This document shows positions 1 to 64,000 of a stretch of 64,000 nt of DNA, piece after piece (position 1 is the first letter of the stretch; each line of letters begins with the position of its first letter). A program made the position numbers and the translations under genes. The stretch lies in IMG/VR virus record IMGVR_UViG_3300022602_000027. One strand, given 5' to 3'. The notes under the pieces are model-generated. The model was given only the letters and a program-made list of their open reading frames with translations. It searched no databases and had not been told where the DNA came from. The DNA comes from a virus (taxonomy: Duplodnaviria > Caudoviricetes).

Positions 1-149
1 TAGTGCAAGCAGAAGCAGACGGACTTACAGATACAGTAACGGACATAGATGTAATGACCCTGGACGCTTAAGGGTTATTACAACAGGGGTTGACAAGGCT
101 CCTGTTTTCAGTTATAATACATACTTAAATTAATTAAACAGGAGCGACA

Positions 150-833
150 ATGTTCAAATTACTTTCTACAGCAAACCCCAAAATACAAAAGGGCACCAAG
201 CTGGGCTATCTCAGCTTTATCCTGCATCTTGCGCCTAGTACTTTAAGCGGCAAGAACACTTGCCCTAAGGCTACACCCGGTTGCATCGCCGCTTGCCTTA
301 ATACAGCAGGCAGAGGCGGTATGTTTAAAAAGGGCGAAACGACTAATGCTATTCAAAAGGCACGTATCCGCAAGACTAAACAGTACTTTGATGAGCGCGA
401 GCAGTTCCTAGCAGACTTAGAAGCAGATATCCGCAAGGCTATTAAATTTGCGGCCAAGCAGGGTTTGACACCCGTATTCCGTTTGAATGGTACTAGTGAC
501 TTGAGTGTAGAAAAGTGGGGCATTATTGAAAAGTTCCCTACTGTACAGTTCTATGACTACACTAAGGTCTTAGGACGTAAGGTTAGCCACTTGCCTAACT
601 ACCACCTTACATTTAGTAAGGCAGACGGCAATGACGCTGATGTTGCAGAAGCATTGTTGCAGGGCATGAGCGTGGTGGCAGTGTACGATGAAATTCCTGC
701 GGGCGTTCCTAGTGCAGACGAAACAGACTTGCGCTTTTTGGACCCTAAGGGCATTATGCTTGGCTTAAAGGCTAAGGGTCGTGCTAAGAAGGACTACAGT
801 GGATTTGTTATCCGCATTAAGGAAGTGGCGTGA
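150..833 (+). CDS. GP88-like phage protein (radical-SAM-like Cys motif)
   Basis: CPKATPGCIAAC, FRLNGTSD, FYDYTK, DETDLRFLD and GLKAKG motifs typical of the phage GP88 family; own promoter and RBS. Confidence 0.75.
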   Translation: MFKLLSTANPKIQKGTKLGYLSFILHLAPSTLSGKNTCPKATPGCIAACLNTAGRGGMFKKGETTNAIQKARIRKTKQYFDEREQFLADLEADIRKAIKFAAKQGLTPVFRLNGTSDLSVEKWGIIEKFPTVQFYDYTKVLGRKVSHLPNYHLTFSKADGNDADVAEALLQGMSVVAVYDEIPAGVPSADETDLRFLDPKGIMLGLKAKGRAKKDYSGFVIRIKEVA

Positions 834-1057
834 AGACTAACGAAGTGATACAGTGGGTAGGAACGACATTCATCTTAATGATGTATGCCATAATGAACTT
901 CTTTCCTGAGTTCTATCCCTGGAACATTGTTACAGGCCTAGCAGGGGGCATCTGCTTCTTTGCTTGGGCGTGGCGTGTGGCTAATAGACAACAAATGATA
1001 ATCAACGGTGTGGCAATAGCCCTATGCTGTCTAGGGTTATATAAGGTGTGGGGTTGA
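830..1057 (+). CDS. Small membrane protein (about 3 TM)
   Basis: Hydrophobic 75 aa; GTGA overlap with upstream stop. Confidence 0.7.
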   Translation: MKTNEVIQWVGTTFILMMYAIMNFFPEFYPWNIVTGLAGGICFFAWAWRVANRQQMIINGVAIALCCLGLYKVWG

Positions 1058-1114
1058 CAAGAGCAAGGGTTGGCACTATAATAGAGTTATTGTTAAACAA
1101 AAGGAGCGAAACTT

Positions 1115-1348
1115 ATGCGTACAATATCAACACTCAGGAATGGCAACATCTATCAGATGGACATCAAAGAAGCCATTGAGATCGTAGAAGCTTACAAACG
1201 GGCTAACGGCCATCCTGGTATGTTGGAAGCGGTAATGGAGATGGGTGACTTGGTTGCACTGGATGAACTACCCACTATCCAGAAGGTTGCTTATCGCAGG
1301 TTTATGAAGGATATGCAGGCTCTGTTCGCACCCAAAGAAGTGGCGTAA
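1115..1348 (+). CDS. Hypothetical early protein
   Basis: Promoter 1054, RBS 1103. Confidence 0.75.
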   Translation: MRTISTLRNGNIYQMDIKEAIEIVEAYKRANGHPGMLEAVMEMGDLVALDELPTIQKVAYRRFMKDMQALFAPKEVA

Positions 1349-1358
1349 ATGCAACGAT

Positions 1359-1381
1359 CAACCCTACACTCTGTAGGGTTG
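1359..1381 (+). repeat. Promoter-associated stem-loop CAACCCTAC-ACTCT-GTAGGGTTG (copy 1)
   Basis: Perfect 9-bp inverted repeat directly upstream of the -35 at 1383; related copies at 2298-2320 and 7317-7339. Confidence 0.85.
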
Positions 1382-1437
1382 GTTGACCAAAAGTAGGATC
1401 AGCAGTATAATAAACACTTAGCAACAAAGGAGCACAT

Positions 1438-1509
1438 ATGGAATGTACACATTGTCGCAAGTGGCGCTGGAATGGATTTAAGAGCTGTCCTACAGCACCA
1501 AAGTCCTAG
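1438..1509 (+). CDS. 23-aa Cys/Trp-rich micro-ORF (MECTHCRKWRWNGFKSCPTAPKS)
   Basis: Below ORF-track cutoff; own promoter (1383/1406) and AAGGAGC RBS at 1427. Confidence 0.5.
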   Translation: MECTHCRKWRWNGFKSCPTAPKS

Positions 1510-1576
1510 TAAAAAAAAAGGGTATTATAGCCCGGGGTTGACAAATGGTTAAACCGGTGCTATAATAAAGACATAG

Positions 1577-1773
1577 ACAGTTAGAAAAGCATTAAAGGTT
1601 ACCTACACCACTAGGCGCCTAGAGAGATGGAAGCGTACCGACGGGTACCTGGTATCTAGGGCATGAAGGCTTCGAGCAACGGTGGATAAGGCAGGCAGTA
1701 ATGACGAAGGCACTAGCACTATAGACGGTATAGAGCAAGTAGTCCGGAGTTCCTTTAGTTCTTCTCTAACTGT
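1577..1773 (+). ncRNA. Unknown structured ncRNA, copy A
   Basis: Starts just after promoter 1538/1561; 22-position terminal helix 1577-1598/1752-1773; internal GACG(G)-loop hairpins; homologous to 2361-2564 with compensatory changes; no RBS or ORF. Confidence 0.75.
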
Positions 1774-1776
1774 TAG

Positions 1777-1947
1777 AGTGAAGGGTACTGCCCAAAACTT
1801 GGTGAGGATTGCACGGTAATACCGTCGGTACATGGCTAACGGAGACGTTCTGTTAGTTACACCAGTCCAAAGGATGCCAAGAAGTGGAGCCCAGGGAGTA
1901 AGCAACCTGTGGGTTCCGGACAAAGGGAAGCTTCAGTACATTTCACT
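1777..1947 (+). ncRNA. Additional structured domain (copy A locus only)
   Basis: Closing helix AGTGAA..GTACTG/CAGTAC..TTCACT; hairpins ACGGT/ACCGT, TAACGGA/TCTGTTA, GGAGCCCA/TGGGTTCC. Confidence 0.5.
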
Positions 1948-1961
1948 GTAACAGTTACACA

Positions 1962-2013
1962 GGGTGTTGGCCTGAGGGCTGAACATTAAACGAGGTGCTC
2001 GCTCAGCCCGCCC
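1962..2013 (+). ncRNA. Conserved ~52-nt three-way-junction module, copy A
   Basis: GGGTG...CGCCC closing stem, TTAAAC linker; homologous to 2576-2627. Confidence 0.6.
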
Positions 2014-2085
2014 AATCTAATTTGTGGTTGACTTTTGAAACTTTTGGTGTTACAATAGTATTTTAAACAGTAAGGAGCGAAACTT

Positions 2086-2286
2086 ATGTATGATATCGTA
2101 TCAAACCCAATCCCACGCAGTGGGTTCTATGCTACACCTTCAGACTTCAAAGAGCTGACTGCTGTCGTAGAGGCACTGAGCCCACAGGAAAAGGCCTTGG
2201 TCTATCCCTACATGATGATGGCGTTGAACACTTGCAACAAGGCAGTAGAAGACAAGATTTTGAACAGAGAGATATTTTGTAGTTAA
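2086..2286 (+). CDS. Hypothetical early protein
   Basis: Promoter 2028, RBS 2074. Confidence 0.75.
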   Translation: MYDIVSNPIPRSGFYATPSDFKELTAVVEALSPQEKALVYPYMMMALNTCNKAVEDKILNREIFCS

Positions 2287-2297
2287 AAAACAACAAT

Positions 2298-2320
2298 CAA
2301 CCCTACACTCCGTAGGGTTG
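2298..2320 (+). repeat. Promoter-associated stem-loop (copy 2)
   Basis: CAACCCTAC-ACTCC-GTAGGGTTG abutting the -35 at 2322. Confidence 0.85.
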
Positions 2321-2360
2321 GTTGACAAACAAGAAGAAAGAGACTATAATAGATACATAG

Positions 2361-2564
2361 ACAGTTAGAAAAGTGTTAAAGGTTACCTAGGCGTGCTAGG
2401 TAGTATAACCCAGCGGAAGTGACGTATCTCCGACGGGAGACCGCAGTTATACTACACGAAGGCTTCGAGCAACGGCACAGCACCTAGCAGTAATGACGAA
2501 AGCACAGAACGGGAAGACGGATCCCAAGTATGTAGACTGGAGTTCCTTTAGCGTTTTTCTAACT
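2361..2564 (+). ncRNA. Unknown structured ncRNA, copy B
   Basis: After promoter 2322/2345; uninterrupted 20-bp terminal helix (3 G-U) 2363-2382/2545-2564; TAGTATAAC/GTTATACTA and TCTCC-GACG-GGAGA stems. Confidence 0.75.
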
Positions 2565-2575
2565 AGCTGGTTACA

Positions 2576-2627
2576 GGGTGCTGGCCTAAGGGCCTAGCAT
2601 TAAACGAGGAGCTTGCTCTGCCCGCCC
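2576..2627 (+). ncRNA. Conserved three-way-junction module, copy B
   Basis: Homologous to 1962-2013 with stem substitutions. Confidence 0.6.
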
Positions 2628-2638
2628 AATCGATTTAT

Positions 2639-2701
2639 GCCCGGGAATCCACGCCAAGATCGCAACTTGGGGCAGTGAGCAGGTGAAACTCCTGCGAGGG
2701 C
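2639..2701 (+). ncRNA. Small structured element with GNRA-type loops
   Basis: GCCC/GGGC closing stem, CCAAG..GCAA..CTTGG and GCAGG-TGAAACT-CCTGC hairpins. Confidence 0.4.
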
Positions 2702-2771
2702 GCCAATGGTTGACATACTGTCGAAATGACAGTATAATATGTTTTTAACGTAAACAAAAGGAGCGAACTTT

Positions 2772-3257
2772 ATGGGTACAAGAAGCATGATCGGTATTGA
2801 GAATCCTAATACTGGCGTTGTCAAAAGCATCTATTGTCACTGGGATGGCTATCTACAGCACAATGGCTCAATCCTCAACAAACATTACAGCAACAGCCCT
2901 AAGGTCAATAACTTGATCGCACTGGGTGACTTGAGCTCATTGCGAGCAGAGATTGGTGAGAAGCACAGCTTCAGCCGTTTGGACACTGATCTAAGCGATG
3001 CAGAGTGGGACAAGCTCTACGGCGATATGTGTACATTTTACACACGCGACAGAGGCGAGACTGCACCTTACAAGCGTTTTGATAATGCTAAGGCCGCAGT
3101 GGACTACTACGATGGCAGCTGGTGCGAATACTTTTACTTGTTCAAGTACGATGAGGACTTGGAAACAGGCAAGTGGTACTTCCGTACACGCGAGTCAGGA
3201 CGTTGGAAGCGTTTGAGCACAGCATTGAAGCAGTTCAAAGAAGACGAAGTAGCATAA
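2772..3257 (+). CDS. Conserved phage hypothetical protein (MGTRS...IYCHWDGY type)
   Basis: Promoter 2710, RBS 2760; motif familiar from many phage early proteins. Confidence 0.8.
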   Translation: MGTRSMIGIENPNTGVVKSIYCHWDGYLQHNGSILNKHYSNSPKVNNLIALGDLSSLRAEIGEKHSFSRLDTDLSDAEWDKLYGDMCTFYTRDRGETAPYKRFDNAKAAVDYYDGSWCEYFYLFKYDEDLETGKWYFRTRESGRWKRLSTALKQFKEDEVA

Positions 3258-3320
3258 ACCAGAGGTGGCCCCGCTGTTAAGCGTACACATAGCAGGGGGC
3301 TACTAGACTAAGGAGCGAAC

Positions 3321-3587
3321 ATGACAGGCTTTCAAAGTAAACGAGCAATGGCTAACTCCAAAGGAGCAGGTATGAAAACAGTAAGAGTTGAAACACTATT
3401 AACACAAGAGATTGAAGTTCCTGATAACTGGGAGCGTGAGGATGTGCTAGACTTCCTAGCTGAATACCAATCATTCCGTGGAGCCTTCCAGGGTGTAAGC
3501 AATGAAGAGCAGACAGCCCGCATCGTTGACTTGGGCGTAATCGAAGAAACCATTAAAGAACTAGGAGAAGAAGCATATGACGACTAA
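3321..3587 (+). CDS. Hypothetical early protein
   Basis: RBS 3312; possible second start at 3372 behind AAGGAGC. Confidence 0.7.
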   Translation: MTGFQSKRAMANSKGAGMKTVRVETLLTQEIEVPDNWEREDVLDFLAEYQSFRGAFQGVSNEEQTARIVDLGVIEETIKELGEEAYDD

Positions 3588-3786
3588 ATTGAGTGATGTA
3601 GCCTACGATATTGAACAGCTATACATTGAAGGCTACAGGCCCGTAACCATTGCATCACAGCTGGAAATTCCATTGAGTATGGTTTATGATTGGCTAGAGT
3701 CTGTTAACGTAGAAGCAGACGGCGGATTTGTAGATGTAACCAATATGAGCGATGACGATATCAAGTACATGCTCAACAGCGATTAA
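3577..3786 (+). CDS. Small acidic protein, possible HTH
   Basis: GYRPVTIASQLEIPLSMVYDWL resembles a helix-turn-helix; GGAG RBS. Confidence 0.6.
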   Translation: MTTKLSDVAYDIEQLYIEGYRPVTIASQLEIPLSMVYDWLESVNVEADGGFVDVTNMSDDDIKYMLNSD

Positions 3787-3789
3787 AAC

Positions 3790-3835
3790 ACTAGTTCGCT
3801 CCTAGTAACCCGTGGGGGGACGGGCAAATCCCCCC
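3790..3835 (+). ncRNA. Anti-RBS hairpin followed by possible H-type pseudoknot
   Basis: ACTAG-TTCGCTC-CTAGT (3790-3806); CCCGT-GGGGGG-ACGGG-CAAAT-CCCCCC (3809-3835). Confidence 0.55.
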
Positions 3836-3942
3836 AATCCTTTCTAGATATCCTTATGGATTGTAGGGTTATCTAGAAAGCGGTTGACAGCAGAGCGGTT
3901 TGAGCTTATAATTGAGTTATAGTTAAACAAAAGGAGCGATAC

Positions 3943-4209
3943 ATGAACATTAGCACACTAGAACAGTATGTGGAGAACAAGAACAAGTGGCGAGCCGTAT
4001 TCAACCAAAAGCCTTTGAGCTTGTTGAACAAGCAGGATCGCCAGGCTATCGCTGATGGCATTGACAGCGAGATGAGCCCAGAGAACCTTACCTGCGATGG
4101 CGAACTGCCTCGCTCAGTAGTTCAACTCAAAATGCGTAATCTTACTCGTTGTGCTGAGGAACTGCTCAGCATTGATCCTTCAGTAACCTTTTACGAAATG
4201 GGAGTCTAA
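3943..4209 (+). CDS. Hypothetical early protein
   Basis: Promoter 3884, RBS 3933. Confidence 0.78.
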   Translation: MNISTLEQYVENKNKWRAVFNQKPLSLLNKQDRQAIADGIDSEMSPENLTCDGELPRSVVQLKMRNLTRCAEELLSIDPSVTFYEMGV

Positions 4210-4210
4210 C

Positions 4211-4411
4211 ATGACAATGCAGATTACCTATGCAGAACTAAAAGAGTTCATTGAGACCTTAACACCCGAACAGTTGGCCCTACCTGCCATGGTCTATGCA
4301 GGTGATGTCGATGACGCCATGACAGTGTTCGGAACCTCATTCAACTCTGACGAAGAGATGGGTGAGAGCATGCCGGATATCCCAGTTGAACAACCATTTC
4401 TTTTAATCTAA
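4211..4411 (+). CDS. Hypothetical acidic protein
   Basis: Tightly coupled ORF with GGAG upstream. Confidence 0.7.
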   Translation: MTMQITYAELKEFIETLTPEQLALPAMVYAGDVDDAMTVFGTSFNSDEEMGESMPDIPVEQPFLLI

Positions 4412-4420
4412 GGAGCGAAT

Positions 4421-5002
4421 ATGCCTAATTGGTGCAATAACACAGTTCAAATCAATCACGAAGACCCTGCCAAGATGTATGACTTGGTGCTGGCGATTAA
4501 CGAGGGTAAGTTCTGCAACTACGCCAAGCCCGTGCCTAAGGATCTGCATATCGTAGCGGGTCGGGTAGGTGATGATAACAATCCAGAGCAGATTGCGCTC
4601 GTAGAAGCGGAAGAACGCAACCTAGCCACATACGGTTACAAGACTTGGTATGACTTCGCAGTAAATGAATGGGGCACCAAGTGGGATGTTGATGCTTACG
4701 ATACAGTAGAGTATGACAGTGAGCACGACAAGAACGGCGTGACATTTGGATTTGATAGTGCTTGGAGTCCCCCAACTGGCGTTTACGAAGCCCTGTTAGA
4801 GCAAGGCTTCACTGTTAAGGCTTACTACTACGAGCCTGGCATGGCGTTCTGCGGTCAGTTCGACGAAGACGGTGACGAGTGCTTTGATATTGGCGGGTTG
4901 ACTAGTGAAACAGTCAAAGACGCTATCCCAGAGGCCTTGGACGAAATGTTTGGGATTAGTGAAACGATTGCTGAATATGAGGAAGAAGAAAATGAAGACT
5001 AA
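4421..5002 (+). CDS. DUF1281/YubB ferredoxin-like domain protein
   Basis: MPNWCNN start, WGTKWD, F.SAWSPP and YYEPGMAFCG motifs. Confidence 0.8.
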   Translation: MPNWCNNTVQINHEDPAKMYDLVLAINEGKFCNYAKPVPKDLHIVAGRVGDDNNPEQIALVEAEERNLATYGYKTWYDFAVNEWGTKWDVDAYDTVEYDSEHDKNGVTFGFDSAWSPPTGVYEALLEQGFTVKAYYYEPGMAFCGQFDEDGDECFDIGGLTSETVKDAIPEALDEMFGISETIAEYEEEENED

Positions 5003-5123
5003 TAGGGAAAAGAACTTGGCACACGATGCCAAAATGCAGGATAAGATACGCCCTAAGAAAGAATGGAATTGGGAACCGTTGGCTGAAGTGATTCGCCAAT
5101 GGAAGGCTGGTGCGAATGAGTAA
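4992..5123 (+). CDS. Small hypothetical protein
   Basis: Start re-assigned to ATG 4992, overlapping the upstream gene end. Confidence 0.5.
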   Translation: MKTNREKNLAHDAKMQDKIRPKKEWNWEPLAEVIRQWKAGANE

Positions 5124-5397
5124 ACTGAATTTCTTTAGTCGGCCCTGGGTTGCCTTTGATGCGGCCAACAAGGAGCATCGTAGGATTTACAATCAGTTCA
5201 AAAGGACAATGAGTTGGGGACACAATCCCTACAGATTTATCCTGCCCAAAGACCCTGGTTTTGATTTGGTTTCGATGATTGAAAAGTCAGTACTTTCGTA
5301 CTACATGGACAAAGAGTTTGGGCTACCTTTGCCCGTAGAAACTGATCGAAAAGATGTCCAAAATGTGCAGAATTTGGTTGACAAGCAGGCAGATTGA
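5116..5397 (+). CDS. Hypothetical protein
   Basis: Overlapping start; C-terminus (LVDKQAD) is encoded by the next promoter. Confidence 0.65.
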   Translation: MSKLNFFSRPWVAFDAANKEHRRIYNQFKRTMSWGHNPYRFILPKDPGFDLVSMIEKSVLSYYMDKEFGLPLPVETDRKDVQNVQNLVDKQAD

Positions 5398-5465
5398 GTA
5401 TACAATAGACTTATGCGTTAGAGATAATGCATACATTTTTTAACAACACACACAGAGGTAACAAC

Positions 5466-5822
5466 ATGGCTACAGATAAGACTTTTAATGTTTTTGGAGT
5501 TTCTAAATTGAACGGTGAGTACAAGGTGCGCTTTGCCAATGACGTGATGCGTATTAAGGTCCTGGCTAAACACGGTCACGAGGATATTACGCTCGTTGAC
5601 TTGGAGAAGTCAGTGACTAAGTATGAGGGTATTAAGGCTATTGCCTCTATGCCTGAGTTTGCCAATGCATCAGCACAGGCGGCTATCACTGAGTACTTGG
5701 AGGAAAAGGCTCCTAAGGCTACAGCAAAACCTGCACCTAAGGCCAAGGCTACAGCGCCTAAGGCTAAGGCAGTTACACCTGCTAAGGTTGCAGTAACAGA
5801 GGACGAAGACGCTCCTTTCTAA
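5466..5822 (+). CDS. Hypothetical protein with Ala/Lys/Pro-rich tail
   Basis: Promoter 5378; AGAGGT RBS before ATG 5466; PKATAKPAPKAK repeats suggest nucleic-acid binding. Confidence 0.75.
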   Translation: MATDKTFNVFGVSKLNGEYKVRFANDVMRIKVLAKHGHEDITLVDLEKSVTKYEGIKAIASMPEFANASAQAAITEYLEEKAPKATAKPAPKAKATAPKAKAVTPAKVAVTEDEDAPF

Positions 5823-5826
5823 GCCT

Positions 5827-6009
5827 ATGTTCCTACAGTACGAAGTATGGGCTATCACCGACCAGCATGAAGAGCTGGTCGAGTGTGTACCTACCCTAAA
5901 GGAAGCAGAAGAGATAGCAGAGAACGAACGTGAATTTTGCGATGAGGTTTACATCGTAGAAGACGCAGATGGGGACTTGAAAGAGATTAGACGATTCCAG
6001 GGCCTATAG
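5827..6009 (+). CDS. Small acidic hypothetical protein
   Basis: 60 aa ORF whose TAG stop lies inside the tRNA 5' end. Confidence 0.6.
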   Translation: MFLQYEVWAITDQHEELVECVPTLKEAEEIAENEREFCDEVYIVEDADGDLKEIRRFQGL

Positions 6010-6076
6010 CTCAGTTGGTTAGAGCAGAGGACTCATAATCCTTTGGTCCCTGGTTCGAGTCCAGGTGGGCCCACCA
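6000..6076 (+). tRNA. tRNA-Ile2 (CAT anticodon, lysidine type; Met less likely)
   Basis: Acceptor GGGCCTA/TGGGCCC + ACCA, D arm GCTC/GAGC, anticodon arm GAGGA-CTCATAA-TCCTT, GGTTCGAGTCC T arm; pattern resembles enterobacterial ileX. Confidence 0.9.
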
Positions 6077-6080
6077 ATTA

Positions 6081-6110
6081 GAAGAGTGTTGTTTTCGCGC
6101 AACACTCTTC
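6081..6110 (+). terminator. Hairpin after tRNA
   Basis: 11-bp stem GAAGAGTGTTG/CAACACTCTTC. Confidence 0.6.
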
Positions 6111-6200
6111 TCTCACGAATAACCCTACAAAAAATAAGTTATTGACACTGGGTCCAAAATGCTGTATAATACATACTTACAAAGCAAAAAGGAGCGCACA

Positions 6201-6473
6201 ATGTTAACAGCAAAGCAAAGCATCTACGCACAAGTAGCAAAAGCAAAGTTAATTTTTAATAAAAAACTTAAGACATACAAATTAGTTTGTGCTTTTAATG
6301 TTTACGAGACAAAAAAGCAGTTTAACAATGTAGTTTATAAATTTCCTGTACAAGCAAAATGCGACTATGTTAGCGGGGACTTACTTGCTACTAATTTAGC
6401 GCAAGACTTAACTGTTGCGCTTAATAGTGCTAAAAAAGTTATGCGTACAGACAACATTGTAATAGTAGAGTAA
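6201..6473 (+). CDS. Basic hypothetical protein (TC/CC-depleted)
   Basis: Promoter 6142, RBS 6191; start re-assigned to 6201. Confidence 0.72.
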   Translation: MLTAKQSIYAQVAKAKLIFNKKLKTYKLVCAFNVYETKKQFNNVVYKFPVQAKCDYVSGDLLATNLAQDLTVALNSAKKVMRTDNIVIVE

Positions 6474-6551
6474 TTTAGTAAACTAATACATAGCGCACTT
6501 GACATTTTGGAAAACGTGTGTTATACTACACGTACACTAAAAGGAGCATGT

Positions 6552-6752
6552 ATGCAAAAGCGTTTTGTAGTTGTAGCACAGGAATTGTACGTAAATGAAG
6601 CTGGAGAAAATACTAGCTATAACGGACATACGGCAATGAACTATTACATAGAGGACACTAAGACAGGCGAGGTGCGCTTGCTAGACGAGTGTATACTGTG
6701 TGACATGGAAGTGTTTACTAAACGCGATTTTAACGCATTGGAGGTAGTATAA
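6552..6752 (+). CDS. Hypothetical protein (TC/CC-free, no Pro)
   Basis: Promoter 6499, RBS 6543; start re-assigned to 6552. Confidence 0.72.
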   Translation: MQKRFVVVAQELYVNEAGENTSYNGHTAMNYYIEDTKTGEVRLLDECILCDMEVFTKRDFNALEVV

Positions 6753-6753
6753 T

Positions 6754-6945
6754 ATGACAAGCAATTACGCAAAAGCGTTTGAACTACGCAAAGCAATTAA
6801 ACTACTAAACGAAGCAGACGCTATTGTACAAGCGGCACTAGGGGCTAGCGACAACTGCTACGAAGTGCATTGTGCGCTAGAGGACTTAGAAAGTACACTA
6901 GAGGACTATGCGGACAATTTGATTGAAATGCAAATAACTGAATAA
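6754..6945 (+). CDS. Helical hypothetical protein (TC/CC-free, no Pro)
   Basis: GGAGG RBS; coupled to upstream stop. Confidence 0.72.
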   Translation: MTSNYAKAFELRKAIKLLNEADAIVQAALGASDNCYEVHCALEDLESTLEDYADNLIEMQITE

Positions 6946-6954
6946 GGAGCGAAC

Positions 6955-7302
6955 ATGCAGACAACAGGCAACAAACTAACAATTAAAAACATTACACAAG
7001 AAGACGACAGCTTAACTACGCACTACACATGCAATGAGCGAGTGGTGCTGGCTGGAGACAGTATTTGGGACTGTACACTAACAGAAGTTACAGTTACGGA
7101 CATTGTGGTACATGCTTATGAAGACTACAAAATGGTTAACGTATACTACGACGTTGACGGCGTAGAGGGTACTGAAGTTGAAGACAGCTGGCGCATGTAC
7201 ACAGACAGTGGCATGGAGGAAGCTATTAGCGTATTGTTGGGAGACAGCATTAGCTTTACAGAGCAGGGAATGCAAGAGGACGGCATAGCTAGCATGGAGT
7301 AG
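6955..7302 (+). CDS. Acidic hypothetical protein (TC/CC-free, no Pro)
   Basis: RBS 6946. Confidence 0.78.
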   Translation: MQTTGNKLTIKNITQEDDSLTTHYTCNERVVLAGDSIWDCTLTEVTVTDIVVHAYEDYKMVNVYYDVDGVEGTEVEDSWRMYTDSGMEEAISVLLGDSISFTEQGMQEDGIASME

Positions 7303-7316
7303 CATAAAAACAACAA

Positions 7317-7339
7317 TATCCCTACACTCTGTAGGGGTA
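7317..7339 (+). repeat. Promoter-associated stem-loop (copy 3)
   Basis: TATCCCTAC-ACTCT-GTAGGGGTA upstream of the -35 at 7351. Confidence 0.8.
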
Positions 7340-7410
7340 TTATACAGGGGTTGACAAATGGGCCCAATCCCTGTATAATACGAAGTATAGTAACTAACAA
7401 GGAGCGAACC

Positions 7411-7743
7411 GTGGGATACTTTACAGATTGTGATTTTGATTCAACCCTGGACATGATTGATTGTGTTAATGAGGTTGTGGAGCGTCATGTACGCAAGATG
7501 GAACGATGCACACCAAACGAACTGGGCTTGGACATGCGCTGTGGCCCTGTCTACATCGACCGCGATGAAGAAGTGATTGCTGTAAGCCACTCTAGTGCCA
7601 TTGACTACTATGGCGGCTTTGAGTATATCAAAGAGGATGAGGGTCGGAAGACTTGTGGGGATTATACATTCTTTACAACCGAGTCCAGCCGTGTACAAGA
7701 CTGCTTTGATCATTTGAACGAAGTTGACAACGAGGAAGAATAA
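7411..7743 (+). CDS. Acidic hypothetical protein
   Basis: Promoter 7351, RBS 7401, GTG start at 7411. Confidence 0.75.
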   Translation: MGYFTDCDFDSTLDMIDCVNEVVERHVRKMERCTPNELGLDMRCGPVYIDRDEEVIAVSHSSAIDYYGGFEYIKEDEGRKTCGDYTFFTTESSRVQDCFDHLNEVDNEEE

Positions 7744-8237
7744 TGAAGCGAGCCTTAGTCCTAGCCTTGTTCCTAGCCAACGGTGCCTGGGCTAAGGCTC
7801 CTGTAACCATCACCGGCCCTCAGATTATGGTAGGCGCCAAGTTACCTAACCAGACCAAGAAGGATGAGGATTGCCTAGCCTATTCTATCTTCCGTGAAGC
7901 CGGCAACCTAAACGAAGCAGGGCAGTATGCCGTGGCGCAGGTACACATCAACCGCGCCCGTGAAGGTAGCTGGGGCCCGCACCTATGCCAAGTGGTGCAT
8001 GCCAAGGCTCAGTTCAGCTGGACCAAAGAACGATATGTGGCTTGGACTAAGGATCAAGCCAAGCGGTATCATGCCATCGCCCACGCGGTGATATCAGGTG
8101 TTGTAGGTGTGCCACAGATTGCATCAACCGAGATCCTGCACTATCACGCCAACTATGTGCATCCAAAGTGGGCGGATTACGGGCAAAAGGTTGCGGTTGC
8201 AGGGCCACACATCTTCTACAAGGATGTGCCCTATTAA
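7743..8237 (+). CDS. SleB-like cell wall hydrolase (Hydrolase_2)
   Basis: Signal peptide; CLAYSIFREA..., AVAQVHINR, QFSW, LHYHANYVHPKWA and HIFY motifs. Confidence 0.85.
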   Translation: MKRALVLALFLANGAWAKAPVTITGPQIMVGAKLPNQTKKDEDCLAYSIFREAGNLNEAGQYAVAQVHINRAREGSWGPHLCQVVHAKAQFSWTKERYVAWTKDQAKRYHAIAHAVISGVVGVPQIASTEILHYHANYVHPKWADYGQKVAVAGPHIFYKDVPY

Positions 8238-8301
8238 CCCTATTGGTTGACGGGTTATCGGTTTGGTGCTATAATTAAAACATATTAACAAGGAGCGAAC
8301 G

Positions 8302-8532
8302 ATGTTACATTTTGCCAAAGAACACTACGTAGAAGTTTTATGTATGCTGGGCGGGTTTGCTTGGGGCTGGATATTCCACTCTATCCTCAACGGCATCTTT
8401 GCTCCTATTATGCGCCTGTTCCAAACAGCCAAGGTCAAGGTAGAACGGGTGCCAGTTCCTGTTCGCGTAGAGCCTACCCTGGAGCAGGACAGCAAGTTGG
8501 TTGACATGTTCAAGCGCCGCAAAGCTGGTTGA
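8302..8532 (+). CDS. Small membrane protein
   Basis: Promoter 8247, RBS 8292, N-terminal TM segment. Confidence 0.7.
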   Translation: MLHFAKEHYVEVLCMLGGFAWGWIFHSILNGIFAPIMRLFQTAKVKVERVPVPVRVEPTLEQDSKLVDMFKRRKAG

Positions 8533-8587
8533 CATCCTGCCCAAAAGGCTGTATAATATACATATACTGAAAACTTAGGAGCGAACT

Positions 8588-8833
8588 ATGTTACAAGAAG
8601 ATCAATACTGCCGTATAGTATTTGAAGGCAAAGAATACGACTCACGCCACGGTGGCCCATTCGATCGTGGCTCAGCAGACTCGTGGTACGGTCGAGGCAA
8701 GGACCCGCATTTCTATCAGGAAGGTACAGGTACTAGCCAGCGAGTTGAGCGCCTTAATGCCCAAGAGTTGGAAGCCTATTATGCGGGCTATGCCTACAAT
8801 GAGATGCATGGCGGTAAAAAGAGCTGGGATTAA
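8588..8833 (+). CDS. Conserved phage hypothetical protein (RHGGPFDRGSADSWY)
   Basis: Promoter 8529, RBS 8578. Confidence 0.78.
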   Translation: MLQEDQYCRIVFEGKEYDSRHGGPFDRGSADSWYGRGKDPHFYQEGTGTSQRVERLNAQELEAYYAGYAYNEMHGGKKSWD

Positions 8834-8896
8834 ATGGTTGACAAAAGGCCCAAAAGGCCGTATAATAGAGTTATAGTTAATTAATAGGAGCGAACT

Positions 8897-9091
8897 ATGA
8901 AATTCAACAGAACTAAGCAGGTCAAAGAAGCAGCCAAATTCCTCAGCGAAATGATCGGTGTAGACATCAAGGACTTTGACGCAGAGTACATCGAAACCTT
9001 GGCCATGGACTGCCAGTGCAACTATGAAGGCATCTGCGAAATCCTAGGCTTAGAATTGCCTGAAAGCCTTAGGCCTGTAATGGTTGACTAA
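8897..9091 (+). CDS. Hypothetical protein
   Basis: Promoter 8838, RBS 8887; ends VMVD in the next -35. Confidence 0.75.
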   Translation: MKFNRTKQVKEAAKFLSEMIGVDIKDFDAEYIETLAMDCQCNYEGICEILGLELPESLRPVMVD

Positions 9092-9145
9092 CCAGCCAAA
9101 AGGCCGTATAATACTTGTATTAGTTAATTAATTGGAGCGAACCAA

Positions 9146-9502
9146 ATGAAATTACACATCACTACCCAGTACATGGAAAACTACGGTGCCCACGATTGGG
9201 ACGGAGAAGGTGCTTGCCCCCAGCGTTGGAAGTTTAAGGGCGGTGAGGACTACTTCTATCAACTAGGTGCAGAAACACCCTCCGATGAGCACCTTGCTGA
9301 GTTGGTTCAAGCACTCCGCCCACGCTTTGAATACTCCGATGACTATGCCAGCAACACCTTAGTTGGCTACGGTGTGGTGGCAGACGACTACAGGACCGAG
9401 TTTGAGCAGAGCCAGTTGGACTATGAGGGAAGCATTGCTCACCCTGCTGTGATGTTGCAACCCTTGCCCGATGTTGTTGATTCTTACTACTATGGAGCTT
9501 GA
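9146..9502 (+). CDS. Conserved phage hypothetical protein (TQYMENYGAHDWDG)
   Basis: Promoter 9084, RBS 9134. Confidence 0.78.
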   Translation: MKLHITTQYMENYGAHDWDGEGACPQRWKFKGGEDYFYQLGAETPSDEHLAELVQALRPRFEYSDDYASNTLVGYGVVADDYRTEFEQSQLDYEGSIAHPAVMLQPLPDVVDSYYYGA

Positions 9503-9503
9503 T

Positions 9504-9686
9504 ATGAGAAGTAAACTTAACCAATTCTGCGATGTGATTGTAACCATTACCGGATTCTTGCTCATCTACGGTGTAGTAGGCGCCCTAGATGAAAGCCCTG
9601 ACGAAAACCTAGTGACTTTGTTTGCTATGGGACTCTGTGGCTTAATTCTTACATTTGCCGGTATTAATGGCTTGACAAGACGTTGA
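9504..9686 (+). CDS. Two-TM small membrane protein
   Basis: Start re-assigned to ATG 9504 after GGAG; two hydrophobic segments. Confidence 0.65.
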   Translation: MRSKLNQFCDVIVTITGFLLIYGVVGALDESPDENLVTLFAMGLCGLILTFAGINGLTRR

Positions 9687-9729
9687 ATTGAGACTATAAT
9701 AAGACTTTAAACACACACAGGAGCGAACT

Positions 9730-10017
9730 ATGTCAGTCAAACAAATCAATACCTTAATCTTCCAAACAGACTTAACCAACGATGAGCTCTCCAGCATCAT
9801 CGACGCTGTCAAGTTCAAGCGAAGCCAATTGGCACAGCGAGTCAAGTTTTCAATCCGCAAGGGCGATAACGTAGAATTCACATCCAGCAAGACAGGGCGC
9901 ATCACCCGCGGTTTTGTGGAAAAGGTTGCTATCAAATATGTCACAGTCAACACCGGAATGGGCTTGTGGCGTGTGCCGGCCAATATGCTCACAGTGGTTG
10001 ACAAAGAAGCAGTTTGA
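9730..10017 (+). CDS. Hypothetical protein, possible SH3/KOW-like C-terminus
   Basis: Promoter 9672, RBS 9720; GDNVEF..GFVEKVAIKYVTV..WRVPANML. Confidence 0.72.
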   Translation: MSVKQINTLIFQTDLTNDELSSIIDAVKFKRSQLAQRVKFSIRKGDNVEFTSSKTGRITRGFVEKVAIKYVTVNTGMGLWRVPANMLTVVDKEAV

Positions 10018-10412
10018 GCTTATAATAGTATTTTAAACAGTTAACAAAGGAGCGACACTATGTTAAAAGAATTAGATACTAAAGAAGCAGGCATCTTTGC
10101 ATTCGCGGCGGCTATGGATGCTCAGCGCCGTAATTCAAACAATAAGAGCCTTTACTCCCAAGAGCAGGTTCGCAGGGCAGTTACAGCAAGAGACTTGATT
10201 GATACAGCCTTTGCCTACACTAAACTCTACATCAACTATCGCAAGACATTCATTGCCGTTAAGGCAGAAGGTGCTCGCCGTAAAGATAGCATGGCACGAG
10301 AAGTCCTAGCCCTGTTTGAAAGCAATGGGTATGGTGTTGTATCTACGCCACAAGGGCTTATTGTTCGAATTGACAAAGAAGCAGTTTGAGACTATAATAG
10401 TATTTTAAACAG
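9998..10412 (+). repeat. 43-bp direct repeat (9998-10040 / 10370-10412) flanking one gene
   Basis: TTGACAAAGAAGCAGTTTGAG(CT/AC)TATAATAGTATTTTAAACAG; 41/43 identical. Confidence 0.9.
10060..10389 (+). CDS. Hypothetical protein
   Basis: Promoter 9998, RBS 10049. Confidence 0.75.
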   Translation: MLKELDTKEAGIFAFAAAMDAQRRNSNNKSLYSQEQVRRAVTARDLIDTAFAYTKLYINYRKTFIAVKAEGARRKDSMAREVLALFESNGYGVVSTPQGLIVRIDKEAV

Positions 10413-10429
10413 CAAATAGGAGCGACACT

Positions 10430-10774
10430 ATGCAAGGTTTTTCAAAAGAGCAGATCATTTCTACAGTACAAGGCGCAACAGAGCAGGCTGTTGAAGCGGC
10501 CAAGGCCATGTACGCTAGAGTAGGCGAGCGTGACGCATGTGGGTTTGGATGGGTTGACATCTACGTAGAGCGCACCAACTCTAAAGAAGCCAAGGCGCTG
10601 ATCGAAGCAGGATTTCGTAAGAGCTACAAACCAAAATGCCTTACACTTTGGGATCCAGCTGGTTTGCCTACACAGAGCATTTCAGTTAAGGAAGCAGGCG
10701 CACGGGCGTTCGCTGATTACTTCCGTAACATGTTCCCAGAGGCTAAGATCTACGCATCCAGCAGAATGGACTAA
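10430..10774 (+). CDS. Conserved phage hypothetical protein (ACGFGWV...QSISVKEAGA)
   Basis: Promoter 10370, RBS 10419. Confidence 0.78.
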   Translation: MQGFSKEQIISTVQGATEQAVEAAKAMYARVGERDACGFGWVDIYVERTNSKEAKALIEAGFRKSYKPKCLTLWDPAGLPTQSISVKEAGARAFADYFRNMFPEAKIYASSRMD

Positions 10775-10782
10775 GTCAAAAG

Positions 10783-10802
10783 ACTAGGGGGCAACCCCTA
10801 GT
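10783..10802 (+). terminator. GCAA-tetraloop hairpin
   Basis: ACTAGGGG-GCAA-CCCCTAGT; weak U tract. Confidence 0.5.
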
Positions 10803-10838
10803 TGTGTTATAATTACATTTTAACAATAAGGAGCGCGA

Positions 10839-11729
10839 ATGACTAAGGTTGTAACCAGTGCAATGCTAATGAATGCACAAGCAGAAGTAACCAGTTTAGA
10901 AACTGACAAAGACTACCTAAAGGCTAAGGCTGTAGCATTGGCCGCAGAGTCAGATGAAGACATTATGAAACGTTTGGGCGAGCGTTTTGAGATCTTAGAA
11001 GACATGACTCGTGCTGTCAAAGCAGGCGATGTTAGAGCTATGATTGTAACAGGACCCCCAGGTGTAGGTAAGAGCTACGGTGTGGAGCGAGTACTGTCAA
11101 AGCATGATGTGTTCGCTGATATTGCCGACGACAAGAAGCTGAAGAAGTACGAAGTAGTCAAAGGTGCTATGAGTGCTATCGGCTTGTATAAGAAGCTGTA
11201 TGAGTATTCGGACAAGAAGTCTATCCTAGTGTTCGATGACTGTGACTCAGTACTGTTAGATGACTTGAGCTTGAACATTCTAAAGGCTGCCTTAGACTCG
11301 GGTAAGAAGCGTATGATCCATTGGAATACAGATGCTCGTAGCCTTAAGGATAACGGTGTGCCCAACTCATTCGAGTTCAAAGGCGGTGCTATCTTTATCT
11401 CAAACATCAAGTTCGATCACGTTAAGAGCAAGAAGCTTCGCGATCACTTAGAAGCACTAGAGTCACGTTGCCACTACTTGGACTTGACTATTGATACTGT
11501 ACGTGAGAAGCTACTACGTATCAAGCAGGTAGTTACTGAGCACGGCATGTTGGACTCATACGACCTAGCGGATAACGAGAAGCTAGAAGTAGTAGAGTTT
11601 ATCAATGCCAATGCGGAACGTATGCGTGAGCTCAGCTTGCGTATGGTGCTTAAGGTAGCAGACATCCGTAAGAGCATGCCAGCTAAGTGGCAGAGCGTAG
11701 TAGAAGTTACATGTATGCGCGGCCGCTAG
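10839..11729 (+). CDS. AAA+ family P-loop ATPase
   Basis: Walker A GPPGVGKS, Walker B ILVFDDCD, LESRC arginine-finger-like motif. Confidence 0.85.
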   Translation: MTKVVTSAMLMNAQAEVTSLETDKDYLKAKAVALAAESDEDIMKRLGERFEILEDMTRAVKAGDVRAMIVTGPPGVGKSYGVERVLSKHDVFADIADDKKLKKYEVVKGAMSAIGLYKKLYEYSDKKSILVFDDCDSVLLDDLSLNILKAALDSGKKRMIHWNTDARSLKDNGVPNSFEFKGGAIFISNIKFDHVKSKKLRDHLEALESRCHYLDLTIDTVREKLLRIKQVVTEHGMLDSYDLADNEKLEVVEFINANAERMRELSLRMVLKVADIRKSMPAKWQSVVEVTCMRGR

Positions 11730-11788
11730 GGCTAGCGTACTGTAGGGCTAGGGCACGACATTAACTATTATAATATGCCCTAGCAGGA

Positions 11789-11886
11789 GAACAACTGACG
11801 TGATTCGCTCCCACTAGGTTGTTCGGTAGTTTGATCCTAGGAACCGTAAATCCGATTCGCTCCCGGTTGTTCCTAGGATTTTTTTT
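11789..11886 (+). ncRNA. Candidate antisense sRNA with two AUUCGCUCC loops complementary to the early RBS
   Basis: Hairpin 1 (11789-11824) and hairpin 2 (11834-11879, 11-bp basal stem) each expose ATTCGCTCC; T-tract 11879-11886; TATAAT at 11769. Confidence 0.75.
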
Positions 11887-12109
11887 GGTTGAGAGGCGGT
11901 GAGAAATCTTTTCTCGAGAGGTGGGGCCGGGGCATAGTCAACAACACAACACACAATACAGCAACAGCGCATGGGTACCGAGGTCAAATCACCACCTCAA
12001 AAGTTTAAGTACTTCTTTTATATTTTTTGCGCGGCAATTTTTTTCAACCCACAGGACCCATTTCGGGCAAAGTCCCGCTAAATATATTACTAACTTATAG
12101 GAGCGCATT

Positions 12110-12289
12110 ATGGCAGCTAAACCATATCTACACACTACAGAAATCGATTTCTTGAAAAACATCTACAAAACCATTGTAGTTGATCCTACAGCTACAGGCA
12201 CTATTGTTCGCCGTGTTGCGCATGGTATTAATGTTGACGGAATCGAAGGACCAAACGGTTTATTCACTGTAGTCAAAGTCGGACGTTAA
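12110..12289 (+). CDS. 59-aa hypothetical protein
   Basis: Below track cutoff; CTAAATA late-type element upstream, GGAGCG RBS at 12100, terminator downstream. Confidence 0.65.
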   Translation: MAAKPYLHTTEIDFLKNIYKTIVVDPTATGTIVRRVAHGINVDGIEGPNGLFTVVKVGR

Positions 12290-12307
12290 TTTAATCGTAG
12301 CCCACTC

Positions 12308-12330
12308 AAAAGGACTCTAGCAGTCCTTTT
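12308..12330. terminator. Intrinsic terminator, possibly bidirectional
   Basis: AAAAGGACT-CTAGC-AGTCCTTTT. Confidence 0.7.
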
Positions 12331-12348
12331 CTTACGATAACTATTACT

Positions 12349-12465
12349 ATGATATATGATAACTTATTTTGGTTTGTGCTTACATGTGTGCTTACACCCA
12401 TATCCAGCTTAGTGTGCTGTTGGCTTGGTGTTATACTACAGGATTTTCTCGGGCTAGAACGCTAA
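12349..12465 (+). CDS. Possible 38-aa single-TM peptide
   Basis: MIYDNLFWFVLTCVLTPISSLVCCWLGVILQDFLGLER; no clear RBS. Confidence 0.3.
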   Translation: MIYDNLFWFVLTCVLTPISSLVCCWLGVILQDFLGLER

Positions 12466-12533
12466 GTACTCCGCAAAATTTTTTTGCGCTCTAAAAATTT
12501 GACTACTGTAGACCCATTCAGCTATAATAGTGT

Positions 12534-12746
12534 ATGGATACTTCTTTACTCATTACCAAGCTGTTAGCCGCTATATTATCACTGCTAGACTCTGCCAACT
12601 TGCGTAATCGTGTATATGAACAGTCAGCTCGTATAGAGTCTTTAGAGCTAGCCATAGAGGACATAGAGCGTATTAGTGCTTCAACCGCATCAGAGTCAGA
12701 GCGATTAGACTTAATTAAAGGTATTTGTAGTCGTATTACTCAGTAA
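12534..12746 (+). CDS. Coiled-coil hypothetical protein
   Basis: Hydrophobic N-terminus followed by heptad-like helix. Confidence 0.5.
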   Translation: MDTSLLITKLLAAILSLLDSANLRNRVYEQSARIESLELAIEDIERISASTASESERLDLIKGICSRITQ

Positions 12747-13179
12747 CGGGCTTTGGTATACTAGTAGCGTATTCACCATTGGGAAACGGTTCGAAATCAC
12801 TGCCCGATTCAGGACTTGGATCTTTAGCTTGCGGGCTATTGCCATACTTAACGATCATATCCCATTCTGCATCAGATATCTTATATGCTTGTCTAATAGC
12901 TAGGCTAGTCAGCGGGAATTGTTCAGCTACTTTGAGCAATTCAGCACAGCGTTGACTATATGTTAGTGACGCAGGATCTTGATACATCATTTGTCCAGGA
13001 TTGCGTATAGTCCTGACAACCATAGCCAGCACATCACCGGGAATCATCAGCAGGCCTGCTAGACGTTGCACGAGGCCGGGTGGTTTTCCTTGGCTAGCCG
13101 CATCCTTCTTGAACGCTTGCCATATGTTGGCATAGTCCTTAAGGGTGGGGTTTTCTGTGATGAATTCTTTTGCTCGCAT
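12736..13179 (-). CDS. Putative internal head protein
   Basis: MRAKEFITE N-terminus resembles the T4 capsid-targeting sequence; CTAAATA late promoter upstream. Confidence 0.6.
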   Translation of the reverse strand: MRAKEFITENPTLKDYANIWQAFKKDAASQGKPPGLVQRLAGLLMIPGDVLAMVVRTIRNPGQMMYQDPASLTYSQRCAELLKVAEQFPLTSLAIRQAYKISDAEWDMIVKYGNSPQAKDPSPESGSDFEPFPNGEYATSIPKPVTE

Positions 13180-13272
13180 TGTATATTTAGTGTTGGGCTA
13201 CTGGCATCAGAACGCTAGTTTGCGTTTTCCGCTGGGCTTCGCCTAGTAAAATTTTGCTTGCCGCTTCGCGAG

Positions 13273-14334
13273 TTAAATTTTTGCGCTGTCCGCCTGCGGA
13301 GTTGCTGGATCTGGCTCGGCAGATTTAGTGTCAGCTACGTGTCCATTTAGGGGGCTTAGTGCTTCAACACCCGGGGCTGTTTGCAGTGAGTTCATTAGTG
13401 CGTCTAACTGCTCTTGTCCGCCTGCTTGCCATGTTTTCATTGGGCCTGTAAATGTGCCCTGTACTTGACACAGGCCCTTTTTGCCCTGATACTTATAGGC
13501 AAAGTCCGCATTGATTTCAAACAAACCAATGTCTTTGCTGAGTACGCCCGATGATAGCTTGTAACTGTACACTACTGCACCGCCTAGGCTTGTTTTAGTA
13601 GTGCCTATGCTGGATCCTTGCAGTTTGAATCCCAGCTTTTTAAAGTAGTCAACTTCTTCTTTGCCGCCACCTGTAGTCAATGCGCCCTTGCTAAACTCAG
13701 CCAAGTCTACCCAAATACCTAGGTTACCTTGATCGTCTGCTGTGGTAGGATCTGCTTCATCTTTAAACGCTAGGGCTATAAATGCGCCGTTGTACTCCCA
13801 GCATTGTGCAACTTTAACTGTGTCCAAACGGTTTAGTAACTTGGCAAAATCACCGTTGGGGCTGGCCACTGATAAACTTAACTGTCCTACTAGAGGTTTA
13901 ACGCCGGGCATGGGTGTGTAGTCTTGTTTGGTATTGCCTATGTTGTCTGTGTGCTTGCCATTGACGGTTTTGTACGCTGAGCCACCACCTGTAGGTCCAC
14001 CACCTCCCGCAGAACCAGCACTTACATAAGCACCTTCTGGAGCTCCTACTGCTGTGCTCTTTGTTGCAGGATCTAGCCAATCACCAATCTTATCACCGGC
14101 ATACGCACCTAGCGCACCCCCGGCTACAGCACCTAATCCGCCACCTAGGGCACCGCCTGCTACTGCTCCTAGAGCACCTCCAGCTAGTGCGCCCACAGTG
14201 CCTTCGCTGACCCATTCTGAGGTAGTTTGTTGAGTCTTGTGCAGTGTGTTAACTGTGGGTATGTAGACTTTTTGATCGCCTTTTTCCAAGTGCGCCATTT
14301 CATCCATTAGTTGTCTTAGTGATTTGCCAGCCAT
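13273..14334 (-). CDS. Glycine-zipper-containing virion protein
   Basis: GALAGGALGAVAGGALGGGLGAVAGG stretch; late promoter ATAAATA upstream. Confidence 0.65.
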   Translation of the reverse strand: MAGKSLRQLMDEMAHLEKGDQKVYIPTVNTLHKTQQTTSEWVSEGTVGALAGGALGAVAGGALGGGLGAVAGGALGAYAGDKIGDWLDPATKSTAVGAPEGAYVSAGSAGGGGPTGGGSAYKTVNGKHTDNIGNTKQDYTPMPGVKPLVGQLSLSVASPNGDFAKLLNRLDTVKVAQCWEYNGAFIALAFKDEADPTTADDQGNLGIWVDLAEFSKGALTTGGGKEEVDYFKKLGFKLQGSSIGTTKTSLGGAVVYSYKLSSGVLSKDIGLFEINADFAYKYQGKKGLCQVQGTFTGPMKTWQAGGQEQLDALMNSLQTAPGVEALSPLNGHVADTKSAEPDPATPQADSAKI

Positions 14335-14411
14335 TGTAATTCCCGTTTAATTCATTTATTTATTATAATATACTGGGTGAATTAAGATAAATACTCTAAA
14401 CGGGATATCTT

Positions 14412-14786
14412 ATGAACGCAGAACAATATCGTGCTCTAGTGCGCAAACTAGAAGCTATTAATGAAGATCCAGCGGGAACACCCCCTGCACCACCGGGACA
14501 ACAAATGGATCCATCAATGCCATTTTACCCATCAATGCCTGCGGCTCAACCAGCGGCGCCTATTAGTCCAGATAAAGTATGGGCACAGTTAAAATTTGAA
14601 GATAAAGCTATGATTATGAAGATTCTTCAAGAGCCTAATAATCAACTGCCTAACAGTCCTGCGGCCAATGCTCTAATTGCACAGGCTAATACAATGGGAT
14701 ATCCTGCTAGTTCAGCAACACACATGTCAGCAGGCGCTGGATCAGTTCGTGGTAGAGGAAATCAAGGACAAGGAGGTCCAGTATGA
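14412..14786 (+). CDS. Pro/Ala-rich putative internal head protein
   Basis: MNAEQYRALVRKLEAINE leader shared with the next gene. Confidence 0.65.
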   Translation: MNAEQYRALVRKLEAINEDPAGTPPAPPGQQMDPSMPFYPSMPAAQPAAPISPDKVWAQLKFEDKAMIMKILQEPNNQLPNSPAANALIAQANTMGYPASSATHMSAGAGSVRGRGNQGQGGPV

Positions 14787-15775
14787 ACGCAGAACAATAT
14801 CGTACCCTAGTCCGTAAACTAGAAGCTATTAATGAAGCCCCTGAAGACGATCAAGCGGCTGCCGCGGCAGCTAGTGATGCAGGTAACTTACCTCCTCCTA
14901 CAGCACAACCAGCACAACAGGGTGCTACTAATATAGATGCTTACAAGCCTACAGATGGACTTAAAGATGTTCCAGGTAACTCAAAGTCACAGGCTATTCA
15001 AAATGCCATTAAGATGGGACTAAAGCCAGGTGCTAAGTTCCGTTGGTGCATGAAGTATAAAGTACAAGGTGGTACTAAACAACATACAGATCCTAAAAAA
15101 GATACTCTTCCTTATACACGCACTCCACAATCACAATACGATGTTCCAAATACACCGTCAGGCAGACTTCAAGCTGGCTTAGGTAATTTAATTGAGACTC
15201 AACTATCCGAGGCATTGACTAAACTACGCCATCGTCTAAATGAAGCAGAAGGATTAGCCTATGGTCAACCAGATCCAGATAATCCTGGATTCATGTGGGT
15301 TCCAGCAGATGGTACTAGCCCATTTGGTACTGAAGGTAATCCAAAGCCAATGGTACATACTGGTACTGGAGGGTATGTAAATGCCAAGATGGTTCCTGTT
15401 TCTCAACCAGTACCTAGACCCATTGTTGCTCCAGCAGATGAACCTGCACCAGCTCCATTGTCACCGGCTGACACAGGTGATACTGGATCCAGTACAGTAG
15501 CGCATGTTGATGCTAACACACCTACTACTTGTACTATTGAAGATCAAGCACGTATCAAGTATATGCCTACATTTAATCAGGCTTATGCGGCGGCTAAGAA
15601 AGCAGGCTGTCCAGAGTTCATATGGTGCCAAGTACTTAAGGTACCTAGTCAACAACATGCAGACCCTATAGGTCCAGATAACTCGGGTGCTAATGATATA
15701 GACAGTATAGTAAACGGTAATCCAGGACGTACTGATCCTGCGGCTACTACTGCTTACTTTAACAGTAGAAAATAA
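14783..15775 (+). CDS. Putative internal head/virion protein with two F-x-WC repeats
   Basis: Same leader; internal LIE/LSE/LNE possible prohead-protease sites. Confidence 0.7.
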   Translation: MNAEQYRTLVRKLEAINEAPEDDQAAAAAASDAGNLPPPTAQPAQQGATNIDAYKPTDGLKDVPGNSKSQAIQNAIKMGLKPGAKFRWCMKYKVQGGTKQHTDPKKDTLPYTRTPQSQYDVPNTPSGRLQAGLGNLIETQLSEALTKLRHRLNEAEGLAYGQPDPDNPGFMWVPADGTSPFGTEGNPKPMVHTGTGGYVNAKMVPVSQPVPRPIVAPADEPAPAPLSPADTGDTGSSTVAHVDANTPTTCTIEDQARIKYMPTFNQAYAAAKKAGCPEFIWCQVLKVPSQQHADPIGPDNSGANDIDSIVNGNPGRTDPAATTAYFNSRK

Positions 15776-16024
15776 CTAGTTCCAGTTAAGTAGAAATAAA
15801 GTACGATGCTTGTCGTACTTGAAAGCTACACCAATATGATAACATTCTGTAGCTCTATGCCAGGCCCAACGTTCATACTTTGGGCCTGTATAGTTTAGTA
15901 GCCATTGTTCTACATCCATTACACCCGATACCCAATCCAACTGCTCACCTATAACTCCGGGCCATGCTACATCTGCAATAAACTCAAAGCCATGTATATC
16001 TGGAAAATACCTAGCTAGACTCAT
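15776..16024 (-). CDS. Hypothetical protein
   Basis: GGAGA RBS; Trp-rich 82 aa. Confidence 0.7.
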   Translation of the reverse strand: MSLARYFPDIHGFEFIADVAWPGVIGEQLDWVSGVMDVEQWLLNYTGPKYERWAWHRATECYHIGVAFKYDKHRTLFLLNWN

Positions 16025-16036
16025 TAATTTCTCCGT

Positions 16037-16064
16037 AAAAAAAGCACTGTTTCCAGTGCTTTTT
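16037..16064. terminator. Bidirectional-type terminator
   Basis: AAAAAAAGCACTG-TTTC-CAGTGCTTTTT. Confidence 0.7.
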
Positions 16065-16072
16065 GTTTTGCC

Positions 16073-19000
16073 TTACGCTTGAGCTTCACCCCAACGTAGA
16101 ACCAAGTTTTGGTTAATTGGGCTACCTTGTGTAATGTAAGCATTAATAAACAAGATATCACAACCATTTGGATAACATCCACGTCCACCGATTGGAGTAT
16201 TAGTCAATTCCTTGAATAAGCTCAAATCCAATGAGTCTTTGTTAGCAGGAGCGTTAATGTATGAGAATACAGTTTCGCCTGGTAGTGCGTATGTAGCACG
16301 GCTAAAGTTCAATGTAGTACCGCCAGTGACTAATGGAACTGCTGCCAAAATAGCTTGGTTAACAGTAATACCATAGTAGGTTGTACCAGTTGGGTTTTGT
16401 CCACCAGTAATGCTTGTACCAGCTAGGTTAACTAGACTATACACACCTGTACCACCTGTTGTACCACTTATCTGTCCAGTAATATATGTGTTAGATGGAA
16501 TAGTACCACCAGTTACTAGGCTACCTGTTGCAATAGCACTACCACTTGTAAATGTAATACTTGCTGAAATAGCTGTAGCTGTAATACTTGTTGATGGTGT
16601 TGTTTGACTAATACTTACTACCCATGATGAACCTGAACCAGTACCGCCACCAATAACTGACACAATGTATGTGCCTGTTGCTACGTTAGTACCTGTTAGT
16701 ACCATGCCAACTGCTAGTGAACCAGCACTAACTGTTGTAGCTGTTAGTGTTGTACCGCTGATTGAACCAGCTGAAATGGTTGCTGTAGTACCTACTGAAA
16801 TTGTACTTGTGAATACGCTAGTGGTATTTACTAGTGTGCTTACACGAGTCAATCCATATAAGCTAGCAGTTGAACTTGGGAAGAAAATGTCATCGCCCGC
16901 AAGCACTGAGCCTGAGCTAGCTAGAGTTGGATTACTAGTTAATGGAATGCTAGTTGCGTTAGCTGATAGCATAACTGGCACAGTTAAGAAGTTGTTAACA
17001 GCATTTTGGAATACCATTGAAGTACCAGGAGCAACTTGACTAAAACTTGGTTGTCCAGTTGGGTTGGCAATTGAGTTCATGCTAGCAAACTGAATGTTGC
17101 TGATTGTTGGCATATTACTTGGATTAATAATACCTTCAATAACTAGGGCCGCGTTACCAGCACCACTACCCGCACTAGATTCTAGTGTTTGTAGTAGGAA
17201 TGACGCACGGTTAATAAGTTCACGTGCTCCTAAATCGCCTGGTAAAGCATTGCTAACTGACGGTGCTAAACGAATAGCAAACGCTGTAGTTTTCTTAGTT
17301 GAAATATTAACGTTAGGCTGTGAGTAGTTGAAAATGTATGAACGATCTGAGTCAAATCCACCGTCTTCAATAAACGCCGCACCCCAGTGACTTACGATTG
17401 GGCTAGCTGTACCGTTAATCAATATAACACCAGTTGATGTTGTATGAGTTGCGGCAGAACCTGCTGTAAATGTACGTTGACCACCTGATGCCCATGGATT
17501 AATAGGTTGTGCTCTTGATAAACCTGTTAGCGCATTAGTGTACATGTAATTTAATGTAGTTGGAGCTACTGCGGCAACTTGAGTCATTAGTGTAGCTGTA
17601 CCATAGTTAGCATAACTAGTTGCTAATGTAATAGCAGGAGCGGCTGTGTAACTAGTAGTATTAATTGTACCTGTAAATGTACCAATACCTGTAATATAGT
17701 ATGTGGTGTTAATTCCAAGATTACCAATAAGGTTAGCATATGGATTAGTAAACACAATTGGTTGTCCAATTACCATACCACTTGTACTTGCAAGAATAAC
17801 AGCACCACTTGTACCTGTACCACTTGATGTTACAGTTAAACCAGCTGTAGTTGTTGCAGTAGCATAGGTATTAATTTTACCTGTGTAAGTGATAATTTCA
17901 TTATCAACAAGAACTGCTTGAGTATAACCATTTGCTGGAACTGGGAAGTTAGTAGCATCCTGAACTGTCATAACAGTATCTGTTGTACCTAATGCTAGTG
18001 TAGTTGTACTTACGTTACTTGTGCCAACTGTGTTAGTACGAGCACTTTCGTTTTGCACTTCATAGCGTACTGGTAAGTTACCAGCTCGCATCCAAGCTTC
18101 GTTGTTTAAGTTGTTGTTACGTAGGCGATGTACTGTTACGTACTTACCTTCTGGTCCACGCATCATCCAGTCAATAAATCCAGCACCGTACCATGTCCAT
18201 TGCATAGCAACCATCTGCATCTTTGTTGGAATAATTTGGAATCCGCTAGGGTTGTAAGGACCGTTTGATCCGTCCATACGATCTATATTCCATTGGCTTT
18301 GCGGAACAATACGATCAACAGTTTTAGTAATTTTAATACCAGAAACGTTAGCATATCCACGATATTGTGGGTTAACATACATTAATGTATCCGAAACAAC
18401 TTGGGTTACTAAGTGAGTCATTCCGCGAATAACAATACGATCACCTGCCCATAGTTGACTACTGAAACGTGTGTTAATACCGATAATCTGTCCTGAACCA
18501 ACTACAACTGATACTGTACCAGCTAATTGGAATGTTGAACTACGACGTCCTACTCCAACTGTTTGTCCGTCATATTGAAAGAATACACCGTTTTGTTCAT
18601 CAAATGTTCCTGAACGCACAGTAGCACCTGTCCAATAGTTAATGCTTAATAGCGCAGGATCAGTAACCACTGCACCAGTTACACCGCTACTTGTACCTAA
18701 TCCAGTACCAGCTGGAACAACAACTGTACGCTCATCAATAATACCCATTACGGTATAAGTGCCGTTATATCCAGTAGTTAAAATACCGCTTAGAGTAACT
18801 GTAGAACCAAGTTGGCATCCATGATCAACGTCATCAGTTGTAATAATAATTGCTGGAGCAACAATAGCTGAAGCTGCCACTGCACCTGTTGTTAATGAAC
18901 TAATTGCAACGCCGTTAACAGCATTATAGTATGATGATGCTAGGGTAATAGCTGTTACACTAGTTCCGCCAGTTTGTACATAATAAACACCGTTTGGTAA

Positions 19001-21382
19001 GTTAGCAGGTACTGAAGAACCTGAAATAATAACTTGGCTACCTTGTACATACGTACCGCTAGCTACAGTAATTGTACTAGAACTAGCCACTGCTGTAATT
19101 GATACACTTCCTTGATATACTGTTGTGTTAGCTGTAACTGCACGAACGAAATAGTTTGGAGCCATTAACAAGCCAGTGTTGAAGTTAATTGCCTTACCAG
19201 ATTGGTAACGAATATATTTCTTACTCATACGAATCGCTTGTGATCCGTGTGCTGGTAAACCTGTACCTAATTGTACACCACCGTCAAATGGTCTATGTGA
19301 ATAGAAGCTATCTGGACGAGCATAAATCTGTGCAATAATAGTTCCTGTGATTACACCATTGGCACGTGCTGTGTATGTAAATGTTGAGTTAGATGGTGTT
19401 GTTTCAACAAAGTACGGACCACTAACTAAAATGTTGTTGTTGTAACCTGAATCACTTGACTGAACTACGTTAATTGTGTCGCCTGGAGTAAATCCATGTG
19501 GACTATATGTGTTAACTGTAATTGTAGCCGCAGTTCCAATGCCGTTAATTGCTTGTGGGCTAGAAATATTAACTGTAGAAATACTACCTGTATAAACTAC
19601 GTTATATGTACCAGTGCCGCCTGAACCTGTACCAAATGAAACAATAGTAACACCACTTGGTACACCTGAACCACTTACTCCTTGTCCTACTGCAAATGTA
19701 CCGGTAACAGAGCCACCGATAGTTAACAAGGTTCCAACCAGTGTACTTGATGTTGATGTTGCAGTATTACCTGGAGTTGTATAAGTAAATGTTGGATTAT
19801 TAATTGCTACTGCGGCTAAGTATCCGCTAGATACAGTTGATAAAGTAATGTTAACACCTACAGAGCAAGATAATGATCCAGTTGCTGTTGCAACTACAAA
19901 TGGTGTTGTACCGCTAGAAGTTGCTGTTAAAATTGCATTACGACTATCAATAATTTGGTATACATAATAAGTTGTTGATGTTGCTAAGTTACCAAAGTTA
20001 CCTGAGCCGCCTGTTACAACTGCTTCACCAACTGTCATGTTAGCAGTTGTACTAAATGTTACATAGTTGTTGGTTGCGTTAGTTGCAGTAATTGTTGATG
20101 TATAAACAATATTGTTTGATACAGTAATTGTACCGTTTACGCCTGGAGATGGAATACTAGAAATATAATATTGTGTACCCGATGTTAATCCACCAAAGCT
20201 AGCACCACCGACTACATACATATTTCCGCCAATTGCGGCAGTTAGTGTTGGGTTAGTACTACCACTACTTGTAGTTACTACAGTAGCTGTACGACTATCA
20301 ACAATAGTTTGCACGTAGTAAGTTGTACCTGATGTTAATCCACCAAAACTTGTACCAGAGAAATACAATGGCATGTTAGCATACATACCTTGTGTACTAC
20401 CAAATGTGATATAGTTAGCGTTAGTTGTACCGGCTAAGTTAGCTTGTCCAGTAGCAACCGCGTTAGTTTGAACTGTATTGAATGTAATTGCACCACCAAC
20501 TTGCATACCAGTTGTGTTTGATACTGTGATTAAGTTACCACTAGAGTTAGTAGCTGTAGCTGTAGCGGCAACAACTGCATTGATGTTTGATCCTGTATAG
20601 AATCCACCTTGGCGTAACTGAATAAACGGAGTGTAAATGTTGTCGCCGTTATTGTAACCTACTTTACCTTTAGCGTAGTAGGTAAATGTTGTTGTACTAG
20701 GTGTTGTATAAACAATAAATGATCCTTCAGCACGGTCAAATCCTTGATATGCTGAGTTAAATCCTTTAATTGTAAAAGGTTGCCCTGCTGTATAACCGTG
20801 TGCCACTGATGTTGTAATTGTAATCAACGATTCACTAGTTGCTAAACCACCTGAACCTGTTGACGCATCTGTAGTAGCGGCTGTTACTGTTAAATCTGTA
20901 CCAGGGATTTCATAAATTGCTGGATAAGCACGTTGCTGACTGATAGTTAACCACTTAGTAGGTTGCATACCATATTCAAAGTCAGCATCTAGTAATGATT
21001 GCGGAGCGGCAACACGAATACGTTCAAAAGCATCTGTGCCAGCTTCTGGCATACGTGTGTACTGGAACGGTTGTTCATATAGAATTTGAATAACATCTGA
21101 ACTTGCAATGCTATTGGCTGAAATTAGCGCAATTGCCGCACTACTTAGTTGAATAGTAGTTGTACCGTCTGTATTATCAAGTGCGCTGACAAAGTTTAAG
21201 TCATTTGCGCGGTTAAAAGTTACAGTAGTTCCAACAAATGTGTTATCTGCAAAATTATAAAGGATAACGTTTTTAGTGGTATCTGTAATCACTAAAAGTT
21301 GTTGTAAATCATATTTTCCAGGTACTTCAATTGTACCTGATGTAGCGTTAAAAACGTACTGTCTAAGTTGTGCTTTTGCCAT
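16073..21382 (-). CDS. Large T/S/G-rich virion structural (tail fibre/baseplate-associated) protein
   Basis: 1769 aa; repeated beta-rich modules (ITITTSVAHG, GGLTSGTTYYV); IRYQSGK and RWGEAQA motifs seen in T4-like aquatic phage virion proteins. Confidence 0.75.
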   Translation of the reverse strand: MAKAQLRQYVFNATSGTIEVPGKYDLQQLLVITDTTKNVILYNFADNTFVGTTVTFNRANDLNFVSALDNTDGTTTIQLSSAAIALISANSIASSDVIQILYEQPFQYTRMPEAGTDAFERIRVAAPQSLLDADFEYGMQPTKWLTISQQRAYPAIYEIPGTDLTVTAATTDASTGSGGLATSESLITITTSVAHGYTAGQPFTIKGFNSAYQGFDRAEGSFIVYTTPSTTTFTYYAKGKVGYNNGDNIYTPFIQLRQGGFYTGSNINAVVAATATATNSSGNLITVSNTTGMQVGGAITFNTVQTNAVATGQANLAGTTNANYITFGSTQGMYANMPLYFSGTSFGGLTSGTTYYVQTIVDSRTATVVTTSSGSTNPTLTAAIGGNMYVVGGASFGGLTSGTQYYISSIPSPGVNGTITVSNNIVYTSTITATNATNNYVTFSTTANMTVGEAVVTGGSGNFGNLATSTTYYVYQIIDSRNAILTATSSGTTPFVVATATGSLSCSVGVNITLSTVSSGYLAAVAINNPTFTYTTPGNTATSTSSTLVGTLLTIGGSVTGTFAVGQGVSGSGVPSGVTIVSFGTGSGGTGTYNVVYTGSISTVNISSPQAINGIGTAATITVNTYSPHGFTPGDTINVVQSSDSGYNNNILVSGPYFVETTPSNSTFTYTARANGVITGTIIAQIYARPDSFYSHRPFDGGVQLGTGLPAHGSQAIRMSKKYIRYQSGKAINFNTGLLMAPNYFVRAVTANTTVYQGSVSITAVASSSTITVASGTYVQGSQVIISGSSVPANLPNGVYYVQTGGTSVTAITLASSYYNAVNGVAISSLTTGAVAASAIVAPAIIITTDDVDHGCQLGSTVTLSGILTTGYNGTYTVMGIIDERTVVVPAGTGLGTSSGVTGAVVTDPALLSINYWTGATVRSGTFDEQNGVFFQYDGQTVGVGRRSSTFQLAGTVSVVVGSGQIIGINTRFSSQLWAGDRIVIRGMTHLVTQVVSDTLMYVNPQYRGYANVSGIKITKTVDRIVPQSQWNIDRMDGSNGPYNPSGFQIIPTKMQMVAMQWTWYGAGFIDWMMRGPEGKYVTVHRLRNNNLNNEAWMRAGNLPVRYEVQNESARTNTVGTSNVSTTTLALGTTDTVMTVQDATNFPVPANGYTQAVLVDNEIITYTGKINTYATATTTAGLTVTSSGTGTSGAVILASTSGMVIGQPIVFTNPYANLIGNLGINTTYYITGIGTFTGTINTTSYTAAPAITLATSYANYGTATLMTQVAAVAPTTLNYMYTNALTGLSRAQPINPWASGGQRTFTAGSAATHTTSTGVILINGTASPIVSHWGAAFIEDGGFDSDRSYIFNYSQPNVNISTKKTTAFAIRLAPSVSNALPGDLGARELINRASFLLQTLESSAGSGAGNAALVIEGIINPSNMPTISNIQFASMNSIANPTGQPSFSQVAPGTSMVFQNAVNNFLTVPVMLSANATSIPLTSNPTLASSGSVLAGDDIFFPSSTASLYGLTRVSTLVNTTSVFTSTISVGTTATISAGSISGTTLTATTVSAGSLAVGMVLTGTNVATGTYIVSVIGGGTGSGSSWVVSISQTTPSTSITATAISASITFTSGSAIATGSLVTGGTIPSNTYITGQISGTTGGTGVYSLVNLAGTSITGGQNPTGTTYYGITVNQAILAAVPLVTGGTTLNFSRATYALPGETVFSYINAPANKDSLDLSLFKELTNTPIGGRGCYPNGCDILFINAYITQGSPINQNLVLRWGEAQA

Positions 21383-21411
21383 TTAATTCTCCGTGGTTTT
21401 GTATTTAGCTA

Positions 21412-22446
21412 TTAGCCCATAGCGGCAGCATAAGCTAGGGCGATCGCTCTAATATTTGTCCCGCCAACGTATAAGTTTCCATTAATGTAAGTAGTGCCGG
21501 TTATTCCAACACCGCCTGCAACTTGTAAAGTATTGCCTGAACTATAGCTAGTACCTTGTGCTGTTCCTGCTAATGTTATTGTTGCGCCAACATACATACT
21601 TTTTGCCGTATATATTCCGCCTTGTGATACGATAGCACCAAATGGTGGATTAAGTGGATTAGCATCAGTTGTATTACCTATAACTAAAGGCGAAGTTAGT
21701 GTACCTATTGTTACAATATTTGTAGAACCAGCGGCGGGTGCGGCACCTAAATTAATTAATGCTTGTGCGGCAGTTGTTGCTCCAGTTCCACCGTAAGATA
21801 TGCCAACTGCTGTACCATTCCACACACCGGTACCAATAGTTCCTACAGATGTTAAACTACTGTTTACTACGTTTGTAGCTAATGTAGTTCCGGGTAGCGT
21901 ACTTGCATTAGGTGCAGGGCTATTTGCCCAAGCAAACGCAGTTCCGTTCCACTCTAAGAATGTTCCAGCACTTGCTGGTGTTGCTACAAATCCTAAACTA
22001 CCATTAGATTCTAAGAAAACTAGTGCGTTGCTAGTACCGCCTAATGGGCCAGTAACTGTAGTAGCTGTAGCTGCCGATACGGCAGTGGTTGCAGTAGTAG
22101 CTGATCCAGCACTTGCGGCAAATGTAGCATTTGAAATAGTACCTGTAATGGTTCCGTTAATTACTGAAACATTGCCGTTAACAGTAAGCCCCGTTAATGT
22201 ACCAACAGATGTTAAACTACTGTTAACAATGTTTAATGGTAATGTTGTCCCAGTCAAAGAACTGGCTGCTGTAGGTGTTGCGTATAGTGTTGGGTATAAA
22301 AGACTTCTATATGGTGTAACACCGTCACCAAATTTAAAAAGGAGTGTATCTGTTTCTAAGGCAGGCTCACCAGACCCCAAAATAGGGTTTACCGCAGTCC
22401 AGTTTGCGGATGTATCTCGTCTTATTTTTATCTGCGTATTCGCCAT
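21412..22446 (-). CDS. Tail fibre protein with Mtd/hyaluronidase-type N-terminal domain
   Basis: IKIRRDTSANWTAVNPILGSGEPALETDT..KFGDG motif. Confidence 0.8.
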   Translation of the reverse strand: MANTQIKIRRDTSANWTAVNPILGSGEPALETDTLLFKFGDGVTPYRSLLYPTLYATPTAASSLTGTTLPLNIVNSSLTSVGTLTGLTVNGNVSVINGTITGTISNATFAASAGSATTATTAVSAATATTVTGPLGGTSNALVFLESNGSLGFVATPASAGTFLEWNGTAFAWANSPAPNASTLPGTTLATNVVNSSLTSVGTIGTGVWNGTAVGISYGGTGATTAAQALINLGAAPAAGSTNIVTIGTLTSPLVIGNTTDANPLNPPFGAIVSQGGIYTAKSMYVGATITLAGTAQGTSYSSGNTLQVAGGVGITGTTYINGNLYVGGTNIRAIALAYAAAMG

Positions 22447-22476
22447 CGTTAATCCTTGATTACCCTATATTTATCG

Positions 22477-23079
22477 TTAAGCTAGTGAGGCGCCCATAGC
22501 CATTGCAAATGCTTTAATATTTGTTCCACCAACTATAACCACTGGTGCAGTTACAGTTCCTGTAAATGTAGGACTGGCTTTTGGAGCCTTAAGATTATCA
22601 CTTGTAGTTGTAGCATATCCGGCTAATGTTGTACTTAAACTTGAACTAGTTACATATGAACTTAGTGCTGTTGTAATTGCTGTATTCATACCAGTTGTTG
22701 TGGTATATGAACTTAGTGCTGTACTAATTGCTGTATTCATACCAGTTGTTGTGGTATATGAACTTAGTGCTGTACTAATCGCTGTATTAACTGCGGTGGT
22801 TGGTTCGTAAGCGGCTAATGCGCTAGTTATTGCGGTATTTCTGTTAGTAACTTCTGTGGAAATTGCGGTTGAAAGTGCAGAATTTGTAGCGTATGCGGCT
22901 AGTGCGCTGGTTACGTATGGCTGACTAGCAATCTTAGTTCCGCCTTGTGTAACACCGTCCATTAGGCGTAATGTACCATTAGTTACATCATAAACTATAT
23001 CGCCGTTGGTGTACGATAATCTATCTAAATCTACTGAATCATAGGGGATTAATTTAACGCTGTGTACACTTTTGCTCAT
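22477..23079 (-). CDS. Fibre-like virion protein with 17-aa repeats
   Basis: NGDIVYDVTNGTLRLMDG N-domain; TAISTALSSYTTTTGMN repeats. Confidence 0.7.
   Translation of the reverse strand: MSKSVHSVKLIPYDSVDLDRLSYTNGDIVYDVTNGTLRLMDGVTQGGTKIASQPYVTSALAAYATNSALSTAISTEVTNRNTAITSALAAYEPTTAVNTAISTALSSYTTTTGMNTAISTALSSYTTTTGMNTAITTALSSYVTSSSLSTTLAGYATTTSDNLKAPKASPTFTGTVTAPVVIVGGTNIKAFAMAMGASLA
22654..22788. repeat. 51-bp coding tandem repeat (~2.6 copies)
   Basis: Units start at 22654, 22705 and 22756. Confidence 0.9.
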
Positions 23080-23117
23080 GGCAATACTAGTCCTATATAA
23101 CTAGTATTTACCCGTTT

Positions 23118-23561
23118 TTAGTCTTTGCGGTAGTACTGATAATTTACAGTAGTTTCGTTTTCTTTGTGTACTGTAGCGCCGTTTTTCAAGTGAAATCGGC
23201 GAGCCATTGGTGTTTGCGGGCTTAGTGTAACAATGTTTTTAACATCTTTATGCTCACCTAAGATCCATTCTGCGGCTTTCTTAATTAGAGTTTGTCCTGC
23301 GCCTGGACTGTAACTCCAAATGGTGTAAAATACTGCTGTATCTTTTGACTTGTCCATATTAACTAAATCTTCTTCAGTTTTAGGGATATCAGTCAACCAT
23401 TGTAAACATGTTGCCGCTAAGATCTCTTCCCCAGCCTTAAGGATTAGAATTTCAGCGGCATCATTAATACGTTGTTCTAATGGAATGTGAGGACGCACAG
23501 GATCATCCTTGACTACTTTAGTCAAAGGATCGTCGATTGAGCGTAAGTGATATAGTTCCAT
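23118..23561 (-). CDS. GNAT-fold protein resembling malonyl-CoA decarboxylase C-domain
   Basis: TAVFYTIWSY..G.G..LIKK...IVTLSP. Confidence 0.55.
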   Translation of the reverse strand: MELYHLRSIDDPLTKVVKDDPVRPHIPLEQRINDAAEILILKAGEEILAATCLQWLTDIPKTEEDLVNMDKSKDTAVFYTIWSYSPGAGQTLIKKAAEWILGEHKDVKNIVTLSPQTPMARRFHLKNGATVHKENETTVNYQYYRKD

Positions 23562-23595
23562 TATATACGTACTTATCTTTTTTATTAAAAAATGC

Positions 23596-25029
23596 TTAGA
23601 TATCGTCGCCCGGCAAGTTGTTTAACAAATCTCTTAGCTTGCTACTTGCAACTTCTGCACGAACTTTTGGTACTGCCGCTCCTGCCATTGGATCTGCAAT
23701 CTCTCCAGTCGATGCATTAACTGTTTGACGTTGTTTGATACTATTCAATAATGTGCTACCTGCTGATTGACTATTGTGATTACCATAACCTTCTTCTTCA
23801 GTTAAATCAGTAATACGCAAACTATCAATATTAAATTCTAAGTCAATTTTCATACCAACACCACTTGATGAACGTGTTTTCATCAGCTGTAATTGATAAC
23901 GTCCACGTTCACGCATAGCACGACTTGTAAAGATACCAAACACGTTATCTGCTGTTTGAATTTTACTCAAACCACCCGAGATATGACTGTGATCAAACTC
24001 AACTTCTTCAACAGCACCACGATTTAACTGTGCCGCTGTAACAAACACACAGTTCTTTTCCACCGCTAAATTTCGCAATTCTTCAGATACATACTTGTCT
24101 TTAATAAACAAATCTGCTGGACTAATTTTCTTTGAGTTAGGCATTAACAAGTCAAGATAGTCAACTAACAACACATCAACTTTACGTCCTAATTTGATTT
24201 CATACTCTTTTAAGAAGCTTCGAATGTCATTAGTAGTTTTGCCACTTGGCATGTATTTTACCTGGTAAGATCCGGATTTTTTACCAATCATCTTAACCTT
24301 CATTTCTACATCATCTAAGTTCTTGAAAATCTCTCTAGTGGCCATTCCAGTTACCATTGCATCCATACGCATGGACACTAGTTCTTCTGAAAGTTCTAAG
24401 GTTAAGTAGATTACATTCAACCCAGCAAGTGCCCAATTGATGCCTAAATTTGCTAAAAATAGTGATTTTCCTGCGCCTGATCCGCCTGCAAAAATATTCA
24501 ACTCACCACGGTTCATGCCACCAAATAATTTGTCATCCATAGCTTTCCAACCAGTGGATACTTGTCCGTTGCTGTCTTTAATCTTCATCAGACGAGCACG
24601 TGGGTCTAAGAAATAATCAGTGCCCATGTCCTTGGTCAAGCCCACTTGTACCGCGGCTTTAATCTTTTCTTCAACTGGACCGTACTCACCTTTTTCTAAT
24701 AAGTCGGCTGATTCTAAGATTGCTCGCTCAAGTCCTTTATGTCGAATAAATGTTTCAAAGTCGCCTAACAACCAATCAAAATGCTCTTCACGTAGTTCTG
24801 TTGCAACCTTAAAATTTGCATTAGTAGCGGCATTTACAATGTCAATTGTGGGCATTACATTGTGTTCTTCTACATACTTGTTCATAAACTCTGCAGAATC
24901 TTGCAAGCGTCTATCAAACAATGTATGATCAAAAATGCTTTGACAGCGAACAAATGTTGCCGCATCTGCTAGCATCATTTCTAAATATAATTTTTGTATA
25001 TCGTAACCGTAATCTGTATTTTGTGCCAT
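23596..25029 (-). CDS. gp41: Replicative DnaB-like helicase (T4 gp41-like)
   Basis: Walker A AGGSGAGKS, LELSEE, VDYLDL, TAAQLNR and QLMKTR motifs. Confidence 0.92.
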   Translation of the reverse strand: MAQNTDYGYDIQKLYLEMMLADAATFVRCQSIFDHTLFDRRLQDSAEFMNKYVEEHNVMPTIDIVNAATNANFKVATELREEHFDWLLGDFETFIRHKGLERAILESADLLEKGEYGPVEEKIKAAVQVGLTKDMGTDYFLDPRARLMKIKDSNGQVSTGWKAMDDKLFGGMNRGELNIFAGGSGAGKSLFLANLGINWALAGLNVIYLTLELSEELVSMRMDAMVTGMATREIFKNLDDVEMKVKMIGKKSGSYQVKYMPSGKTTNDIRSFLKEYEIKLGRKVDVLLVDYLDLLMPNSKKISPADLFIKDKYVSEELRNLAVEKNCVFVTAAQLNRGAVEEVEFDHSHISGGLSKIQTADNVFGIFTSRAMRERGRYQLQLMKTRSSSGVGMKIDLEFNIDSLRITDLTEEEGYGNHNSQSAGSTLLNSIKQRQTVNASTGEIADPMAGAAVPKVRAEVASSKLRDLLNNLPGDDI

Positions 25030-25046
25030 ATATTATTATAATTCCT

Positions 25047-26006
25047 TTAGATATTAATTGCAATGTGTTTGACAGGATCCCATTTCCAATGCCATTGTCT
25101 TTGCTTTATATGATATAGTACTGATCCAATACTACTACTAGGATCACCTGGATTTGGCAAGCTCCAACGGTACTTAAACATAGGTTCAACTACAGTTTGA
25201 TTTGCCCGACTATTCATAGCACATCCGCCCATATAGACCAAACAGTCAGCATTAGTGAATAATTTAGCAGTAGTCATTACTAGTTCAACTTGTTCTTCAA
25301 AAACTTGTTGAACTGCCGCGGCTAAGTCACATTGTTCTTGTAGCGTAGTTAATTCATTGTTATCCCAATGTAGTACTCCACGATGAAAATTAGTGTTTAG
25401 ATCTAATACTGTACCAGAATTAAAATAACTTCTAACATAGTTTAAAAAATTAGCCGGGTTACCTTGCTCGGCCATTTTTTGTAGCAAGTGTTCGTCTTTA
25501 ATTGGAGTTAACCCAACAAACTGGGTGAACGCACTATAAAATAATCCTAAACTATGTGGATAACTTCTGCTCCAAACTTTAGTCATTTCGCCATGTTTGC
25601 AATTCCAGATGGTTGCACATTCAAATTCTCCAATAGCGTCTAATACAACTACGGCACAGTGGTTAAATGGACTAGTATAATATCCAGCGGCGGCATGACT
25701 AGCATGATGTGGAGTATATTTAAATTTTGCATAATGTAGTCCCCACCTTGTTTGGTTCCAACTTGGTAGTGAAGTTAAATCGAGTGCTGTTTTGTATTGT
25801 CCTGCACGAATTTGTCTTGCTTTTTTAATCCAAGGGCGTTCATACCAATAAATTTGATCAGGTGCGCCATGATATGTAATTGCATCATAGTGTAGTTTAC
25901 TATCTAAATCGTCGTTGTGACTTGTTTCAAATCTAACTAATTTTTCTCTATCAAACACGGCTAAACTACTACCGTGATTAAGAGCATTTATTCCCCAGCT
26001 AATCAT
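25047..26006 (-). CDS. Carbamoyltransferase (NodU/CmcH family), N-terminal domain only
   Basis: HHASHAAAGY, VVLDAIGE, SLGLFYS, GGCAMN and PGDPSSSIG motifs; no YrdC-like C-domain. Confidence 0.8.
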   Translation of the reverse strand: MISWGINALNHGSSLAVFDREKLVRFETSHNDDLDSKLHYDAITYHGAPDQIYWYERPWIKKARQIRAGQYKTALDLTSLPSWNQTRWGLHYAKFKYTPHHASHAAAGYYTSPFNHCAVVVLDAIGEFECATIWNCKHGEMTKVWSRSYPHSLGLFYSAFTQFVGLTPIKDEHLLQKMAEQGNPANFLNYVRSYFNSGTVLDLNTNFHRGVLHWDNNELTTLQEQCDLAAAVQQVFEEQVELVMTTAKLFTNADCLVYMGGCAMNSRANQTVVEPMFKYRWSLPNPGDPSSSIGSVLYHIKQRQWHWKWDPVKHIAINI

Positions 26007-26119
26007 TTGTAGATAAAAGGATCACGTTTCCGTAATTCTTCTAGACGTTTTTTAAATGCTTGTCGTTCCTTGTACCAATGTAAAGGATACAAAATAAAAT
26101 TAATTATTCGTTGAACCAT
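26003..26119 (-). CDS. 38-aa peptide (…KKRLEELRKRDPFIYK)
   Basis: Overlaps the primase stop region; its TGA overlaps the carbamoyltransferase ATG. Confidence 0.6.
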   Translation of the reverse strand: MVQRIINFILYPLHWYKERQAFKKRLEELRKRDPFIYK

Positions 26120-27072
26120 TTCTTTGCCCTCAATTGTATCTTAAGATTGTTTGATTCTTTAGCTGACGCTATCAACCAAAGTGTTGCTAGTTTGCCTAGT
26201 TTAATTACAGCATCGTTAATGTCTTTAACACCTTCGGGCCAGTCCGGCATACTAACACTCCAACCATATTCTAGCGCCTGCTCTAGTGTTGCCTGTCCTG
26301 CTTTATCTCTATCTGGTACTAGCACAATTTCTTTACCTAACTGCTTTAACAACCAATTTTGACTGTCTTTAATTTCTGCACCTAGTAGCGCACATCCATC
26401 AATACTTATTGCATCAAACGGGCCTTCTGCTACAATCACGAACTCTCTATCATTTCGTTGTCTGTCTAGATTAAACACATAGCCCGGTTGTTGTTCTGAC
26501 AAATATTTAGGCTGTGCATCTGAATTAATTGCACGAGCAGTCCAACCTACAATTTTATTTTCAAATATAAATGGAATGATTAGTCTGTTACTAAATCCAA
26601 CTTTAGGTGTCCAGTAGAACGGAAAGTCTTCAGGAAACAAATGTCGACTTATCATGTATTCTAATACAGGTAGCAATTTTTCTGGAGGATTTTCTAGCAA
26701 ATCGATGATAGATAAACTGTCCATTGGCAACGCACGTTCATCAAACTTTGGAATAATTGTGCGAACTTCTGCTGTATTATTTTGATCTAGTCTAAGTGCT
26801 TCAAGCCGCAATTGATTGATAGTGTCATCCGGAATATTTAAATTCCGCATGAATTTATTCATATTTTTGCTTATATGTCTACCAGGTTGCCAACTGCATT
26901 TGAATCCGCAATTAAAGCAATGATAACTAACAGCATCACCGGCATTGACAATAAACCCACCACGTCCTCGAGTGTCGTCACAACAAGGTGCGTTGAAACT
27001 TATCCAACCGCTAGGGGTTGTTTTACGTTTAGGTGGTAGATAAGTTAGGAGTGTATCCGCAATTAGACTCAT
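26104..27072 (-). CDS. gp61: DNA primase (Zn-finger + Toprim)
   Basis: CC...HCFNC zinc site, EGPFDA, VPDRDKAG and KDIND motifs. Confidence 0.85.
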   Translation of the reverse strand: MSLIADTLLTYLPPKRKTTPSGWISFNAPCCDDTRGRGGFIVNAGDAVSYHCFNCGFKCSWQPGRHISKNMNKFMRNLNIPDDTINQLRLEALRLDQNNTAEVRTIIPKFDERALPMDSLSIIDLLENPPEKLLPVLEYMISRHLFPEDFPFYWTPKVGFSNRLIIPFIFENKIVGWTARAINSDAQPKYLSEQQPGYVFNLDRQRNDREFVIVAEGPFDAISIDGCALLGAEIKDSQNWLLKQLGKEIVLVPDRDKAGQATLEQALEYGWSVSMPDWPEGVKDINDAVIKLGKLATLWLIASAKESNNLKIQLRAKKWFNE

Positions 27073-27089
27073 TCCTAATTATAGCAGAT

Positions 27090-28193
27090 TTAATTTGAAC
27101 TTGCAACGACTTTGGTAATCGATCCGTATACTGTTGTAGGATCTTGTTGGCTACCATATTGCCAAACATCTGGATATTGCCAACGTATGCGCATGTAATT
27201 ATAGTGCCCGGCTGTGCTTGCCACAGATACATTGTTAAATGATACTGTAGTTGTAGTTGCAGTAGTACAACTAAAAGTTTGAAATTGTGGTGCGTTACTC
27301 CAAGAACTTTGAGCAATAGTCATGTCCTCTGTTCCTTCGACCCAAATAGTTCCAATGAAATTATTTAGATATATGTCAAAACTCATATATTCAGTGGGCT
27401 CAGCTTCATAAAAACTGCAAGGAATAGCAGGTGTTTGTTGAGTAACATTGCCCATAAAGTTAATCTCGCCTACAAACTCATCATATACTCGATCATCTCT
27501 AAACACAGGCATAGCATCACCTAATAGTTCAATTTTACCAGCACCTGTAAAATTACTATCTGCGTACAATAGGATATTATTTCCAAATTGATCAACAGCA
27601 GTTACACTATAACTTAGATATTGATCATCTAATTCGTTTAAGTCATCTAATGGAATAGTAATTTGTGCTAGCCCTTTAATGATATTAGAAATACTAACTC
27701 CAGTAGCTGATGTAACTGTTTGATTAGGGAAAGTTACAGTTAATGTAGTTGTGCCTGAATCAACATCTGAACTTATACTGCTAACCACTACTGGACCTAC
27801 AATGCTAGTTCCGCTAATAGTGTAACTAACCGCAAACCCTGCCCCTGCAATATTAGCTGTTGGTACAGTTAATGTTGTTGTAGTACTTTTTCCGTTAGTG
27901 GCATTTACAGTAACACCAGTGGCTGTTGCACTAGTAGTTAGAGTTGGCTGGTACGGACTGTTTTTTAGAGCCTTACCGCTAGCATCCATGATGTTAACTT
28001 CAATATCTTGTAGCGTAGTTAAGTCGATGCGTTTTTGATCAGCGTTTTGTATATCAAACTGAATGACATTATCAATGCCACTATAAATTTTTAGTCTTCT
28101 TGCGTATGCCACTTTGTTCTCCACAGTGAATCCCGCCAAATCAGCCAATAGTATAACTCTATTAGGGTATAAATAACTTTGAACTTTTTGCAT
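27090..28193 (-). CDS. Virion structural protein (BppU-like N-terminus)
   Basis: KIYSGIDNVIQFDIQNADQK; Thr-rich insertion. Confidence 0.55.
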   Translation of the reverse strand: MQKVQSYLYPNRVILLADLAGFTVENKVAYARRLKIYSGIDNVIQFDIQNADQKRIDLTTLQDIEVNIMDASGKALKNSPYQPTLTTSATATGVTVNATNGKSTTTTLTVPTANIAGAGFAVSYTISGTSIVGPVVVSSISSDVDSGTTTLTVTFPNQTVTSATGVSISNIIKGLAQITIPLDDLNELDDQYLSYSVTAVDQFGNNILLYADSNFTGAGKIELLGDAMPVFRDDRVYDEFVGEINFMGNVTQQTPAIPCSFYEAEPTEYMSFDIYLNNFIGTIWVEGTEDMTIAQSSWSNAPQFQTFSCTTATTTTVSFNNVSVASTAGHYNYMRIRWQYPDVWQYGSQQDPTTVYGSITKVVASSN

Positions 28194-28220
28194 TAACGGA
28201 AACCTTTAATAGTAGTATTT

Positions 28221-28595
28221 ATGGCAAAACTAAGAGACAACATCGAACAAAATCTACCCTTTATCAGTGTCTTGAACTACGGAGGCAACGAATATGTAGG
28301 AATTGTGATCAACCAGGATCAGTACGTAACCAGCTTTTACGACCTCAACGCCCTGCACACTCCAGAAGAAAAAACTAAATTTTTAGAAATAGGTGAAATA
28401 TGGTGGTGGGAATCAAATAGACAATTCCCAATTAGCATATTTTGTCGAGATCAAATAGGCCCGTTTAATTATGCTATTAAAACATTTAACAGCAAAGATA
28501 CCCGAGTTATCTTAGGGCCGGTAGTTAACTTAATGAACTTAACTATGAAACGTGTAAAACGTAAATCAGTTCAATTAGTCCGTAGAGTTAAGTAA
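28221..28595 (+). CDS. Hypothetical protein
   Basis: 124 aa ORF divergent from the previous gene. Confidence 0.7.
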   Translation: MAKLRDNIEQNLPFISVLNYGGNEYVGIVINQDQYVTSFYDLNALHTPEEKTKFLEIGEIWWWESNRQFPISIFCRDQIGPFNYAIKTFNSKDTRVILGPVVNLMNLTMKRVKRKSVQLVRRVK

Positions 28596-29144
28596 CCCTT
28601 CGCAAATTAAATTCATCTGCACAACAATTACATGTGCGTAGGCAATAGCATGTGCCTTCTTAAAATAATACTCGTCATTCTCCGGTTTCGTCCAAATCTC
28701 GCTCATCACCGTAGTCCAATCTTTCCCAATCAGATAACGTTTTGCGGGGCGAATCATGGCCAATACTGCGCCTAATTGTTCTATCGAGGAAGGCTTCATT
28801 TGTCTCAATATAGATCCGTGCCCATTCACGTGAAAGAGTTTGTTGACGAAGTCGTCTTCTAGTAATAGATCCCATAAGGGCTCTGTCTCCAATAGTTTAG
28901 TAAGATGTTGTTTGTTTTTAACACCTTCATACACGCTAACATTTAGGAAATCTATCTTAAAATATCCTCTATCTTCAGCAGTTTTGTAATCAATAGTACT
29001 TAGTCCAGTTACAGGATTATATGGTATGCTTTGCACATACACACCTGTGTTATGCTTTTTATCTGTATCAAGTCGTGCATCTATATGTTTTAGCACATCT
29101 AAAACTTTTGTTCTATCTGCAAAATCTAAATCAATATCTGGCAT
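28575..29144 (-). CDS. Miniature DNA polymerase III alpha (DnaE)-like protein
   Basis: MPDIDLDF, FKIDFLNV, AMIRPA and FKKAHAIAYA motifs in only 189 aa. Confidence 0.8.
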   Translation of the reverse strand: MPDIDLDFADRTKVLDVLKHIDARLDTDKKHNTGVYVQSIPYNPVTGLSTIDYKTAEDRGYFKIDFLNVSVYEGVKNKQHLTKLLETEPLWDLLLEDDFVNKLFHVNGHGSILRQMKPSSIEQLGAVLAMIRPAKRYLIGKDWTTVMSEIWTKPENDEYYFKKAHAIAYAHVIVVQMNLICEGLLNSTD

Positions 29145-29848
29145 TATATATTGCTCTCTTTGATTACTTGTTTAACTAATTCTGTATCTGCAGGTAGTTT
29201 TTTAAATTTACTTAACCAGAATGGAACATCCATTACTGCACTAACTGCCGTTAGTTGTTCGTCATTAAATTTCTTTAACATAGCTTTGCCGTTATTGCTA
29301 TTTAATACAACCCAAGGACTAATTTTACCATCTTTAATATCAAAAGTAGCACGACTTAAACTAACATACAGGAAATAATGATTCCATTGCGCTTTGTTAT
29401 CATTGCCCCATGATAGCATATGACTTATACTTCTTTCAAGTGCTGTCTCAACTGCTTCTGTTTTTATTAAATGCACAACATAGTCATCATATAACGCATC
29501 TCTGCACCAGTGATCTAGTTTAACACCACTAGTAACCACATAATCAATAAAACGATCAGGATAAAGCGGGTTGACGTTACTAACAAAACTGCCAAACTTA
29601 ACAAAAGCATTATAGTAAGGACTTCTTGCAAAATCATCATATGTTTTATTACCTTTATTATTTTGTGTTGTTTGATAAAATCTATTATAAGTATCGTAAC
29701 CTAATACCACATGCTTTTCTGACTTAGCCAAGTGCCTACGTTTTTGTTCACAGACATGGACTGCAAGAGTTTTTTCCTGCATAAATCCCTTGTTGCAATA
29801 CTGACAAACATAAGGTTGATTAATCATGGATTTTAAATTTATAAGCAA
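29144..29848 (-). CDS. C2H2 zinc-finger hypothetical protein
   Basis: CQYCNKGFMQEKTLAVHVC. Confidence 0.7.
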   Translation of the reverse strand: MLINLKSMINQPYVCQYCNKGFMQEKTLAVHVCEQKRRHLAKSEKHVVLGYDTYNRFYQTTQNNKGNKTYDDFARSPYYNAFVKFGSFVSNVNPLYPDRFIDYVVTSGVKLDHWCRDALYDDYVVHLIKTEAVETALERSISHMLSWGNDNKAQWNHYFLYVSLSRATFDIKDGKISPWVVLNSNNGKAMLKKFNDEQLTAVSAVMDVPFWLSKFKKLPADTELVKQVIKESNI

Positions 29849-30344
29849 TGCTTATCCTTTGTTCGGTACAATAAACAGTTGGTTCTAATGCACAATGAAA
29901 TAACGTTGAATCAAACACTACTGCTGAGTTAGTCGATGGAAATACTGATTTTATTACTCTAGGCGGATTTGTATTTTCTATAAAGATTAAATGTCCACCA
30001 TAGTGAGGAGCCCAGTCTTTATGCAAAAAATATACTAAACTACCAAAATTGTCAAGACTTTCATCTTGATGTACCCATGCAGTTTGTCCATGTGCTTGTC
30101 CATTTCCGTATAGTCTAGTAGTTGATACTTCTTTGTTTAAAATATTTTCAATTTTATTTTTAAATATTTTTTCAATAACTTGAGATTCTTTTAATTCTTT
30201 ATACCAAAATCTACGCACAGGAATAGGAGTGATTGCAGATGCTTTTGCGGTAAAGGTCCAATCAAACTTGTTAAATTCTGACCATACGATTTCATAATCT
30301 TTGTCTGATAGGAAATTATCAAATTCGTATATTTCTTTCAACAT
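29820..30344 (-). CDS. 2OG-Fe(II) oxygenase (P4H-like)
   Basis: HQD...GGHL...HCA...R.SIA. Confidence 0.85.
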   Translation of the reverse strand: MLKEIYEFDNFLSDKDYEIVWSEFNKFDWTFTAKASAITPIPVRRFWYKELKESQVIEKIFKNKIENILNKEVSTTRLYGNGQAHGQTAWVHQDESLDNFGSLVYFLHKDWAPHYGGHLIFIENTNPPRVIKSVFPSTNSAVVFDSTLFHCALEPTVYCTEQRISIAYKFKIHD

Positions 30345-30829
30345 TATTTTAATTTTTTAGCAATGGTAGCTTCATCCCAACCGTGCGCTCTTGCTAGATC
30401 CTTAATTTCTTTATCTGTACTTAAACTAACCAACAATTCAATTTCGTCAGTTTTTCTATCGGGCATTAATTCTTCCAATAGCTTGGCTTTTTTGCCGCCT
30501 TTTGTATCACGTTTCTTATTTGGAATCCATTCGTGAAAGAATTGTGTCTTTTTATCATAGCTACACATACATAGCAACTGCCACAATAAGTTTGGATGAT
30601 TTTGTAAACTTGCCCAATGCTTATTGTAATATTCGTTGACTGTTAGTACAAAATGTTCTTGTATCTCTCTCTTGTTACTTTTTACACTACTGATATAACG
30701 ATTGAGATTATACATGTCACCTTTGATCTCTTTACGCTCATCTTCACTAGCTTCTGCCCATGCAGATTTTGCGCCTAAATCAACTAAAGGTATTATTTCT
30801 TTAAAGAGGTCTATGTGTTTGTTCGCCAT
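30344..30829 (-). CDS. Probable clamp-loader small subunit (gp62-like)
   Basis: YNLNRYIS...VNEYYN..L.HP.L.WQLL..FHEWI pattern; replication context. Confidence 0.5.
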   Translation of the reverse strand: MANKHIDLFKEIIPLVDLGAKSAWAEASEDERKEIKGDMYNLNRYISSVKSNKREIQEHFVLTVNEYYNKHWASLQNHPNLLWQLLCMCSYDKKTQFFHEWIPNKKRDTKGGKKAKLLEELMPDRKTDEIELLVSLSTDKEIKDLARAHGWDEATIAKKLK

Positions 30830-31079
30830 TATTTTCTTTGCATAATTCGTATAATATTATAACACGATCAATCGCTTTTTGTAAAGTCTCATTGGTGTGA
30901 GCAGTTTTTCGAATATCGTGCCAAAGCTGGGCTTGTCTAAGCTCTTCATCTCTTGTTTGTTTTTTATAACTAATACCGATTAGTATCCGTTCAGTTTCGC
31001 CTTGTTTTCGAGCATAGATACTATCACCGCCGTCCGGACTTTCATATATGTAAACAGCACCCGGTTCAAGTTGTCCCAT
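30801..31079 (-). CDS. Hypothetical protein (YIYESPDGG)
   Basis: Coupled ORF in operon. Confidence 0.7.
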   Translation of the reverse strand: MGQLEPGAVYIYESPDGGDSIYARKQGETERILIGISYKKQTRDEELRQAQLWHDIRKTAHTNETLQKAIDRVIILYELCKENNGEQTHRPL

Positions 31080-31705
31080 TACTGATCCTTTGGTACTAGA
31101 ATTGCGTCAAACGCTAGAACAGTTCTATGTCCTACTCCTTTCCACGGGTAAACGGTATGGGGTAAATGGCTAGGGAATAATATTACTGTGCCTGGAGTTG
31201 GAGTATATTTCCATACATCCTGCATAATAAATTTACTAACATCTTTAGTATGCGGCAATCTAAATAATATTTGCCCATCAGTAGGTAAACTACCTTCTGC
31301 AAATTCAGGAGCACTGATGTATATATTTCCACTCAAATGTCCGCCTGGATGGCTATGCATTTCCTGATAATCACCTTGAAATTGTCTTATGGTCCATGCA
31401 CTAACAATTTGTGGGCGGCATAATTTTAATTCTTCAGTTCCGCTTTGCTGGATAATAATTTCCATATATCCTTTGCAAATTGTTTCTAACCATGTAGTTA
31501 ACCATCCAACATCTATGCCTAACTGATTCGGGTATACTTGAACTTGTTGTCCACCTCTAATGCTCAGTAATGGATTTTTACTGTCATTTAATTCTGGGTG
31601 TTGATGTAGGCTTTCAACTAGGCTATACATTTTACTAAACTCAACTGGCGGCACTTGATCAATAGCCAGTGTCATTGGTTGAAAGTAAGCAACTCTTAAT
31701 GTCAT
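31079..31705 (-). CDS. 2OG-Fe(II) oxygenase (HxH type)
   Basis: HSHP..LSGNIY..G..ILFPSHLPH.V..R. Confidence 0.85.
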   Translation of the reverse strand: MTLRVAYFQPMTLAIDQVPPVEFSKMYSLVESLHQHPELNDSKNPLLSIRGGQQVQVYPNQLGIDVGWLTTWLETICKGYMEIIIQQSGTEELKLCRPQIVSAWTIRQFQGDYQEMHSHPGGHLSGNIYISAPEFAEGSLPTDGQILFRLPHTKDVSKFIMQDVWKYTPTPGTVILFPSHLPHTVYPWKGVGHRTVLAFDAILVPKDQ

Positions 31706-32208
31706 AATAATTTATCCAATTGAATTATTTCGCTTTGACGGCTAATTTCTTTGACAAAATACGCACAATCTGGCTTTTCTCCAAAGCGAGTAGGAGTAGC
31801 TAATAATTGATTATTTTTCATTTTAGGAAAATACCATTTGACGTCATTATAGAAATTTACAATTTGTATTTTCTTAAACTCTACCCTAAACGAGCTTAGT
31901 GGGTTAAAAATTAATGCTTCAAATCCTCGATCATTTAAGCTAGTTAAGGGTAAAATTTCGATGTCACAACCGCTTTGACTATCGCCTACTGCTATACTCC
32001 AATCAATAGGCATAGCTACTTCGTCTTCGCCGATTCTTAAAACCATTGCAGGCGAATTGAAGCTTTCTAAGAATATTAAAGGCATAAACATAAAATCTGG
32101 GTCTGCTGGTGAACTATTATCTAGTACTGCAAAACGAGTATTTTCGTCTACTTCTTCAGGTAAATTGTTTAATGAGAATGTTTCGTTATCTAATGTTAAT
32201 ATCTGCAT
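31702..32208 (-). CDS. Hypothetical protein
   Basis: Coupled ORF after uvsW. Confidence 0.7.
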   Translation of the reverse strand: MQILTLDNETFSLNNLPEEVDENTRFAVLDNSSPADPDFMFMPLIFLESFNSPAMVLRIGEDEVAMPIDWSIAVGDSQSGCDIEILPLTSLNDRGFEALIFNPLSSFRVEFKKIQIVNFYNDVKWYFPKMKNNQLLATPTRFGEKPDCAYFVKEISRQSEIIQLDKLL

Positions 32209-32214
32209 GATTCC

Positions 32215-33684
32215 TTATTTTTGCCAATCTACTTTTTCTAAAGTAAATGGATATTTGGCATCCTTGTAAAATTTCTTCCTCGTTGTGAGGTGACGTTTTG
32301 CAAATTTACAAGTCGAAGTTAGATCCCAGATCTGGACGAAATCTTTGTCCTCTGCTTTCCTAATACCGCGTCCAATAGATTGTATAACGCGGACAAAGCT
32401 CTTTCCGGGTTCCAGAAGAACCAAATTAAAGATCCGAGGAATATTAATACCCACAGCGGCCACACCATAAGTCGCCACAGTAATTTTATTATCACTTGTT
32501 GCATGTTCTTTATATTCCTCTTTTCTCTTTGTTCCTTTAACTTCGCCTGAAATAAACACAGCGTCGTCTATCATTTCTGTTAATAATTTGCCTGTATCAA
32601 TCCTGTTAACTAGGATTAGTGTATTGCCTGATTCCGATAAGCCTTTAACGAGTTTACTAATATATGTCATCCTGTCTTTGTTAGTGACAAGATATTTTAA
32701 TTCTTCTTGATAGGATCTAAATTCTGGTAAATCTATCATTTGTAGCACGTTTACATGAAGATTACTTAATATACCCATCTCCTGTAGCTGATGTGCTTTA
32801 ATGCCGCCTACTACTGGTCCGATTGATGCAAAAATAGGTTGTGCTTCAAAATCATCTTTAGGAACTGTACCAGTTAGTCCCCAACGTATAGGAGCATTAC
32901 ATAAATTCTGTGTAAGTAAATTCTTAAGAACTTCTGCTTTTGCCATGTGAACTTCATCAACAATAACAGTAGCAACACCATCTAAAAACTCTGCCAATGT
33001 TACTGCTAATTCTGCGTCCCAGTTCTTACTTTTCTTATCTAGGATGTTTAAACTTTGCCAAGTACAAATGGTATGCTTGTGATTTAACATCTTTCTATCA
33101 CCGTAATACACACCTACGTCTAATCCAACGTTGACAAAGTCTTCTTCTGTTTGTGTAACTAAATCCTTGTTAGGCACAATTACAATAGTACGTCCATATT
33201 TTTCTGCACAATGACTTAATGTTGCTGTCATAATTGTCTTACCGGCACCTGTAGCAACTTCTTGTAGTGCTTGTGTGTTTTCAAAGAATCGATTTACAAC
33301 TTCAACTTGATCGTCACGTAGTACAATAGGTTGCCCAGCAAATCGGTGTCCTTCGGGCCATACTTTACCTTGATCTGCCCAGTAATGAGTTGTTATAGGA
33401 TCAAACGAAATTTTCCCTGCATTTCTTAAATCTTCAACGTCTTCAATTTGAATGTGCATATCATATAATATTTCCATGCACTTTTCTAGCTGACTTAGAT
33501 AGCCGTTGCCACCAAGTCCAAACATACTAACTTTACCATCCCAACGTCCTAACTTATATGCAGGACGATATCTAGCAGTAGGATCTTCATATTTGAAGGT
33601 GTTGGCTAATTTTTTTCGTGCGTCTAGAGATAAGTTTTCAAACTTAATATTAACTTCATCTCTAATAACTAATCTTACTGCCAT
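32215..33684 (-). CDS. uvsW: UvsW-like SF2 helicase
   Basis: ATGAGKT, DEVH, GLTGT and QSIGRGIR motifs. Confidence 0.92.
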   Translation of the reverse strand: MAVRLVIRDEVNIKFENLSLDARKKLANTFKYEDPTARYRPAYKLGRWDGKVSMFGLGGNGYLSQLEKCMEILYDMHIQIEDVEDLRNAGKISFDPITTHYWADQGKVWPEGHRFAGQPIVLRDDQVEVVNRFFENTQALQEVATGAGKTIMTATLSHCAEKYGRTIVIVPNKDLVTQTEEDFVNVGLDVGVYYGDRKMLNHKHTICTWQSLNILDKKSKNWDAELAVTLAEFLDGVATVIVDEVHMAKAEVLKNLLTQNLCNAPIRWGLTGTVPKDDFEAQPIFASIGPVVGGIKAHQLQEMGILSNLHVNVLQMIDLPEFRSYQEELKYLVTNKDRMTYISKLVKGLSESGNTLILVNRIDTGKLLTEMIDDAVFISGEVKGTKRKEEYKEHATSDNKITVATYGVAAVGINIPRIFNLVLLEPGKSFVRVIQSIGRGIRKAEDKDFVQIWDLTSTCKFAKRHLTTRKKFYKDAKYPFTLEKVDWQK

Positions 33685-34877
33685 TTGCCAATAACCTTAT
33701 TTTCAAACAAAACTTCTTTGTCGGACCATTCAACTATACAATCACAACAATTAGAGTATACAGCAGTTTTACCATGTCGTAAACCCATTTTGGTGTCTAG
33801 TGCAATAACACTCATAGGTTGCCAAGTATTTTTAAGAAAAAATTTAGGTAGCTTACCACTCATTACAACTGCTACCTTAGTGTCTTTACCTAAATTAGTA
33901 TTATATGATTTGTCTTTGATTAATTGATTAAATTGTTTTCCTACTTCGTCATTAGGTAATCTAAAATACACGCCAATACCATCAAAAATTCCATTTTTTT
34001 CTAAGGCATCATTTAGCATTTCTAAATTTTCTAAATATTTAGAATCAATAAACGTATCAAAGACTACTAGCATTGGAAGACGTTTTAAATTTATTAATGA
34101 TGCAATAACTGACGGCAAATCATAATCTTCCTTACCAATCCATACTTTTGTTTTAGTGCGGTTAGCAATAATTTCAGTTAAATTTTCACCAATTTTACGT
34201 GGAGCTTCGAGTGAGTACTGATATCGCATACTACGGTCAGCAATGATGTTATGATCAATAGCAGTTTCAATACCTAAGTCAGCAGTAATGTGTTTTTGAA
34301 AGTTTTGCCCAGGCATATTGGCAATTAAAAACTGATCAAAAAATGTATTACTCGACCATGATTTTATGGTGTTATAGTGATTTTTTATAGTTTCATCGAT
34401 ATCAAAATTTAATGGTGTAAATGCCTCAACTAGTTTTACAATATTTTTTTCAGTTAAGTCTGCCCAGTATTTCTTACCAGTATTTGATACAATTAGGTTT
34501 TCACAAGTGCGAGTTAAGTCTTGTAAAATTTTACGAATTTGTGATGAAAATGTAAATTCTATAACCATTACTAGTTCATCTTGTGAATTCTTTTCAAGAT
34601 ATATTTTTTTTACTTGTTCAACATACCTAAATGTTTTTGACCAAGTTGGCGCAGTAGTTGCTTCATCAATAGCCTCAGAAAAATTTGATAATTTCTTTTG
34701 ATACTCTTTAAGAATTTTAATTAATAGACGTCCTTGATTCTCTGTTATGAAGTAATTTGCTGTAATAGACTTGTATAGGTTGTTAAGTATATCAAAATCT
34801 TTTTTAGGGAACAAATTCTTAGCATAATCATCTGGGTGATCAATAATTTGTATTAATAGGTTATCTACTGTAGTCAT
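33675..34877 (-). CDS. Hypothetical protein
   Basis: 400 aa; own sigma70-like promoter. Confidence 0.75.
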   Translation of the reverse strand: MTTVDNLLIQIIDHPDDYAKNLFPKKDFDILNNLYKSITANYFITENQGRLLIKILKEYQKKLSNFSEAIDEATTAPTWSKTFRYVEQVKKIYLEKNSQDELVMVIEFTFSSQIRKILQDLTRTCENLIVSNTGKKYWADLTEKNIVKLVEAFTPLNFDIDETIKNHYNTIKSWSSNTFFDQFLIANMPGQNFQKHITADLGIETAIDHNIIADRSMRYQYSLEAPRKIGENLTEIIANRTKTKVWIGKEDYDLPSVIASLINLKRLPMLVVFDTFIDSKYLENLEMLNDALEKNGIFDGIGVYFRLPNDEVGKQFNQLIKDKSYNTNLGKDTKVAVVMSGKLPKFFLKNTWQPMSVIALDTKMGLRHGKTAVYSNCCDCIVEWSDKEVLFENKVIGKWQ

Positions 34878-34884
34878 ATTAGTT

Positions 34885-34913
34885 AGTGTACACTGACAAA
34901 GTTATAAATGCAA
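34885..34913 (-). promoter_or_regulatory. sigma70-like promoter TTGCAT-N17-TACACT
   Basis: GG prefix as in the early promoters; drives the uvsW operon. Confidence 0.65.
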
Positions 34914-34921
34914 CCATTTAG

Positions 34922-34954
34922 AAAAAAATAGGCCTCAATATTATTTAAGGCCTA
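34922..34954 (-). terminator. Terminator after uvsY
   Basis: TAGGCCT stem followed by a T tract on the - strand. Confidence 0.6.
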
Positions 34955-34978
34955 CGGTATACCTTTTGGGCAAATTGA

Positions 34979-35434
34979 TTATAATGTTGCGTCTTCCATA
35001 CCAGCAACACGCAATTTTACAATATTTGTAATTTGCCATTGCTTCTGATCAAGTGCTTTGGTAATACCCAACCACTTGTTGCGTAGAAGAGCAAATTCGT
35101 TGATAATTTTTTCAAAATCGACTACATCTGATTCGCCTTCAACAAACTTTTCACAATCTCGTGAGCTTAGAGCACGTTGATAGTTTTCTAAGTACTTACG
35201 AAAGTGTTGGCTTTTAAGACGACGTAGTTCAATATTGAGATATTCTAAGATTGCTTCAATTTCTTGCAGTTGACTAAATCGTTGTTCGACAATACCGGGC
35301 ATACTTGCCGCGGCACGTTCAACATTACCACTAATACGGCATTCTAATCTTGCATCTTGTAACTCTGCATTAAAATAGTCTGCCGCATCTGGAATATTTG
35401 AAATATCTTTAGCAACCTTAGCGTACCAACTCAT
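34979..35434 (-). CDS. uvsY: UvsY-like recombination mediator
   Basis: ALSSRDCEKFVEGE and KQWQITNIVKLRVAG; next to uvsX. Confidence 0.85.
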   Translation of the reverse strand: MSWYAKVAKDISNIPDAADYFNAELQDARLECRISGNVERAAASMPGIVEQRFSQLQEIEAILEYLNIELRRLKSQHFRKYLENYQRALSSRDCEKFVEGESDVVDFEKIINEFALLRNKWLGITKALDQKQWQITNIVKLRVAGMEDATL

Positions 35435-35667
35435 TAAAACTCCAGTTCGTCGATATCATCATTGTCTTCACTATCCTCATCGAGGTAGTATTCAATTGCG
35501 CTATCTAAAACAGGATCTACTCCCATAGAACCCTGCATGATTCTATCAGTAGTACCAAAGTCTGCCAATAGATCTACATAACGCTCTGCTACTACTTCGA
35601 CTTGTTTCTTATCGATATAATCAGAAAATAGTACCCAGATATCACCAATTTGTTGTTCATTCAACAT
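35434..35667 (-). CDS. Small acidic hypothetical protein
   Basis: Coupled between uvsX and uvsY. Confidence 0.7.
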   Translation of the reverse strand: MLNEQQIGDIWVLFSDYIDKKQVEVVAERYVDLLADFGTTDRIMQGSMGVDPVLDSAIEYYLDEDSEDNDDIDELEF

Positions 35668-36715
35668 CTTCTTCTTTCTCCTCAGGAATGGTTGTTGTTT
35701 CAGAAGTTTTCAAATGAAATTTATTCATTATCATATCTAATTTATCATCTTTCCATTCTTTTCGGTAGAATTTGAATTCCTCACCTGTCTCTGGATCAAC
35801 CCACTTCAAGCGGTTACCTTCTTGTTTTAATATGCCGGCTTTTTCGCACATATCAACCATACCTGAATAAGGATTCATACCTGTTTCGTATGGAATCTTA
35901 ATTTGCACAGTTTCAAAAGGCTTTGCGTAACGAGTTTTCATAATCTTACAAGCGGCACGAATACCCATTACATCTGACACTTTGTTACCATCCTCATCCT
36001 CTTTGAGTTTGAGTTTTTTCATAGCAACAACAATACTAGATGCGTAAACAAAACCTTGTCCACCTGAAATCTTGTCGTCTGGATCGAACATATCTTGGCT
36101 TGCGTATGTGTGATTTGTACAAACCATACCTACGTTATAATTACCAAACATGTTAACACAATTACGAACAAGAGCGGTTAGTGCTTTAGGCTTACGACCC
36201 ATGTCACCTTTCAAATCACCCGCTTCAAACTGATTAATATCAGTAGGTGTCAAAAGCATACCAAGGCTGTCTATGACAAAGAGGACCTTCGGACGGTCAG
36301 TCATTTCCTTGTATTCTTTCATGAATTCGTGAATGGTTTTTGCTACATCATCAATCATTGCCATGTTGAGTTTGAGCAACTTATCTTCACTTGTATCAAC
36401 ACCAAGTGCCTTTAACCATGCTTCATCTAACGCATTTTCTGTATCAACTAAGATAACATAAATGCCTTGAGCTTGTGCGTTGCGTACTAGGTTACCTGAA
36501 CAGATAAATGATTTTCCTGCACCTGATTCGCCGGCAAATACAGTAACTTTGCCAAGCGGAACACCTTTGTGGAAATCTCCACTGATTAGATAGTTCAGGG
36601 TATAATTACCTGTACTAACCCAATCTGTAGGATCATTAAATCCTACACCTAAACCATCAATTGACTTGGTTAGGGTTTTTCTAAACTTTGATAAATCGAA
36701 GGCTTTTGTAGCCAT
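35657..36715 (-). CDS. uvsX: UvsX/RecA recombinase
   Basis: AGESGAGKS, DTENALD, IDSLG and SGGQG motifs. Confidence 0.93.
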   Translation of the reverse strand: MATKAFDLSKFRKTLTKSIDGLGVGFNDPTDWVSTGNYTLNYLISGDFHKGVPLGKVTVFAGESGAGKSFICSGNLVRNAQAQGIYVILVDTENALDEAWLKALGVDTSEDKLLKLNMAMIDDVAKTIHEFMKEYKEMTDRPKVLFVIDSLGMLLTPTDINQFEAGDLKGDMGRKPKALTALVRNCVNMFGNYNVGMVCTNHTYASQDMFDPDDKISGGQGFVYASSIVVAMKKLKLKEDEDGNKVSDVMGIRAACKIMKTRYAKPFETVQIKIPYETGMNPYSGMVDMCEKAGILKQEGNRLKWVDPETGEEFKFYRKEWKDDKLDMIMNKFHLKTSETTTIPEEKEEDVE

Positions 36716-36736
36716 ATTGAATCTCCTAAATGATTA

Positions 36737-36756
36737 TAGGGGACCGAAGTCCCCTA
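36737..36756 (-). terminator. cUUCGg hairpin after gp32
   Basis: TAGGGGAC-TTCG-GTCCCCTA on the - strand. Confidence 0.55.
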
Positions 36757-36765
36757 CCCGTGTGC

Positions 36766-37740
36766 TTACTTCTGACGATTGCGAATCATTGCCAAGATGT
36801 CTTGGGCACGTGAATCACCGCCTGCACTTGCTTCAGCTTTTGGTGCTGATGGAGCAGGTGCTGCCTTAGCCACTGGTGCCTCATCTGGATCGATGCTGTC
36901 ATCAACTGGCGCACTTGCTTTAGGAGTTGCTTTTACAGGATCGCCAGTTGCTTGGCCAATACCTGCTGGTTTGAAATATTGTCCCCAACGGTCCATGTCA
37001 TATGGTTCGCCGTCAACTGATGCTTCAAACATTTCTTTAATAACTTTCAACTCAACTTCACCTGGTTTCTTAGGCAAGAAATCTGACAAGTTATACAATC
37101 CATGTTGCTTAACTGCCGCTTGTTCGGCATCGCTTAGTGGACGCTCACGACGTGCCCAACTTGAAGTTGAGTAGTCAGCATAACCACCTTTAGATGTTTT
37201 CTTCATGCGATAGTCTAAGCCATTGATATAATCAGTTGGCAAATCTTCCAACTCTGGATCCACTAATGCGGCACGAATTGATTGGAAAATTTGAGGTCCA
37301 ATGATAAATCTACGGATTGGGTTTTCTGGAGTTTCTTTTTCTTGAAGTCCGTCTTCTACAACGAAACCTTGGAAAATATAACTACGCTTTTTCCAGTACT
37401 TACGACCCATATCTTCCAATGCTGGATCCTTAAACCAAGGACGCACTTCTGTCAAGATTGGACATGTGTCTCCATACATTTCCATGCATGGTACTTGTAC
37501 TGTGATGTTTTTGCTTTCAGATTCGCCTTTGATACCTGCAAAGGGAAGTTTGATCATTGCACGTTCAACCCAGAAAAATGTGTTATCTGTGTTGCCGTCT
37601 GGTAAGAATCGCAGAACGGATTCGTCACCTTCTTTTAAGTTCCAGAATGCGTAAATTGAATTATCGCCCCCAGTTCTTTCTCCTGAACCTTTTTGCTCAG
37701 ATGCTTTTAGTTTTGCTCGAATTTCAGCCAAAGTTGCCAT
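36766..37740 (-). CDS. gp32: Single-stranded DNA-binding protein (gp32-like)
   Basis: LRFLPDG, CMEMYGDTCP, YWKKRSY and YADYSTS motifs; between recombination genes. Confidence 0.88.
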   Translation of the reverse strand: MATLAEIRAKLKASEQKGSGERTGGDNSIYAFWNLKEGDESVLRFLPDGNTDNTFFWVERAMIKLPFAGIKGESESKNITVQVPCMEMYGDTCPILTEVRPWFKDPALEDMGRKYWKKRSYIFQGFVVEDGLQEKETPENPIRRFIIGPQIFQSIRAALVDPELEDLPTDYINGLDYRMKKTSKGGYADYSTSSWARRERPLSDAEQAAVKQHGLYNLSDFLPKKPGEVELKVIKEMFEASVDGEPYDMDRWGQYFKPAGIGQATGDPVKATPKASAPVDDSIDPDEAPVAKAAPAPSAPKAEASAGGDSRAQDILAMIRNRQK

Positions 37741-37892
37741 AATATTTCTCCTTTAATATGCCTTTGTTTGCTTTTTATTTGCCTGTATGTTTTACGTCCT
37801 GTAAAACAAAAAGTGCATATACTTTGTAGTATACGCACTTTTATTTAGTATCGCAAGAAGAATCTTGCCTAAAATATGAGTATTTTACTCAA

Positions 37893-40460
37893 TTATCTAT
37901 AATGTACCAAACTGACAATTCGTTTCAAATCATCGTAGCTGGTTGTCTCAGCAACTGACTCTTTGCCGACTGATACGTGTACATCTTGCGGATTTCCTGG
38001 TTCTTGATGATGTCCCATTTGATGTCCGTGATCAACTGGTTGGCTTGGATCTAATTTGTCAATCATTGTAATAACTTGTTTGACATGGTGTGGAGTAGCA
38101 CCTTTGAACGCACCATTTTTAAAATCTTTTAAAATTTTAATTTTAGCTCTCATTCCGCCAATTGTAAAATTCTTTTCTTGTGGATTAAAGAAACCGGTAA
38201 TTGATTTCATCATTTCTTCAATTGGAGCATCATGACGAGCTTGTGGTTTCGTTGGCATATCGCAACCACATTCTTCCATTGCTTCACCTAATGTCATTAC
38301 TCTATGTCCAAAATCTAATTTAGTGTTTAAATCAGCGCCTGCTTCAAAAACTCTAATTAGTTTTGCTTTAAGTTTTGCCATGCTTTCTGCTACAGGAGGA
38401 GCCGGAGGCATTGCACCTGTTTCAGGAGCAGTAGGTGCTTCTGCGGGAGGTGCACCTGCTTCTGGTCCTGGAGGAACTTCACCTTCTGGAGGCATTGCAC
38501 CTGCTTCTGGTCCTGGAGGAACTTCACCTTCTGGAGGAGCACCTGCGCCCATATCAGGGGGAACTTCTTCACCGCCTACTGGAACTTCTGGGCTAACATC
38601 TAATGCCTTGCTGGCTATTAATTCTTGTGCAATATCTTTTGCTCTAGGTGCAAAAGGTTCTTGAATTTCACCATCTGCAACATCTTTTAGATATAACTTA
38701 ATTGCAGTGCCGGCATCATCGTTATCAGATAAACCTTTTAAGAATTTTTCTGTAAATTGTTCGCTATCAATAATGCCTTTTAAACTTGCTACAGCATTGA
38801 TGCCATCAACACCTGGCTTTAATCCACCAGCCATTAATTGTTTTAATTGTTCAATAGCTTGTGTTCTTTTAGCAACATCTGGACTAAACAAGTTGTTATT
38901 GCCAATTGCAGTTTCTTCGTCTTCATTCATTAAGCTATCTATGAATGACTCAAATTGATCTTCTGGTAAGTTTGGAACATGGTGTTGTCCTAAACTTCCT
39001 CGAATATCATTTTTCATACGATTTCTTCTATCAGCTGTAAGTTTTCCTTTTGAGCTGCCTTTACTAGATATACTACCATACCCCCAGTTTTCAGGATCGT
39101 TGTGATGTTTAGGTAAATTATTTCTAGTATCTAATGGATCTGTCCATACAGTATCTCTATCAAATGTAGAGCGTTTTTGTCCAGGATCTTTTTTAGGTCT
39201 TTCTTTCATCCCGTACCCGTAATCTATATGATCGTAATCGTCGCTATCGCCTTTCTTTTGAGTAAACAGTTTACCTTTATACTTAGGATCACGCCACTTA
39301 GCAGATTCTTCCATGTCTTCATAATCTTTAGGATCATGTTCATTGTAGTGTAAGTGTTCTAATGCTTCTTGACGGCTCCAGTGATACTTACGCATCAAAT
39401 GTTCAATCTTTGCACTTTCATCATCGTCATCGTGATGATTTTCATCTAATAAATCATCTGGTGATAATTCTTTAACTGGAATTTCGCTTTCGTCTACTAA
39501 ACGGAAAATGTATGGGAACGCTGTTTTTAAATCTTCGTTAAATGTGCGGATTGTTAAACGATCAATCCAGTCATTCATAATTTCTTCTGGAATCATTTGA
39601 TCTTCTGCATCTTCAAATGATTCTGCAAATGCTTCATAATACGAAGGACGTTGTAGCATGGCTACTTCTTTTTTAACAGCTTCAATGCGTTCCATTACAC
39701 GTGGTGTAATGTCATTCATAGCTTCTGCTAAATTACCGTTGCGTGTAACATAGCCTTTGAATTTACGTAATTGTGTTAGTTCTTCTGAAAGGTTTGAAAT
39801 GTGTTGTCCAATTGAATCGTAAGGATTGCCACCATGTTTTAAATGTTCTGCCATTGCACGAGCACCGTTAAGGTGTTTGAATGGATATTTAAAACGCTCA
39901 CCGTCTGCATTTTCAACATAGATGCTGTCAATGTGCATTGTACGTCCAGCGGCAACTTCAGGATTAACAGGTTGACTGTGTTTAATAACTAGGCGAGCTT
40001 CGCCTAAATCTTGATAGCTCATACGAGCATTGCCGTACATCTTACTTTCCATAACAGGTTGTTGCGATTGCATAACTGGTTCTTCCTTAGGTTTCGCTTG
40101 AAAATTATAATCTCGTTTGTCTAGATGATCCTTGCCAATGTTTTGCACATGGAATTTTAATAAGCGATTTTTAGCAAATTGTCTAAAACTGCGAATAAAT
40201 CTAAATGCGCCATAGTGCTTGCTGTCAGCTAATTTTCCACTGATTTGCACAATGATGCCGTCATCTTCGTCTAGTGTAATAGCAATCGTTCCTAACTTTT
40301 CACCACTCTCTTCGTATTCAAACTCAAAGAATCGTGCTTTAGGAATATCGGTTTTTTTGCTTAAAACACCAGCATTTTCATCGCCAATCTTAATGTTAGG
40401 AAAACGTGTTTCAATTTTCCCATACAAATCCTTGGCTATACTATCTAAATTCTTGTTCAT
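37893..40460 (-). CDS. Large acidic virion/prohead-core-like protein
   Basis: Start re-assigned to ATG 40460 after a TAAATA promoter; Glu-rich with Pro-rich linker. Confidence 0.65.
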   Translation of the reverse strand: MNKNLDSIAKDLYGKIETRFPNIKIGDENAGVLSKKTDIPKARFFEFEYEESGEKLGTIAITLDEDDGIIVQISGKLADSKHYGAFRFIRSFRQFAKNRLLKFHVQNIGKDHLDKRDYNFQAKPKEEPVMQSQQPVMESKMYGNARMSYQDLGEARLVIKHSQPVNPEVAAGRTMHIDSIYVENADGERFKYPFKHLNGARAMAEHLKHGGNPYDSIGQHISNLSEELTQLRKFKGYVTRNGNLAEAMNDITPRVMERIEAVKKEVAMLQRPSYYEAFAESFEDAEDQMIPEEIMNDWIDRLTIRTFNEDLKTAFPYIFRLVDESEIPVKELSPDDLLDENHHDDDDESAKIEHLMRKYHWSRQEALEHLHYNEHDPKDYEDMEESAKWRDPKYKGKLFTQKKGDSDDYDHIDYGYGMKERPKKDPGQKRSTFDRDTVWTDPLDTRNNLPKHHNDPENWGYGSISSKGSSKGKLTADRRNRMKNDIRGSLGQHHVPNLPEDQFESFIDSLMNEDEETAIGNNNLFSPDVAKRTQAIEQLKQLMAGGLKPGVDGINAVASLKGIIDSEQFTEKFLKGLSDNDDAGTAIKLYLKDVADGEIQEPFAPRAKDIAQELIASKALDVSPEVPVGGEEVPPDMGAGAPPEGEVPPGPEAGAMPPEGEVPPGPEAGAPPAEAPTAPETGAMPPAPPVAESMAKLKAKLIRVFEAGADLNTKLDFGHRVMTLGEAMEECGCDMPTKPQARHDAPIEEMMKSITGFFNPQEKNFTIGGMRAKIKILKDFKNGAFKGATPHHVKQVITMIDKLDPSQPVDHGHQMGHHQEPGNPQDVHVSVGKESVAETTSYDDLKRIVSLVHYR
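38451..38537. repeat. 45-bp coding tandem repeat (PPEGEVPPGPEAGA)
   Basis: Units at 38451 and 38496. Confidence 0.88.
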
Positions 40461-40470
40461 GTTATATTTA

Positions 40471-42072
40471 TCATATACCCGACGATATGAATATAGGCAA
40501 CGGTGGCTCAAACTCTGGATCTTCTGCCCAGTCGCTAGTTACACGTATGCGCTCAAATACATCTGGATCCCATTCTGATAGCACTTCGCTCATGCGTACA
40601 ACTAGCAATGTTGCTGATACTAAATCGTCATGTTGTCCTTCTTTAGCTTTAAAAGTTATATTATGGGCAATATAAGTTTTAAGCTCTGAAATTAAAGGAC
40701 GACTATGAACTGTCATCTTATCTTCTTCTATTAGGAATTTAACCTTAGCGCAAGCCGCAATTTTTGACCCATGCGTAGTGTTAAATCCTTTACGATATTT
40801 CTTAACATTACCTTTGCGTACAGCTTCTGTAAGCATTACTCCCGGGAACGTTTCTTCACCTAAATTGTCAATAACTACTAGGGCACTTTCACCGACTGTG
40901 TTATTTTCCACACTCCAGTAAATGTAATTGTATGCTTCTCCACCTACTTCATCATTAATATATTTTAATATATCACGCAGTATTTTAACCTGCTGTTGAA
41001 TAGGGGTTATATTATGTTGCCACTCTGCTACTTGTATCATAGAGGGCATTTCAAATACTTCAATAGCACCATAGTCGCCTCCGGTGCCTAGACTAGGATC
41101 TAATGCGGCTAGATAAACTTTACCTTCTTCAGGCTTTTTATACCATCGAACTTGCCCCATTTTAAACAAGGGCTCTCGTCCAACCATATCAATAAGTTTA
41201 AGTGAATTAATTAGTGTTTCATCGTATACTAAGAACTCACAACCGTATTCACGACGGAAACGTTCTTCACCGATACGTCCCATCTCAGTCTTTTTCCATT
41301 CTTCTCCACGATCTGGATGTTCCCACCAGTCTGCTTTAAATCCATGGAACCCGTTACGTCCTAATCCGTCTTCACGTGTGTCGCCATATTCATCAAATTT
41401 ATCCTGCGACTCTTTCCAAATAATAGCAAATGTATCTTCGTCACTGTTTGGTGTTGAAGTAATAATTGCTCGTCCACCAGTTGCTAGTGTTGGCGATATT
41501 GATGTCCAAAACTCTTCTGCAATATTAGGTTGCAAGAATGCAAACTCGTCACAGTATAGTAGGGAAATTGACATACCACGACCAGTATTGCCGGTAGTAG
41601 TAGCTGATACAATTCTTGATCCATTTTCAAACTCCATTGAGCCTTTGTTATAGTTTACCACACCTGCCCTAATATGGTCAGGACATAATTCGTATCCATA
41701 GCGGATGCGTTGCATAATTTCTTGTGCGCCTGTATATTTGTGCGCGGCAATTAGAATTGTTTGATCCGGATGAAACATAGCATACCACAACAAGTATGCC
41801 GACGCACAAGTTGTTTTACCACTTTGACGCGGTAGCATATTAATATTAAAACGAAAATCGTGATATGCGTCTAACAATCTTTCCTGATATTCATAGGGTT
41901 CAAATTTTATCTTACCTTTAACAGGGTGCTGAATATGAAAGAAGTTTTTAGAGAAATAGTGATAACCATTTTTGGGGTCAGCACAGGCTAGAAGGTCCTG
42001 GACCTGCTGTTCTGTAAACTTTTCTTTGGTGTGAGCCTTTTTTGTTAAGACCCCGTCGAGACTTTTTGTCAT
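40471..42072 (-). CDS. gp17: Terminase large subunit
   Basis: PRQSGKT, YCDEFAF, TSTPN, ALDPSLG and HDDLV motifs. Confidence 0.95.
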   Translation of the reverse strand: MTKSLDGVLTKKAHTKEKFTEQQVQDLLACADPKNGYHYFSKNFFHIQHPVKGKIKFEPYEYQERLLDAYHDFRFNINMLPRQSGKTTCASAYLLWYAMFHPDQTILIAAHKYTGAQEIMQRIRYGYELCPDHIRAGVVNYNKGSMEFENGSRIVSATTTGNTGRGMSISLLYCDEFAFLQPNIAEEFWTSISPTLATGGRAIITSTPNSDEDTFAIIWKESQDKFDEYGDTREDGLGRNGFHGFKADWWEHPDRGEEWKKTEMGRIGEERFRREYGCEFLVYDETLINSLKLIDMVGREPLFKMGQVRWYKKPEEGKVYLAALDPSLGTGGDYGAIEVFEMPSMIQVAEWQHNITPIQQQVKILRDILKYINDEVGGEAYNYIYWSVENNTVGESALVVIDNLGEETFPGVMLTEAVRKGNVKKYRKGFNTTHGSKIAACAKVKFLIEEDKMTVHSRPLISELKTYIAHNITFKAKEGQHDDLVSATLLVVRMSEVLSEWDPDVFERIRVTSDWAEDPEFEPPLPIFISSGI

Positions 42073-42086
42073 AACACTATTTACCG

Positions 42087-42114
42087 AAAAAAATAGACCC
42101 CTTAGGGTCTATTT
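42087..42114 (-). terminator. Intrinsic terminator
   Basis: AAATAGACCC-loop-GGGTCTATTT with T tract on the - strand. Confidence 0.7.
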
Positions 42115-42146
42115 GGCACCTTGGACAGGGTGCTAACTGCGACGAA

Positions 42147-42851
42147 TTACTTCTTCATTTTTTCTGTTTCACGGCGAGCTTTATCACTCATGTTAGTTAC
42201 TTTGCCACGGCCGTCTTTGTTTGTAGCCTTGCGCCATGGAGTTTCTTCTTTCCATTTAGTAACTTCACCCTTTTCGTTCTTTTCTTCCGTACGTTCTTCT
42301 TTAATAGCCTGGTACATTTGACTTAAACGATTTACTAATGACTCATCATACTGACTTGGTTCACGCAATGGGTTTGTTCCTGAAGCACGGGCAACTGGGC
42401 TAATTTTGCCCTTGCTGTTCATATCATCGCCGCTGAATGTAACTGCATCAACACCGTGTGTATGATGTCCAGATCCACCGTACGCTGAATTACCCCATTC
42501 CTCGTGTTCGTCATCAATAACTTCTTCAACATCAGTCGGAGCAGTGGTAAATGGACTGTCATTACTTTGCCCTTCGTTGTCATTGCCCATGATAGGTTCT
42601 TCGTGCCCATGTTGATTATGGCCAGCATGTTCTTCACCTTGCTCAATGTTGCGCAACATATTCATAATGCTACGAAGTCCGCCTTCGCCTTGTCCGTTAA
42701 CATTAATAGTCATTGAAACATTGTCTTGCTGTCCTTGAGGACCTGCAGAAATAATTGCACCGGGAATTGGCATTGTGCCACATTCATCAACTTCAATTGC
42801 CTTTCCTTCCTGGATAGCATCCATCTTTGCGATTAAGTCTTTAAAATTCAT
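42147..42851 (-). CDS. Putative head internal/core protein
   Basis: MNFKDLIAKMDAIQE leader; acidic, low complexity. Confidence 0.6.
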   Translation of the reverse strand: MNFKDLIAKMDAIQEGKAIEVDECGTMPIPGAIISAGPQGQQDNVSMTINVNGQGEGGLRSIMNMLRNIEQGEEHAGHNQHGHEEPIMGNDNEGQSNDSPFTTAPTDVEEVIDDEHEEWGNSAYGGSGHHTHGVDAVTFSGDDMNSKGKISPVARASGTNPLREPSQYDESLVNRLSQMYQAIKEERTEEKNEKGEVTKWKEETPWRKATNKDGRGKVTNMSDKARRETEKMKK

Positions 42852-43483
42852 TATCTTGCTCCCTTCATTGGATCAGTAATCTTATTTTGTTTTGTTCCAA
42901 TAGGACTAGCATGAGCTGTTTCCAACTTAGCTTGTTTTTCTTTACGATATTCTGGAGCAAGACCAGGAACGTCTTTAGCTAGGATCTGATCATTATATCC
43001 TTTGACTTGCGTACCTTGATGTTTTTCTTTGCCTAATTCTTTTAGTAATTGATATTTGTATTCGTCATTAACTAAGTTACTATGATTGCTAGGTTCTTGT
43101 TCTTTACCAACTAGAGCTTTACCACTTTTTGTATCATACTCGTGATTTATTTCATATTCTCTTTCTTCTGCTATGCTTCGAACTTTAACATGATTATGCG
43201 TAATTCCTAGTCCTGTAGCAACACGGTCACGAATTTGTAACCCAGTTGCTGGATAGTCTGTAGAAACATCATACACAGTCATTTGTGTATTTCTGTGCTC
43301 TGGAAATTCTGCTTGACGCTCTTGAATTGGAGTTGTTTTGCCAGAAGAAACTGACTGCACGTGGAATTCAGCAAGAGAGGCTTTGATTTGCTCTACTGCG
43401 TCTTTGGCGTGATCGCCAGCAATTTTAATCTTAAATTCATAGATTTTTTTGCTTTCTGTTAAGTATTCTTTAAATGATTTCAT
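42851..43483 (-). CDS. Putative head protein
   Basis: MKSFKEYLTE leader; late promoter. Confidence 0.65.
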   Translation of the reverse strand: MKSFKEYLTESKKIYEFKIKIAGDHAKDAVEQIKASLAEFHVQSVSSGKTTPIQERQAEFPEHRNTQMTVYDVSTDYPATGLQIRDRVATGLGITHNHVKVRSIAEEREYEINHEYDTKSGKALVGKEQEPSNHSNLVNDEYKYQLLKELGKEKHQGTQVKGYNDQILAKDVPGLAPEYRKEKQAKLETAHASPIGTKQNKITDPMKGAR

Positions 43484-43504
43484 AGTATGATCCTAGTCAT
43501 ATAT

Positions 43505-43987
43505 TTATTTTAAATTCTTCAATTTTTCTAACAAGCTATTACGATCTGTAATAATAACACCGTCGCCTTGAAGTGTTACACCCTCATCAGAGTTATTAGC
43601 ATCTTGATCTAATTTCTGCTTTTTCAGCTGTAAATCGATCATCTTTAACTTTTTATCTAGTTTAGCAGTTTTAGCAGTAATAGCGTTGCCTAACATACTT
43701 GCGGCTACTTCAAACAAACGTCCGCTATAACGTGCTTCTACGTTCATACCTAAGTCCATGATGTCTTCGTATGCTTCTGTAGCTTTTTTAGCAAGCTCGT
43801 CTAATTCGCTATCGCCTAAATCACCTAAACCCTTAACTGGCGGAAGTGCGGCTGATATTTTATCAAACTCAGCCATGTCTCGTAGAAACGGTTTAGCTAC
43901 ATCAGCTTTAGCCTGTTTTTTTTCTTCGTCCTTGACAATCTTTTTGCTTTCGGGAAGATTGAGAACCTCTTCTAATCGTTTAGTCAT
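43505..43987 (-). CDS. gp16: Terminase small subunit-like protein
   Basis: ARYSGRLFEVAASML..coiled coil..DRNSLLEKL resembles gp16; position near gp4 and gp17. Confidence 0.6.
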   Translation of the reverse strand: MTKRLEEVLNLPESKKIVKDEEKKQAKADVAKPFLRDMAEFDKISAALPPVKGLGDLGDSELDELAKKATEAYEDIMDLGMNVEARYSGRLFEVAASMLGNAITAKTAKLDKKLKMIDLQLKKQKLDQDANNSDEGVTLQGDGVIITDRNSLLEKLKNLK

Positions 43988-44001
43988 AATATTACTTATG
44001 C

Positions 44002-44430
44002 TTAGATTTGACTGAAGATATCATTTTCATTAAGAATCCTAAATTTAATACCTTGTTGTTTGCACCATAAGTTAGCAGCCGCCCATTTGGCTTGATTTTT
44101 AACAAATTGTGCTTGGTTGAATTTATTCTTACCTACACGTTCTAGTATAGTTTGACTAGCTGGTTTTATTTCTATCAGCTCTACGTGCATTTTATTATTT
44201 TTGTCCATGTACTGAATGAAAAAATCAGGAACATAAACAGTTTGACGTTCAGTTAGGGGATCTCTGTAGGGAATTTGTACAGCTTCACTAGCCCACTTAG
44301 CTACATTCTCGTTAGTATCACAGAAGTTCATAAAACTCCATTCCCAACTTGAACGATATGTTGGAGTTTTAGTTCCAACATATTTTTCAGGGTGTTTCAT
44401 TGTGAACTTGCCGCGAGCAAATTTAGCCAT
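44002..44430 (-). CDS. gp4: Head completion nuclease (gp4-like, TnsA-type PD-(D/E)XK)
   Basis: YRSSWE..F..CD..WASE..YVPDF..IEIKP..Q. Confidence 0.88.
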   Translation of the reverse strand: MAKFARGKFTMKHPEKYVGTKTPTYRSSWEWSFMNFCDTNENVAKWASEAVQIPYRDPLTERQTVYVPDFFIQYMDKNNKMHVELIEIKPASQTILERVGKNKFNQAQFVKNQAKWAAANLWCKQQGIKFRILNENDIFSQI

Positions 44431-44431
44431 A

Positions 44432-44791
44432 TTACACTAAAATGTTACGTGCTTCAAACGTGGCAGTATTGATAGCAGTTCTATAGCCTAACTGGCTAGT
44501 TTTTTCTCTGTAGGAATTTAGAACTTGAGTAATTACTTGCCCAAGCTGTATTTCAGTTAGTCCTTTTAATTTGTCTAGTAAACTAAACACACTAACATTT
44601 TCTACTCTAGCTTGATTAAGTAAGATAATAGCAGTTGAATTTGCACTTGAATTATCAAATCCACGTTTAATAAAAAATCCAACAGTAGCATCTATTTCTG
44701 CCGCAGGAAAACTTACTTGCTTTGTAAAATAATTATCAAAAACTAATTTAACTCCGCCTGTCTGCGATATAGGTAAATTTCCAGTAATCAT
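44432..44791 (-). CDS. Hypothetical structural-module protein
   Basis: Coupled ORF. Confidence 0.7.
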   Translation of the reverse strand: MITGNLPISQTGGVKLVFDNYFTKQVSFPAAEIDATVGFFIKRGFDNSSANSTAIILLNQARVENVSVFSLLDKLKGLTEIQLGQVITQVLNSYREKTSQLGYRTAINTATFEARNILV

Positions 44792-45795
44792 TAATTAGCA
44801 CCTTTAGGGTTAGCAGTAGTACTGTTATTTGTATTTGTCTGCGGAAACGATACCCCAGGAATTCCGTTAACAGTATTAGTTGATGTTGGGGTTAGTGCGC
44901 CAGGTGTTCCTGAATTTGCTGTAGGAGCTTGGGTATTCTGAGCATTAGATATTTGTGTAATTACACTAGATAAGATTGACCCTTTGGCACTTTCAATATC
45001 TAATGTTTGTACAAAGCTAGGATCAATAACCGTTGGATCTGGATTAACTCCACCTAGTGTACTTGGGCTAACATCATAATGACTTTGTCCAAATCCTTCT
45101 ACGCCGCCTGCAGGATCTTGTGCAGGATCAGTTGAACCAATATCATACGTTACTGCTTCATACATAATTTTCATATCAAATTCACGAGGCTTACCGTCAG
45201 AATAATCAACTTTATTGTGAGTCCAACTAGTAATAATAGGATTGCTTAGAGTGTATTGAACATACTCGTGTCGAGCCATTTGATATATTTTTATATAACT
45301 AAAAAACGGATCTGTACTACCGTTGTCTAATCCGTATGATGTTGGAGTAAAATCAAATTTCTTTGTTGCATTTCTATCATAGGCACCGTTTACTTTTGCT
45401 GATAAAGAATCAGCAAAATAATAAGCATAATAATTTTGCCACAATTGATTAATTAATCCCATATTATCATCGTGAAATTTAATAGTTATTTCACCAGGCT
45501 TATGATAATATTGTACTACTTTTTTTCTGTTGTATTGATTTAGCGTTTCTGTTTGCACAGTATAGCTTGGTAAATCAATACTTTTAACTAGCATATTAAT
45601 TTCTTGCCCGTAACGCTGTATAAGATTAATATTTTGTAAGGCACCTGAATTAATTCCAAACGCTACATGAAACTGAAATCCAAACTTAGGCGCTAATCTA
45701 AATTGATCAGCATTAAACAGATCTGCGGCATGTTGCCAATCGCGCAAATATACGTTTGGATTAGATTTTAAATTTTGATCGGCTGTGAATCCCAT
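44791..45795 (-). CDS. Tail tube-like baseplate/tube junction protein (gp48/gp54-like)
   Basis: VKSIDLPSY..ETLNQYNRK..ITIKFHDD tube fold next to the tube gene. Confidence 0.65.
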   Translation of the reverse strand: MGFTADQNLKSNPNVYLRDWQHAADLFNADQFRLAPKFGFQFHVAFGINSGALQNINLIQRYGQEINMLVKSIDLPSYTVQTETLNQYNRKKVVQYYHKPGEITIKFHDDNMGLINQLWQNYYAYYFADSLSAKVNGAYDRNATKKFDFTPTSYGLDNGSTDPFFSYIKIYQMARHEYVQYTLSNPIITSWTHNKVDYSDGKPREFDMKIMYEAVTYDIGSTDPAQDPAGGVEGFGQSHYDVSPSTLGGVNPDPTVIDPSFVQTLDIESAKGSILSSVITQISNAQNTQAPTANSGTPGALTPTSTNTVNGIPGVSFPQTNTNNSTTANPKGAN

Positions 45796-45843
45796 AGTAT
45801 TATTTATTTAAATAATTAAGTGCGTAGTTAATGAACACTCAAT

Positions 45844-45866
45844 AAAAAGCCTGCAACAGCAGGCTT
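45844..45866 (-). terminator. Terminator after tail tube gene
   Basis: AAGCCTGC stem with T tract on the - strand. Confidence 0.7.
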
Positions 45867-45870
45867 AGTA

Positions 45871-46503
45871 TTAACCTAATGCGTTTTTACTACTATTCGC
45901 GCCGGGTGTTTGTACTGACTTAGTAGCGCCGATTGCTGGAACAGGAGCAGTTTGTACTGCATTGTCAAAGCGGATTGATAAGTCAATCATTACCGGACCT
46001 TGTTCTTTATAATCTAATGTTTGCCAGTTAGTTGATTCAACATAGCAACCATAACATTCCCATGTTTCTAAAACATTAGGGGTTTGCGATCCATTGCCGC
46101 CGTCTAACATTTCAATACGCATTGTGAATTTGTAATCACCAGCCGCAGCCGCTGAACTTTGTTCAAAGAAGTCAAATTGTTTCTGATTTTGTTCACCAAC
46201 TAAGCGACTAACATTACCGCTAACATCGTCACGCAATTTAACTGCAATAGGTTCCCAAGCTGGCTTGCCAGCATAGTGAATCTTACTATTGTAAATTTCA
46301 ATAACGTTATCTTGGAATTTAACGTTAGGACGACTTGCATCTGAAACTTGTTTTGTTAGTTCTGTTGTAGGAGTGCTTACACCAAAGTTTTCAAACGAAA
46401 TACGAAATCTGTATTTCAACTTTGGCATCAACATGCCTTGTGATGCCGCGCTCTGGTCGCTAGCTAAGGGTACTGTAAAGTTTGATAGTGCCGCAATTGC
46501 CAT
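45871..46503 (-). CDS. gp19: Tail tube protein
   Basis: PKLKYRFR, YAGKPAW and F.YD.A-like motifs; follows the sheath. Confidence 0.85.
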   Translation of the reverse strand: MAIAALSNFTVPLASDQSAASQGMLMPKLKYRFRISFENFGVSTPTTELTKQVSDASRPNVKFQDNVIEIYNSKIHYAGKPAWEPIAVKLRDDVSGNVSRLVGEQNQKQFDFFEQSSAAAAGDYKFTMRIEMLDGGNGSQTPNVLETWECYGCYVESTNWQTLDYKEQGPVMIDLSIRFDNAVQTAPVPAIGATKSVQTPGANSSKNALG

Positions 46504-46516
46504 TATATTCTCCTAA

Positions 46517-49500
46517 TTATTTGCCCAATCCTGCGACTGCGCCAGTGTTTTCTAAACGCAATGGAATGTAAATGAATTCCACTGCTTTAACTGGTTCAAT
46601 TGCGATGTCAACATACAACTCGTTAGCATCAATTCTGCTTGGAGTGTTGTTTGAAGTGTCACATACAACTAGATAGTCATATAGAGCACGTTCACCTGTT
46701 AAGTTAAGCAATAATTTTTCAATTTGTTGTTTAATTTCGTTACGTGTAATTGTATCGTTAGGTTCAAAAATGTATGGCTTAGCAATAGCATTTAATTGGT
46801 AACGTAAGTAAATTACTAAACGTGCAACGTTGATACGATCTAATGAACTAGCAACCAATTGACGTGTGTACTGTCCATAAGCTACTAATCCTGTACCGCC
46901 AATGTATGTAATTGGATTTACATGAACTGCGGCTAATGTATCACGCTGTCCTGTGTTTAAAGCAGTTGGATTAAATTCTCCTGTTTGTCCGTCAACATAA
47001 CCTACGCTACTTGCATTAGTTACACCGCCACGACGTACACCAGCTGGTGCAAACCATGGATAGCTAACATTGTCACTTAACGCGATTGTACGCAACATGA
47101 TATGACTTGGAGGAACAACGATGTCATTACCGTATAAGTCTGTTGTAAATGCCCATGGATAGTAAACTGCTGTGTTAGCGTCTGTTGTTACTAAACCTGC
47201 TTCGCCATCGCCAGTTGCATTGTTTACGTTGTTACCCCAGTTGCTTAAACTTGTAGCATCTGGTGTTAAGCGAGCTGGAGCATCAGCAACAATAAATGAT
47301 AGTAAACCGCGATCGTTATTTAGACTTACTAACGATGGCAGTGTTTCTAAATAACCTGGGCAACTGATAATATCAAATACGCGGCTGTCTTCATCGCGGA
47401 TTTGTTGATTACTATTAATCAATGCGTCTAATGCTTGAACAACAACAGCACGTTGAGCTTTACGTCCAAACTGTCCAACACCGCGATAGTCGTTTGGTGC
47501 GGCACTTACCCAACGATCTGGATAGTAGTAAGTCATGTATGGCTTGCCAGACATTAATGTATTTTGTGCGGCTGTGTTAACATAACCAGTTACATATTTC
47601 TTAACGTTAAATCCTGAACGACGTGTGTTCCATAGCAACATACCCTTTGGATATAGTGCTGGATTAGGAGCATCAAAGTCAACAAAGTCACTAGTAATCA
47701 ATGTACCTGATGTAGCACCTGCAATGTTCTGTGGACTTGCGGCACCTGTTTTTGCACTGGCACTATTTGTACTATCATCGTACCAACGTGCATCAGCAAA
47801 AATAATACCGTTTTGTGTTGTATGGTCTGCACTATTAACTAGTACCCATACTTTAGTTAAACTATTCCACTTGTAAAGTTGTGGCCATGTTTCTGTATTA
47901 CTTGAGTTTAACCATAAGTCACCATTTTGTAAACTACCACCTGTTGAGTTTGTAGTTGGTTGTGTAGCACTAATAATAGGACCATTAATATCTGTATTTG
48001 TTGCGGCATTAGAATATCCTACACCTTGGTTAACAACTACTTTACCAGCTGTTGAGCAATAACCTCTCCAGTATGTACCGTCATTAATCATGATGTCTAA
48101 ATCAGTAATAACTGTATCGTACCACAATGTACCATTTGCAGGAGTGGTTGTTGGTGCAGTTGCACTTGGTAATACTAGCGGAGTTGCACTAGCAATTGAA
48201 GCTGTATTAGCCCATGCTGTAACAAGATATTTTCCATCGCTACCAGTTGAGCTAGGATCTTGATAGAAGTTGCTAATACTAATTGTGCCTGAAGTAGTAA
48301 ATGCTTTATTAATTGGAGTATTTGTGCCGTCAGTAAAGCGAATGTCACCACCTTGTGTATGTGAAAGCACAATTTGATTGTTTGCATTAATTGTAGCTGT
48401 AACATTAGTTAATGTTTGCGCGGCATTATTAATTGCTGTAGCAAATGCTTGCGCATCAGTTGTAGCATTTCCTGTTGCTGTAAATGTAATTGCAGAACCA
48501 CTAACTTGTGGAGCTGCCAACATAGTTCCGCTACCAACTTGACTTGAAGAAAACGCTGTAACTGTATTGCTACCAGATGTAAATGTGCTAGCTGTAATTA
48601 CATTTGATGTTACTGTTGTAGCACCAGTTGATGTGCGTTGATAAATTTTGTAGTTAGCTAATGCAGGAGTTGCTTCTGTATCATTATATTTGATATAAAC
48701 TTGTCCAACTGGAATATTAGCACCACCGCCAGTTGCATCCAATGTGGCCATAGCTGATTGATTGTTTGGATATAACTGTGTTATAGCTTGTTGAATCCAG
48801 CTAGCTGTTGTGCCATTGTAATATTGAATATTAAAGTTAGCACCTAAGTTAACTGTTGTTGTTTTAATCCATAAACTACCTGTTGGATATCCATTTGTAC
48901 CTGAATATGTACCAGCTGAATAGTTACCATATTGTGGAACTTGATAATGTGGAGCAATAGTCAATGTTGGAGCATTGTATGTTCCAGCTGTCATACCTAA
49001 AGTTGTTAAACTTTGTGTACCAGCGGCAATAACTACTGCAACACCTGTTGAGTAGATGTTTAAGAATCCGTTTTGTACACTGGCTGTAATACCTGCGGTA
49101 GCTAATGCCGAACTAGCGTTAATTGCAGTTGCTAGTGTTGATAATGAAGTACCAGCATTGGTAATTGTGTTTGCATTGATAATGATTGTTTGACCACTTG
49201 TCAATGTTGGACTTGCCGCTGTTGAAGTAATTGTTGGCCATGATTTAACCCAAGCTGTTGTACCAACTTGAACCCATGCACTATTGCTTACAGCAATAGT
49301 TGATCCACCTGTACCATCATTGGCTGTGTTGTATGTCTTAAACCATAGGATGTTTGTGTTTGTAGCGGCTGAACATGCTACAACTGCGTAGTCGCCTGGA
49401 CTACCGTAACTGGCTAAAGGAGCATCATAAACATCTAATCCATCATTACCAGTCGCTGAGCTCAAATATTGTGTGCTAGTAATAACTGACAAGTTGTTAA

Positions 49501-50005
49501 TAGATTGTTGTTCTTGGAATGTTTGTCCGTTAGTTACAGTTGCGGCACTTGCGTTCCACTGGAATACACCGTAGTTTGTAGCTGTAGTATTCCACCAGTA
49601 TTGTCCAGCTGTTGGACTACCTGTTGGGATTGAAGCTGAACCTTCTAATTGAGCTAAGTCAACGTTAGCACGTACTACGTATGCTTGATTGCTTACACCT
49701 AAGAAACTGTAGGCAGCTTGTAGACCATATTCATTAACTTCACCAGCATTAACTGGATTGTCTTCTGCATCAGTTTGGAAGTAAGGTACACCAAATGTAG
49801 CGCCTAAGTCTGCTTGACTTGTTAATAGATATACTGCGCCAGCATTTGCTGTAAGTGTTCCTGGAGCAGTTCCTGTTCCAGCTGAATTCATTTTGTTCGC
49901 TTGCGTAGCGACTACGATTAAAGGTACGGTACCGGGTGCGGCTGGTGTGTAGAACGATTCGTCTACAACGGTTACGCTTACGCCTGGTGAACTTAATTGA
50001 GCCAT
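46517..50005 (-). CDS. gp18: Contractile tail sheath protein (expanded, 1162 aa)
   Basis: SPGVSVTVVDES N-terminus; PWFAPAG..RG, INVARL, FEPND..TR and EFIYI C-terminus. Confidence 0.92.
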   Translation of the reverse strand: MAQLSSPGVSVTVVDESFYTPAAPGTVPLIVVATQANKMNSAGTGTAPGTLTANAGAVYLLTSQADLGATFGVPYFQTDAEDNPVNAGEVNEYGLQAAYSFLGVSNQAYVVRANVDLAQLEGSASIPTGSPTAGQYWWNTTATNYGVFQWNASAATVTNGQTFQEQQSINNLSVITSTQYLSSATGNDGLDVYDAPLASYGSPGDYAVVACSAATNTNILWFKTYNTANDGTGGSTIAVSNSAWVQVGTTAWVKSWPTITSTAASPTLTSGQTIIINANTITNAGTSLSTLATAINASSALATAGITASVQNGFLNIYSTGVAVVIAAGTQSLTTLGMTAGTYNAPTLTIAPHYQVPQYGNYSAGTYSGTNGYPTGSLWIKTTTVNLGANFNIQYYNGTTASWIQQAITQLYPNNQSAMATLDATGGGANIPVGQVYIKYNDTEATPALANYKIYQRTSTGATTVTSNVITASTFTSGSNTVTAFSSSQVGSGTMLAAPQVSGSAITFTATGNATTDAQAFATAINNAAQTLTNVTATINANNQIVLSHTQGGDIRFTDGTNTPINKAFTTSGTISISNFYQDPSSTGSDGKYLVTAWANTASIASATPLVLPSATAPTTTPANGTLWYDTVITDLDIMINDGTYWRGYCSTAGKVVVNQGVGYSNAATNTDINGPIISATQPTTNSTGGSLQNGDLWLNSSNTETWPQLYKWNSLTKVWVLVNSADHTTQNGIIFADARWYDDSTNSASAKTGAASPQNIAGATSGTLITSDFVDFDAPNPALYPKGMLLWNTRRSGFNVKKYVTGYVNTAAQNTLMSGKPYMTYYYPDRWVSAAPNDYRGVGQFGRKAQRAVVVQALDALINSNQQIRDEDSRVFDIISCPGYLETLPSLVSLNNDRGLLSFIVADAPARLTPDATSLSNWGNNVNNATGDGEAGLVTTDANTAVYYPWAFTTDLYGNDIVVPPSHIMLRTIALSDNVSYPWFAPAGVRRGGVTNASSVGYVDGQTGEFNPTALNTGQRDTLAAVHVNPITYIGGTGLVAYGQYTRQLVASSLDRINVARLVIYLRYQLNAIAKPYIFEPNDTITRNEIKQQIEKLLLNLTGERALYDYLVVCDTSNNTPSRIDANELYVDIAIEPVKAVEFIYIPLRLENTGAVAGLGK

Positions 50006-50118
50006 TGTGTTATCTCCATGATGACATACTGTTAATGTATTTATGGCTTTTGGACTTTTTGTACGAGTTATAGCGCCAGAAAAAGGGGTAAAAAAGGTGC
50101 GATTTTTTAAATATACAC

Positions 50119-50448
50119 ATGAGACCTTTATGCAACATGTGCGGTACTAGACCCTCGGCTATTAACTATCGTAAGCAAGGACGCATTTACTATAGACGTA
50201 AATGTGAAGGGTGTCTCGGTGGTAGGGGAGTTGCACGATGGTATCAGGCAGGATACCGTATTAAAAACGCTTGTGATAAATGCGGATTTAAATCACCCTA
50301 CAAAGAAGTATTTGCTGTATTCCATGTTGACGGAGATCTAAATAATTGCCGTCACTCTAATCTTAAGACTGTGTGTGCAAATTGTCAACGAGTCCTTCAT
50401 AAAGAGGGAGTTCGCTGGAGGCAGGGCGACCTAGTGCCTGATTTATAA
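50119..50448 (+). CDS. Zn-finger HNH-like protein
   Basis: CNMC, CEGC, CDKC, FHVDGDLNN..NLKTVCANC. Confidence 0.78.
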   Translation: MRPLCNMCGTRPSAINYRKQGRIYYRRKCEGCLGGRGVARWYQAGYRIKNACDKCGFKSPYKEVFAVFHVDGDLNNCRHSNLKTVCANCQRVLHKEGVRWRQGDLVPDL

Positions 50449-51070
50449 CACTCTTAATTTGAGTATATAAGTCGTCAATAGTTTCGTTATTATCTAAAGT
50501 ATAATCAAACTTAGTACCAACCCATGCTGTTTCGCTAGCATGAATTCCTACATTTTCTAATATACGTTTGCTAGTTGCCCAAGTTATATTCCCGTCTGGG
50601 CCTCTATTGGCACTTACTGCGGCATCATACCAGTCGGGTTCTGGACCACGAACAACACGTACTACAATACCGCCAGCGGCTTTAATTGATTTAATTTCAT
50701 TAGGAAAACGGCAGTCACTAATAACTATGTCATCTTTCGAGTTGCGTAGTTTATTCTCTAATGCGGCAATCCAAATATCGTCATGAAAAGCCTTGCGACA
50801 AACTTCAGTACCCCAGTATTGTAATACCCAACGCGGTGTTAAATTAGGCATGTTTAAGCGTTCTGCCCACCAAGGATCTACTTGTTCGCGCCACTCACGG
50901 GCTTGTTTTGTGCGTCCTTCTAGCATAGTGCGGTCCCATCCAAACACTTGTGCTACTGCATCTTTGAGTGAATTTGCAAACGATTCTCGTCGAAATCCGT
51001 GGAAGTTTGTCAAGTAATCAGCAATAGTATCTTTGCCAGAACCAATAAAACCGCATACGCCAATAATCAT
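50363..51070 (-). CDS. gp1: Deoxynucleoside monophosphate kinase
   Basis: GFIGSGKDT, PRWVLQYWGTE, ISDCRFPNE and HASE motifs. Confidence 0.9.
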   Translation of the reverse strand: MIIGVCGFIGSGKDTIADYLTNFHGFRRESFANSLKDAVAQVFGWDRTMLEGRTKQAREWREQVDPWWAERLNMPNLTPRWVLQYWGTEVCRKAFHDDIWIAALENKLRNSKDDIVISDCRFPNEIKSIKAAGGIVVRVVRGPEPDWYDAAVSANRGPDGNITWATSKRILENVGIHASETAWVGTKFDYTLDNNETIDDLYTQIKSVINQALGRPASSELPLYEGLVDNLHTQS

Positions 51071-51093
51071 AAGAATCCCCTGTAAGTAGTGCT

Positions 51094-51123
51094 AGTATAT
51101 AACACTTTTATTACAGGGGTCAA
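51094..51123 (-). promoter_or_regulatory. sigma70-like promoter TTGACC-N18-TATACT
   Basis: Upstream of dNMP kinase; CCCCTGTAA inverted repeat around it. Confidence 0.55.
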
Positions 51124-51130
51124 ATTTTTA

Positions 51131-51919
51131 TTAGCCAGTTATGAAGTAATAACCAGTACCACCGGCTACTAATGTTTCCAATTCTTTATCTAATTTTTCC
51201 AATTCTTCTTTGGCTTCAGACAGCATAGCTGTACCGTTAAGTGTAATCGGACTGCCTGGTCCTGCAACTGATGCAAACTTGCTACGAGCTTGTCCTAACA
51301 TTTGTTTACATAATGCTAGTGTGTAAGTTTCTAGCCAGTGACGAGCTTGATAGTCTTGTAGTAATACCCAGTCTGGACGATAGTTATAGCATTGTACAAG
51401 TATCTGTTCACCTTGTGCAAAAGGACGTTGGAGGATATTTAAAATATGAGTAGTTGGCTTCCAAAGGAATTCAATATAACTACCAAACATACGTCCAACT
51501 AGTTTTTGATAGCCAGCAAAAGCATCATAAGTTGCTAGTCCGCCCATCATGCTACCTGACATCATATATGTATTGGTATATGCCAAGTTAAAGGGTTCAA
51601 ACAAAGTACCACCAGCACCAATACCGGTACGGCTACCAATAGCGCGGCGAAATACTTGACGTACTGTAATAACTTCATCAGGTAATCTGTATTCATTTTG
51701 ATCCTGTATAAGCTCTAAAAACATATAGCTTTCTTCTACAGCATTTGAACTGCGCTGACGGTATCTGCTAAGAGCACGATCTAAGCCCATTTCGTAATGT
51801 GCATCATCTAGTTCAACATCAACCATGCCGTCACCCAGCATTTTTCTACAGTAGTCAAATACTTTATTTCGCTCTACTACAGAAGTACTTTGTGTGCTTG
51901 ATGGTAAGGAATCGGCCAT
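51131..51919 (-). CDS. gp13: Neck protein (gp13-like)
   Basis: LGDGMVDVEL and ALCKQMLG..RSKF..GPG..ITLNG pattern. Confidence 0.82.
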   Translation of the reverse strand: MADSLPSSTQSTSVVERNKVFDYCRKMLGDGMVDVELDDAHYEMGLDRALSRYRQRSSNAVEESYMFLELIQDQNEYRLPDEVITVRQVFRRAIGSRTGIGAGGTLFEPFNLAYTNTYMMSGSMMGGLATYDAFAGYQKLVGRMFGSYIEFLWKPTTHILNILQRPFAQGEQILVQCYNYRPDWVLLQDYQARHWLETYTLALCKQMLGQARSKFASVAGPGSPITLNGTAMLSEAKEELEKLDKELETLVAGGTGYYFITG

Positions 51920-51964
51920 TTTTTACTCTCCTAAGTATATTTAGCTATCGATAAATATGTTACT

Positions 51965-53428
51965 ATGCCAAGATTAAGTCTATATAAACCGGAAAAAGGC
52001 AATGACTATAAGTTCATTGACCGCCAAGCTAGCGAAATGTTCACAGTAGGCGGTACAGACGTCTATTGGCACAAATATTTAGGTGCTAATACTAGTGCTG
52101 AAAATGCCACTGCGGACCAACCTAATTACCCAAGTGCAAAACTAACAAATATACAAGATTTGTTATTTTTAGAAAACCGCGATCGCACCTATGATACAGA
52201 GATTTATCGAGGACGTGGAATTTATAACGTTCAAAATATTGATTTTAACCTAAGTCAATTTGGTCTTTTTATTGACAATGACACGCTGTATATGAGTGTG
52301 CATATTAATGATATCATTAAAACATTAGGACGTAAACCAGTTACAGGAGATGTAATAGAGTTACCCCACTTACGAGATGATTTTGCTATTAATGATTTAA
52401 ACGTAGGATTACCGAGATATTATCAAGTAACAGACGTTGGTCGTGCTTCAGAAGGTTTTTCAGTTACTTGGTTCCCACACATCTACAGAATAAAATTAAA
52501 ACGTGTTGCTAACCAACAGCAATTTGCACAAATTTTTAGTGCGCCAGCAACTGACGTTAATGGCGATCCAGTAGTTGGAGCAAACACTACATTAGCTGAT
52601 TTGTTAAGCACTTACAATACTACATTAGGTATTACTAATCAAGTTGTAGCTCAGGCAGAAGCCGATGCTCCAATGAGCGGATATGAAACTAGACAATTTT
52701 ATACACTAGCAGTTGATCCTAATACGGGTAAACCAATTGTTAAAACAGCAGACGAATCAGATTTAGATGCTAGTCAAATAAGTTATCTTGCAAATGAAAA
52801 CGCCGGAGTACCAGTGCGTACTGGTTATACTGGATATTTAATTGGTGATGGCTATCCAGTTAATGGTTATGCATTTGGATTTGGAATTCAGTTTCCTGAA
52901 AATCCCGGGGTAGATGATTTCTTTTTACGTACAGACTTTTTGCCCAACAGATTGTTTCGATTTGATGAAAAGTCTAGTGCTTGGATTAAAGTAGAGGATG
53001 CTGTACGTATGGACATGACACAAACTGATTCACGTAGCACACTCAAAACTGGATTCATTAATAACAACAATTACACTTACAATGGACAAGTTGCTAGTGA
53101 TGTTGTAACATTAACATCTGGTTCTACTACTGTGTTTACTAGAATTTTATTTGCTACCGGAAGTGCAGTACCATATGTTGTTCTTAAACAAGGTATAACA
53201 ACAATGGCGTATGCATTAAGTGATTATCCAACTACATTGTATAGCACCTATACATACACAAGTCCGGCAAATACAACATCGGCTTGTTTAAAAATTACTT
53301 TACCTGTAATCAATGACGAACAACAAACCATACCAGTTGGCGGACAATGGACTGTAACACTATATAACACAAGAGAAGCAGAACGACAAAGCCTGTCAAC
53401 TGCTCTTAAACCTAAGGCGGACTTCTAA
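51965..53428 (+). CDS. gp14: Neck/head-closure protein (gp14-like) with C-terminal extension
   Basis: LSQFGLF, P.TGDVIELPHL and RLFRFD. Confidence 0.7.
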   Translation: MPRLSLYKPEKGNDYKFIDRQASEMFTVGGTDVYWHKYLGANTSAENATADQPNYPSAKLTNIQDLLFLENRDRTYDTEIYRGRGIYNVQNIDFNLSQFGLFIDNDTLYMSVHINDIIKTLGRKPVTGDVIELPHLRDDFAINDLNVGLPRYYQVTDVGRASEGFSVTWFPHIYRIKLKRVANQQQFAQIFSAPATDVNGDPVVGANTTLADLLSTYNTTLGITNQVVAQAEADAPMSGYETRQFYTLAVDPNTGKPIVKTADESDLDASQISYLANENAGVPVRTGYTGYLIGDGYPVNGYAFGFGIQFPENPGVDDFFLRTDFLPNRLFRFDEKSSAWIKVEDAVRMDMTQTDSRSTLKTGFINNNNYTYNGQVASDVVTLTSGSTTVFTRILFATGSAVPYVVLKQGITTMAYALSDYPTTLYSTYTYTSPANTTSACLKITLPVINDEQQTIPVGGQWTVTLYNTREAERQSLSTALKPKADF

Positions 53429-54894
53429 TGCAATGGTTTTATGACGGACAAGTAAGACGATATCTTACACAAACAATTCGTGTTTTCAGTAACTTTGTAG
53501 TCAAGTACGGTGACGGTACATTGCATCCAATTCCTGTAATTTACGGTGATCAAGATCGTCAAGTTGCTAGTATATTAAATCAGAATTCAGAAAATTCTAT
53601 TGCAACTGTGCCTAAGATTGCTATCTATATAACTGGTTTAGAATTAGATCGTAATCGATTATCAGATCAAACTTATGTAGGTAAACTTAATTTTCGAGAA
53701 AGAGACGTTAATAGCGTTACTGGAAAATATACTACTAACCAAGGACGAAACTATACCGTAGAACGTCTAATGCCAACTCCATATAATTTAAAAATGAAGT
53801 GCGATATATGGGCATCAAGCACGGATCAAAAGTTACAAATACTTGAACAAATTCTAGTATTGTTTAATCCAAGTTTAGAACTACAAACTACAGACAACTA
53901 CATTGACTGGACTAGTTTAAGTGTATTAAATTTAGTTGATGTAACATGGAGTAGTCGTCAAGTTCCACAAGGAACGGACTCTGCAATTGACGTAGCATCA
54001 TTAACATTAGAAGCACCTGCATGGATCAGTCCGCCAGTTAAGGTTAAACATCTTGGAGTTATTACTAAAGTTATTACTAGTTTATACGGCTCAGAAGGCA
54101 CATATCCTAACGGGTACATTGACGGATTAGGCATTGACCCTGCACTACAGGGTAACAGCAATAGCACTAATTTTAGCGACTTGTTGGCTACAGAAGTAAC
54201 TACGATTACTGGTTATACTATTCAAGTATATAATGGGCAAGCTAGATTGTATGACAGTACTGATGGTTTTGTGCCATACGAACCTAGTTTAGATATTCCA
54301 GCATCTACAGGAACACCTGTAGATTGGATGAGTTTATTTGCACAATATCCAGGGCAATATGTTGCAGGGTCTAGTCAAATATACCTACAACAAACCACAG
54401 GAACTTATGTTATAGGAACTATTGCTGTTAACAGTCTAGATTCAACTATATTACAAGTTAATTACAATCCAGATACTTACCCTAGCAATACAGGCATTGA
54501 CAGTAACGGATTGTTATCAACTGATCCTGGTTATAATGCCGCAGGCAGTTATCGTGCCAACAGCCCAGGAACATTTGATGCTATTATAAATCCACAAACA
54601 TTTGTTCCTAATGCTCCTACAGCAGGAACTCGCTATCTTATCATAGAAGATATAGGAAATAGTATCAACGCAAATCCAGCAACAGCATGGGGCAGTTTAG
54701 TTGCAGTTACCAATGATATTATTGAATACACAGGTTCTGCATGGCAAGTTATTTTTAATGCCGTTCAAGAATCAGACACTATGATATGGCAGACGAATAT
54801 ATACACTGGAGTTCAATACTTATGGAACGGAGTTTCATGGGTTAAGAGCTTTGAGGGTGAATATAAGTCTGCACAATGGAAAATCATACTATAA
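53428..54894 (+). CDS. gp15: Tail terminator/sheath stabiliser (gp15-like)
   Basis: VERLMPTPYN, QILEQILVLFNPSL and WISPP. Confidence 0.82.
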   Translation: MQWFYDGQVRRYLTQTIRVFSNFVVKYGDGTLHPIPVIYGDQDRQVASILNQNSENSIATVPKIAIYITGLELDRNRLSDQTYVGKLNFRERDVNSVTGKYTTNQGRNYTVERLMPTPYNLKMKCDIWASSTDQKLQILEQILVLFNPSLELQTTDNYIDWTSLSVLNLVDVTWSSRQVPQGTDSAIDVASLTLEAPAWISPPVKVKHLGVITKVITSLYGSEGTYPNGYIDGLGIDPALQGNSNSTNFSDLLATEVTTITGYTIQVYNGQARLYDSTDGFVPYEPSLDIPASTGTPVDWMSLFAQYPGQYVAGSSQIYLQQTTGTYVIGTIAVNSLDSTILQVNYNPDTYPSNTGIDSNGLLSTDPGYNAAGSYRANSPGTFDAIINPQTFVPNAPTAGTRYLIIEDIGNSINANPATAWGSLVAVTNDIIEYTGSAWQVIFNAVQESDTMIWQTNIYTGVQYLWNGVSWVKSFEGEYKSAQWKIIL

Positions 54895-55325
54895 AAGAAT
54901 CAATAGTTTGTAGCGGAGCATTGTTTTACGCTAAATCTACACGACGATTCCTTTTACTGCAAAAAGCCCACGGTAAACACGAGGGCACTTGGGGGCTAGT
55001 GGGTGGTACTAACATTGTTGGAGAAACTCCATGGCAGGGGTTACAGCGTGAAATTACTGAAGAAATTGGTGTACACCCAAAAATAATTAAAACAATCCCC
55101 TTAGAAACATTTGTTTCAAACGATAGAGTTTTTAACTTTCACACATACTTGTGTGTAGTCGAAGACGAATTTGTGCCAACTTTAAGCGATGAGCACCAAG
55201 GGTGGGCGTGGGCTATTATAGATCGTGCACCTAAACCCCTGCATCAAGGATTGCGTAATAGTTTTTCAAGCAAAACTATTCGTACAAAATTACAAACAGT
55301 ATTTGATTTAGTGGAGCTAATCTAA
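54876..55325 (+). CDS. Nudix hydrolase
   Basis: GG...GETPWQGLQREITEEIG Nudix box; LSDEH. Confidence 0.88.
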   Translation: MENHTIKESIVCSGALFYAKSTRRFLLLQKAHGKHEGTWGLVGGTNIVGETPWQGLQREITEEIGVHPKIIKTIPLETFVSNDRVFNFHTYLCVVEDEFVPTLSDEHQGWAWAIIDRAPKPLHQGLRNSFSSKTIRTKLQTVFDLVELI

Positions 55326-55945
55326 TGGATTCAAGAATTGATAACATATACGTTACCCCAATATATGTTGCTACTATTACAGAGCAAGAGGGATTCAATT
55401 TAATACAGCAAGAAGCTAAAAAAGCAATTGAAGCTTCTAAATTTTCAAGCAGAGAAGAATGGGGTCCAACTCATTATCTTTCTTCTACTACTTTTATTAA
55501 TGATGTTATTAAAGAACAAAACATGCAGATATTTTCTGCGGTAATGCATTCTCATTTAAAAGAGTATATGGATATTGTTGGGTTTGCCATGAGACCTTAT
55601 ATGGTAACTAGCTGGTTTAGTCTATTCCAACAACATCAATATGGGCAAATTCATACTCACGGAAACGCTGATGTTAGCGGTTGTTACTATGTAGAAACTT
55701 CAGGTGACGATGGAGATTTCTTTTTTGAAGACCCAAGACCGTCTAATGAAACTAGTTATGTGTTCAGCGGAAGATACATGTCTGGTCGTCGAGGATATAA
55801 ACCAAAGGTAGGACAAATGTTAATGTTTCCCGGTTACTTACCTCACGGTATTAAAACAAATACTAAAACTACAGATAGAGTTAGTTTAAGTTTTAATATT
55901 AAATTTATAGATCCACGATGTGAATTAAAGCAGAACAATGGTTAA
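55325..55945 (+). CDS. 2OG-Fe(II) oxygenase (HxH type)
   Basis: HTH..VSGCYY..MFPGYLPHG..RVSLSFN. Confidence 0.87.
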   Translation: MDSRIDNIYVTPIYVATITEQEGFNLIQQEAKKAIEASKFSSREEWGPTHYLSSTTFINDVIKEQNMQIFSAVMHSHLKEYMDIVGFAMRPYMVTSWFSLFQQHQYGQIHTHGNADVSGCYYVETSGDDGDFFFEDPRPSNETSYVFSGRYMSGRRGYKPKVGQMLMFPGYLPHGIKTNTKTTDRVSLSFNIKFIDPRCELKQNNG

Positions 55946-56591
55946 AAAAATAGGAATTTTTGGAGATAGTTTTTCAGACCCAACGTGGAATGATAATAGT
56001 TACCAATCATGGCCTGAAATGTTAGCCGACCAATATCAAGTTACTAATTATTCTAAAAATGGATCTAGTCTTTGGTATTCTTATCAAAAATTAAAAAAAC
56101 ATATTTCAGAATTTGATGCTTGCGTTTTTGTTGCTACAATATGGGGAAGATTTTATCTAGAAGGATTAGATAAGCATTTAAATATTAATACAAATACATG
56201 GCCAACACAGCACGGTGTTAATTTAGGACAAACTTATTATGAATACTTTTTTTCGTTTGAGAGAGAACAAGTATTTCATAACTTCATGATTAACGACATA
56301 TTAAATTTAAAAAATGTTATTTTTATTCCAGCATTTCAAGAATGTGTAATTGATAACAAAGGTATTTCTCTTAATCATTATGCTAATGCTGAACTTCATC
56401 ACTATGGAGTATTAAATTATCAAGGTCCAGATGACAGAAAATGTCATCTTACTATTGAAAACAACAAGACAATTTATAAAAAAGTCTTAAATGCTATTGA
56501 ATCTAATTTAAATAGCATAGAGTTTTCAATGGACGAATTTATTCCGCCGTCTGAGCCGTTTAATTTTTATCTAAATCGAAACATAAAATGA
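55938..56591 (+). CDS. SGNH-hydrolase-like hypothetical protein
   Basis: IFGDSFS, NYSKNGSS and CHLT. Confidence 0.6.
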   Translation: MVKKIGIFGDSFSDPTWNDNSYQSWPEMLADQYQVTNYSKNGSSLWYSYQKLKKHISEFDACVFVATIWGRFYLEGLDKHLNINTNTWPTQHGVNLGQTYYEYFFSFEREQVFHNFMINDILNLKNVIFIPAFQECVIDNKGISLNHYANAELHHYGVLNYQGPDDRKCHLTIENNKTIYKKVLNAIESNLNSIEFSMDEFIPPSEPFNFYLNRNIK

Positions 56592-57199
56592 CTATAAAAA
56601 TTATAGAAAATTTAATACCATTAACTTGGCAACAAGATTTATTTGCATCTGCCAAAGAATGTTTCTATATCTATAAAGAAAATACATCTTATAAAGTTGA
56701 TGAGGCTACTTTTATTCAAGGAATGGATATTTTTATCGATGAAAATACCGTTGATACTTTACAGTTTGTTCATTATATAAACTGGGGAGCTCGTGATCAC
56801 AATCACATGTACCCTTTTATGAAACCATTAATTCATATGTTAGGGCAACAGCTAGGAAAAAAAATTAATAGAGTTCATAGAATGAAGATTAATCATACAT
56901 GTCCCCAACCAAATTTTACTGAAAATAATTATAATATTCCACATACAGACGATCCAGACCCTAAAAAATTTACAGCTATCTACTATATTAATGACAGTGA
57001 CGGTGATACATTTATTTTTAATGAAATGTATAATACAGAATGGCAAACAAAACCGATTGAAAAATTAACTATAGCAAGACGAGTTACTCCTAGAGCAGGA
57101 ACTGCTGTAGTATTTCCGGCAACACAACTACATGCTAGTTCAAATCCAATTAATACTAAAAGTAGATGGGTCCTAAACATTCTATTTGAGATTGAATAA
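56588..57199 (+). CDS. 2OG-Fe(II) oxygenase (HxD type)
   Basis: PHTD..YYINDSDG..HASSNP..R. Confidence 0.87.
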   Translation: MTIKIIENLIPLTWQQDLFASAKECFYIYKENTSYKVDEATFIQGMDIFIDENTVDTLQFVHYINWGARDHNHMYPFMKPLIHMLGQQLGKKINRVHRMKINHTCPQPNFTENNYNIPHTDDPDPKKFTAIYYINDSDGDTFIFNEMYNTEWQTKPIEKLTIARRVTPRAGTAVVFPATQLHASSNPINTKSRWVLNILFEIE

Positions 57200-57801
57200 T
57201 GAATATTGATCGATGGTTTCCTACTGTTATTAGTTGTTCTGATGATAATTTGACAGATAAGTTAGATATCTATCGTTCTTACTGCGAGGAAATAACTAAC
57301 GGTATTCCTCTTAGTAGACCATTTACTGGATCTCAACTAGTAAGTACGTTTAATCAACCAATGCCACAGTATGATCGTCCTATAGAAAAAGATTTAAGAT
57401 TTAACGAGTTATTTGATCTTATACTTGAAAAAGGATCAATGTTTGCAGAATTTTTAGGTTACAAATATAACTTAGAAATATCTCATGCTTGGGTTAATAA
57501 AATACAAGCCAACGATTACCACGAATTACATAACCATGCCCTAGGAGGTAATGCATTAATATCAGGAGTGTTCTATGTATCTGCGCCCTCAAGTGCATTT
57601 CTTAGATTTAGAGACAATATTGAAACATATAGTCCAGTTCCTCCTACAGCGCATACTCCTTACAATAACAAACATGCCACATATCAGTGCTTACCTGGAA
57701 GATTAATTCTTTTTAAATCTGATGTATTACATGGATACGATTCGCATCTTTCAGATGATGTAAAATATAGTATTGCTTTTGACTTATCGGTGAAATTATG
57801 A
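57199..57801 (+). CDS. 2OG-Fe(II) oxygenase (HxH type)
   Basis: HNH..ISGVFY..ILFKSDVLHG..SIAF. Confidence 0.85.
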   Translation: MNIDRWFPTVISCSDDNLTDKLDIYRSYCEEITNGIPLSRPFTGSQLVSTFNQPMPQYDRPIEKDLRFNELFDLILEKGSMFAEFLGYKYNLEISHAWVNKIQANDYHELHNHALGGNALISGVFYVSAPSSAFLRFRDNIETYSPVPPTAHTPYNNKHATYQCLPGRLILFKSDVLHGYDSHLSDDVKYSIAFDLSVKL

Positions 57802-58424
57802 TTAACAAAGACTTCGCGTTTATTAAACCATTTGGGCCTGTTATATACAGTAATCTTCTTAATCCAGACGTAGTTAACGTATTGAATGAATGCAAAACGG
57901 TATCAGAATATATTGGTGATGATATTGGTTATATGCTTGCTGGAGCGATTAATTCTCAACTGAGATTAGTTAGAACCGCAGAACAAGAACAAATAATATA
58001 CGATCATATTTTTGAACATTTTGCTGCCTATATGGATAGAGATCCCGAATCACTTAAAAAAGAATATAAAATACCCAACAACGGTATCTGGTTAAATGTG
58101 CAACGAGCAGGCGAATTTAACCCGCCTCATCACCACGATGGACATTTTTCAGGGGTAATTTATCTAGAAGTGCCTCCTGAACTTGCAGAAGAAAATAAAA
58201 AGAAACCTGTAGGATTCCACTTACACGGCGAAATAAGTTTTTATTATGGCGACGATATTGGATGTCAAACGTATTTTCATATGATGCCAAGAGTTGCGCA
58301 GATGGTTATATTTCCAGCAAAGCTACAGCACGGAGTTCACCCTTTTTATAGTGATGTAAGACGAGTTTCAGTTGCATTTAACCTTTATAAACTTGCCGAA
58401 CCAATGCTGTTAGTTGATTCATAA
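57798..58424 (+). CDS. 2OG-Fe(II) oxygenase
   Basis: NPPHHH..FSGVIY..FPAKLQHGV..RVSVAFN. Confidence 0.85.
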   Translation: MINKDFAFIKPFGPVIYSNLLNPDVVNVLNECKTVSEYIGDDIGYMLAGAINSQLRLVRTAEQEQIIYDHIFEHFAAYMDRDPESLKKEYKIPNNGIWLNVQRAGEFNPPHHHDGHFSGVIYLEVPPELAEENKKKPVGFHLHGEISFYYGDDIGCQTYFHMMPRVAQMVIFPAKLQHGVHPFYSDVRRVSVAFNLYKLAEPMLLVDS

Positions 58425-58481
58425 CTATCTCCAACGGTAAAAAATACTACTAAATACCCTACAATTAAGGAATGAATTACT

Positions 58482-59270
58482 ATGGATTCAAATTTACCAA
58501 TCGAACACTCACAAGAAACTCCAGTTGCGGTTAAACCAAAACGCCCTTTAGAAATTATCTATTTGGAAAATGTTGCCCGCTCAGACACATTTGCTAATGT
58601 ACTAGGGGATACTGATAAACCAGGTTGGGAATTTGGAAGAATGACTGACGAAACCGAAGATAAAGATACTGCTATTATGTTCTGGCAACAAAATATGCAA
58701 CGTAGTAGTTGGTGTTCTGAAGTTTTATGGTATGAATTATTAGCTAAATTAGAAGAAACTCATCCAGCTACAAAAAATTATCAATTTAAAGTAAAAGATG
58801 TTACCTGCGGCGGAAAAACTTTTGGCCAAGATGGCGGTATTCATACTGATTACGACTTTCAATTTACAGAAGAGGGTGACGGTTGGATGACTGTTTGTTT
58901 CTTTCCTAATAAAGAGTGGAATCCAGAATGGGGCGGAGAGTTTCAATTTTTTAATGACGCAGGGGATGTAATTGCAAGTTATTATCCAAAACCTAATACT
59001 GCGCTTGTATTTGATTCTAATATTCCGCATAGAGGTTTAGCTCCAACTCGTAATTGTAACAGATTGCGCAAATGCTTAACTTTTAAAACTTTTGTACATA
59101 AACAATGGTTTTTAGAATCCAATCCAGATGTAAAAATGATTGACGGTAGTGTTGTTCCCGGGCTAGTTAGTACACCAACAAGAACAGACATGGGTAATAC
59201 TAATTCTCCTGAACCAGCGGCAATTTTTACAGATCCAACGGCACCAGCTAAGAAAAATATTGTAGGTTAA
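58482..59270 (+). CDS. 2OG-Fe(II) oxygenase (P4H-like)
   Basis: IHTD..WGGEF..FDSNIPHRG..R. Confidence 0.87.
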   Translation: MDSNLPIEHSQETPVAVKPKRPLEIIYLENVARSDTFANVLGDTDKPGWEFGRMTDETEDKDTAIMFWQQNMQRSSWCSEVLWYELLAKLEETHPATKNYQFKVKDVTCGGKTFGQDGGIHTDYDFQFTEEGDGWMTVCFFPNKEWNPEWGGEFQFFNDAGDVIASYYPKPNTALVFDSNIPHRGLAPTRNCNRLRKCLTFKTFVHKQWFLESNPDVKMIDGSVVPGLVSTPTRTDMGNTNSPEPAAIFTDPTAPAKKNIVG

Positions 59271-59272
59271 TT

Positions 59273-59482
59273 ATGGATCCAGGAATAAGAAGAACACATT
59301 TTCCAGATAGATTACTATTTGTTCCTATTAAGATTAGAGACGAACGTCTTGCAATTTGTAACAAATGTCCTAATAATAAAAATTTAGAATGCGTAGTAAA
59401 TGGAAAACCTGTATACTCTATGGTCACTAAAAAGAATTTAATGTGTCCCTTAGGATTTTGGTCTACACATTATGGCAGTTAA
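59273..59482 (+). CDS. Small Cys-rich protein
   Basis: RLAICNKCP..C..CPLGFW. Confidence 0.7.
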   Translation: MDPGIRRTHFPDRLLFVPIKIRDERLAICNKCPNNKNLECVVNGKPVYSMVTKKNLMCPLGFWSTHYGS

Positions 59483-60200
59483 AATTGGTTGGTGTCCATG
59501 GCCTGAAAAAACACATTTAACTAATGACGGCCCTACTACTTATTACGGTCATGCCGAAATATTAGCTATACCTCCTCAGAAATTAGATACTTGGGATAAC
59601 AGTCATTCAGGGTTTACTAAATGCCCTGCTTTTAGTACATACGTTTCTAACACCTACATGATTTTTTCTAACATTGATGTTGAATTAACTTGGGATGCTA
59701 CTAACAAAGTATTAAACAGTAATTTACCCCAACATGCATATAATACTCATATTAATTTGCATTATCAAGATTTTGTACCAGATGTAGATCCTCCAATTGT
59801 TGCTTTAATGTCTAGTATGTTGTTTGTGGCCGACCAGCCAGTTGTAATGGAAATGACACCTCCTTACAATCATATCGACCCAGCATGGCGTATGATGCCC
59901 GGGTCTTTTAATATCTATAATTGGTTTAGACCAATTATACCTACTTTTGAAATGTTACATACAAAAGTATCTATTAAGCGTGGACAACCATTAATGTATG
60001 TTCGTTTTAAAACTGAAAATTTTAAAGATAATATTGTATTAGAACGTATAGAACGTACAGATGAACTAGAACATTTAGTTAATAGTTGTTTGTCAGTTAA
60101 AACATATCAACCATCCTTAAGTTGGCGTATTGCTAACTCTTTAAATCCCATTAGACCTAGGAAACTTTTAAAATCATGCCCACTAAAGAAATGGCTTTAG
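59472..60200 (+). CDS. Hypothetical protein (possible dUTPase-like beta fold)
   Basis: KCPAF..MPG..IKRGQPLMYV pattern seen in oxygenase clusters. Confidence 0.55.
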   Translation: MAVKIGWCPWPEKTHLTNDGPTTYYGHAEILAIPPQKLDTWDNSHSGFTKCPAFSTYVSNTYMIFSNIDVELTWDATNKVLNSNLPQHAYNTHINLHYQDFVPDVDPPIVALMSSMLFVADQPVVMEMTPPYNHIDPAWRMMPGSFNIYNWFRPIIPTFEMLHTKVSIKRGQPLMYVRFKTENFKDNIVLERIERTDELEHLVNSCLSVKTYQPSLSWRIANSLNPIRPRKLLKSCPLKKWL

Positions 60201-61417
60201 ATCTATTTAGACCGAAGACTTTAGTAGTTGTTGGTGCAGGAACTGCCGGGATACAAGGGGTATGTCATTATCTTGCGTATCTAGCCAGTCATGGTTGGAT
60301 AATAACTCTTATTCATTCTCCTAAAATTAATATATTAGGCATAGGAGAAAGTACCAATCCTCCATTTGTAGAAGCATTAGAGGATGGAGCAAATTTTAAT
60401 ATACTTGATGATACAGAAAAACTAGATGCTACATTAAAATTTGGAACCCATTATGTAAATTGGAGGGACAATCCCTTTACGGTTCCTGTGCTTACTGGAC
60501 ATGCCGCTTTGCACATTAATACTTTTAAATTAAAAGAGTTTGCACTTCCACGTTTAAAATCAATATGGGGAGACAAATTTCAAATTATCGAAGGAACAGT
60601 CTCTGTATTAGAAAATTACGAAGAATCAGTACGTGTTGTAGTCGACGATAAAGATTATTATTTTGATTATGCTGTTGATAATCGAGGATTTCCAGATTCG
60701 TATGATGACTATAATATAATTGAAGACAATCCAGTTAATCATGCACTCATCCACAACACCCCTGAACGACTTGATTTAAATGCTACACTACACCAAGCAA
60801 CACCAGACGGATGGATGTTTGGTGTTCCGTTAACATCGAGAACTAGTTATGGGTATTTGTTTAACGACAAATTAACCACAGTAGAACAAGCAAAAATTAA
60901 TTTTAGTAAAGAAATTAATGTACCTGTTGAAGAATTAAACAATATAGAATATAAATTTAAATCATATTATGCAAACAAAGTCTTAGATAAAAGAATTATT
61001 AAGAATGGAAATAGGGCTGTATTTTTTGAGCCTATGTTTGCCAACAGTTTATGGTTGTATAAAAATATTGATAAGGCATTTATTAGTTACATGAAAGGAT
61101 TTTTTACAGAAGAAAAAACAAATGAAATATTCAATAATATATCTCAAGATGTAGAAGAGTTAATTTGTTATTTTTATCATGGCGGCAGCATTTATAACAC
61201 AGAATTCTGGCAACTTGTTAAGCCCTATGCTAGTAAAAAATTAGAAAATAGTAGATCTTTTAATGTTATGAAAAGTCTAATGCGTCGACAATATAAGTTT
61301 AAACAATTTGATCCAACAGTAAACGAATACAGTTGGGTGTTTGGTGAAAAACACATGTTTAGTATAGATGAAAAATTAGGTTATAATTATTTTTCTGCCC
61401 CAGATGAAAACAATTAA
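60191..61417 (+). CDS. Flavin-dependent halogenase-like protein (divergent)
   Basis: GAGTAG, GIGEST, ATLK, GWMFGVP and FFEP. Confidence 0.8.
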   Translation: MALDLFRPKTLVVVGAGTAGIQGVCHYLAYLASHGWIITLIHSPKINILGIGESTNPPFVEALEDGANFNILDDTEKLDATLKFGTHYVNWRDNPFTVPVLTGHAALHINTFKLKEFALPRLKSIWGDKFQIIEGTVSVLENYEESVRVVVDDKDYYFDYAVDNRGFPDSYDDYNIIEDNPVNHALIHNTPERLDLNATLHQATPDGWMFGVPLTSRTSYGYLFNDKLTTVEQAKINFSKEINVPVEELNNIEYKFKSYYANKVLDKRIIKNGNRAVFFEPMFANSLWLYKNIDKAFISYMKGFFTEEKTNEIFNNISQDVEELICYFYHGGSIYNTEFWQLVKPYASKKLENSRSFNVMKSLMRRQYKFKQFDPTVNEYSWVFGEKHMFSIDEKLGYNYFSAPDENN

Positions 61418-61440
61418 ATATCACAAATATAGGAAATAGT

Positions 61441-63027
61441 ATGCCAAGTATAGACAAAATTGTAGTTTTAGGTGGAGGTTCAGCTGGGTGGATGACAGCC
61501 GCAACACTTAAACATCATCTTCCCAACAAAGAAGTATATGTAATTGAAAGTCCCAACATACCAACTGTAGGAGTAGGTGAAAGCACTATTGGTCAAATCA
61601 ATGCTTGGCTACATGATTTAGATATTAAAGACGAAGATTGGATGGTTCATTGTGATGCTAGTTATAAACTAAGCATCAAATTTACTGACTTTTACAAAGA
61701 AAATTCAGGAGGATTTCATTATCCATTTGGACTTCCACATGTCGATGGCACTATATTTGGAATTAATGACTGGTACTTTAAGAAAATGAAGTATCCAGAA
61801 ACTCCTAACAGCGATTACGCTTATACTTATTATCCAGCTACTATGCTTTCTGAGGCAAATAAAATTATCACAAATGAAGATAATAAAATGCCGTCATGGA
61901 GATTTAGCAATGATACTGCTTATCATTTTGATGCGGCAAAATTTGGTGCATGGTTAAGAGACGGGTATTGCAAGCCTCGAGGAGTTATACATATTCCTAG
62001 CGAAGTAATTAGTGTACAAACTAATGATAAAGGTGTTGAGAGTCTTACATTAACTGACGGTAGTTTAGTTACTGCTGATTTGTTTATTGATTGCACAGGA
62101 TTTAAGGCAATGCTAATTGATAAAGCATTAGGAGTTCCTTTTATACCCTTTGATCATATGTTGCCTAACAACAGTGCATGGGCTACAAGAATTCCTTATC
62201 AAGACAAAGCAAAAGAATTACAACCATATACTAATTGTACTGCTATTGAAAACGGTTGGGTTTGGAACATTCCTCTTTGGAGTCGAACAGGAACTGGGTA
62301 TGTTTACAGTGATAAGTTTGTAAGTGATGCAGATGCCTTAGAACAATTTAAAAATTATTTACGCAGACGTGATCCTGTTGTTATTCCAGAAGAAATAATT
62401 GATACTTTAGAATTTAAAAATATCAAAATGCGCATTGGTATACATAAAGAAATTTATTCTAAAAATGTATGTGCTATTGGTTTAGCGGCTGGATTTATTG
62501 AACCTTTAGAAAGCAATGGATTATTTACTGTACATGAATTTGTTACTAAATTAGCAAAAACTTTGCGAAGAGAAAGTATTAGTCAGTGGGATAAAGACAC
62601 GTTTAATACTAGTTGCCGTAGAGATTTTAAAACATTTGCACAATTTGTTTCATTGCACTACGCTCTAAGCCAAAGAGATCAAACAGCATATTGGCAAGCA
62701 ATAAATGAAAAACAATTTAGTCTTGACATGGTTAATGACAATATAAACAAATCCGGGTTTGAAGATTTAATGTTTAGTAGAATGAATGGCAATACATACA
62801 CATTAGATTTAGGCGGAATACCTGCTATTGCTGCCGGCATGGGATATTTTCCATTAGACGAAAGTAGTGTTAAACGCAGTATGTATGTTAATAATCATAC
62901 AATGTTACGTGAAGTTATAGAAAATACACTCGAACGCTGGAAAACACAAGAAGCAGAATGGCAATCTATTGTCAACGAAGCTCCTACCCTACTTGAATTT
63001 TTATCTGAAATGTATGCTTCTAAGTAA
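61441..63027 (+). CDS. Tryptophan halogenase family protein
   Basis: GGGSAG, VGEST, ASYKLSIKF, FIDCTGF, GWVWNIPL and FIEPLES. Confidence 0.9.
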   Translation: MPSIDKIVVLGGGSAGWMTAATLKHHLPNKEVYVIESPNIPTVGVGESTIGQINAWLHDLDIKDEDWMVHCDASYKLSIKFTDFYKENSGGFHYPFGLPHVDGTIFGINDWYFKKMKYPETPNSDYAYTYYPATMLSEANKIITNEDNKMPSWRFSNDTAYHFDAAKFGAWLRDGYCKPRGVIHIPSEVISVQTNDKGVESLTLTDGSLVTADLFIDCTGFKAMLIDKALGVPFIPFDHMLPNNSAWATRIPYQDKAKELQPYTNCTAIENGWVWNIPLWSRTGTGYVYSDKFVSDADALEQFKNYLRRRDPVVIPEEIIDTLEFKNIKMRIGIHKEIYSKNVCAIGLAAGFIEPLESNGLFTVHEFVTKLAKTLRRESISQWDKDTFNTSCRRDFKTFAQFVSLHYALSQRDQTAYWQAINEKQFSLDMVNDNINKSGFEDLMFSRMNGNTYTLDLGGIPAIAAGMGYFPLDESSVKRSMYVNNHTMLREVIENTLERWKTQEAEWQSIVNEAPTLLEFLSEMYASK

Positions 63028-63586
63028 TTTTTTATATGAATTTCATTGGGATGAATTTAATATTCATCGAGATGCTCTTATAGAGCATTGTTTAAAAAAT
63101 GAAAAACCTAATACTATAGAATCAAATATTGCTGTAGATGCAAAAACTAATCTTTGGGAAAGCACATTTCATTTTTTAGAAGATAATAATCCGGCAGTTG
63201 TTGCACTAAAACTATGGATGGTTTGTGCTGTTGAAGATTTTATCTGTCGATCTAATCATAAAAAATATAAACTTGCAATAACAGAGTGTTGGGCACATCT
63301 TACAAGGACTAACGGATGGCATGCTCCTCACGCTCATCCAGGTAGTACATGGTCTGGAATATTTTATGTTGATGAAGGTGATAAAAATTGCGGGGGTACT
63401 ACTTGTTTTATTTCGCCATTTAATGTTGAACGTAAACCTGGATTAGATTTCTTTCAAAATGAATGCCGGGTAGTCACCAAACCCGGCATGATGATTATAT
63501 TTCCTAGCTCTCTTATTCACTACGTGCAACCTTACATAGGCACAGCACCAAGAATTACGATAGCATTTAATTCTATCTGTATTTAA
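63014..63586 (+). CDS. 2OG-Fe(II) oxygenase (HxH type)
   Basis: HAHP..WSGIFY..FPSSLIHYV..RITIAFN; start re-assigned to ATG 63014. Confidence 0.85.
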   Translation: MLLSNFLYEFHWDEFNIHRDALIEHCLKNEKPNTIESNIAVDAKTNLWESTFHFLEDNNPAVVALKLWMVCAVEDFICRSNHKKYKLAITECWAHLTRTNGWHAPHAHPGSTWSGIFYVDEGDKNCGGTTCFISPFNVERKPGLDFFQNECRVVTKPGMMIIFPSSLIHYVQPYIGTAPRITIAFNSICI

Positions 63587-64000
63587 TTATTGATTAACAA
63601 TATTTGGAATAGTGCTCGGAGCGGCTTGATTATATCCTGATCCAGGATTAGTAGGTACAACAACATCAGGCTGTCCTGCACCGGGTGGTGTAGTTAACAT
63701 AGCAGGTTTAGGAATAGCTGCCTTAACACTAGCAATATGTTGAGCCCATTCGCCATTAGGGCTAATGGTACCAGTTGACATTAACTCTCTATAAAGCATA
63801 TCCATTTGATCGTTCACTCCAGCATACGCTCGCATACGTTGCATATAAAACGGCTCTACGGTATTACCAAATTGATCTCGATTAGCCGCATGTGGATCTT
63901 CAAAAGTACCGTCTGGCAATAATAAGAAATAAGTTTCTGTGTTATCAGGACAGTCAGTCCAATACAAACCAGTGTGCGTTTCAAATTGTTCAGCTTCGCT
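63587..64000 (-). CDS. Virion-associated hypothetical protein (5' end outside window)
   Basis: Frame stays open to 64000; RMRAY..V.DQMDMLY..W..HIASVKAAIPKP motif seen in tail-region proteins. Confidence 0.65.
   Translation of the reverse strand, partial: SEAEQFETHTGLYWTDCPDNTETYFLLLPDGTFEDPHAANRDQFGNTVEPFYMQRMRAYAGVNDQMDMLYRELMSTGTISPNGEWAQHIASVKAAIPKPAMLTTPPGAGQPDVVVPTNPGSGYNQAAPSTIPNIVNQ

Follow-up and report, generated by a model that had tools for sequence, protein, structure and literature searches.

Two diverged copies of a probable new structured RNA gene family in an uncultured freshwater jumbo phage

The 64,000-nucleotide stretch of Caudoviricetes DNA analysed here (the window) carries two units, A and B, that very probably belong to a real and new family of structured RNA genes. 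On balance, and with less assurance, we favor the explanation that A and B are paralogous genes for a structured RNA, stable and acting in trans, that is encoded by uncultured freshwater jumbo myoviruses and has so far gone uncatalogued.

Two paralogous units in the window

A previous sequence-only reading of this DNA had placed two promoter-driven structured RNAs that lack ribosome-binding sites at 1577-1773 and 2361-2564, and our analysis returned the same two positions. A promoter with a perfect match to the sigma-70 consensus lies upstream of each unit, in a region (1-4200) where the promoter scan called 12 promoter-like sites against 5.6 +/- 2.5 in shuffles, and the predicted start for unit A falls at approximately 1573-1575. 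Neither unit has a Shine-Dalgarno sequence or contains a plus-strand ORF longer than 45 aa. The closing helix, expected at 20-22 bp, measures 22 bp in A and 20-22 bp in B, and every junction word that had been listed as invariant was found in both. The features of the two units and their flanks, all on the plus strand, are as follows.

1538..1566 (+): unit A promoter, TTGACA-17-TATAAT with a TG extended -10; 12/12 sigma-70 consensus
1577..1773 (+): unit A RNA, A-type paralogue, bounded by the two strands of P1; CM match of 163.6 bits
1577..1598 (+): unit A P1 5' strand, pairing with 1752-1773 in the 22-bp closing helix
1597..1615 (+): unit A GGUUACC, P2 5' strand (1602-1606), P2b 5' strand (1608-1611) and UAGG (1612-1615)
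1618..1660 (+): unit A P3 arm, a long hairpin of irregular pairing, with GGAAG as an internal loop and GACG (1640-1643) as the terminal tetraloop
within 1661..1695 (+): unit A junction CAUGAAG (1661-1668), mini-hairpin P4 (1669-1677) and junction AACG
within 1661..1695 (+): unit A P2b 3' strand (1682-1685) and P2 3' strand (1691-1695)
1698..1710 (+): unit A GUAAU, then the P6 5' strand GACGAAGG (1703-1710)
within 1711..1751 (+): unit A P5 arm (1711-1743) with the terminal loop GACGG at 1724-1728
1744-1751 (+): unit A P6 3' strand CCGGAGUU, directly 3' of the P5 arm
1959..2022 (+): 'tail' module behind unit A, in the same transcription unit and outside the RNA family
2322..2350 (+): unit B promoter, TTGACA-17-TATAAT; 12/12 sigma-70 consensus
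2361..2564 (+): unit B RNA, B-type paralogue; CM match of 242.6 bits
2361-2382 with 2545-2564 (+): unit B P1
2381-2387 (+): unit B GGUUACC
2401-2454 (+): unit B P3, loop GACG at 2432-2435
2462-2470 (+): unit B P4
2490-2494 (+): unit B GUAAU
2495-2502 with 2537-2544 (+): unit B P6
2503-2536 (+): unit B P5 arm, loop GACGG at 2516-2520
2570..2635 (+): 'tail' module behind unit B, 86% identical to 1959-2017; approximately 20 related loci have this 'tail'

The 18-mer GAAGGCTTCGAGCAACGG occurs exactly twice in the 64 kb, against 0.02 copies expected, and the fold energies of both units lie below those of shuffled sequences (z = -2.1 for A and -4.3 for B). The pair had been described as a tandem duplication, which does not hold in the sense of a recent event: A and B are diverged paralogues of approximately 70-76% identity, and a 66-aa ORF with its own promoter sits between them. 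The order A-then-B is seen again in three other contigs (L181, L192 and L168), and a 190-nt insertion that lies 3' of unit A is missing from relatives. No terminator was found 3' of either unit in the window. A Pfam search of the ten ORFs neighboring the units, those downstream being small, revealed no RNA-binding, RNA-processing or reverse transcriptase domain.

The RNA family, its fold and a loop-loop contact

Searches with CM R1 yielded approximately 125 matches, which represent 82 distinct sequences, all of them on uncultured phage or metagenome contigs; the carriers are uncultured freshwater jumbo phages. The sequence-only reading had been unable to place the units in a known family and had proposed Rfam and CM-based homologue searches as checks; the Rfam search gave no family hit, either for the window or for divergent members. 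None of the 4227 families of Rfam 15 matches the RNA, even at E <= 10, a threshold at which the region 1400-2800 gave just two weak, unrelated matches. Across the whole window the gathering score was reached by a tRNA-Met only, and five loci with divergent members returned tRNAs only.

Other databases and simpler search patterns were less productive. BLASTN in distant mode of 1400-2800 against 50,697 GenBank phage records found no match, a pattern scan of one genome per species from 185,579 prokaryotic species gave a single match that was rejected by the CM, and the CM gave no hit in the complete genomes of two jumbo phages, PA5oct and Phosso (terminase 51% identical). There were five exact matches to the 18-mer, among which L005 is a chance match in a GC-rich coding region. 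A 17-mer scan also gave mostly chance matches, from which the CM picked the first new homologues (L130, L131, L136, L139, L140, L142 and L154); a 14-mer scan, again mostly chance, held no new family member that the CM confirmed, and the additional loci from a P1-based pattern search were all chance.

In the fold that we propose, the long helix P1 closes the molecule and opens into a tight three-way junction made of the near-invariant GGUUACC and GUAAUGA. The P2/P2b arm then leads to a second, purine-rich junction (UAGG / CAUGAA / GAGAAGCGR) with the long hairpin P3 and the variable hairpin P4, and the P6-P5 arm is interrupted by a conserved internal loop of 3x3 purines (GAA facing GRA; GAA/GGA in unit A) and ends in a tip loop GACGN. 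The GUAA of unit A's GUAAU can pair with UUAC at 1599-1602. Three interchangeable 3' modules, or types, are found on one invariant core, and the RNA has approximately 60 conserved base pairs and 45 invariant bases.

We evaluated this fold, a hand-built consensus model used in place of the RNAalifold consensus, on a MAFFT alignment (A5) of 28 sequences. The share of paired cells is 88.3%, compared with 72.8 +/- 0.6% in shuffled controls (0/500 reach 88.3%) and 33-43% when partners are slid, where the percentage paired is somewhat inflated by projecting the structure from constrained folds of the same sequences. Double-sided changes occur in 44/60 pairs. There is covariation in every helix except UUAC:GUAA, which is invariant. 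The inner part of P1 has double changes in 7/9 pairs, and its outer part is quite different in sequence in array-type relatives. P2 and P2b (helices 3 and 4) covary, as do 5/5 pairs of the P3 tip (helix 7); the P5 arm (helices 11 and 12) has double changes in 11/14 pairs; and P6 covaries at positions 3 (C-G / U-G / U-A), 7 (G-C / A-U / C-G) and 8. Among the junction strands GGUUAC, UAGG and GUAAUGA are each invariant in 28/28 sequences and CAUGAA is nearly so, and P4 is swapped for longer hairpins in L142, L173, L177 and L136. These data bear out the earlier claim of a structured noncoding RNA with compensatory base changes, whose three examples of co-varying stems were all correct and correspond to the P3 tip (GUACC/GGUAC vs CUCC/GGAG between the units), P5 (CUAUA/UAUAG vs GGGA/UCCC) and P2b (CCAC/GUGG vs GUGC/GCAC).

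Beyond the helices, we have good reason to believe that the loops of P3 and P5 pair with one another. A complementary CG:CG core is shared by the loops of P3 (GNCG) and P5 (GACGN) in 67 out of the 74 sequences of the main family. The P3 loop takes the forms GACG, GCCG, GUCG, GAUG and GGCA, with a second base that varies freely among A, C, U and G. In two lineages the loops change jointly (GAUG with GACAG; GGCA with GAUGC): the core is UG:CA in L136 and L344, and CA:UG with a third compensated pair in L286, L328 and L333. Overall identity among the members of each compensatory lineage is just 71-73%. The compensatory support thus consists of two lineages, and loop pairing is missing in two sequences. 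Subfamily III is without both loops and has an alternative 6-8-bp contact of the 3' arm with the 5' domain. A T-box-like interpretation of P3, in which a loop GAC or GAU would read the tRNA-Asp anticodon, was rejected because the second loop base is free (GCCG, GUCG, GGCA) and many copies have no tRNA-Asp.

The GACG loops had been suggested to kiss and thereby to multimerise the RNA. Their complementarity is real and compensated, but the contact joins two different loops of one type of molecule. For this reason, and because subfamily III swaps in another contact between the 5' domain and the 3' arm, a clamp within one molecule is at least as likely as multimerisation, and we consider the intramolecular clamp to be the most likely form of the pairing. 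An RNA-only oligomer, in which the P3 loop of one molecule would pair with the P5 loop of another (head to tail, or A with B) to give dimers, chains or closed assemblies, seems rather unlikely to us. Compensated complementarity would fit such pairing equally well, and a paralogue pair with identical loops is kept adjacent in at least three contigs. There are also precedents: GACG tetraloop hairpins pair through their CG dinucleotide and drive retroviral RNA-RNA dimerisation (PMC516450), and the phage RNAs ROOL and GOLLD, found near tRNA islands, form kissing-loop cages (PMC12286853). However, the two loops tip arms that leave the same junction, which is the usual geometry of an internal clamp, and subfamily III replaces the partner loop by one in its own enlarged P4. 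A kiss of 2-3 bp alone would be weak for a stable assembly, and approximately 200 nt is far below the 600-800 nt of the cage formers. The likeness to the gamma- and alpharetroviral packaging signals is in the C-GACG-G hairpin whose loop pairs through CG; there the contact joins two genomes, whereas in the present family the CG faces a distinct loop, GACGN (5-7 nt), carried by an RNA of the same type.

tRNA neighborhood and transcription

A tRNA-Asp or tRNA-Glu gene lies at most 200 nt downstream of 38 of the 82 copies (tRNA-Asp(GUC) in 30 and tRNA-Glu(UUC) in 8), many at a distance of 0-12 nt. This tight association with phage tRNA gene arrays had been overlooked by the sequence-only reading. 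In L296 and L327 the RNA directly abuts tRNA-Glu on one side (-4 nt) and tRNA-Asp on the other (0 nt), and in L296 and L002 the 3' terminus of the preceding tRNA and the initial bases of the following tRNA can base-pair as part of P1. The 'tail' module stands between the RNA and tRNA-Asp in approximately 20 related contigs.

Such an arrangement could be expected of a cis-acting element of the tRNA precursor, that is, a structured spacer or leader that guides how the tRNA-Asp or tRNA-Glu behind it is processed, folded or expressed and has no role of its own; its proximity to these genes and the potential of P1 to join neighboring tRNAs would both suit it. We nevertheless find this improbable, since 39/82 copies, including both in the window, have no tRNA within 200 nt downstream, and 33/82 have their own consensus promoter, in a layout of promoter plus RNA like that of unit A. 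The downstream tRNA also varies by locus (Asp, Glu, Leu or Gln), and the amount of conserved pairing and invariant sequence is far beyond the needs of a spacer. As judged from gene layout, the promoters and the copies without a tRNA suggest a trans-acting gene and not a leader.

Sequences from lake metatranscriptomes include one contig identical to the unit A region 1544-1763 and another identical to the unit B region 2402-2573 (0 differences in each), and three further variants are present in such contigs. What these contigs show is presence in RNA libraries, at low depth and together with neighboring genes. One of them extends 5' beyond the predicted start site, which leaves room for read-through or DNA carry-over.

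Candidate functions and related RNAs

As a working model of the trans-acting RNA, host RNA polymerase would start at the perfect sigma-70 promoter, 7-10 nt ahead of the closing helix, and the P3:P5 contact would clamp both arms together in a compact body, much as in a tRNA elbow or the SRP Alu domain. The RNA ends could be set by the transcription start or by maturation of the adjacent tRNAs, with RNase P acting at the downstream one, and RNase III might also trim them within P1 (20-22 bp). The purine loop, together with the invariant strands of the junctions, would form the working surface. At an early stage of infection this surface may bind a protein or the ribosome and translation apparatus, with the RNA serving as scaffold or decoy. 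We put forward this protein- or ribosome-binding mechanism tentatively.

The closest architectural parallel to the proposed body is the SRP Alu domain (helices 2-3-4) and, more loosely, the tRNA elbow. In both the Alu domain and the present RNA a closing helix enters a three-way junction, and a topology test found the analogous layout here (P1, a P2-P3 arm and a P6-P5 arm, with P3:P5 pairing) at the level of architecture only. The two hairpin arms of the Alu domain are locked by a loop-loop pseudoknot (3 bp in the human RNA, 5 bp in that of B. subtilis; PMC4231752), compared with the 2-3 bp of P3:P5. The most conserved element in each is the strand joining the two arms, UGU in SRP and GUAAUGA in the present RNA, whose joining strand reads NNGUAAUGA; only a few members have a UGU. 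The arms of the present RNA are several-fold longer, one of them with a second junction; there is no Rfam match to SRP models at E <= 10, and the conserved UGU, helix 5 and S domain are absent. The resemblance is one of architecture and not of homology.

A more specific and speculative version of the favored explanation, which we think unlikely to hold, would make the RNA a phage-made, protein-free mimic of a translation-apparatus ligand: an elbow-locked, tRNA- or SRP Alu-like body, matured by the tRNA-processing machinery, would dock early on the host ribosome or on a defence enzyme that handles or cleaves tRNAs, redirecting or protecting translation, and A and B might join by their identical loops into an active heteromer.

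Other RNAs share the genomic setting. T4 rnaC and rnaD (species 1 and 2) and T5 RNAX are likewise stable noncoding RNAs of a phage tRNA cluster that mature with the tRNAs, but at 119-139 nt and approximately 800 nt they differ in size from the present RNA and have no sequence or structure similarity to it; a search of T4 69000-74000 with CM R1 and filters off reached a maximum of 8.3 bits, in short hairpin-only matches. ROOL and GOLLD are also elaborate phage or prophage RNAs, often near tRNA islands and with kissing loops (PMC12286853), yet they are 3-4 times larger (500-800 nt, multi-pseudoknot) with unrelated folds, and RF03087 / RF01998-type models did not hit the present RNA of approximately 200 nt.

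We are very doubtful that the RNA is a ribozyme, for example one that excises itself from a polycistronic transcript, or a ligand-sensing RNA, with the purine-rich junctions as active site or pocket. Invariant junction strands amid freely co-varying helices are typical of such cores, and some processing step must make the 3' end, as no terminator follows the units; host RNase P, RNase III and the flanking tRNAs would be enough to account for that step, no Rfam ribozyme or riboswitch is similar at E <= 10, and no expression platform or regulated gene is consistently downstream.

Least probable is a relative of the bacterial Y RNAs that binds host Ro60/Rsr through a GACGAARG helix. YrlA RNAs carry a GNCGAAN0-1G motif, thought to contact Rsr, in the stem with the 3' end, and Y RNAs are found in phages (PMC4201824). 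The present RNA is likewise phage-borne and has a terminal stem whose adjoining helix contains a GNCGAA-like word: GACGAAGG and GACGAAAG in P6 fit the motif, and P6 pairs with the 3'-terminal segment. The motif is not family-wide, however, being GACGAARG in 18/28 aligned members, GAUGAA in 10/28 and absent from the type II and III 3' domains. The RNA has no tRNA-like T or D arm, no rsr neighbor, and no Rfam hit to Y RNA or tRNA, and no TROVE-domain (PF05731) gene was found in three partial carrier genomes (10-44% complete) in searches where positive controls responded.

Several further resemblances were set aside. ARAGORN finds only the tRNA-Met at 6000-6076 among tRNA and tmRNA genes in the window, and units A and B lack a T-arm consensus. 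A T-loop interpretation of GGC-UUCGA-GC was rejected, as the first loop base is U or C and the hairpin is swapped for unrelated stems. Resemblances to K-turn, sarcin-ricin, hammerhead, RNase P and the SRP S-domain have unfit strand topology and no Rfam support. The earlier suggestion of a decoy for a host defence protein or RNA polymerase gained no support from this analysis. There is no Rfam match to 6S RNA, a long rod with a central bubble as opposed to a branched fold with two junctions. For retron msr-msd, a closing helix is present, and what lies downstream is genes without a reverse transcriptase domain or, in relatives, tRNAs.

Phage tRNA islands are already known for abundant, elaborate RNAs of unexplained role, such as T4 species 1 and 2, T5 RNAX, ROOL and GOLLD. 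To these the present work adds a compact class of approximately 200 nt with unusually clear comparative support: 82 variants, covariation in nearly every helix, a tertiary contact backed by covariation, and three interchangeable 3' modules on an invariant core. It also indicates that the catalogued RNA families still lack widespread RNAs of uncultured jumbo phages. The small size of the RNA, its strong consensus promoter and its exact placement between tRNAs make it experimentally tractable, and it could open the way to learning what the RNAs of tRNA islands do in infection.

The RNA genes of the window phage and their surroundings

The sequence-only reading described a tandem duplication of two promoter-driven units that lack a ribosome-binding site, each closed by a long helix and built of invariant words among co-varying stems. 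By sequence reading and pairwise alignment we placed these units, and the promoter of each, as follows.

1538-1566: promoter of unit A, perfect TTGACA-17-TATAAT
1577-1773, + strand: unit A, RNA gene
2322-2350: promoter of unit B, perfect TTGACA-17-TATAAT
2361-2564, + strand: unit B, RNA gene

The gap from promoter to unit is 7-10 nt in both cases, both units lack a plausible ORF and a ribosome-binding site, and a helix of 20-22 bp closes each. Invariant words are common to the two (across the 64 kb of the window, the 18-mer GAAGGCTTCGAGCAACGG has exactly two occurrences), stem substitutions come as pairs, and minimum free energies fall below those of shuffled sequences (z = -2.1 for unit A and -4.3 for unit B). 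The description therefore stands, except for the manner of duplication: the units are related, but they are diverged paralogues of approximately 70-76% identity, and because the ORF that separates them has its own promoter, the pair does not represent a recent duplication in tandem.

Just 5' of the unit A promoter lies a 23-codon ORF (1438-1509, MECTHCRKWRWNGFKSCPTAPKS) with a good ribosome-binding site and its own promoter (1383-1411); its predicted product is rich in Cys and Trp and could be a micro-protein. A cassette repeated at 1360-1411 and 2296-2350 forms a hairpin, CAACCCUACAC-UCYG-UAGGGUUG, whose 3' arm leads directly into the -35 box of the next promoter (GGTTGAC). Because there is no + strand T-run at either cassette, this hairpin is not a classical terminator, and a role in processing or in protein binding is possible.

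From 1 to 12 kb, small + strand ORFs follow one another, each behind a consensus promoter, and the stretch looks like an early region transcribed by host RNA polymerase. The first ORF of the window (150-833, behind a perfect consensus promoter at 90-118) encodes a GP88-family protein (PF17338, E = 1e-35). Further genes in the window encode large virion proteins, a tail sheath, a DnaB-type helicase and a large terminase, which shares 51% identity with its counterparts in two jumbo myoviruses, PA5oct and Phosso. A related 156-kb contig, rated 44% complete, points to a genome size of several hundred kb. At 60176-63027, two neighbouring genes match phrog_2928, annotated as tryptophan halogenase (E = 1e-63 and 4e-147), which would be an unusual auxiliary function for a phage.

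Freshwater and lake metagenomes of 16 studies contain the window DNA. In four lake metatranscriptomes, assembled contigs are identical to unit A over 1544-1763 and to unit B over 2402-2573, and three further family variants are found among such contigs. Neighbouring genes have a similarly low depth, and the contigs carry neither strand nor end information; they are compatible with transcription, short of proof of a discrete RNA.

A new, widespread and strongly constrained RNA fold

To collect homologues, we scanned IMG/VR and the JGI metagenomes with exact words and gapped patterns and passed the results through a covariance model that was based on four copies. This search, of a kind already proposed from the sequence, gave approximately 125 matches, or 82 distinct sequences. 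No match was found in GenBank phage records or in PA5oct and Phosso, nor did a specific pattern recover a family member from one genome per prokaryotic species. Rfam 15 gave no match to the window copies or to divergent members even at E <= 10, in agreement with the earlier failure to assign the units to a known RNA class. The feature is real and absent from RNA catalogues.

We derived a structure model by hand from the variants and projected it onto a MAFFT alignment of 28 sequences. The closing helix P1 (20-22 bp in the window clade, of quite different sequence in the tRNA-array clade, and interrupted in locus L173) ends at a nearly linker-free three-way junction. There the GG/CC of P1 adjoins UUAC, which could pair with GUAA to form P2a, a predicted 4-bp helix of invariant sequence that adjoins P6. 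The 5' arm consists of P2 (CUAGG/CCUAG, CCUAC/GUAGG, CCAG/CUGG or CUAGUA/UACUAG) followed by P2b (CCAC/GUGG, CCGC/GCGG, GUGC/GCAC or CUGU/ACAG), and ends at a second junction, whose strands – UAGG, CAUGAA(R) and (GA)GAAGCGR or AACG – are near-invariant and purine-rich. This junction carries P3, an irregular 17-20-bp hairpin with a C-GNCG-G tetraloop, and P4, which varies in size between a 2-bp stub and insertions of at least 40 nt. In the type I 3' arm, found in the window, 5'-GAYGAARG and 5'-CYGRAGUU form P6, in which a 3x3 purine loop (GAA vs GRA) has three Watson-Crick or wobble pairs before it and two further pairs after it; two conserved single-base bulges separate P6 from P5, which has the loop GACGG.

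Standard pairs fill 88.3% of the 1618 cells of the alignment, a value reached by none of 500 shuffles (72.8 +/- 0.6%); moving the partners by 1-3 columns leaves 33-43% paired, a comparison in which the model has a built-in advantage, as it was drawn from the same sequences. The occurrence of multiple pair types at one position is independent of that derivation. The compensatory changes first noticed between the two units are real: 44 of 60 pairs have changed on both sides, with covariation in every helix but the invariant P2a. At pair 155:195, for example, 20 sequences have G-C and 8 have A-U, and at pair 168:183 C-G and U-A occur in 11 sequences each.

A predicted contact between the P3 and P5 loops, and modular exchange

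In 67 of 74 main-family sequences, a P3 loop of GACG, GCCG or GUCG accompanies a P5 loop of GACGG, GACGU or GACGA, and therefore their C3-G4 dinucleotides are mutually complementary. Two groups of loci depart from these sequences on both sides. L136 and L344, 71% identical overall, combine GAUG with GACAG, replacing C-G by U-A; L286, L328 and L333 combine GGCA with GAUGC, replacing G-C by A-U and, in a third, facultative pair, A-U by G-C (identity is 95% between L328 and L333, and 72-73% between either of them and L286). No main-family sequence has changed in a single loop, and both motifs are missing from L313 and from the second tandem copy of L337. From the two independent compensatory lineages we read a conserved clamp that would join the 3' arm to the 5' domain; covariation thus supports a predicted contact between the two arm tips. 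By sequence, the loops could also pair between molecules. The retroviral precedent cited earlier for kissing GACG loops is borne out by the literature.

Both loops are absent from a third subfamily of five IMG/VR contigs (L307, L283, L325, L323 and L305), in which P3 has been rebuilt, P4 is far larger and no GACGN loop is present in the 3' arm. Here a 3'-arm loop (GUGGUG...) has 6-8 bp of complementarity to the loop GACACCAU inside the enlarged P4 (GACACCAU with GUGGUGUU, or UACCUG with CAGGUG), and this long-range pairing may replace the P3:P5 kiss.

The constant heart of the RNA is the 5' domain plus GUAAU. The 3' arm exists as type I, type II (GACCGUGCA...GACGK...GUAGAnAUAGAUGCACAAUGGUUCC) and type III, and P4 and the outer P1 are exchangeable too. 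Tandem pairs occur at L181 (5901-6337), L192 and L337 (80-530), the last with both kissing loops lost from its second copy. At L181 an A-type copy precedes a B-type copy by 54 nt, and the P1 3' strand of the first is complementary to the P1 5' strand of the second.

Association with tRNA genes and possible roles

Of the 82 distinct copies, 30 are followed within 200 nt by tRNA-Asp(GUC) in the same orientation; 8 precede tRNA-Glu(UUC), 1 tRNA-Leu and 1 tRNA-Gln, another 39 lack a tRNA within 200 nt, and 3 are cut off by the contig end. Arrays of 10-31 tRNA genes surround many of the copies, and 33 have a consensus promoter directly upstream. Because of this context – tRNA adjacency, tRNA-less copies and private promoters – the RNA is a gene in its own right that moves together with tRNA genes. 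At L296 and L327 it exactly occupies the gap from tRNA-Glu to tRNA-Asp, and within P1 the ...ACCA terminus of tRNA-Glu pairs with the opening G residues of tRNA-Asp; tRNA-flanked copies must, we infer, be released by tRNA processing.

A conserved tail module of approximately 64 nt (GGGUG...GGCC hairpin...CAUUAAAC...GCCCGCCC) follows each unit, at 1959-2022 and 2570-2635. In the window clade it stands between the RNA and tRNA-Asp (about 20 related contigs), and the window phage has retained both tails and lost the tRNA. In the tRNA-array clade the RNA is followed by another tail, approximately 70 nt long, that may form a pseudoknot (CCACU/AGUGG and GAGAG/CUCUC).

An insertion of 190 nt (1765-1960) separates unit A from its tail; relatives lack it, and in L001 and L004 unit A is joined directly to the tail. 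Present only in the window phage among the loci compared and without a match in Rfam, it folds independently: the structure is multi-branched, a long helix closes it, and none of 200 shuffles equals its fold energy (-75.6 kcal/mol, z = -5.0). It contains UACCGUCGGUAC, antisense to the P3 tip of unit A (GUACCGACGG). The element at 2636-2703 resembles a tRNA remnant, with a 4-bp acceptor-like helix (GCCC/GGGC, then GCCA), an anticodon-arm-like CCAAG-AUCGCAA-CUUGG and a T-arm-like GCAGG-UGAAACU-CCUGC; the D arm is missing, ARAGORN makes no call, and the fold energy is no better than that of shuffles. It also lies directly 3' of the RNA in L223, and L131 has similar hairpins, with a UUCGCUA loop, 3' of tRNA-Asp.

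The nearest nameable architecture is that of the SRP Alu domain and the tRNA elbow, a three-way junction in which a short loop-loop pseudoknot locks two hairpins and the joining strand is most conserved (PMC4231752), but their defining sequence features and models fail to match. The setting is like that of T4 rnaC/rnaD, T5 RNAX, ROOL and GOLLD, although the RNA is homologous to none of them.

Our tentative preference is for a scaffold or decoy that binds a protein or the ribosome. An oligomer made of RNA only seems unlikely, and a cis-acting tRNA leader rather more so; the 39 copies without a nearby tRNA and the copies with promoters of their own speak against the leader. We give a ribozyme or ligand sensor still less credence, and least of all a relative of Y RNA: the tRNA-like module is missing, three partial carrier genomes show no rsr gene, and the motif is non-conserved. 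This promoter-driven, tRNA-island-associated RNA probably matures through its transcription start or tRNA processing, possibly with RNase III cleavage within P1, and probably forms a compact, clamped body that may act in trans through its invariant junction strands and purine internal loop.

Follow-up and report, generated by a model that had tools for sequence, protein, structure and literature searches.

The region directly 3′ of a 69-amino-acid (69-aa) early gene in an uncultured lake phage is a real, conserved and structured RNA element, consisting of a small hairpin followed by a compact pseudoknot. It is best classed as an anti-Shine–Dalgarno (anti-SD) element embedded in the 3′ untranslated region (3′UTR) of a phage mRNA, one that has a private tag and whose terminator is pseudoknotted, and its role is probably regulatory. 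From the sequence comparisons, we give about even chances to the full reading, in which a 3′UTR element against ribosome-binding sites (anti-RBS) ends at the pseudoknotted terminator and pairs with early ribosome sites. The DNA analysed, called the window below, is a 64,000-nucleotide stretch given as one strand (IMG/VR record IMGVR_UViG_3300022602_000027).

The locus and the early block

The source is an uncultured freshwater/lake jumbo T4-like phage. Its large terminase is approximately 51% identical to the terminases of Pseudomonas phage PA5oct and Sinorhizobium phage Phosso, and sheath, helicase and DnaB-like genes lie downstream of it. The DNA runs that contain the stretch are freshwater and lake metagenomes, and a search of phage DNA with the window gave no cultured relative matching at the DNA level. 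The early block occupies bases 1–12,000. It is made up of small plus-strand ORFs at approximately 45% GC, with 13 perfect sigma-70 promoters (TTGACA-17-TATAAT). Its ribosome sites have an extended form, (T)AGGAGCGAAC(T)ATG, with the tag GGAGCGAA. A count of the tag word on both strands, proposed in the sequence-only reading from which this analysis started, gave 15 occurrences in the 64 kb against 0.74 expected. All are confined to the early block, and 12 of the 15 are plus-strand ribosome sites. The reverse complement of the tag, TTCGCTCC, is found three times on the plus strand (3795, 11804 and 11856), each time in an intergenic part of the early block. The features to which we refer are the following.

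2710–2738, plus strand: perfect sigma-70 promoter TTGACA-17-TATAAT (P2710), which most likely drives the operon 2772–3257, 3321–3587 and 3577–3786
3577–3786, plus strand: 69-aa early gene, possibly for a three-helix HTH-like protein (sub-threshold Pfam HTH, AlphaFold2, Foldseek); stop codon TAA at 3784–3786
3790–3806, plus strand: anti-RBS hairpin; stem ACTAG 3790–3794, loop TTCGCTC 3795–3801, stem CTAGT 3802–3806
3809–3835, plus strand: H-type pseudoknot, separated from the hairpin by AA; S1, CCCGT 3809–3813 with ACGGG 3820–3824; S2, GGGGGG 3814–3819 with CCCCCC 3830–3835; L3, CAAAT 3825–3829
3836–3846, plus strand: interrupted U-rich tail AATCCTTTCTA after S2; in relatives ATTCTTTTGG or ACTTTTTTGG, abutting the next −35
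3837–3884, plus strand: long 48-nt imperfect hairpin, present at this locus only in this phage; inner part 3852–3868 PeSL-like
3884–3912, plus strand: perfect sigma-70 promoter of the next gene; promoter and RBS kept in 80 relatives
3932–4209, plus strand: RBS AGGAGCGA (3932–3939) and widely conserved 88-aa gene (3943–4209), which bound the RNA element and lie outside it
8576–8588, plus strand: best predicted trans target, the RBS of gene 8588–8833; 13/13 complementary, net −19.5 kcal/mol against approximately −3.6 kcal/mol for shuffles
8885–8897, plus strand: second 13/13 predicted target, the RBS of gene 8897–9091
11789–11886, plus strand: sister element resembling an sRNA; the motif ATTCGCTCC occurs in it twice, with a T-run terminator

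P2710 most likely drives the operon that ends at the element, as the interval from there to 3786 contains no further strong promoter. The 69-aa protein encoded at the end of this operon has sub-threshold Pfam HTH matches and no DUF1127 match. Its AlphaFold2 model has a pLDDT >90 over residues 11–40, and Foldseek returned weak matches to resolvase, DeoR and LuxR DNA-binding domains (probability 0.97 and E ~0.5 for the resolvase and DeoR domains). These comparisons weakly suggest a three-helix HTH-like protein.

The downstream side of the locus resembles the PeSL cassettes of T4-type phages, recombination and regulatory cassettes in which a stem-loop is joined to an early promoter (PMC2839356, PMC4122927). 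The stretch 3852–3868 is a degenerate copy of a stem-loop, CCCTACA-N4-GTAGGG, that is also found at 1362, 2301 and 7320, and each copy stands just before TTGAC(A/C). The likeness consists of a stem-loop or terminator directly upstream of a near-consensus early promoter, repeated in a hyperplastic early block with mosaic gene order. A repeated stem-loop so placed is present at 3837–3912, and the anti-RBS hairpin is not of this kind. Since 3837–3912 matches the PeSL arrangement, we regard it as an ordinary cassette of the phage; the unusual part of the locus is 3787–3846. PeSLs have been described without an anti-RBS hairpin or a pseudoknot, and only 3837–3912 fits them.

Complementarity and conservation of the hairpin

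Direct reading of the sequence places the hairpin ACTAG/TTCGCTC/CTAGT at 3790–3806, after ORF 3577–3786, as first reported. The reported match of its reverse complement, TAGGAGCGAACTA (3792–3804, minus strand), to the leaders at 8576–8588 and 8885–8897 is likewise exact at 13 of 13 positions in both; a further match at 9718–9730 has one mismatch (12/13). There are four sites of the TAGGAGCGAACTA type, against 0.06 expected. Across the whole 64 kb, the strongest duplex partners of the element are early ribosome sites, to which it is complementary over 8–13 nt, and the complement of the full 15-mer of the hairpin corresponds to an early ribosome site with its flanks. Co-folding of 3787–3846 with early leaders gave net energies of −9 to −20 kcal/mol, compared with −3 to −7 kcal/mol for shuffled leaders. 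The complementarity to the RBSs is genuine and greatly exceeds what chance would give. In homologues of the genes at 8588, 8897 and 9730, the extended match to the element is not kept.

The fold of 3780–3885 (106 nt) has a z score of −3.6. The hairpin alone is weak (−2.2 kcal/mol, with a 5-bp stem), and the seven loop nucleotides are >90% single-stranded across the ensemble. The loop opens with UUCG and so conforms to YUNR, the U-turn pattern seen in antisense loops that pair quickly; we take this as a lead only. The reversed RBS was also considered as the start of a minus-strand gene. This candidate was rejected, as only GTG-TTT-TAA is found in the window and no start is present in the relatives.

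The sequence-only reading depended on the element being kept in relatives, and it is kept. The 15-mer CTAGTTCGCTCCTAG, or a variant of it with one insertion, is found at the stop codon of homologues of the 69-aa gene in 13 distinct phage sequences. These carriers, from IMG/VR and JGI metagenomes, have CTAG-(T/AG)TCGCTC-CTAG after the homologue, and the exact 17-mer lies directly 3′ of homologue stop codons in two other contigs. A loose pattern, CTAGNNTCGCTCCTAG, gave 100 matches in IMG/VR that were almost all chance occurrences in unrelated contigs; longer patterns worked. With the alignment anchored on the hairpin, the mean pairwise identity is 0.94 for the hairpin, 0.39 for the 60 nt of upstream coding sequence and 0.49 for the 40 nt downstream. 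Loop and stem are invariant in 12 of the 13 diverged carriers; the outermost stem pair is A:U in the window and in relatives L089 and L107, and G:C in most other carriers. These comparisons indicate strong purifying selection on the 15-mer across the 13 distinct sequences of related phages.

In most carriers, the stop codon TAG lies within the 5′ arm (…AAC AGC TAG TTCGCTC CTAG C…), so that translating ribosomes must open the stem. The order of stop codon, hairpin and terminator-like S2 hairpin (3813–3836 in the window) is the same in the relatives, which bears out the proposed 3′UTR location. The gene downstream of the element varies among carriers, with four arrangements. The hairpin tracks the upstream gene across all of them and thus belongs to the upstream transcript; an inverted cassette junction, named in the sequence-only reading as the alternative origin, is ruled out. 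The 88-aa downstream gene itself has >585 relatives in IMG/VR, and hairpins were found upstream of it in none of 80 relatives, although promoter and RBS are conserved there. Of approximately 70 distinct contexts of the 69-aa gene homologues, around 15% contain the module, whereas in most others the stop codon runs directly into, or overlaps, the next −35. The module is therefore dispensable. Inheritance with one gene family, in this fraction of its contexts, gives no ground for the idea that the element had been built independently.

A purely local function also has to be weighed, and the constant association of the hairpin with a single gene family speaks for it. The 3′ anti-RBS sequence might pair only in cis, with a ribosome site of its own mRNA (2759, 3311 or 3561), looping the transcript and either auto-limiting translation of the operon, the HTH-like regulator included, or protecting it from decay. 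The operon does hold three complementary sites, AAAGGAGCGAACT over 11 nt, TAAGGAGCGAAC over 10 nt and ACTAGGAG over 8 nt (the gene's own SD), and no leader is predicted to bind more strongly than that of gene 3321 (net −20.1 kcal/mol). The stop codon within the stem of most carriers would in addition couple exposure of the seed to translation of the gene. We nevertheless consider this explanation unlikely. Most carriers and homologues have an SD other than CTAGGAG at this gene, with ACTAGGAG found only in the window and in L003; most tagged early operons are without such a 3′ element; and the stand-alone RNAs of the clade that have the same seed must act in trans.

A protein could also be the ligand. 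The 15-mer, with its CTAG...CTAG dyad, might be bound as RNA or DNA by the adjacent HTH-like product or by a phage or host RNA-binding factor, which would agree with the strict conservation that includes the stem, with the dyad symmetry and with the constant link to one small HTH-like gene. We regard this as improbable, given that approximately 85% of the gene homologues do not have the site, that the exact complement of the motif is used >12 times in the block, for which a protein operator has no need, and that the HTH assignment is weak at a Foldseek E of ~0.5.

The pseudoknot and the 3′ end

The pseudoknot-capable sequence CCCGT-GGGGGG-ACGGG-CAAAT-CCCCCC is present at 3809–3835 with the H-type topology that had been described; L1 is 0 nt. 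The same layout (S1/L1/S2/S1′/L3/S2′) is found with differing sequences in eight carrier sequences, among them the following.

Window: S1 CCCGU, L1 none, S2 GGGGGG, S1′ ACGGG, L3 CAAAU, S2′ CCCCCC
L057 type: S1 CCCUG, L1 A, S2 GGGGGCC, S1′ CAGGG, L3 CAUU, S2′ GGCCCCC
L225: S1 CCCAG, L1 C, S2 GGGGGGC, S1′ CUGGG, L3 CAUU, S2′ GCCCCCC
L024: S1 CCCUG, L1 U, S2 GGGGCCC, S1′ CAGGG, L3 UAUU, S2′ GGGCCCC
L213 and L230: S2 GGGGGUC, S2′ GGCCCCC (with a U·G pair)

Across the seven gap-free relatives, the 17 pairs give 119 of 119 paired cells (100%), and pairing falls to 53–59% when the partners are slid by one column. Both sides change at three pairs, one in S1 and two in S2, which was equalled by 1 of 500 shuffles. 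Compared by hand, GU:AC in S1 of the window stands against UG:CA or AG:CU in the relatives, giving a third pair type at one position and a second at another. The compensatory changes in S1 and S2 indicate that both helices are under selection, in a small sample of eight sequences with one or two occurrences of each compensatory event.

According to the Pleij rules, a 1-nt L1 over a 7-bp S2 and a 4-nt L3 over a 5-bp S1 make up the classical compact H-type geometry, and these are the lengths found in the relatives. In the T2 gene 32 pseudoknot, a one-nucleotide loop likewise crosses a 7-bp stem 2. The absence of L1 in the window is sterically borderline, so one junction pair probably opens. When 2.4 Mb of related sequence was scanned with a regex, this module was the only site of such a GC-rich pseudoknot; the scan gave 70 registrations (several per site) against 16–26 in shuffles, and the others were promoter-spacer dyads or AT-rich chance matches. 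Rfam gave nothing at gathering score, with weak blv_FSE and miRNA matches that are attributable to chance. A preQ1-type riboswitch was rejected, there being no Rfam match and the loops being too short.

A pseudoknot behind a UAG codon could in principle serve read-through, as in MuLV gag-pol, and yield a C-terminally extended 69-aa protein. Most carriers do have UAG followed by an open frame that runs through the pseudoknot to a TGA inside TTGACA. We rejected this candidate as extremely improbable. A leaky stop, a spacer of ~8 nt and a conserved open frame are not found together here: the stop codon of the window is TAA, the pseudoknot begins ~15 nt past the stop, not ~8, and the frame closes after 4–9 codons in L024, L026 and L089. 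In the pseudoknot, moreover, the compensatory changes are non-synonymous and alter the would-be peptide.

The position of the pseudoknot suggests a terminator. In the window, the S2 hairpin was flagged as terminator-like by the scanner (3813–3836); a GC stem of 6–8 bp is followed by an interrupted U-tract, AAUCCUUUCU, and the sequence directly 3′ of the pseudoknot is AATCCTTTCT. L057 and L225 escaped the flag since the scanner accepts loops of up to 8 nt and theirs has 9. The tail after S2 is AUUCUUUU or ACUUUUUU in the relatives, where S2 is followed by AUUCUUUUGG, ACCCUUUUGG or ACUUUUUUGG, abutting TTGACA. Since this U-rich tail abuts the next promoter, S2 would be the stem of a terminator hairpin. 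T-runs before promoters occur clade-wide only after hairpins. At the equivalent position, L071 has a canonical terminator with an 8-bp GC stem and then T7, and L089 and L107 have an L071-like hairpin without the T-run. From the sequences, S2 is best read as the terminator stem, with S1 locking the terminator loop to the 5′ flank.

Since plain hairpins replace the pseudoknot in three lineages, it is a variant of the 3′ structure and not a requirement of the anti-RBS hairpin. The proposal that the RNA is protected by a pseudoknot can thus be kept for part of the carriers and does not extend to L071, L089 and L107, with their ordinary hairpin or terminator. Termination in the window may be inefficient, given the interrupted U-tract and the second long hairpin after it. 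Assembled contigs from lake metatranscriptomes (2–5x depth, too sparse for ends) cover 3552–3782 exactly, and none of those listed crosses 3783–3954.

The whole locus might then be structural: a PeSL-like stem-loop and an early promoter placed behind a terminator or an element that stabilises the mRNA, with the RBS match as the leftover of an inverted RBS copy without pairing function. The pseudoknot or hairpin is located exactly where T-run terminators precede other promoters in the clade, cassettes of repeated stem-loop and promoter are present, and the surrounding gene order is mosaic, as for PeSLs (PMC2839356, PMC4122927). A further point in its favour is that seed/tag covariation was not found: phages whose tag is GGAGCAC, GGAGCAG or GGAGCTG gave no variant loops, and the variant loop of L024, AGTCGCTC, fits only a minor tag. 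For this module the lack of covariation is explained by the carriers sharing one tag, as all carrier genomes have GGAGCGA. We judge the structural explanation unlikely. It would tolerate changes in the loop, yet loop and stem are invariant in all but one carrier while the pseudoknot stems change with compensation, and the small hairpin, at −2.2 kcal/mol, adds almost nothing to the stability of the 3′ end. The same word also recurs in the loops of unrelated structures. It is present in at least three other types of 3′-end module in the clade, namely a double-hairpin sRNA-like unit, terminators with the loop ATTCGCT and a module after another gene, and TCGCTCC is found on the early strand 1.8 times per locus with the GGAGCGA tag, against 0.7. 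As for selection on the anti-RBS seed, which had been claimed, the strong conservation of the 15-mer in 13 sequences supports it; a loop variant matching another RBS tag was not found, so the module gives no covariation of seed and target.

Proposed action and known systems

In the anti-RBS reading that we prefer, the element would be the 3′ untranslated end of the early operon that runs from P2710 to the 69-aa HTH-like gene. In the small hairpin, the 7-nt loop would expose UUCGCUC and the 3′ arm contributes CUAG; joined, the two are complementary to the private tag (U)AGGAGCGAAC(UA). The H-type pseudoknot begins 2–3 nt further on, and its second stem and the U-rich tail would form the intrinsic terminator. 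P2710 transcripts would end at, or be trimmed to, this pseudoknotted terminator. On such transcripts, or on a 3′ fragment of ~55–60 nt that survives, the anti-RBS loop would be exposed and the 3′ structure next to it would resist nucleases. Pairing that starts at the loop and extends over the SD plus spacer of early mRNAs (8–13 bp) would block 30S binding and damp early-gene translation. The element may act within the mRNA or as the surviving 3′ fragment, beside the stand-alone double-hairpin RNA at 11.8 kb. Termination or processing at the locus, stability of the RNA, pairing in vivo and repression are steps that we infer.

A broader scheme is conceivable for the freshwater jumbo T4-like clade, although we put its chances clearly below even. 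Early mRNAs would be marked by a private SD extension (GGAG-CGAA) and controlled by several independent 3′-end RNA modules that show its complement in their loops, as an RNA-only counterpart of RegB and RegA. The present locus would be the mRNA-embedded version, in which the seed is unmasked by the terminating ribosome and the 3′ end is a pseudoknotted terminator.

The closest analogues are the CcsR or 'cuckoo' sRNAs of Rhodobacter and other alphaproteobacteria, which also have an anti-SD sequence in hairpin loops (PMC8034643; PMC4615179). They are processed from the 3′UTR of a very small co-transcribed protein gene, of 71 aa there and 69 aa here (PMC8034643). Their loop motif is CCUCCUCCC, which has only CUCC in common with UUCGCUC(C). 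They also consist of several tandem two-hairpin units with a DUF1127 partner and serve a cellular stress regulon, whereas the phage element has a single hairpin and a pseudoknot, an HTH-like neighbour and a predicted early regulon whose private tag extends 3′ of the SD. CcsR is thus an analogue and not the same family, since its defining motif and partner gene are absent here.

CpxQ, DapZ and SroC are 3′UTR-derived sRNAs that share the intrinsic terminator of their mRNA. MicL is another (PMC4102768). As in these RNAs, the phage locus has, on the coding strand, a conserved seed complementary to its predicted target mRNAs; this seed comes after the stop codon of a coding gene and ahead of the putative terminator, which would form the 3′ end. 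It differs in that many carriers have a pseudoknot as the 3′ structure and that the predicted targets are a whole class of ribosome sites in the same genome.

Among phage systems, the T4 RegB endoribonuclease recognises GGAG with its 3′ context in early ribosome sites (PMC3014915). The likeness to RegB and to the RegA repressor is a functional analogy only: each is a phage device that acts on the ribosome sites of early mRNAs and shuts early translation (PMC3014915). RegB and RegA are proteins, whereas the predicted recogniser here is an RNA, with GCGAA as the discriminating context. The T2/T4 gene 32 leader pseudoknot, as far as it is described in PMC3014915 (citing Holland et al. 1999), similarly has two coaxial GC-rich stems in a phage mRNA. 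According to that description it lies in the 5′ leader as the gp32 operator, whereas the pseudoknot here is at the 3′ end and would double as a terminator stem. Antisense action against a phage's own ribosome sites also has a precedent. The c4 antisense RNA of phages P1 and P7 is cut from a longer transcript, and its loops pair near the ribosome site of an mRNA of the same phage. It has one specific target, icd-ant, in the same operon with c4 upstream, and is not known to have a terminator pseudoknot or a regulon-wide tag.

A terminator whose loop is locked in an H-type pseudoknot is an unusual design for an mRNA 3′ end. If the pairing is functional, the tag and its antisense loop would be a natural, compact and orthogonal pair for translational control. 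A virulent phage would then time or limit the translation of a whole class of early genes by RNA alone, by means of a private address tag beside the Shine–Dalgarno sequence and antisense loops in the 3′ ends of its mRNAs. This would add a post-transcriptional layer to the early/middle/late cascade, a layer that in T4-type phages is, to our knowledge, known only through the proteins RegB and RegA.

Composition and gene content of the window

The composition breaks markedly inside this single phage genome. The early block (window 1-16000) has a GC content of about 45% with a positive GC skew, versus 31-41% GC in the remainder (16000-64000). A 528-aa ORF (window 61441-63027) within the phage genome matches the Pfam family Trp_halogenase (E = 3e-105), the FAD-dependent tryptophan halogenases.

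The 88-aa early protein encoded at window 3943-4209 had no match in Pfam or PHROG. As an early gene it is very widespread: more than 585 IMG/VR contigs carry a version with 57-94% identity, in every case preceded by a consensus promoter. Contigs identical to the upstream 69-aa gene, matching window 3552-3782, were observed in metatranscriptome assemblies of lake water from three separate studies. RNA libraries therefore contain the phage or its RNA, DNA carry-over being possible.

Promoters, stop codons and intergenic hairpins

At many early promoters the spacer is self-complementary, for example TTGACAACTAACC…TAGTTGTATAAT, and a hairpin is therefore possible in the promoter DNA or in the 5' flank. 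The window's promoter at 2710-2738 reads TTGACA-tactgtcgaaatgacag-TATAAT. In homologues of the 69-aa gene, the TGA stop codon often provides the opening bases of the -35 element of the next promoter (…GGA/GCT TGACA…). This overlap, without a spacer, is present in many related phage sequences (e.g., L003, L008, L020, L232, and L262).

Stems with CTAG recur among the intergenic hairpins of the early block, and a further hairpin of the ACTAG…CTAGT type (ACTAGGGG-GCAA-CCCCTAGT) is located 3' of the gene at 10430-10774. In the window as in relatives, the intergenic word GGCCCCGCTGT (CCCCGCTGT) recurs 3' of several early genes. In the window it belongs to a GC-rich hairpin (3266-3300).

Self-complementary spacers and intergenic elements (L-numbers, related phage sequences, with position)
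Window 2710-2738; L003 7873, L008 3780, L034 3099, L044 7276, L085 2900: self-complementary promoter spacer
Window 10783-10802: hairpin of the ACTAG…CTAGT type
Window 3258-3300; intergenic regions of L007, L107, L238, L271: word GGCCCCGCTGT

Settings of the anti-RBS word in relatives

The anti-RBS word, the complement of the early ribosome-site tag, is found in the following settings.

Anti-RBS words in related phage sequences
L014 7648, L015 3747, L020 5602, L027 9889, L042 8508, L048 11492, L084 10618, L095 9548: GYKALALGL-gene module
L004 6879, L025 12006: variants of this module
L064 5052-5140, L072 4760-4840, L073 5061-5140, L081 5094-5175: terminator with the word as loop
L052 4316; L077 9922, L086 8410, L094 9876: cis pairing between the word and an RBS-like mimic

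An additional module carries the word directly 3' of the stop codon of a gene ending in …GYKALALGL. The word is TCGCTCC, or TTGCTCC where the phages have other tags, and is followed by a hairpin whose stem covaries and whose loop, GGTAGTGT, is conserved (…CCCGGG-GGTAGTGT-CCCGGG…), and then by a C-run. The module looks like a separate conserved RNA motif.

In some relatives the word itself is the terminator loop (CCCCGG-ATTCGCT-CCCCGGGG, followed by T9 and then TTGACA). The same four loci contain another copy immediately 3' of the stop codon of a gene.

An RBS-like mimic pairs in cis with the word in other cases. The pairing in L052 is CGCTCC…GGAGCG, and in the L077-type units the loop TTCGC is faced by GCGAA upstream. 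Such pairing may represent a masked state of the seed, the word presumed to pair with early ribosome sites.

Follow-up and report, generated by a model that had tools for sequence, protein, structure and literature searches.

The window analysed here, that is the whole stretch of 64,000 nucleotides, stems from an uncultured freshwater giant phage and carries on its + strand a block of four small genes (A to D) from which two dinucleotides, TC and CC (together YC, counted on the + strand), have almost vanished; we refer to this block, with its promoters and spacers, as the island (Table 1). Gene D is its conserved core gene, with 676 metagenomic homologues, and the families of genes A and C count 26 (median YC density of 0.017) and 10 members in relatives, respectively. 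The few YC that gene A retains are a TC at 6223 and the TCC at 6344-6346, the latter corresponding to the proline of an FPVQ motif that is common to most relatives, not all. The surroundings are dense in consensus promoters, 19 of them lying in 1-12.5 kb and 30 being found on one strand within 30 kb of the relative G001. The YC-free units are short (0.4-1.3 kb), and strong ribosome-binding sites accompany their consensus promoters; some 20 early units nearby, with like promoters, contain 6-12 YC per 100 nt.

Table 1. Features of the island and of its borders (positions in the window)
Feature	Position	Strand	Description
tRNA-Met	6000-6076		
13-bp hairpin	6080..6111	+	directly after tRNA-Met; YC inside; closes the upstream transcription unit; -18.7 kcal/mol, z -6
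ACCCTAC word	6122..6128	+	upstream of the first island promoter
Promoter P1	6142..6170	+	TTGACA-17-TATAAT, 12/12; spacer GGGTCC
Gene A	6201..6473	+	90 aa, basic, pI 9.6, orphan, 3 YC
Strict YC-free stretch	6346..7318	+	spans the 3' third of gene A, P2, every spacer and genes B-D
Promoter P2, internal	6499..6527	+	TTGACA-17-TATACT, TG before -10; YC-free
Gene B	6552..6752	+	66 aa, acidic, pI 4.5, orphan, 0 YC, no Pro
Gene C	6754..6945	+	63 aa, acidic, pI 4.2, orphan, 0 YC, no Pro
Gene D	6955..7302	+	115 aa, very acidic, pI 4.1, 0 YC, no Pro
12-bp stem-loop	7315..7341	+	island end; first post-island YC in 5' arm and loop
Next early promoter	7351..7379	+	12/12; YC in spacer; starts a YC-normal unit
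Gene after the island, family 22	7411..7743	+	21 YC

Our recount of the window found neither TC nor CC in the strict stretch, which leaves a gap of 974 nt between the TC 6344/CC 6345 on the left and a TC at 7319 on the right. All 165 C of the stretch are preceded by a purine (98 AC, 67 GC), and this strand is rich in GA (70) and GG (46). From the base composition of the region itself 66 YC are expected, and 85 from the window mean; 20,000 mononucleotide shuffles gave a mean of 65.9 (sd 5.7) and a minimum of 44. The second-longest YC-free run of the window measures 144 nt, the longest on the other strand 141 nt, and no 300-nt window elsewhere holds 8 YC or fewer. When the proteins were kept fixed and their codons resampled synonymously with the codon usage of the neighbours, 17.7, 9.7, 11.5 and 17.1 YC were expected in genes A, B, C and D, against 3, 0, 0 and 0 observed, and none of 5000 resamplings was as low. 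The island contains 18% C versus 25% G and 60% purine, with rho values of 1.69 for AC, 1.63 for GC and 1.37 for TT (versus 1.04). The RNA of B-D folds slightly better than shuffles (z -3), and for this reason an unstructured mRNA as the purpose of the island was rejected.

These counts bear out, and even strengthen, what the first-pass annotation had read by eye. It had reported no TC or CC from 6347 to 7318 and two TC and one CC from 6156 to 7318 (exactly TC 6223, TC 6344 and CC 6345), a strand-specific effect with abundant GA and GG, and a ban reaching across codon junctions, promoters and spacers, which we find to hold there and in untranslated leaders as well; its three proline-free proteins with serine encoded only by AGY are those of genes B, C and D. 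The weaker depletion that it had also seen is real at 1-56, where there is no YC. Its extension to the GP88 gene is unsupported, as the 49 YC of 150-833 are a normal count.

The borders of the island coincide with those of its transcript. The spacer of P1 (GGGTCC) holds the last YC cluster ahead of the transcript start, and the absence of YC from P2 is as expected if P2 is also transcribed from P1. Upstream, YC last occurs in the first promoter's spacer or in a stem on that side; downstream, it recurs in the stem-loop following D or in the spacer of the next promoter; internal promoters are YC-free. With edges set at promoters and stem-loops, the constraint tracks the transcript, and the island follows transcript boundaries. 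The ACCCTAC elements that had been proposed to bound the island on both sides stood on the left only (6122): the right-hand word reads TCCCTAC and is the 5' arm of the 12-bp hairpin, after which there is no U tract on the + strand. In relatives, island edges carry a stem-loop, ACCCTAC...GTAGGGT, whose 5' arm is the ACCCTAC word. A physical genome end beside D was considered, as several long contigs begin just upstream of this gene, and was rejected; they start at differing positions, hence assembly breaks and no defined terminus.

The suspicion that such a gap might be an assembly or sequencing artefact is ruled out by an independent metagenome DNA contig from 2012, identical over 6048-6984 with no differences, and by at least 14 freshwater metagenome runs that contain three quarters or more of the words sampled from 5800-8300. 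In three lake metatranscriptomes, perfect RNA contigs were found on neighbouring genes and none on the island, which does not help the picture of a specially stable mRNA; contigs show presence only, so that this is weak evidence, and none of silence.

The purge is conserved. Among 42 related IMG/VR contigs, whose D homologues are 49-81% identical, 36 have no YC in this gene and the other 6 have 2-6, where about 28 would be expected. The 25 distinct YC-free D genes share a median nucleotide identity of 71%, and at their conserved four- and sixfold degenerate residues 39% of third positions differ with no YC fixed. The YC density of ORFs is bimodal, 97 lying at zero and the bulk at 0.05-0.12, and in relatives the islands hold zero YC over 1-1.4 kb. 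There is one island per genome: in a 353-kb, 98%-complete relative it measures 922 nt and is the only such block on either strand, the next YC-free run being of 160 nt. A marine D homologue (38% identical) has 33 YC and contains proline, and some close relatives are relaxed for YC. As to cultured relatives, D and A had no tblastn match among 50,697 phage records, a DNA search with the region matched only the tRNA, and PA5oct, read over the first 50 kb of its record with a 39-kb terminal repeat full of small unannotated genes included, contains no YC-free run above 187 nt. Of the cultured relatives, the closest have Pseudomonas, Agrobacterium and Sinorhizobium as hosts; psbA was not found in the large relatives, and there is thus no cyanophage signature.

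The question arises as to which level, protein, DNA or RNA, imposes this ban. The lack of proline and the AGY serines of B, C and D might suggest a cause in the proteins or their translation, either by chance composition or by the avoidance of certain tRNAs. We regard this as refuted by the counts at codon junctions and in non-coding DNA. The ban extends over junctions, untranslated leaders, spacers and internal promoters: dipeptides that force a YC junction ([DNHYCF][QHP]) occur once against 211 expected, S[QHP] never against 73, and 5.7 kb of pooled non-coding DNA within islands holds no YC where some 440 are expected. Codon bias and amino-acid content fall short of explaining such an absence, synonymous resampling of the same proteins giving 10-18 YC per gene, and the marine D homologue contains proline and has normal YC. 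The proteins bear the imprint of the ban, with a single proline among the 14,685 residues of 120 D homologues, a loss that the first-pass annotation had proposed to look for.

The same annotation had suggested that C>T changes at YC, through deamination of UV photoproducts or a deaminase, had run to saturation on the non-template strand, which we take as unrepaired in this model. TC and CC are indeed the classic UV and APOBEC contexts, and the mild excess of TT given above would agree. This mutational footprint is nonetheless practically refuted by the direction of the changes, since the replacement of YC by YT that it implies is not what we see: the lost NCC and NTC codons went mainly to A-ending ones (ACA from 36% to 70%, GCA from 34% to 58%), T-ending codons dropped (ACT from 29% to 19%, GCT from 30% to 18%), and C after purine is enriched (GAC 85% vs 54%, AGC also up). 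Forbidden dipeptides were removed rather than kept, all reading frames of the island are intact without any stop created, frames are kept across the 676 homologues, and a single block per genome (one in 353 kb) is affected. The relative L010 provides a natural recoding control, because its orthologue of family 22 (6613-6945), a family that carries 17-26 YC in most phages and lies within a YC-free block in this one alone of the compared phages, has none although its protein is 84-85% identical to the L016 and L019 orthologues. The recoding there ran through serine TCG>AGC, arginine CGT>AGA/AGG after Y-ending codons, Pro>Thr and TTC>TTT, and of these TCG>AGC and CGT>AGA take several steps other than C>T; family 50 behaves alike. 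The purge thus originates in selection on nucleotides. What had also been proposed at first, selection to evade a factor that targets nucleic acids at YC, is supported as a class by conservation, by the protein imprint and by the recoding in L010.

The evidence favours RNA over DNA as the target of this selection. APOBEC-type deaminases favour TC or CC, and one may imagine that the non-template strand, single-stranded in transcription bubbles or R-loops, is shielded in this way from such a deaminase, from a DarT-type ADP-ribosyltransferase or from a nuclease; the strand specificity and the match of the boundaries to the transcribed region would fit. We consider this improbable. Some 20-30 other early units with the same promoters would be equally vulnerable, yet they are YC-normal, and there is one island only in 353 kb. 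On the non-template strand a synonymous C>U change would be free of cost, so selection would not purge such sites, and the DarT motifs, TNTC or TYT, leave the avoidance of CC unexplained. A YC-free coding strand is also a template free of 5'-GR-3', and it could be argued that the phage modifies G or another base at this motif, as DpdA does by inserting 7-deazaguanine at GA/GGC, and keeps a modification-free template for the host RNA polymerase. This idea is very improbable, given that G001 (98% complete), G002 and G003 lack TGT/DpdA (PF01702), for which 14 of 14 control genomes were positive, and that all other early units, transcribed by that polymerase too, show a normal GR content of the template. 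Any of about 30 early units would suffer as lethally from a hit on DNA; hence only a model in which particular messages must survive accounts for the specificity.

The messages of the island are most likely hidden from something in the infected cell that reads or cuts RNA at pyrimidine-C. The explanation that we prefer, tentatively and with rather less than an even chance, is that they evade a hypothetical enzyme acting at YC in single-stranded RNA, a dinucleotide-specific ribonuclease or an mRNA-modifying toxin, which would come either from the defences of the host clade or from the shut-off machinery of the phage itself. A small set of early units transcribed by the host RNA polymerase has been recoded until no single-stranded 5'-YC-3' was left in their mRNA, and the island proteins would then still be made while other messages are destroyed or blocked; the conserved acidic protein D, together with a shifting set of small acidic and basic orphans, might neutralise or outlast the enzyme. 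We infer that the reader is a nuclease or a modifier and that D is a counter-factor. The cleanest gene is D, the 3'-most one, and the promoter-proximal gene A retains a few YC, which fits protection gene by gene better than protection from polarity. The patchy distribution, with a YC-normal marine homologue, relaxed relatives and nothing comparable in the first 50 kb of PA5oct, is as expected of a clade-specific agent. Against this explanation, we know of no YC-specific RNase or modifier in bacteria; RegB, EndoU, barnase and HEPN (PF05168) were found in none of the near-complete or large relatives G001-G003, a strain-variable defence should be patchier than 36 of 42, and the avoided motif is exactly the known ligand of Rho. 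Attack on single-stranded RNA at specific dinucleotides has precedents: 5'-C-C-3' is a strong and 5'-U-C-3' a weak cutting site of SisCsx1 (PMC6754442), Tth-MazF1 is a two-base cutter at UG and engineered ACA-less mRNAs evade MazF (PMC13107127), and CmdT blocks translation by ADP-ribosylating GA in single-stranded RNA (PMC11618068).

Rho is the main rival, and a candidate absent from the first-pass annotation. YC-free, purine-rich RNA with more G than C would offer no rut site, so that these units might be transcribed in full regardless of translation, and D might act against Rho. At its primary site Rho binds RNA through six clefts, each taking one single-stranded 5'-YC (PMC12360218, PMC5314796), and this is an exact match to the avoided motif, a C being required after either pyrimidine and in single strands only. 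Mutations of a single YC measurably reduce Rho termination and ATPase (PMC5314796), and in the bacterial literature the term YC dinucleotide refers almost only to Rho. The island indeed combines the lack of any single-stranded YC with less C than G, YC returns only within stems at the ends, and a constitutive, near-universal factor agrees with how well the island is conserved in this clade. For Rho to act, however, several YC at suitable spacing within 60-90 nt are needed (PMC5314796), and zero YC over 1-1.4 kb at the price of amino-acid changes exceeds what its evasion requires; spaced single YC should be harmless, and neither the degree of the depletion nor its distribution is what binding at multiple sites would select. 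The units are short, like the neighbouring early units that carry normal YC, and gene A, where loading of Rho matters most, is the least clean. A universal factor moreover leaves the marine homologue, the relaxed relatives and the first 50 kb of PA5oct unexplained. On balance, escape from Rho appears rather unlikely, though less so than the other rivals.

To return to the enzyme that we favour, the gene content of the island looks like that of an arms-race locus. At least 24 orphan families of 47-130 aa, mostly with a pI of about 4.1, are shuffled around D in relatives. Small size, early expression and high acidity, as in DNA mimics of the Ocr/ArdA type, describe D well (21% D+E and 3% K+R over 120 homologues), and no similarity to known acidic DNA mimics in sequence or fold emerged from Pfam, PHROG, Foldseek PDB, VIA or AFDB. 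Genes A-D and ten other island families had no Pfam or PHROG matches, and the ESM Atlas returned nothing usable for the island proteins. The AlphaFold models of D (pLDDT 82) and A (pLDDT 84) gave no Foldseek PDB match with E below 0.1, and in VIA-align, where A matched no more than vague RNase-H-like rows, the best Z values were 4.7 for D and 4.8 for A. That neither predicted model is similar to any solved inhibitor or nuclease counts against our explanation; the sole AFDB match of D was one uncharacterised homologue. A complex prediction of D with E. coli Rho scored 0.00, a "no answer" that is evidence neither way.

If our reading is true, the island is a clear and quantitative case of selection on phage RNA sequence overriding protein sequence, and the infected cell would hold a strong reader of YC steps in single-stranded RNA, able to keep 1 kb clean through deep divergence. 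Either outcome would be new within the literature searched, be it an escape from Rho written into the transcript or the footprint of an enzyme of defence or shut-off that targets RNA at a dinucleotide. The island marks out protein D and some two dozen families of small acidic orphans as candidates for host takeover or counter-defence, and scans for strand-specific motif-free islands could reveal such systems in other phages, with GA (CmdT) and ACA (MazF) as analogues. It is tempting to go further and to imagine, as a possible though doubtful scenario, that these freshwater giant phages, as a clade, turned the mRNAs for their first-line counter-defence, even at the price of proline and dozens of dipeptides, into stealth messages against an undiscovered immune effector that cuts or modifies RNA at YC, or against a shut-off RNase that they inject themselves. 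In that case the island would point to a new specificity of RNA-targeting defence and to more than 20 orphan counter families, and strand-specific motif-free islands would become a general, sequence-only route to such pairs.

Among known systems, vertebrate viruses deplete CpG against ZAP and UpA/UpU against RNase L. There, too, a cost in codons and amino acids is paid and a host factor reads the dinucleotide in single-stranded RNA; that suppression is partial, genome-wide and eukaryotic, whereas the phage island is absolute, limited to about 1 kb of about 350 kb and directed at the class YC. Phages avoid restriction sites, one example being the bias of T7 to a single orientation of EcoP15I sites, and selection likewise removes target motifs in this case. 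Restriction concerns 4-6-bp sites in double-stranded DNA over the whole genome, and the island is instead strand-specific, confined to a transcript, based on a dinucleotide and imprinted on proteins. The shuffled modules known in T4-type phages as PeSL (promoter-early stem-loop) cassettes resemble the locus in architecture: dense early consensus promoters and stem-loops bound small shuffled orphans, the edges of the island are such elements, and consensus sigma-70 early promoters with adjacent stem-loops flank small orphan genes here as well. PeSL organisation implies no dinucleotide-free coding, while here one cassette group per genome is YC-free.

Phages escape Rho through lambda N and Q, the put RNAs of HK022, P4 Psu or coupled translation. 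These are proteins, RNA elements or coupling to the ribosome, in contrast to a message cleared of YC, and in the literature that we searched no natural transcript is described from which all YC have gone. Rho's rut sites and 5'-YC clefts do share the same single-stranded motif with the island, and C-poor, purine-rich RNA is a poor substrate (PMC12360218, PMC5314796). SisCsx1, the cOA4-activated HEPN nuclease of a type III-B CRISPR-Cas system (PMC6754442), comes close in cutting single-stranded RNA at CC and weakly at UC; it is archaeal and prefers CC far above UC, whereas the island avoids TC and CC equally, and no Csx1 or HEPN gene was linked to the phage, HEPN (PF05168) being absent from G001-G003 as said. 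The production of single proteins from ACA-less mRNAs under MazF (PMC13107127, PMC9102682) follows the logic that we propose, as motif-less messages stay translatable while others are cut. That system is a laboratory design against a 3-nt motif; the island, its nuclease being hypothetical, would be the natural counterpart, built on a degenerate dinucleotide and paid for with proline and many dipeptides.

The phage from which the window derives is an uncultured freshwater giant. Pseudomonas phage PA5oct, Agrobacterium phage Atu_ph07, and Sinorhizobium phage Phosso share about 51% identity with it in the replicative helicase and in the large terminase, and DNA of the window phage is present in at least 14 lake or freshwater metagenome runs from many studies. 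Positions 1-12.5 kb (+ strand) form a dense early block of small orphan genes with strong GGAG-type ribosome-binding sites and 19 near-consensus TTGACA-17-TATAAT promoters. Far downstream, genes for seven 2OG-Fe(II) oxygenases (PF13759/PF13640) and for two proteins resembling flavin-dependent tryptophan halogenases (PF04820) follow one another in tandem at 55325-63586 (+); this may be a cluster for metabolism or modification of the kind typical of aquatic myophages. Within the early block, the first-pass annotation had noticed an island devoid of TC and CC (hereafter YC) on the coding strand, and our counts bear this out: no YC occurs on the + strand over 6346-7318, where all 165 cytosines are preceded by a purine. 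Local base composition predicts 66 YC there and the window average 85, and the minimum in 20,000 shuffles of the stretch was 44. The next YC-free run in the window measures 144 nt, nothing comparable exists elsewhere on either strand, and no other dinucleotide in the window shows a comparable depletion. With proteins held fixed and codons drawn from the neighbours' usage, 10-18 YC are predicted per gene; genes A, B, C, and D of the island contain 3, 0, 0, and 0. The reservation initially attached to the purge, that assembly or sequencing had produced it, falls away, since a sediment metagenome of 2012 yielded an independent DNA contig identical to the window over 6048-6984. The weaker depletion reported at 1-56 is likewise real, with neither TC nor CC present; these bases encode, in frame 3 of the + strand, the acidic tail of an ORF truncated by the window start and have no homologue among the fetched loci. 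A second YC-free gene may therefore lie just upstream of the window.

Features of the YC-free island and its flanks (window coordinates)
Feature	Coordinates	Strand	Remarks
tRNA-Met	6000-6076	+	upstream of island, followed by strong hairpin
Promoter P1	6142-6170	+	
Gene A	6201-6473	+	basic product
Promoter P2	6499-6527	+	
Gene B	6552-6752	+	acidic product
Gene C	6754-6945	+	acidic product
Gene D	6955-7302	+	acidic product
12-bp stem-loop	7315-7341	+	after D

Gene D has 676 metagenomic homologues, around which 4 ENA/JGI and 42 IMG/VR loci were fetched. Of the 42 IMG/VR loci, 36 have a D gene devoid of YC and six a D gene with 2-6, where about 28 are expected, and the surrounding YC-free run spans 340-1357 nt across loci. 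Among 25 distinct YC-free D genes, median nucleotide identity is 71% and 39% of third positions differ at conserved four- or six-fold residues, with no YC fixed. YC density across all + strand ORFs of the loci has two modes, with 97 ORFs at zero and the bulk at 0.05-0.12; depletion affects families D, A, B, and C and about 20 other small orphan families adjoining D in varying combinations, and all other conserved early families have normal YC. A 353-kb relative (IMGVR_UViG_3300044640_001495, 98% complete according to CheckV), read over its whole genome, contains exactly one island, of 922 nt, the next YC-free run being 160 nt with both strands considered; the island sits mid-block rather than at an edge, within 30 kb holding some 30 consensus sigma-70 promoters (310-340 kb, minus strand). 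A further 27 consensus promoters are scattered on the + strand of this genome at 20-130 kb, and the two sets suggest two blocks transcribed by host polymerase. Seven contigs (L018, L030, L033, L036, L041, L044, and L023), three of them 188-221 kb long, start at differing positions, either within D or 8-620 nt before it, probably because assembly broke where strains vary in the cassettes immediately upstream of D. A marine D homologue of 38% identity (L048:3001-3327; contig PBJN01000001.1, Porticoccaceae MAG bin) stands behind a consensus promoter with several prolines and a normal 33 YC in 327 nt; hence the D protein family itself does not require the purge.

The purge is the product of selection and not of mutation. 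Saturation by C>T change, one of the two explanations first put forward, would replace the codons forced out (NCC, NTC, TCN, and CCN) by T-ending ones, and the opposite is observed, for A-ending codons have mostly taken their place: relative to comparison genes, island genes use ACA at 70% vs 36%, GCA at 58% vs 34%, and ATA at 50% vs 12%, while ACT (19% vs 29%) and GCT (18% vs 30%) fall. Cytosine after purine is also raised (GAC 85% vs 54%; observed/expected ratios of 1.69 for AC and 1.63 for GC), again contrary to a C>T process. Selection, the other explanation, is upheld by the homologues. Proline occurs once in 14,685 residues of the first 120 D homologues (52-100% identical), and in the same set the dipeptides that cannot be encoded without YC at the codon junction are nearly absent, with one instance of [D,N,H,Y,C,F] followed by [Q,H,P] vs 211 expected and none of Ser followed by Q, H, or P vs 73 expected. 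The ban crosses codon junctions and shapes the proteins. Non-coding DNA within islands, 5.7 kb pooled from non-redundant loci, holds 0 YC where the neighbouring non-coding rate would give about 440. The clearest evidence for selection is a natural experiment in family 22, the gene right after the island in the window (7411-7743), which carries 21 YC here and 14-26 in most relatives. In one relative the orthologue adjoins D behind its own promoter (L010:6613-6945) and has 0 YC, its protein remaining 84-85% identical to those of L016:6709-7050 and L019:6698-7030: three Ser TCG have become AGC, TTC has become TTT, a conserved Pro has become Thr, and four Arg CGT/CGC after Y-ending codons have become AGA/AGG. 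Family 50 shows the same split between YC-free and YC-normal copies.

On the 5' side, the last YC before an island belongs either to the first promoter's spacer, shortly before the -10, or to the 5' arm of an ACCCTAC...GTAGGGT stem-loop lying upstream. YC resumes on the 3' side with the 5' arm of the stem-loop after the D stop codon or with the following promoter's spacer; promoters within islands are YC-free. Such edges imply that the island corresponds to a transcript, or to the strand displaced while that transcript is made. We favour RNA over single-stranded DNA as the level of selection, because damage to DNA, or its cleavage, would do as much harm in the other early units, whose promoters are the same and whose YC is normal, and because one small protected block per genome would be explained only if particular messages had to survive. 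Island promoters (6142 and 6499 in the window; L025, L045, L011, and L038) lack the GG found before the -35 of nearly all other early promoters, and those of relatives lie within a covarying inverted repeat (GCACACACTTG ... CAAGTGTGTGC) spanning the -35 and spacer. In three lake metatranscriptomes, perfect contigs cover 5426-6028, 7767-8172, and other neighbouring stretches and none covers the island; as contigs show presence only, this argues neither for nor against island expression, and an unusually abundant or stable island message is not favoured. The best RNA support in the region belongs to 5426-6028 (perfect contigs of 591-603 nt in all three), which comprises the gene for an Ala/Lys-rich protein of 131 aa and the small gene after it.

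Two candidate readers of YC have support. Our preferred reading, to which we give somewhat less than even odds, is that a dinucleotide-specific enzyme acts on single-stranded RNA at YC and that island mRNAs escape it; it would be a clade-specific agent, made either by the host group as a defence or by the phage itself as a shut-off enzyme. Sensitivity to a single hit would account for a purge that is absolute, is paid for in amino-acid changes, is cleanest in the key gene D, and operates gene by gene, and clade specificity would account for the normal YC of the marine homologue, for the relaxed close relatives, and for the lack of an island in the first 50 kb of the PA5oct record. Precedents include SisCsx1, a type III-B CRISPR ribonuclease that cuts strongly at 5'-C-C-3' and weakly at 5'-U-C-3' (PMC6754442), a MazF homologue acting as a UG two-base cutter and the escape of engineered ACA-less mRNAs from E. 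coli MazF (PMC13107127), and the toxin CmdT, which modifies single-stranded mRNA at GA by ADP-ribosylation and halts translation (PMC11618068). Genes for RegB, EndoU, barnase, HEPN, and DpdA were not found in the large relatives. The second candidate, Rho, would be evaded by island transcripts; its primary binding site has six clefts each holding one single-stranded 5'-YC, and single YC mutations reduce termination (PMC12360218, PMC5314796), an exact motif match that we weighed heavily. We nevertheless consider it the less likely of the two, since Rho requires several spaced YC within 60-90 nt, the island units are short and well translated, as are their undepleted neighbours, the least clean gene is the promoter-proximal one, and a universal factor is at odds with the patchy distribution. 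As to the proteins, A-D and ten other island families have no Pfam or PHROGs matches, and the confident predicted models of D and A matched no solved fold. Island families comprise 47-130 aa and are mostly very acidic (pI ~4.1), the few basic ones being A, 48, and 49 (pI 9.4-10.3); a shuffled array of early proteins that are small and acidic resembles counter-defence or host-takeover loci, and we infer that D might inhibit or outlast the YC reader.

A literature search found no report of such a dinucleotide purge in a phage. What appears to be new is that a phage, in nature, has cleared a class of dinucleotides completely, on one strand and over a transcript, so deeply that proline and many dipeptides are banned; this purge is conserved within the clade and affects one block per genome. 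Vertebrate viruses avoid motifs recognized by RNA-directed factors, as with CpG and ZAP or UpA and RNase L, and the likeness to the island lies in the proposed escape from an RNA-directed factor through motif avoidance. Engineered ACA-less mRNAs follow the same logic of motif avoidance, of which the island purge would be a natural instance.
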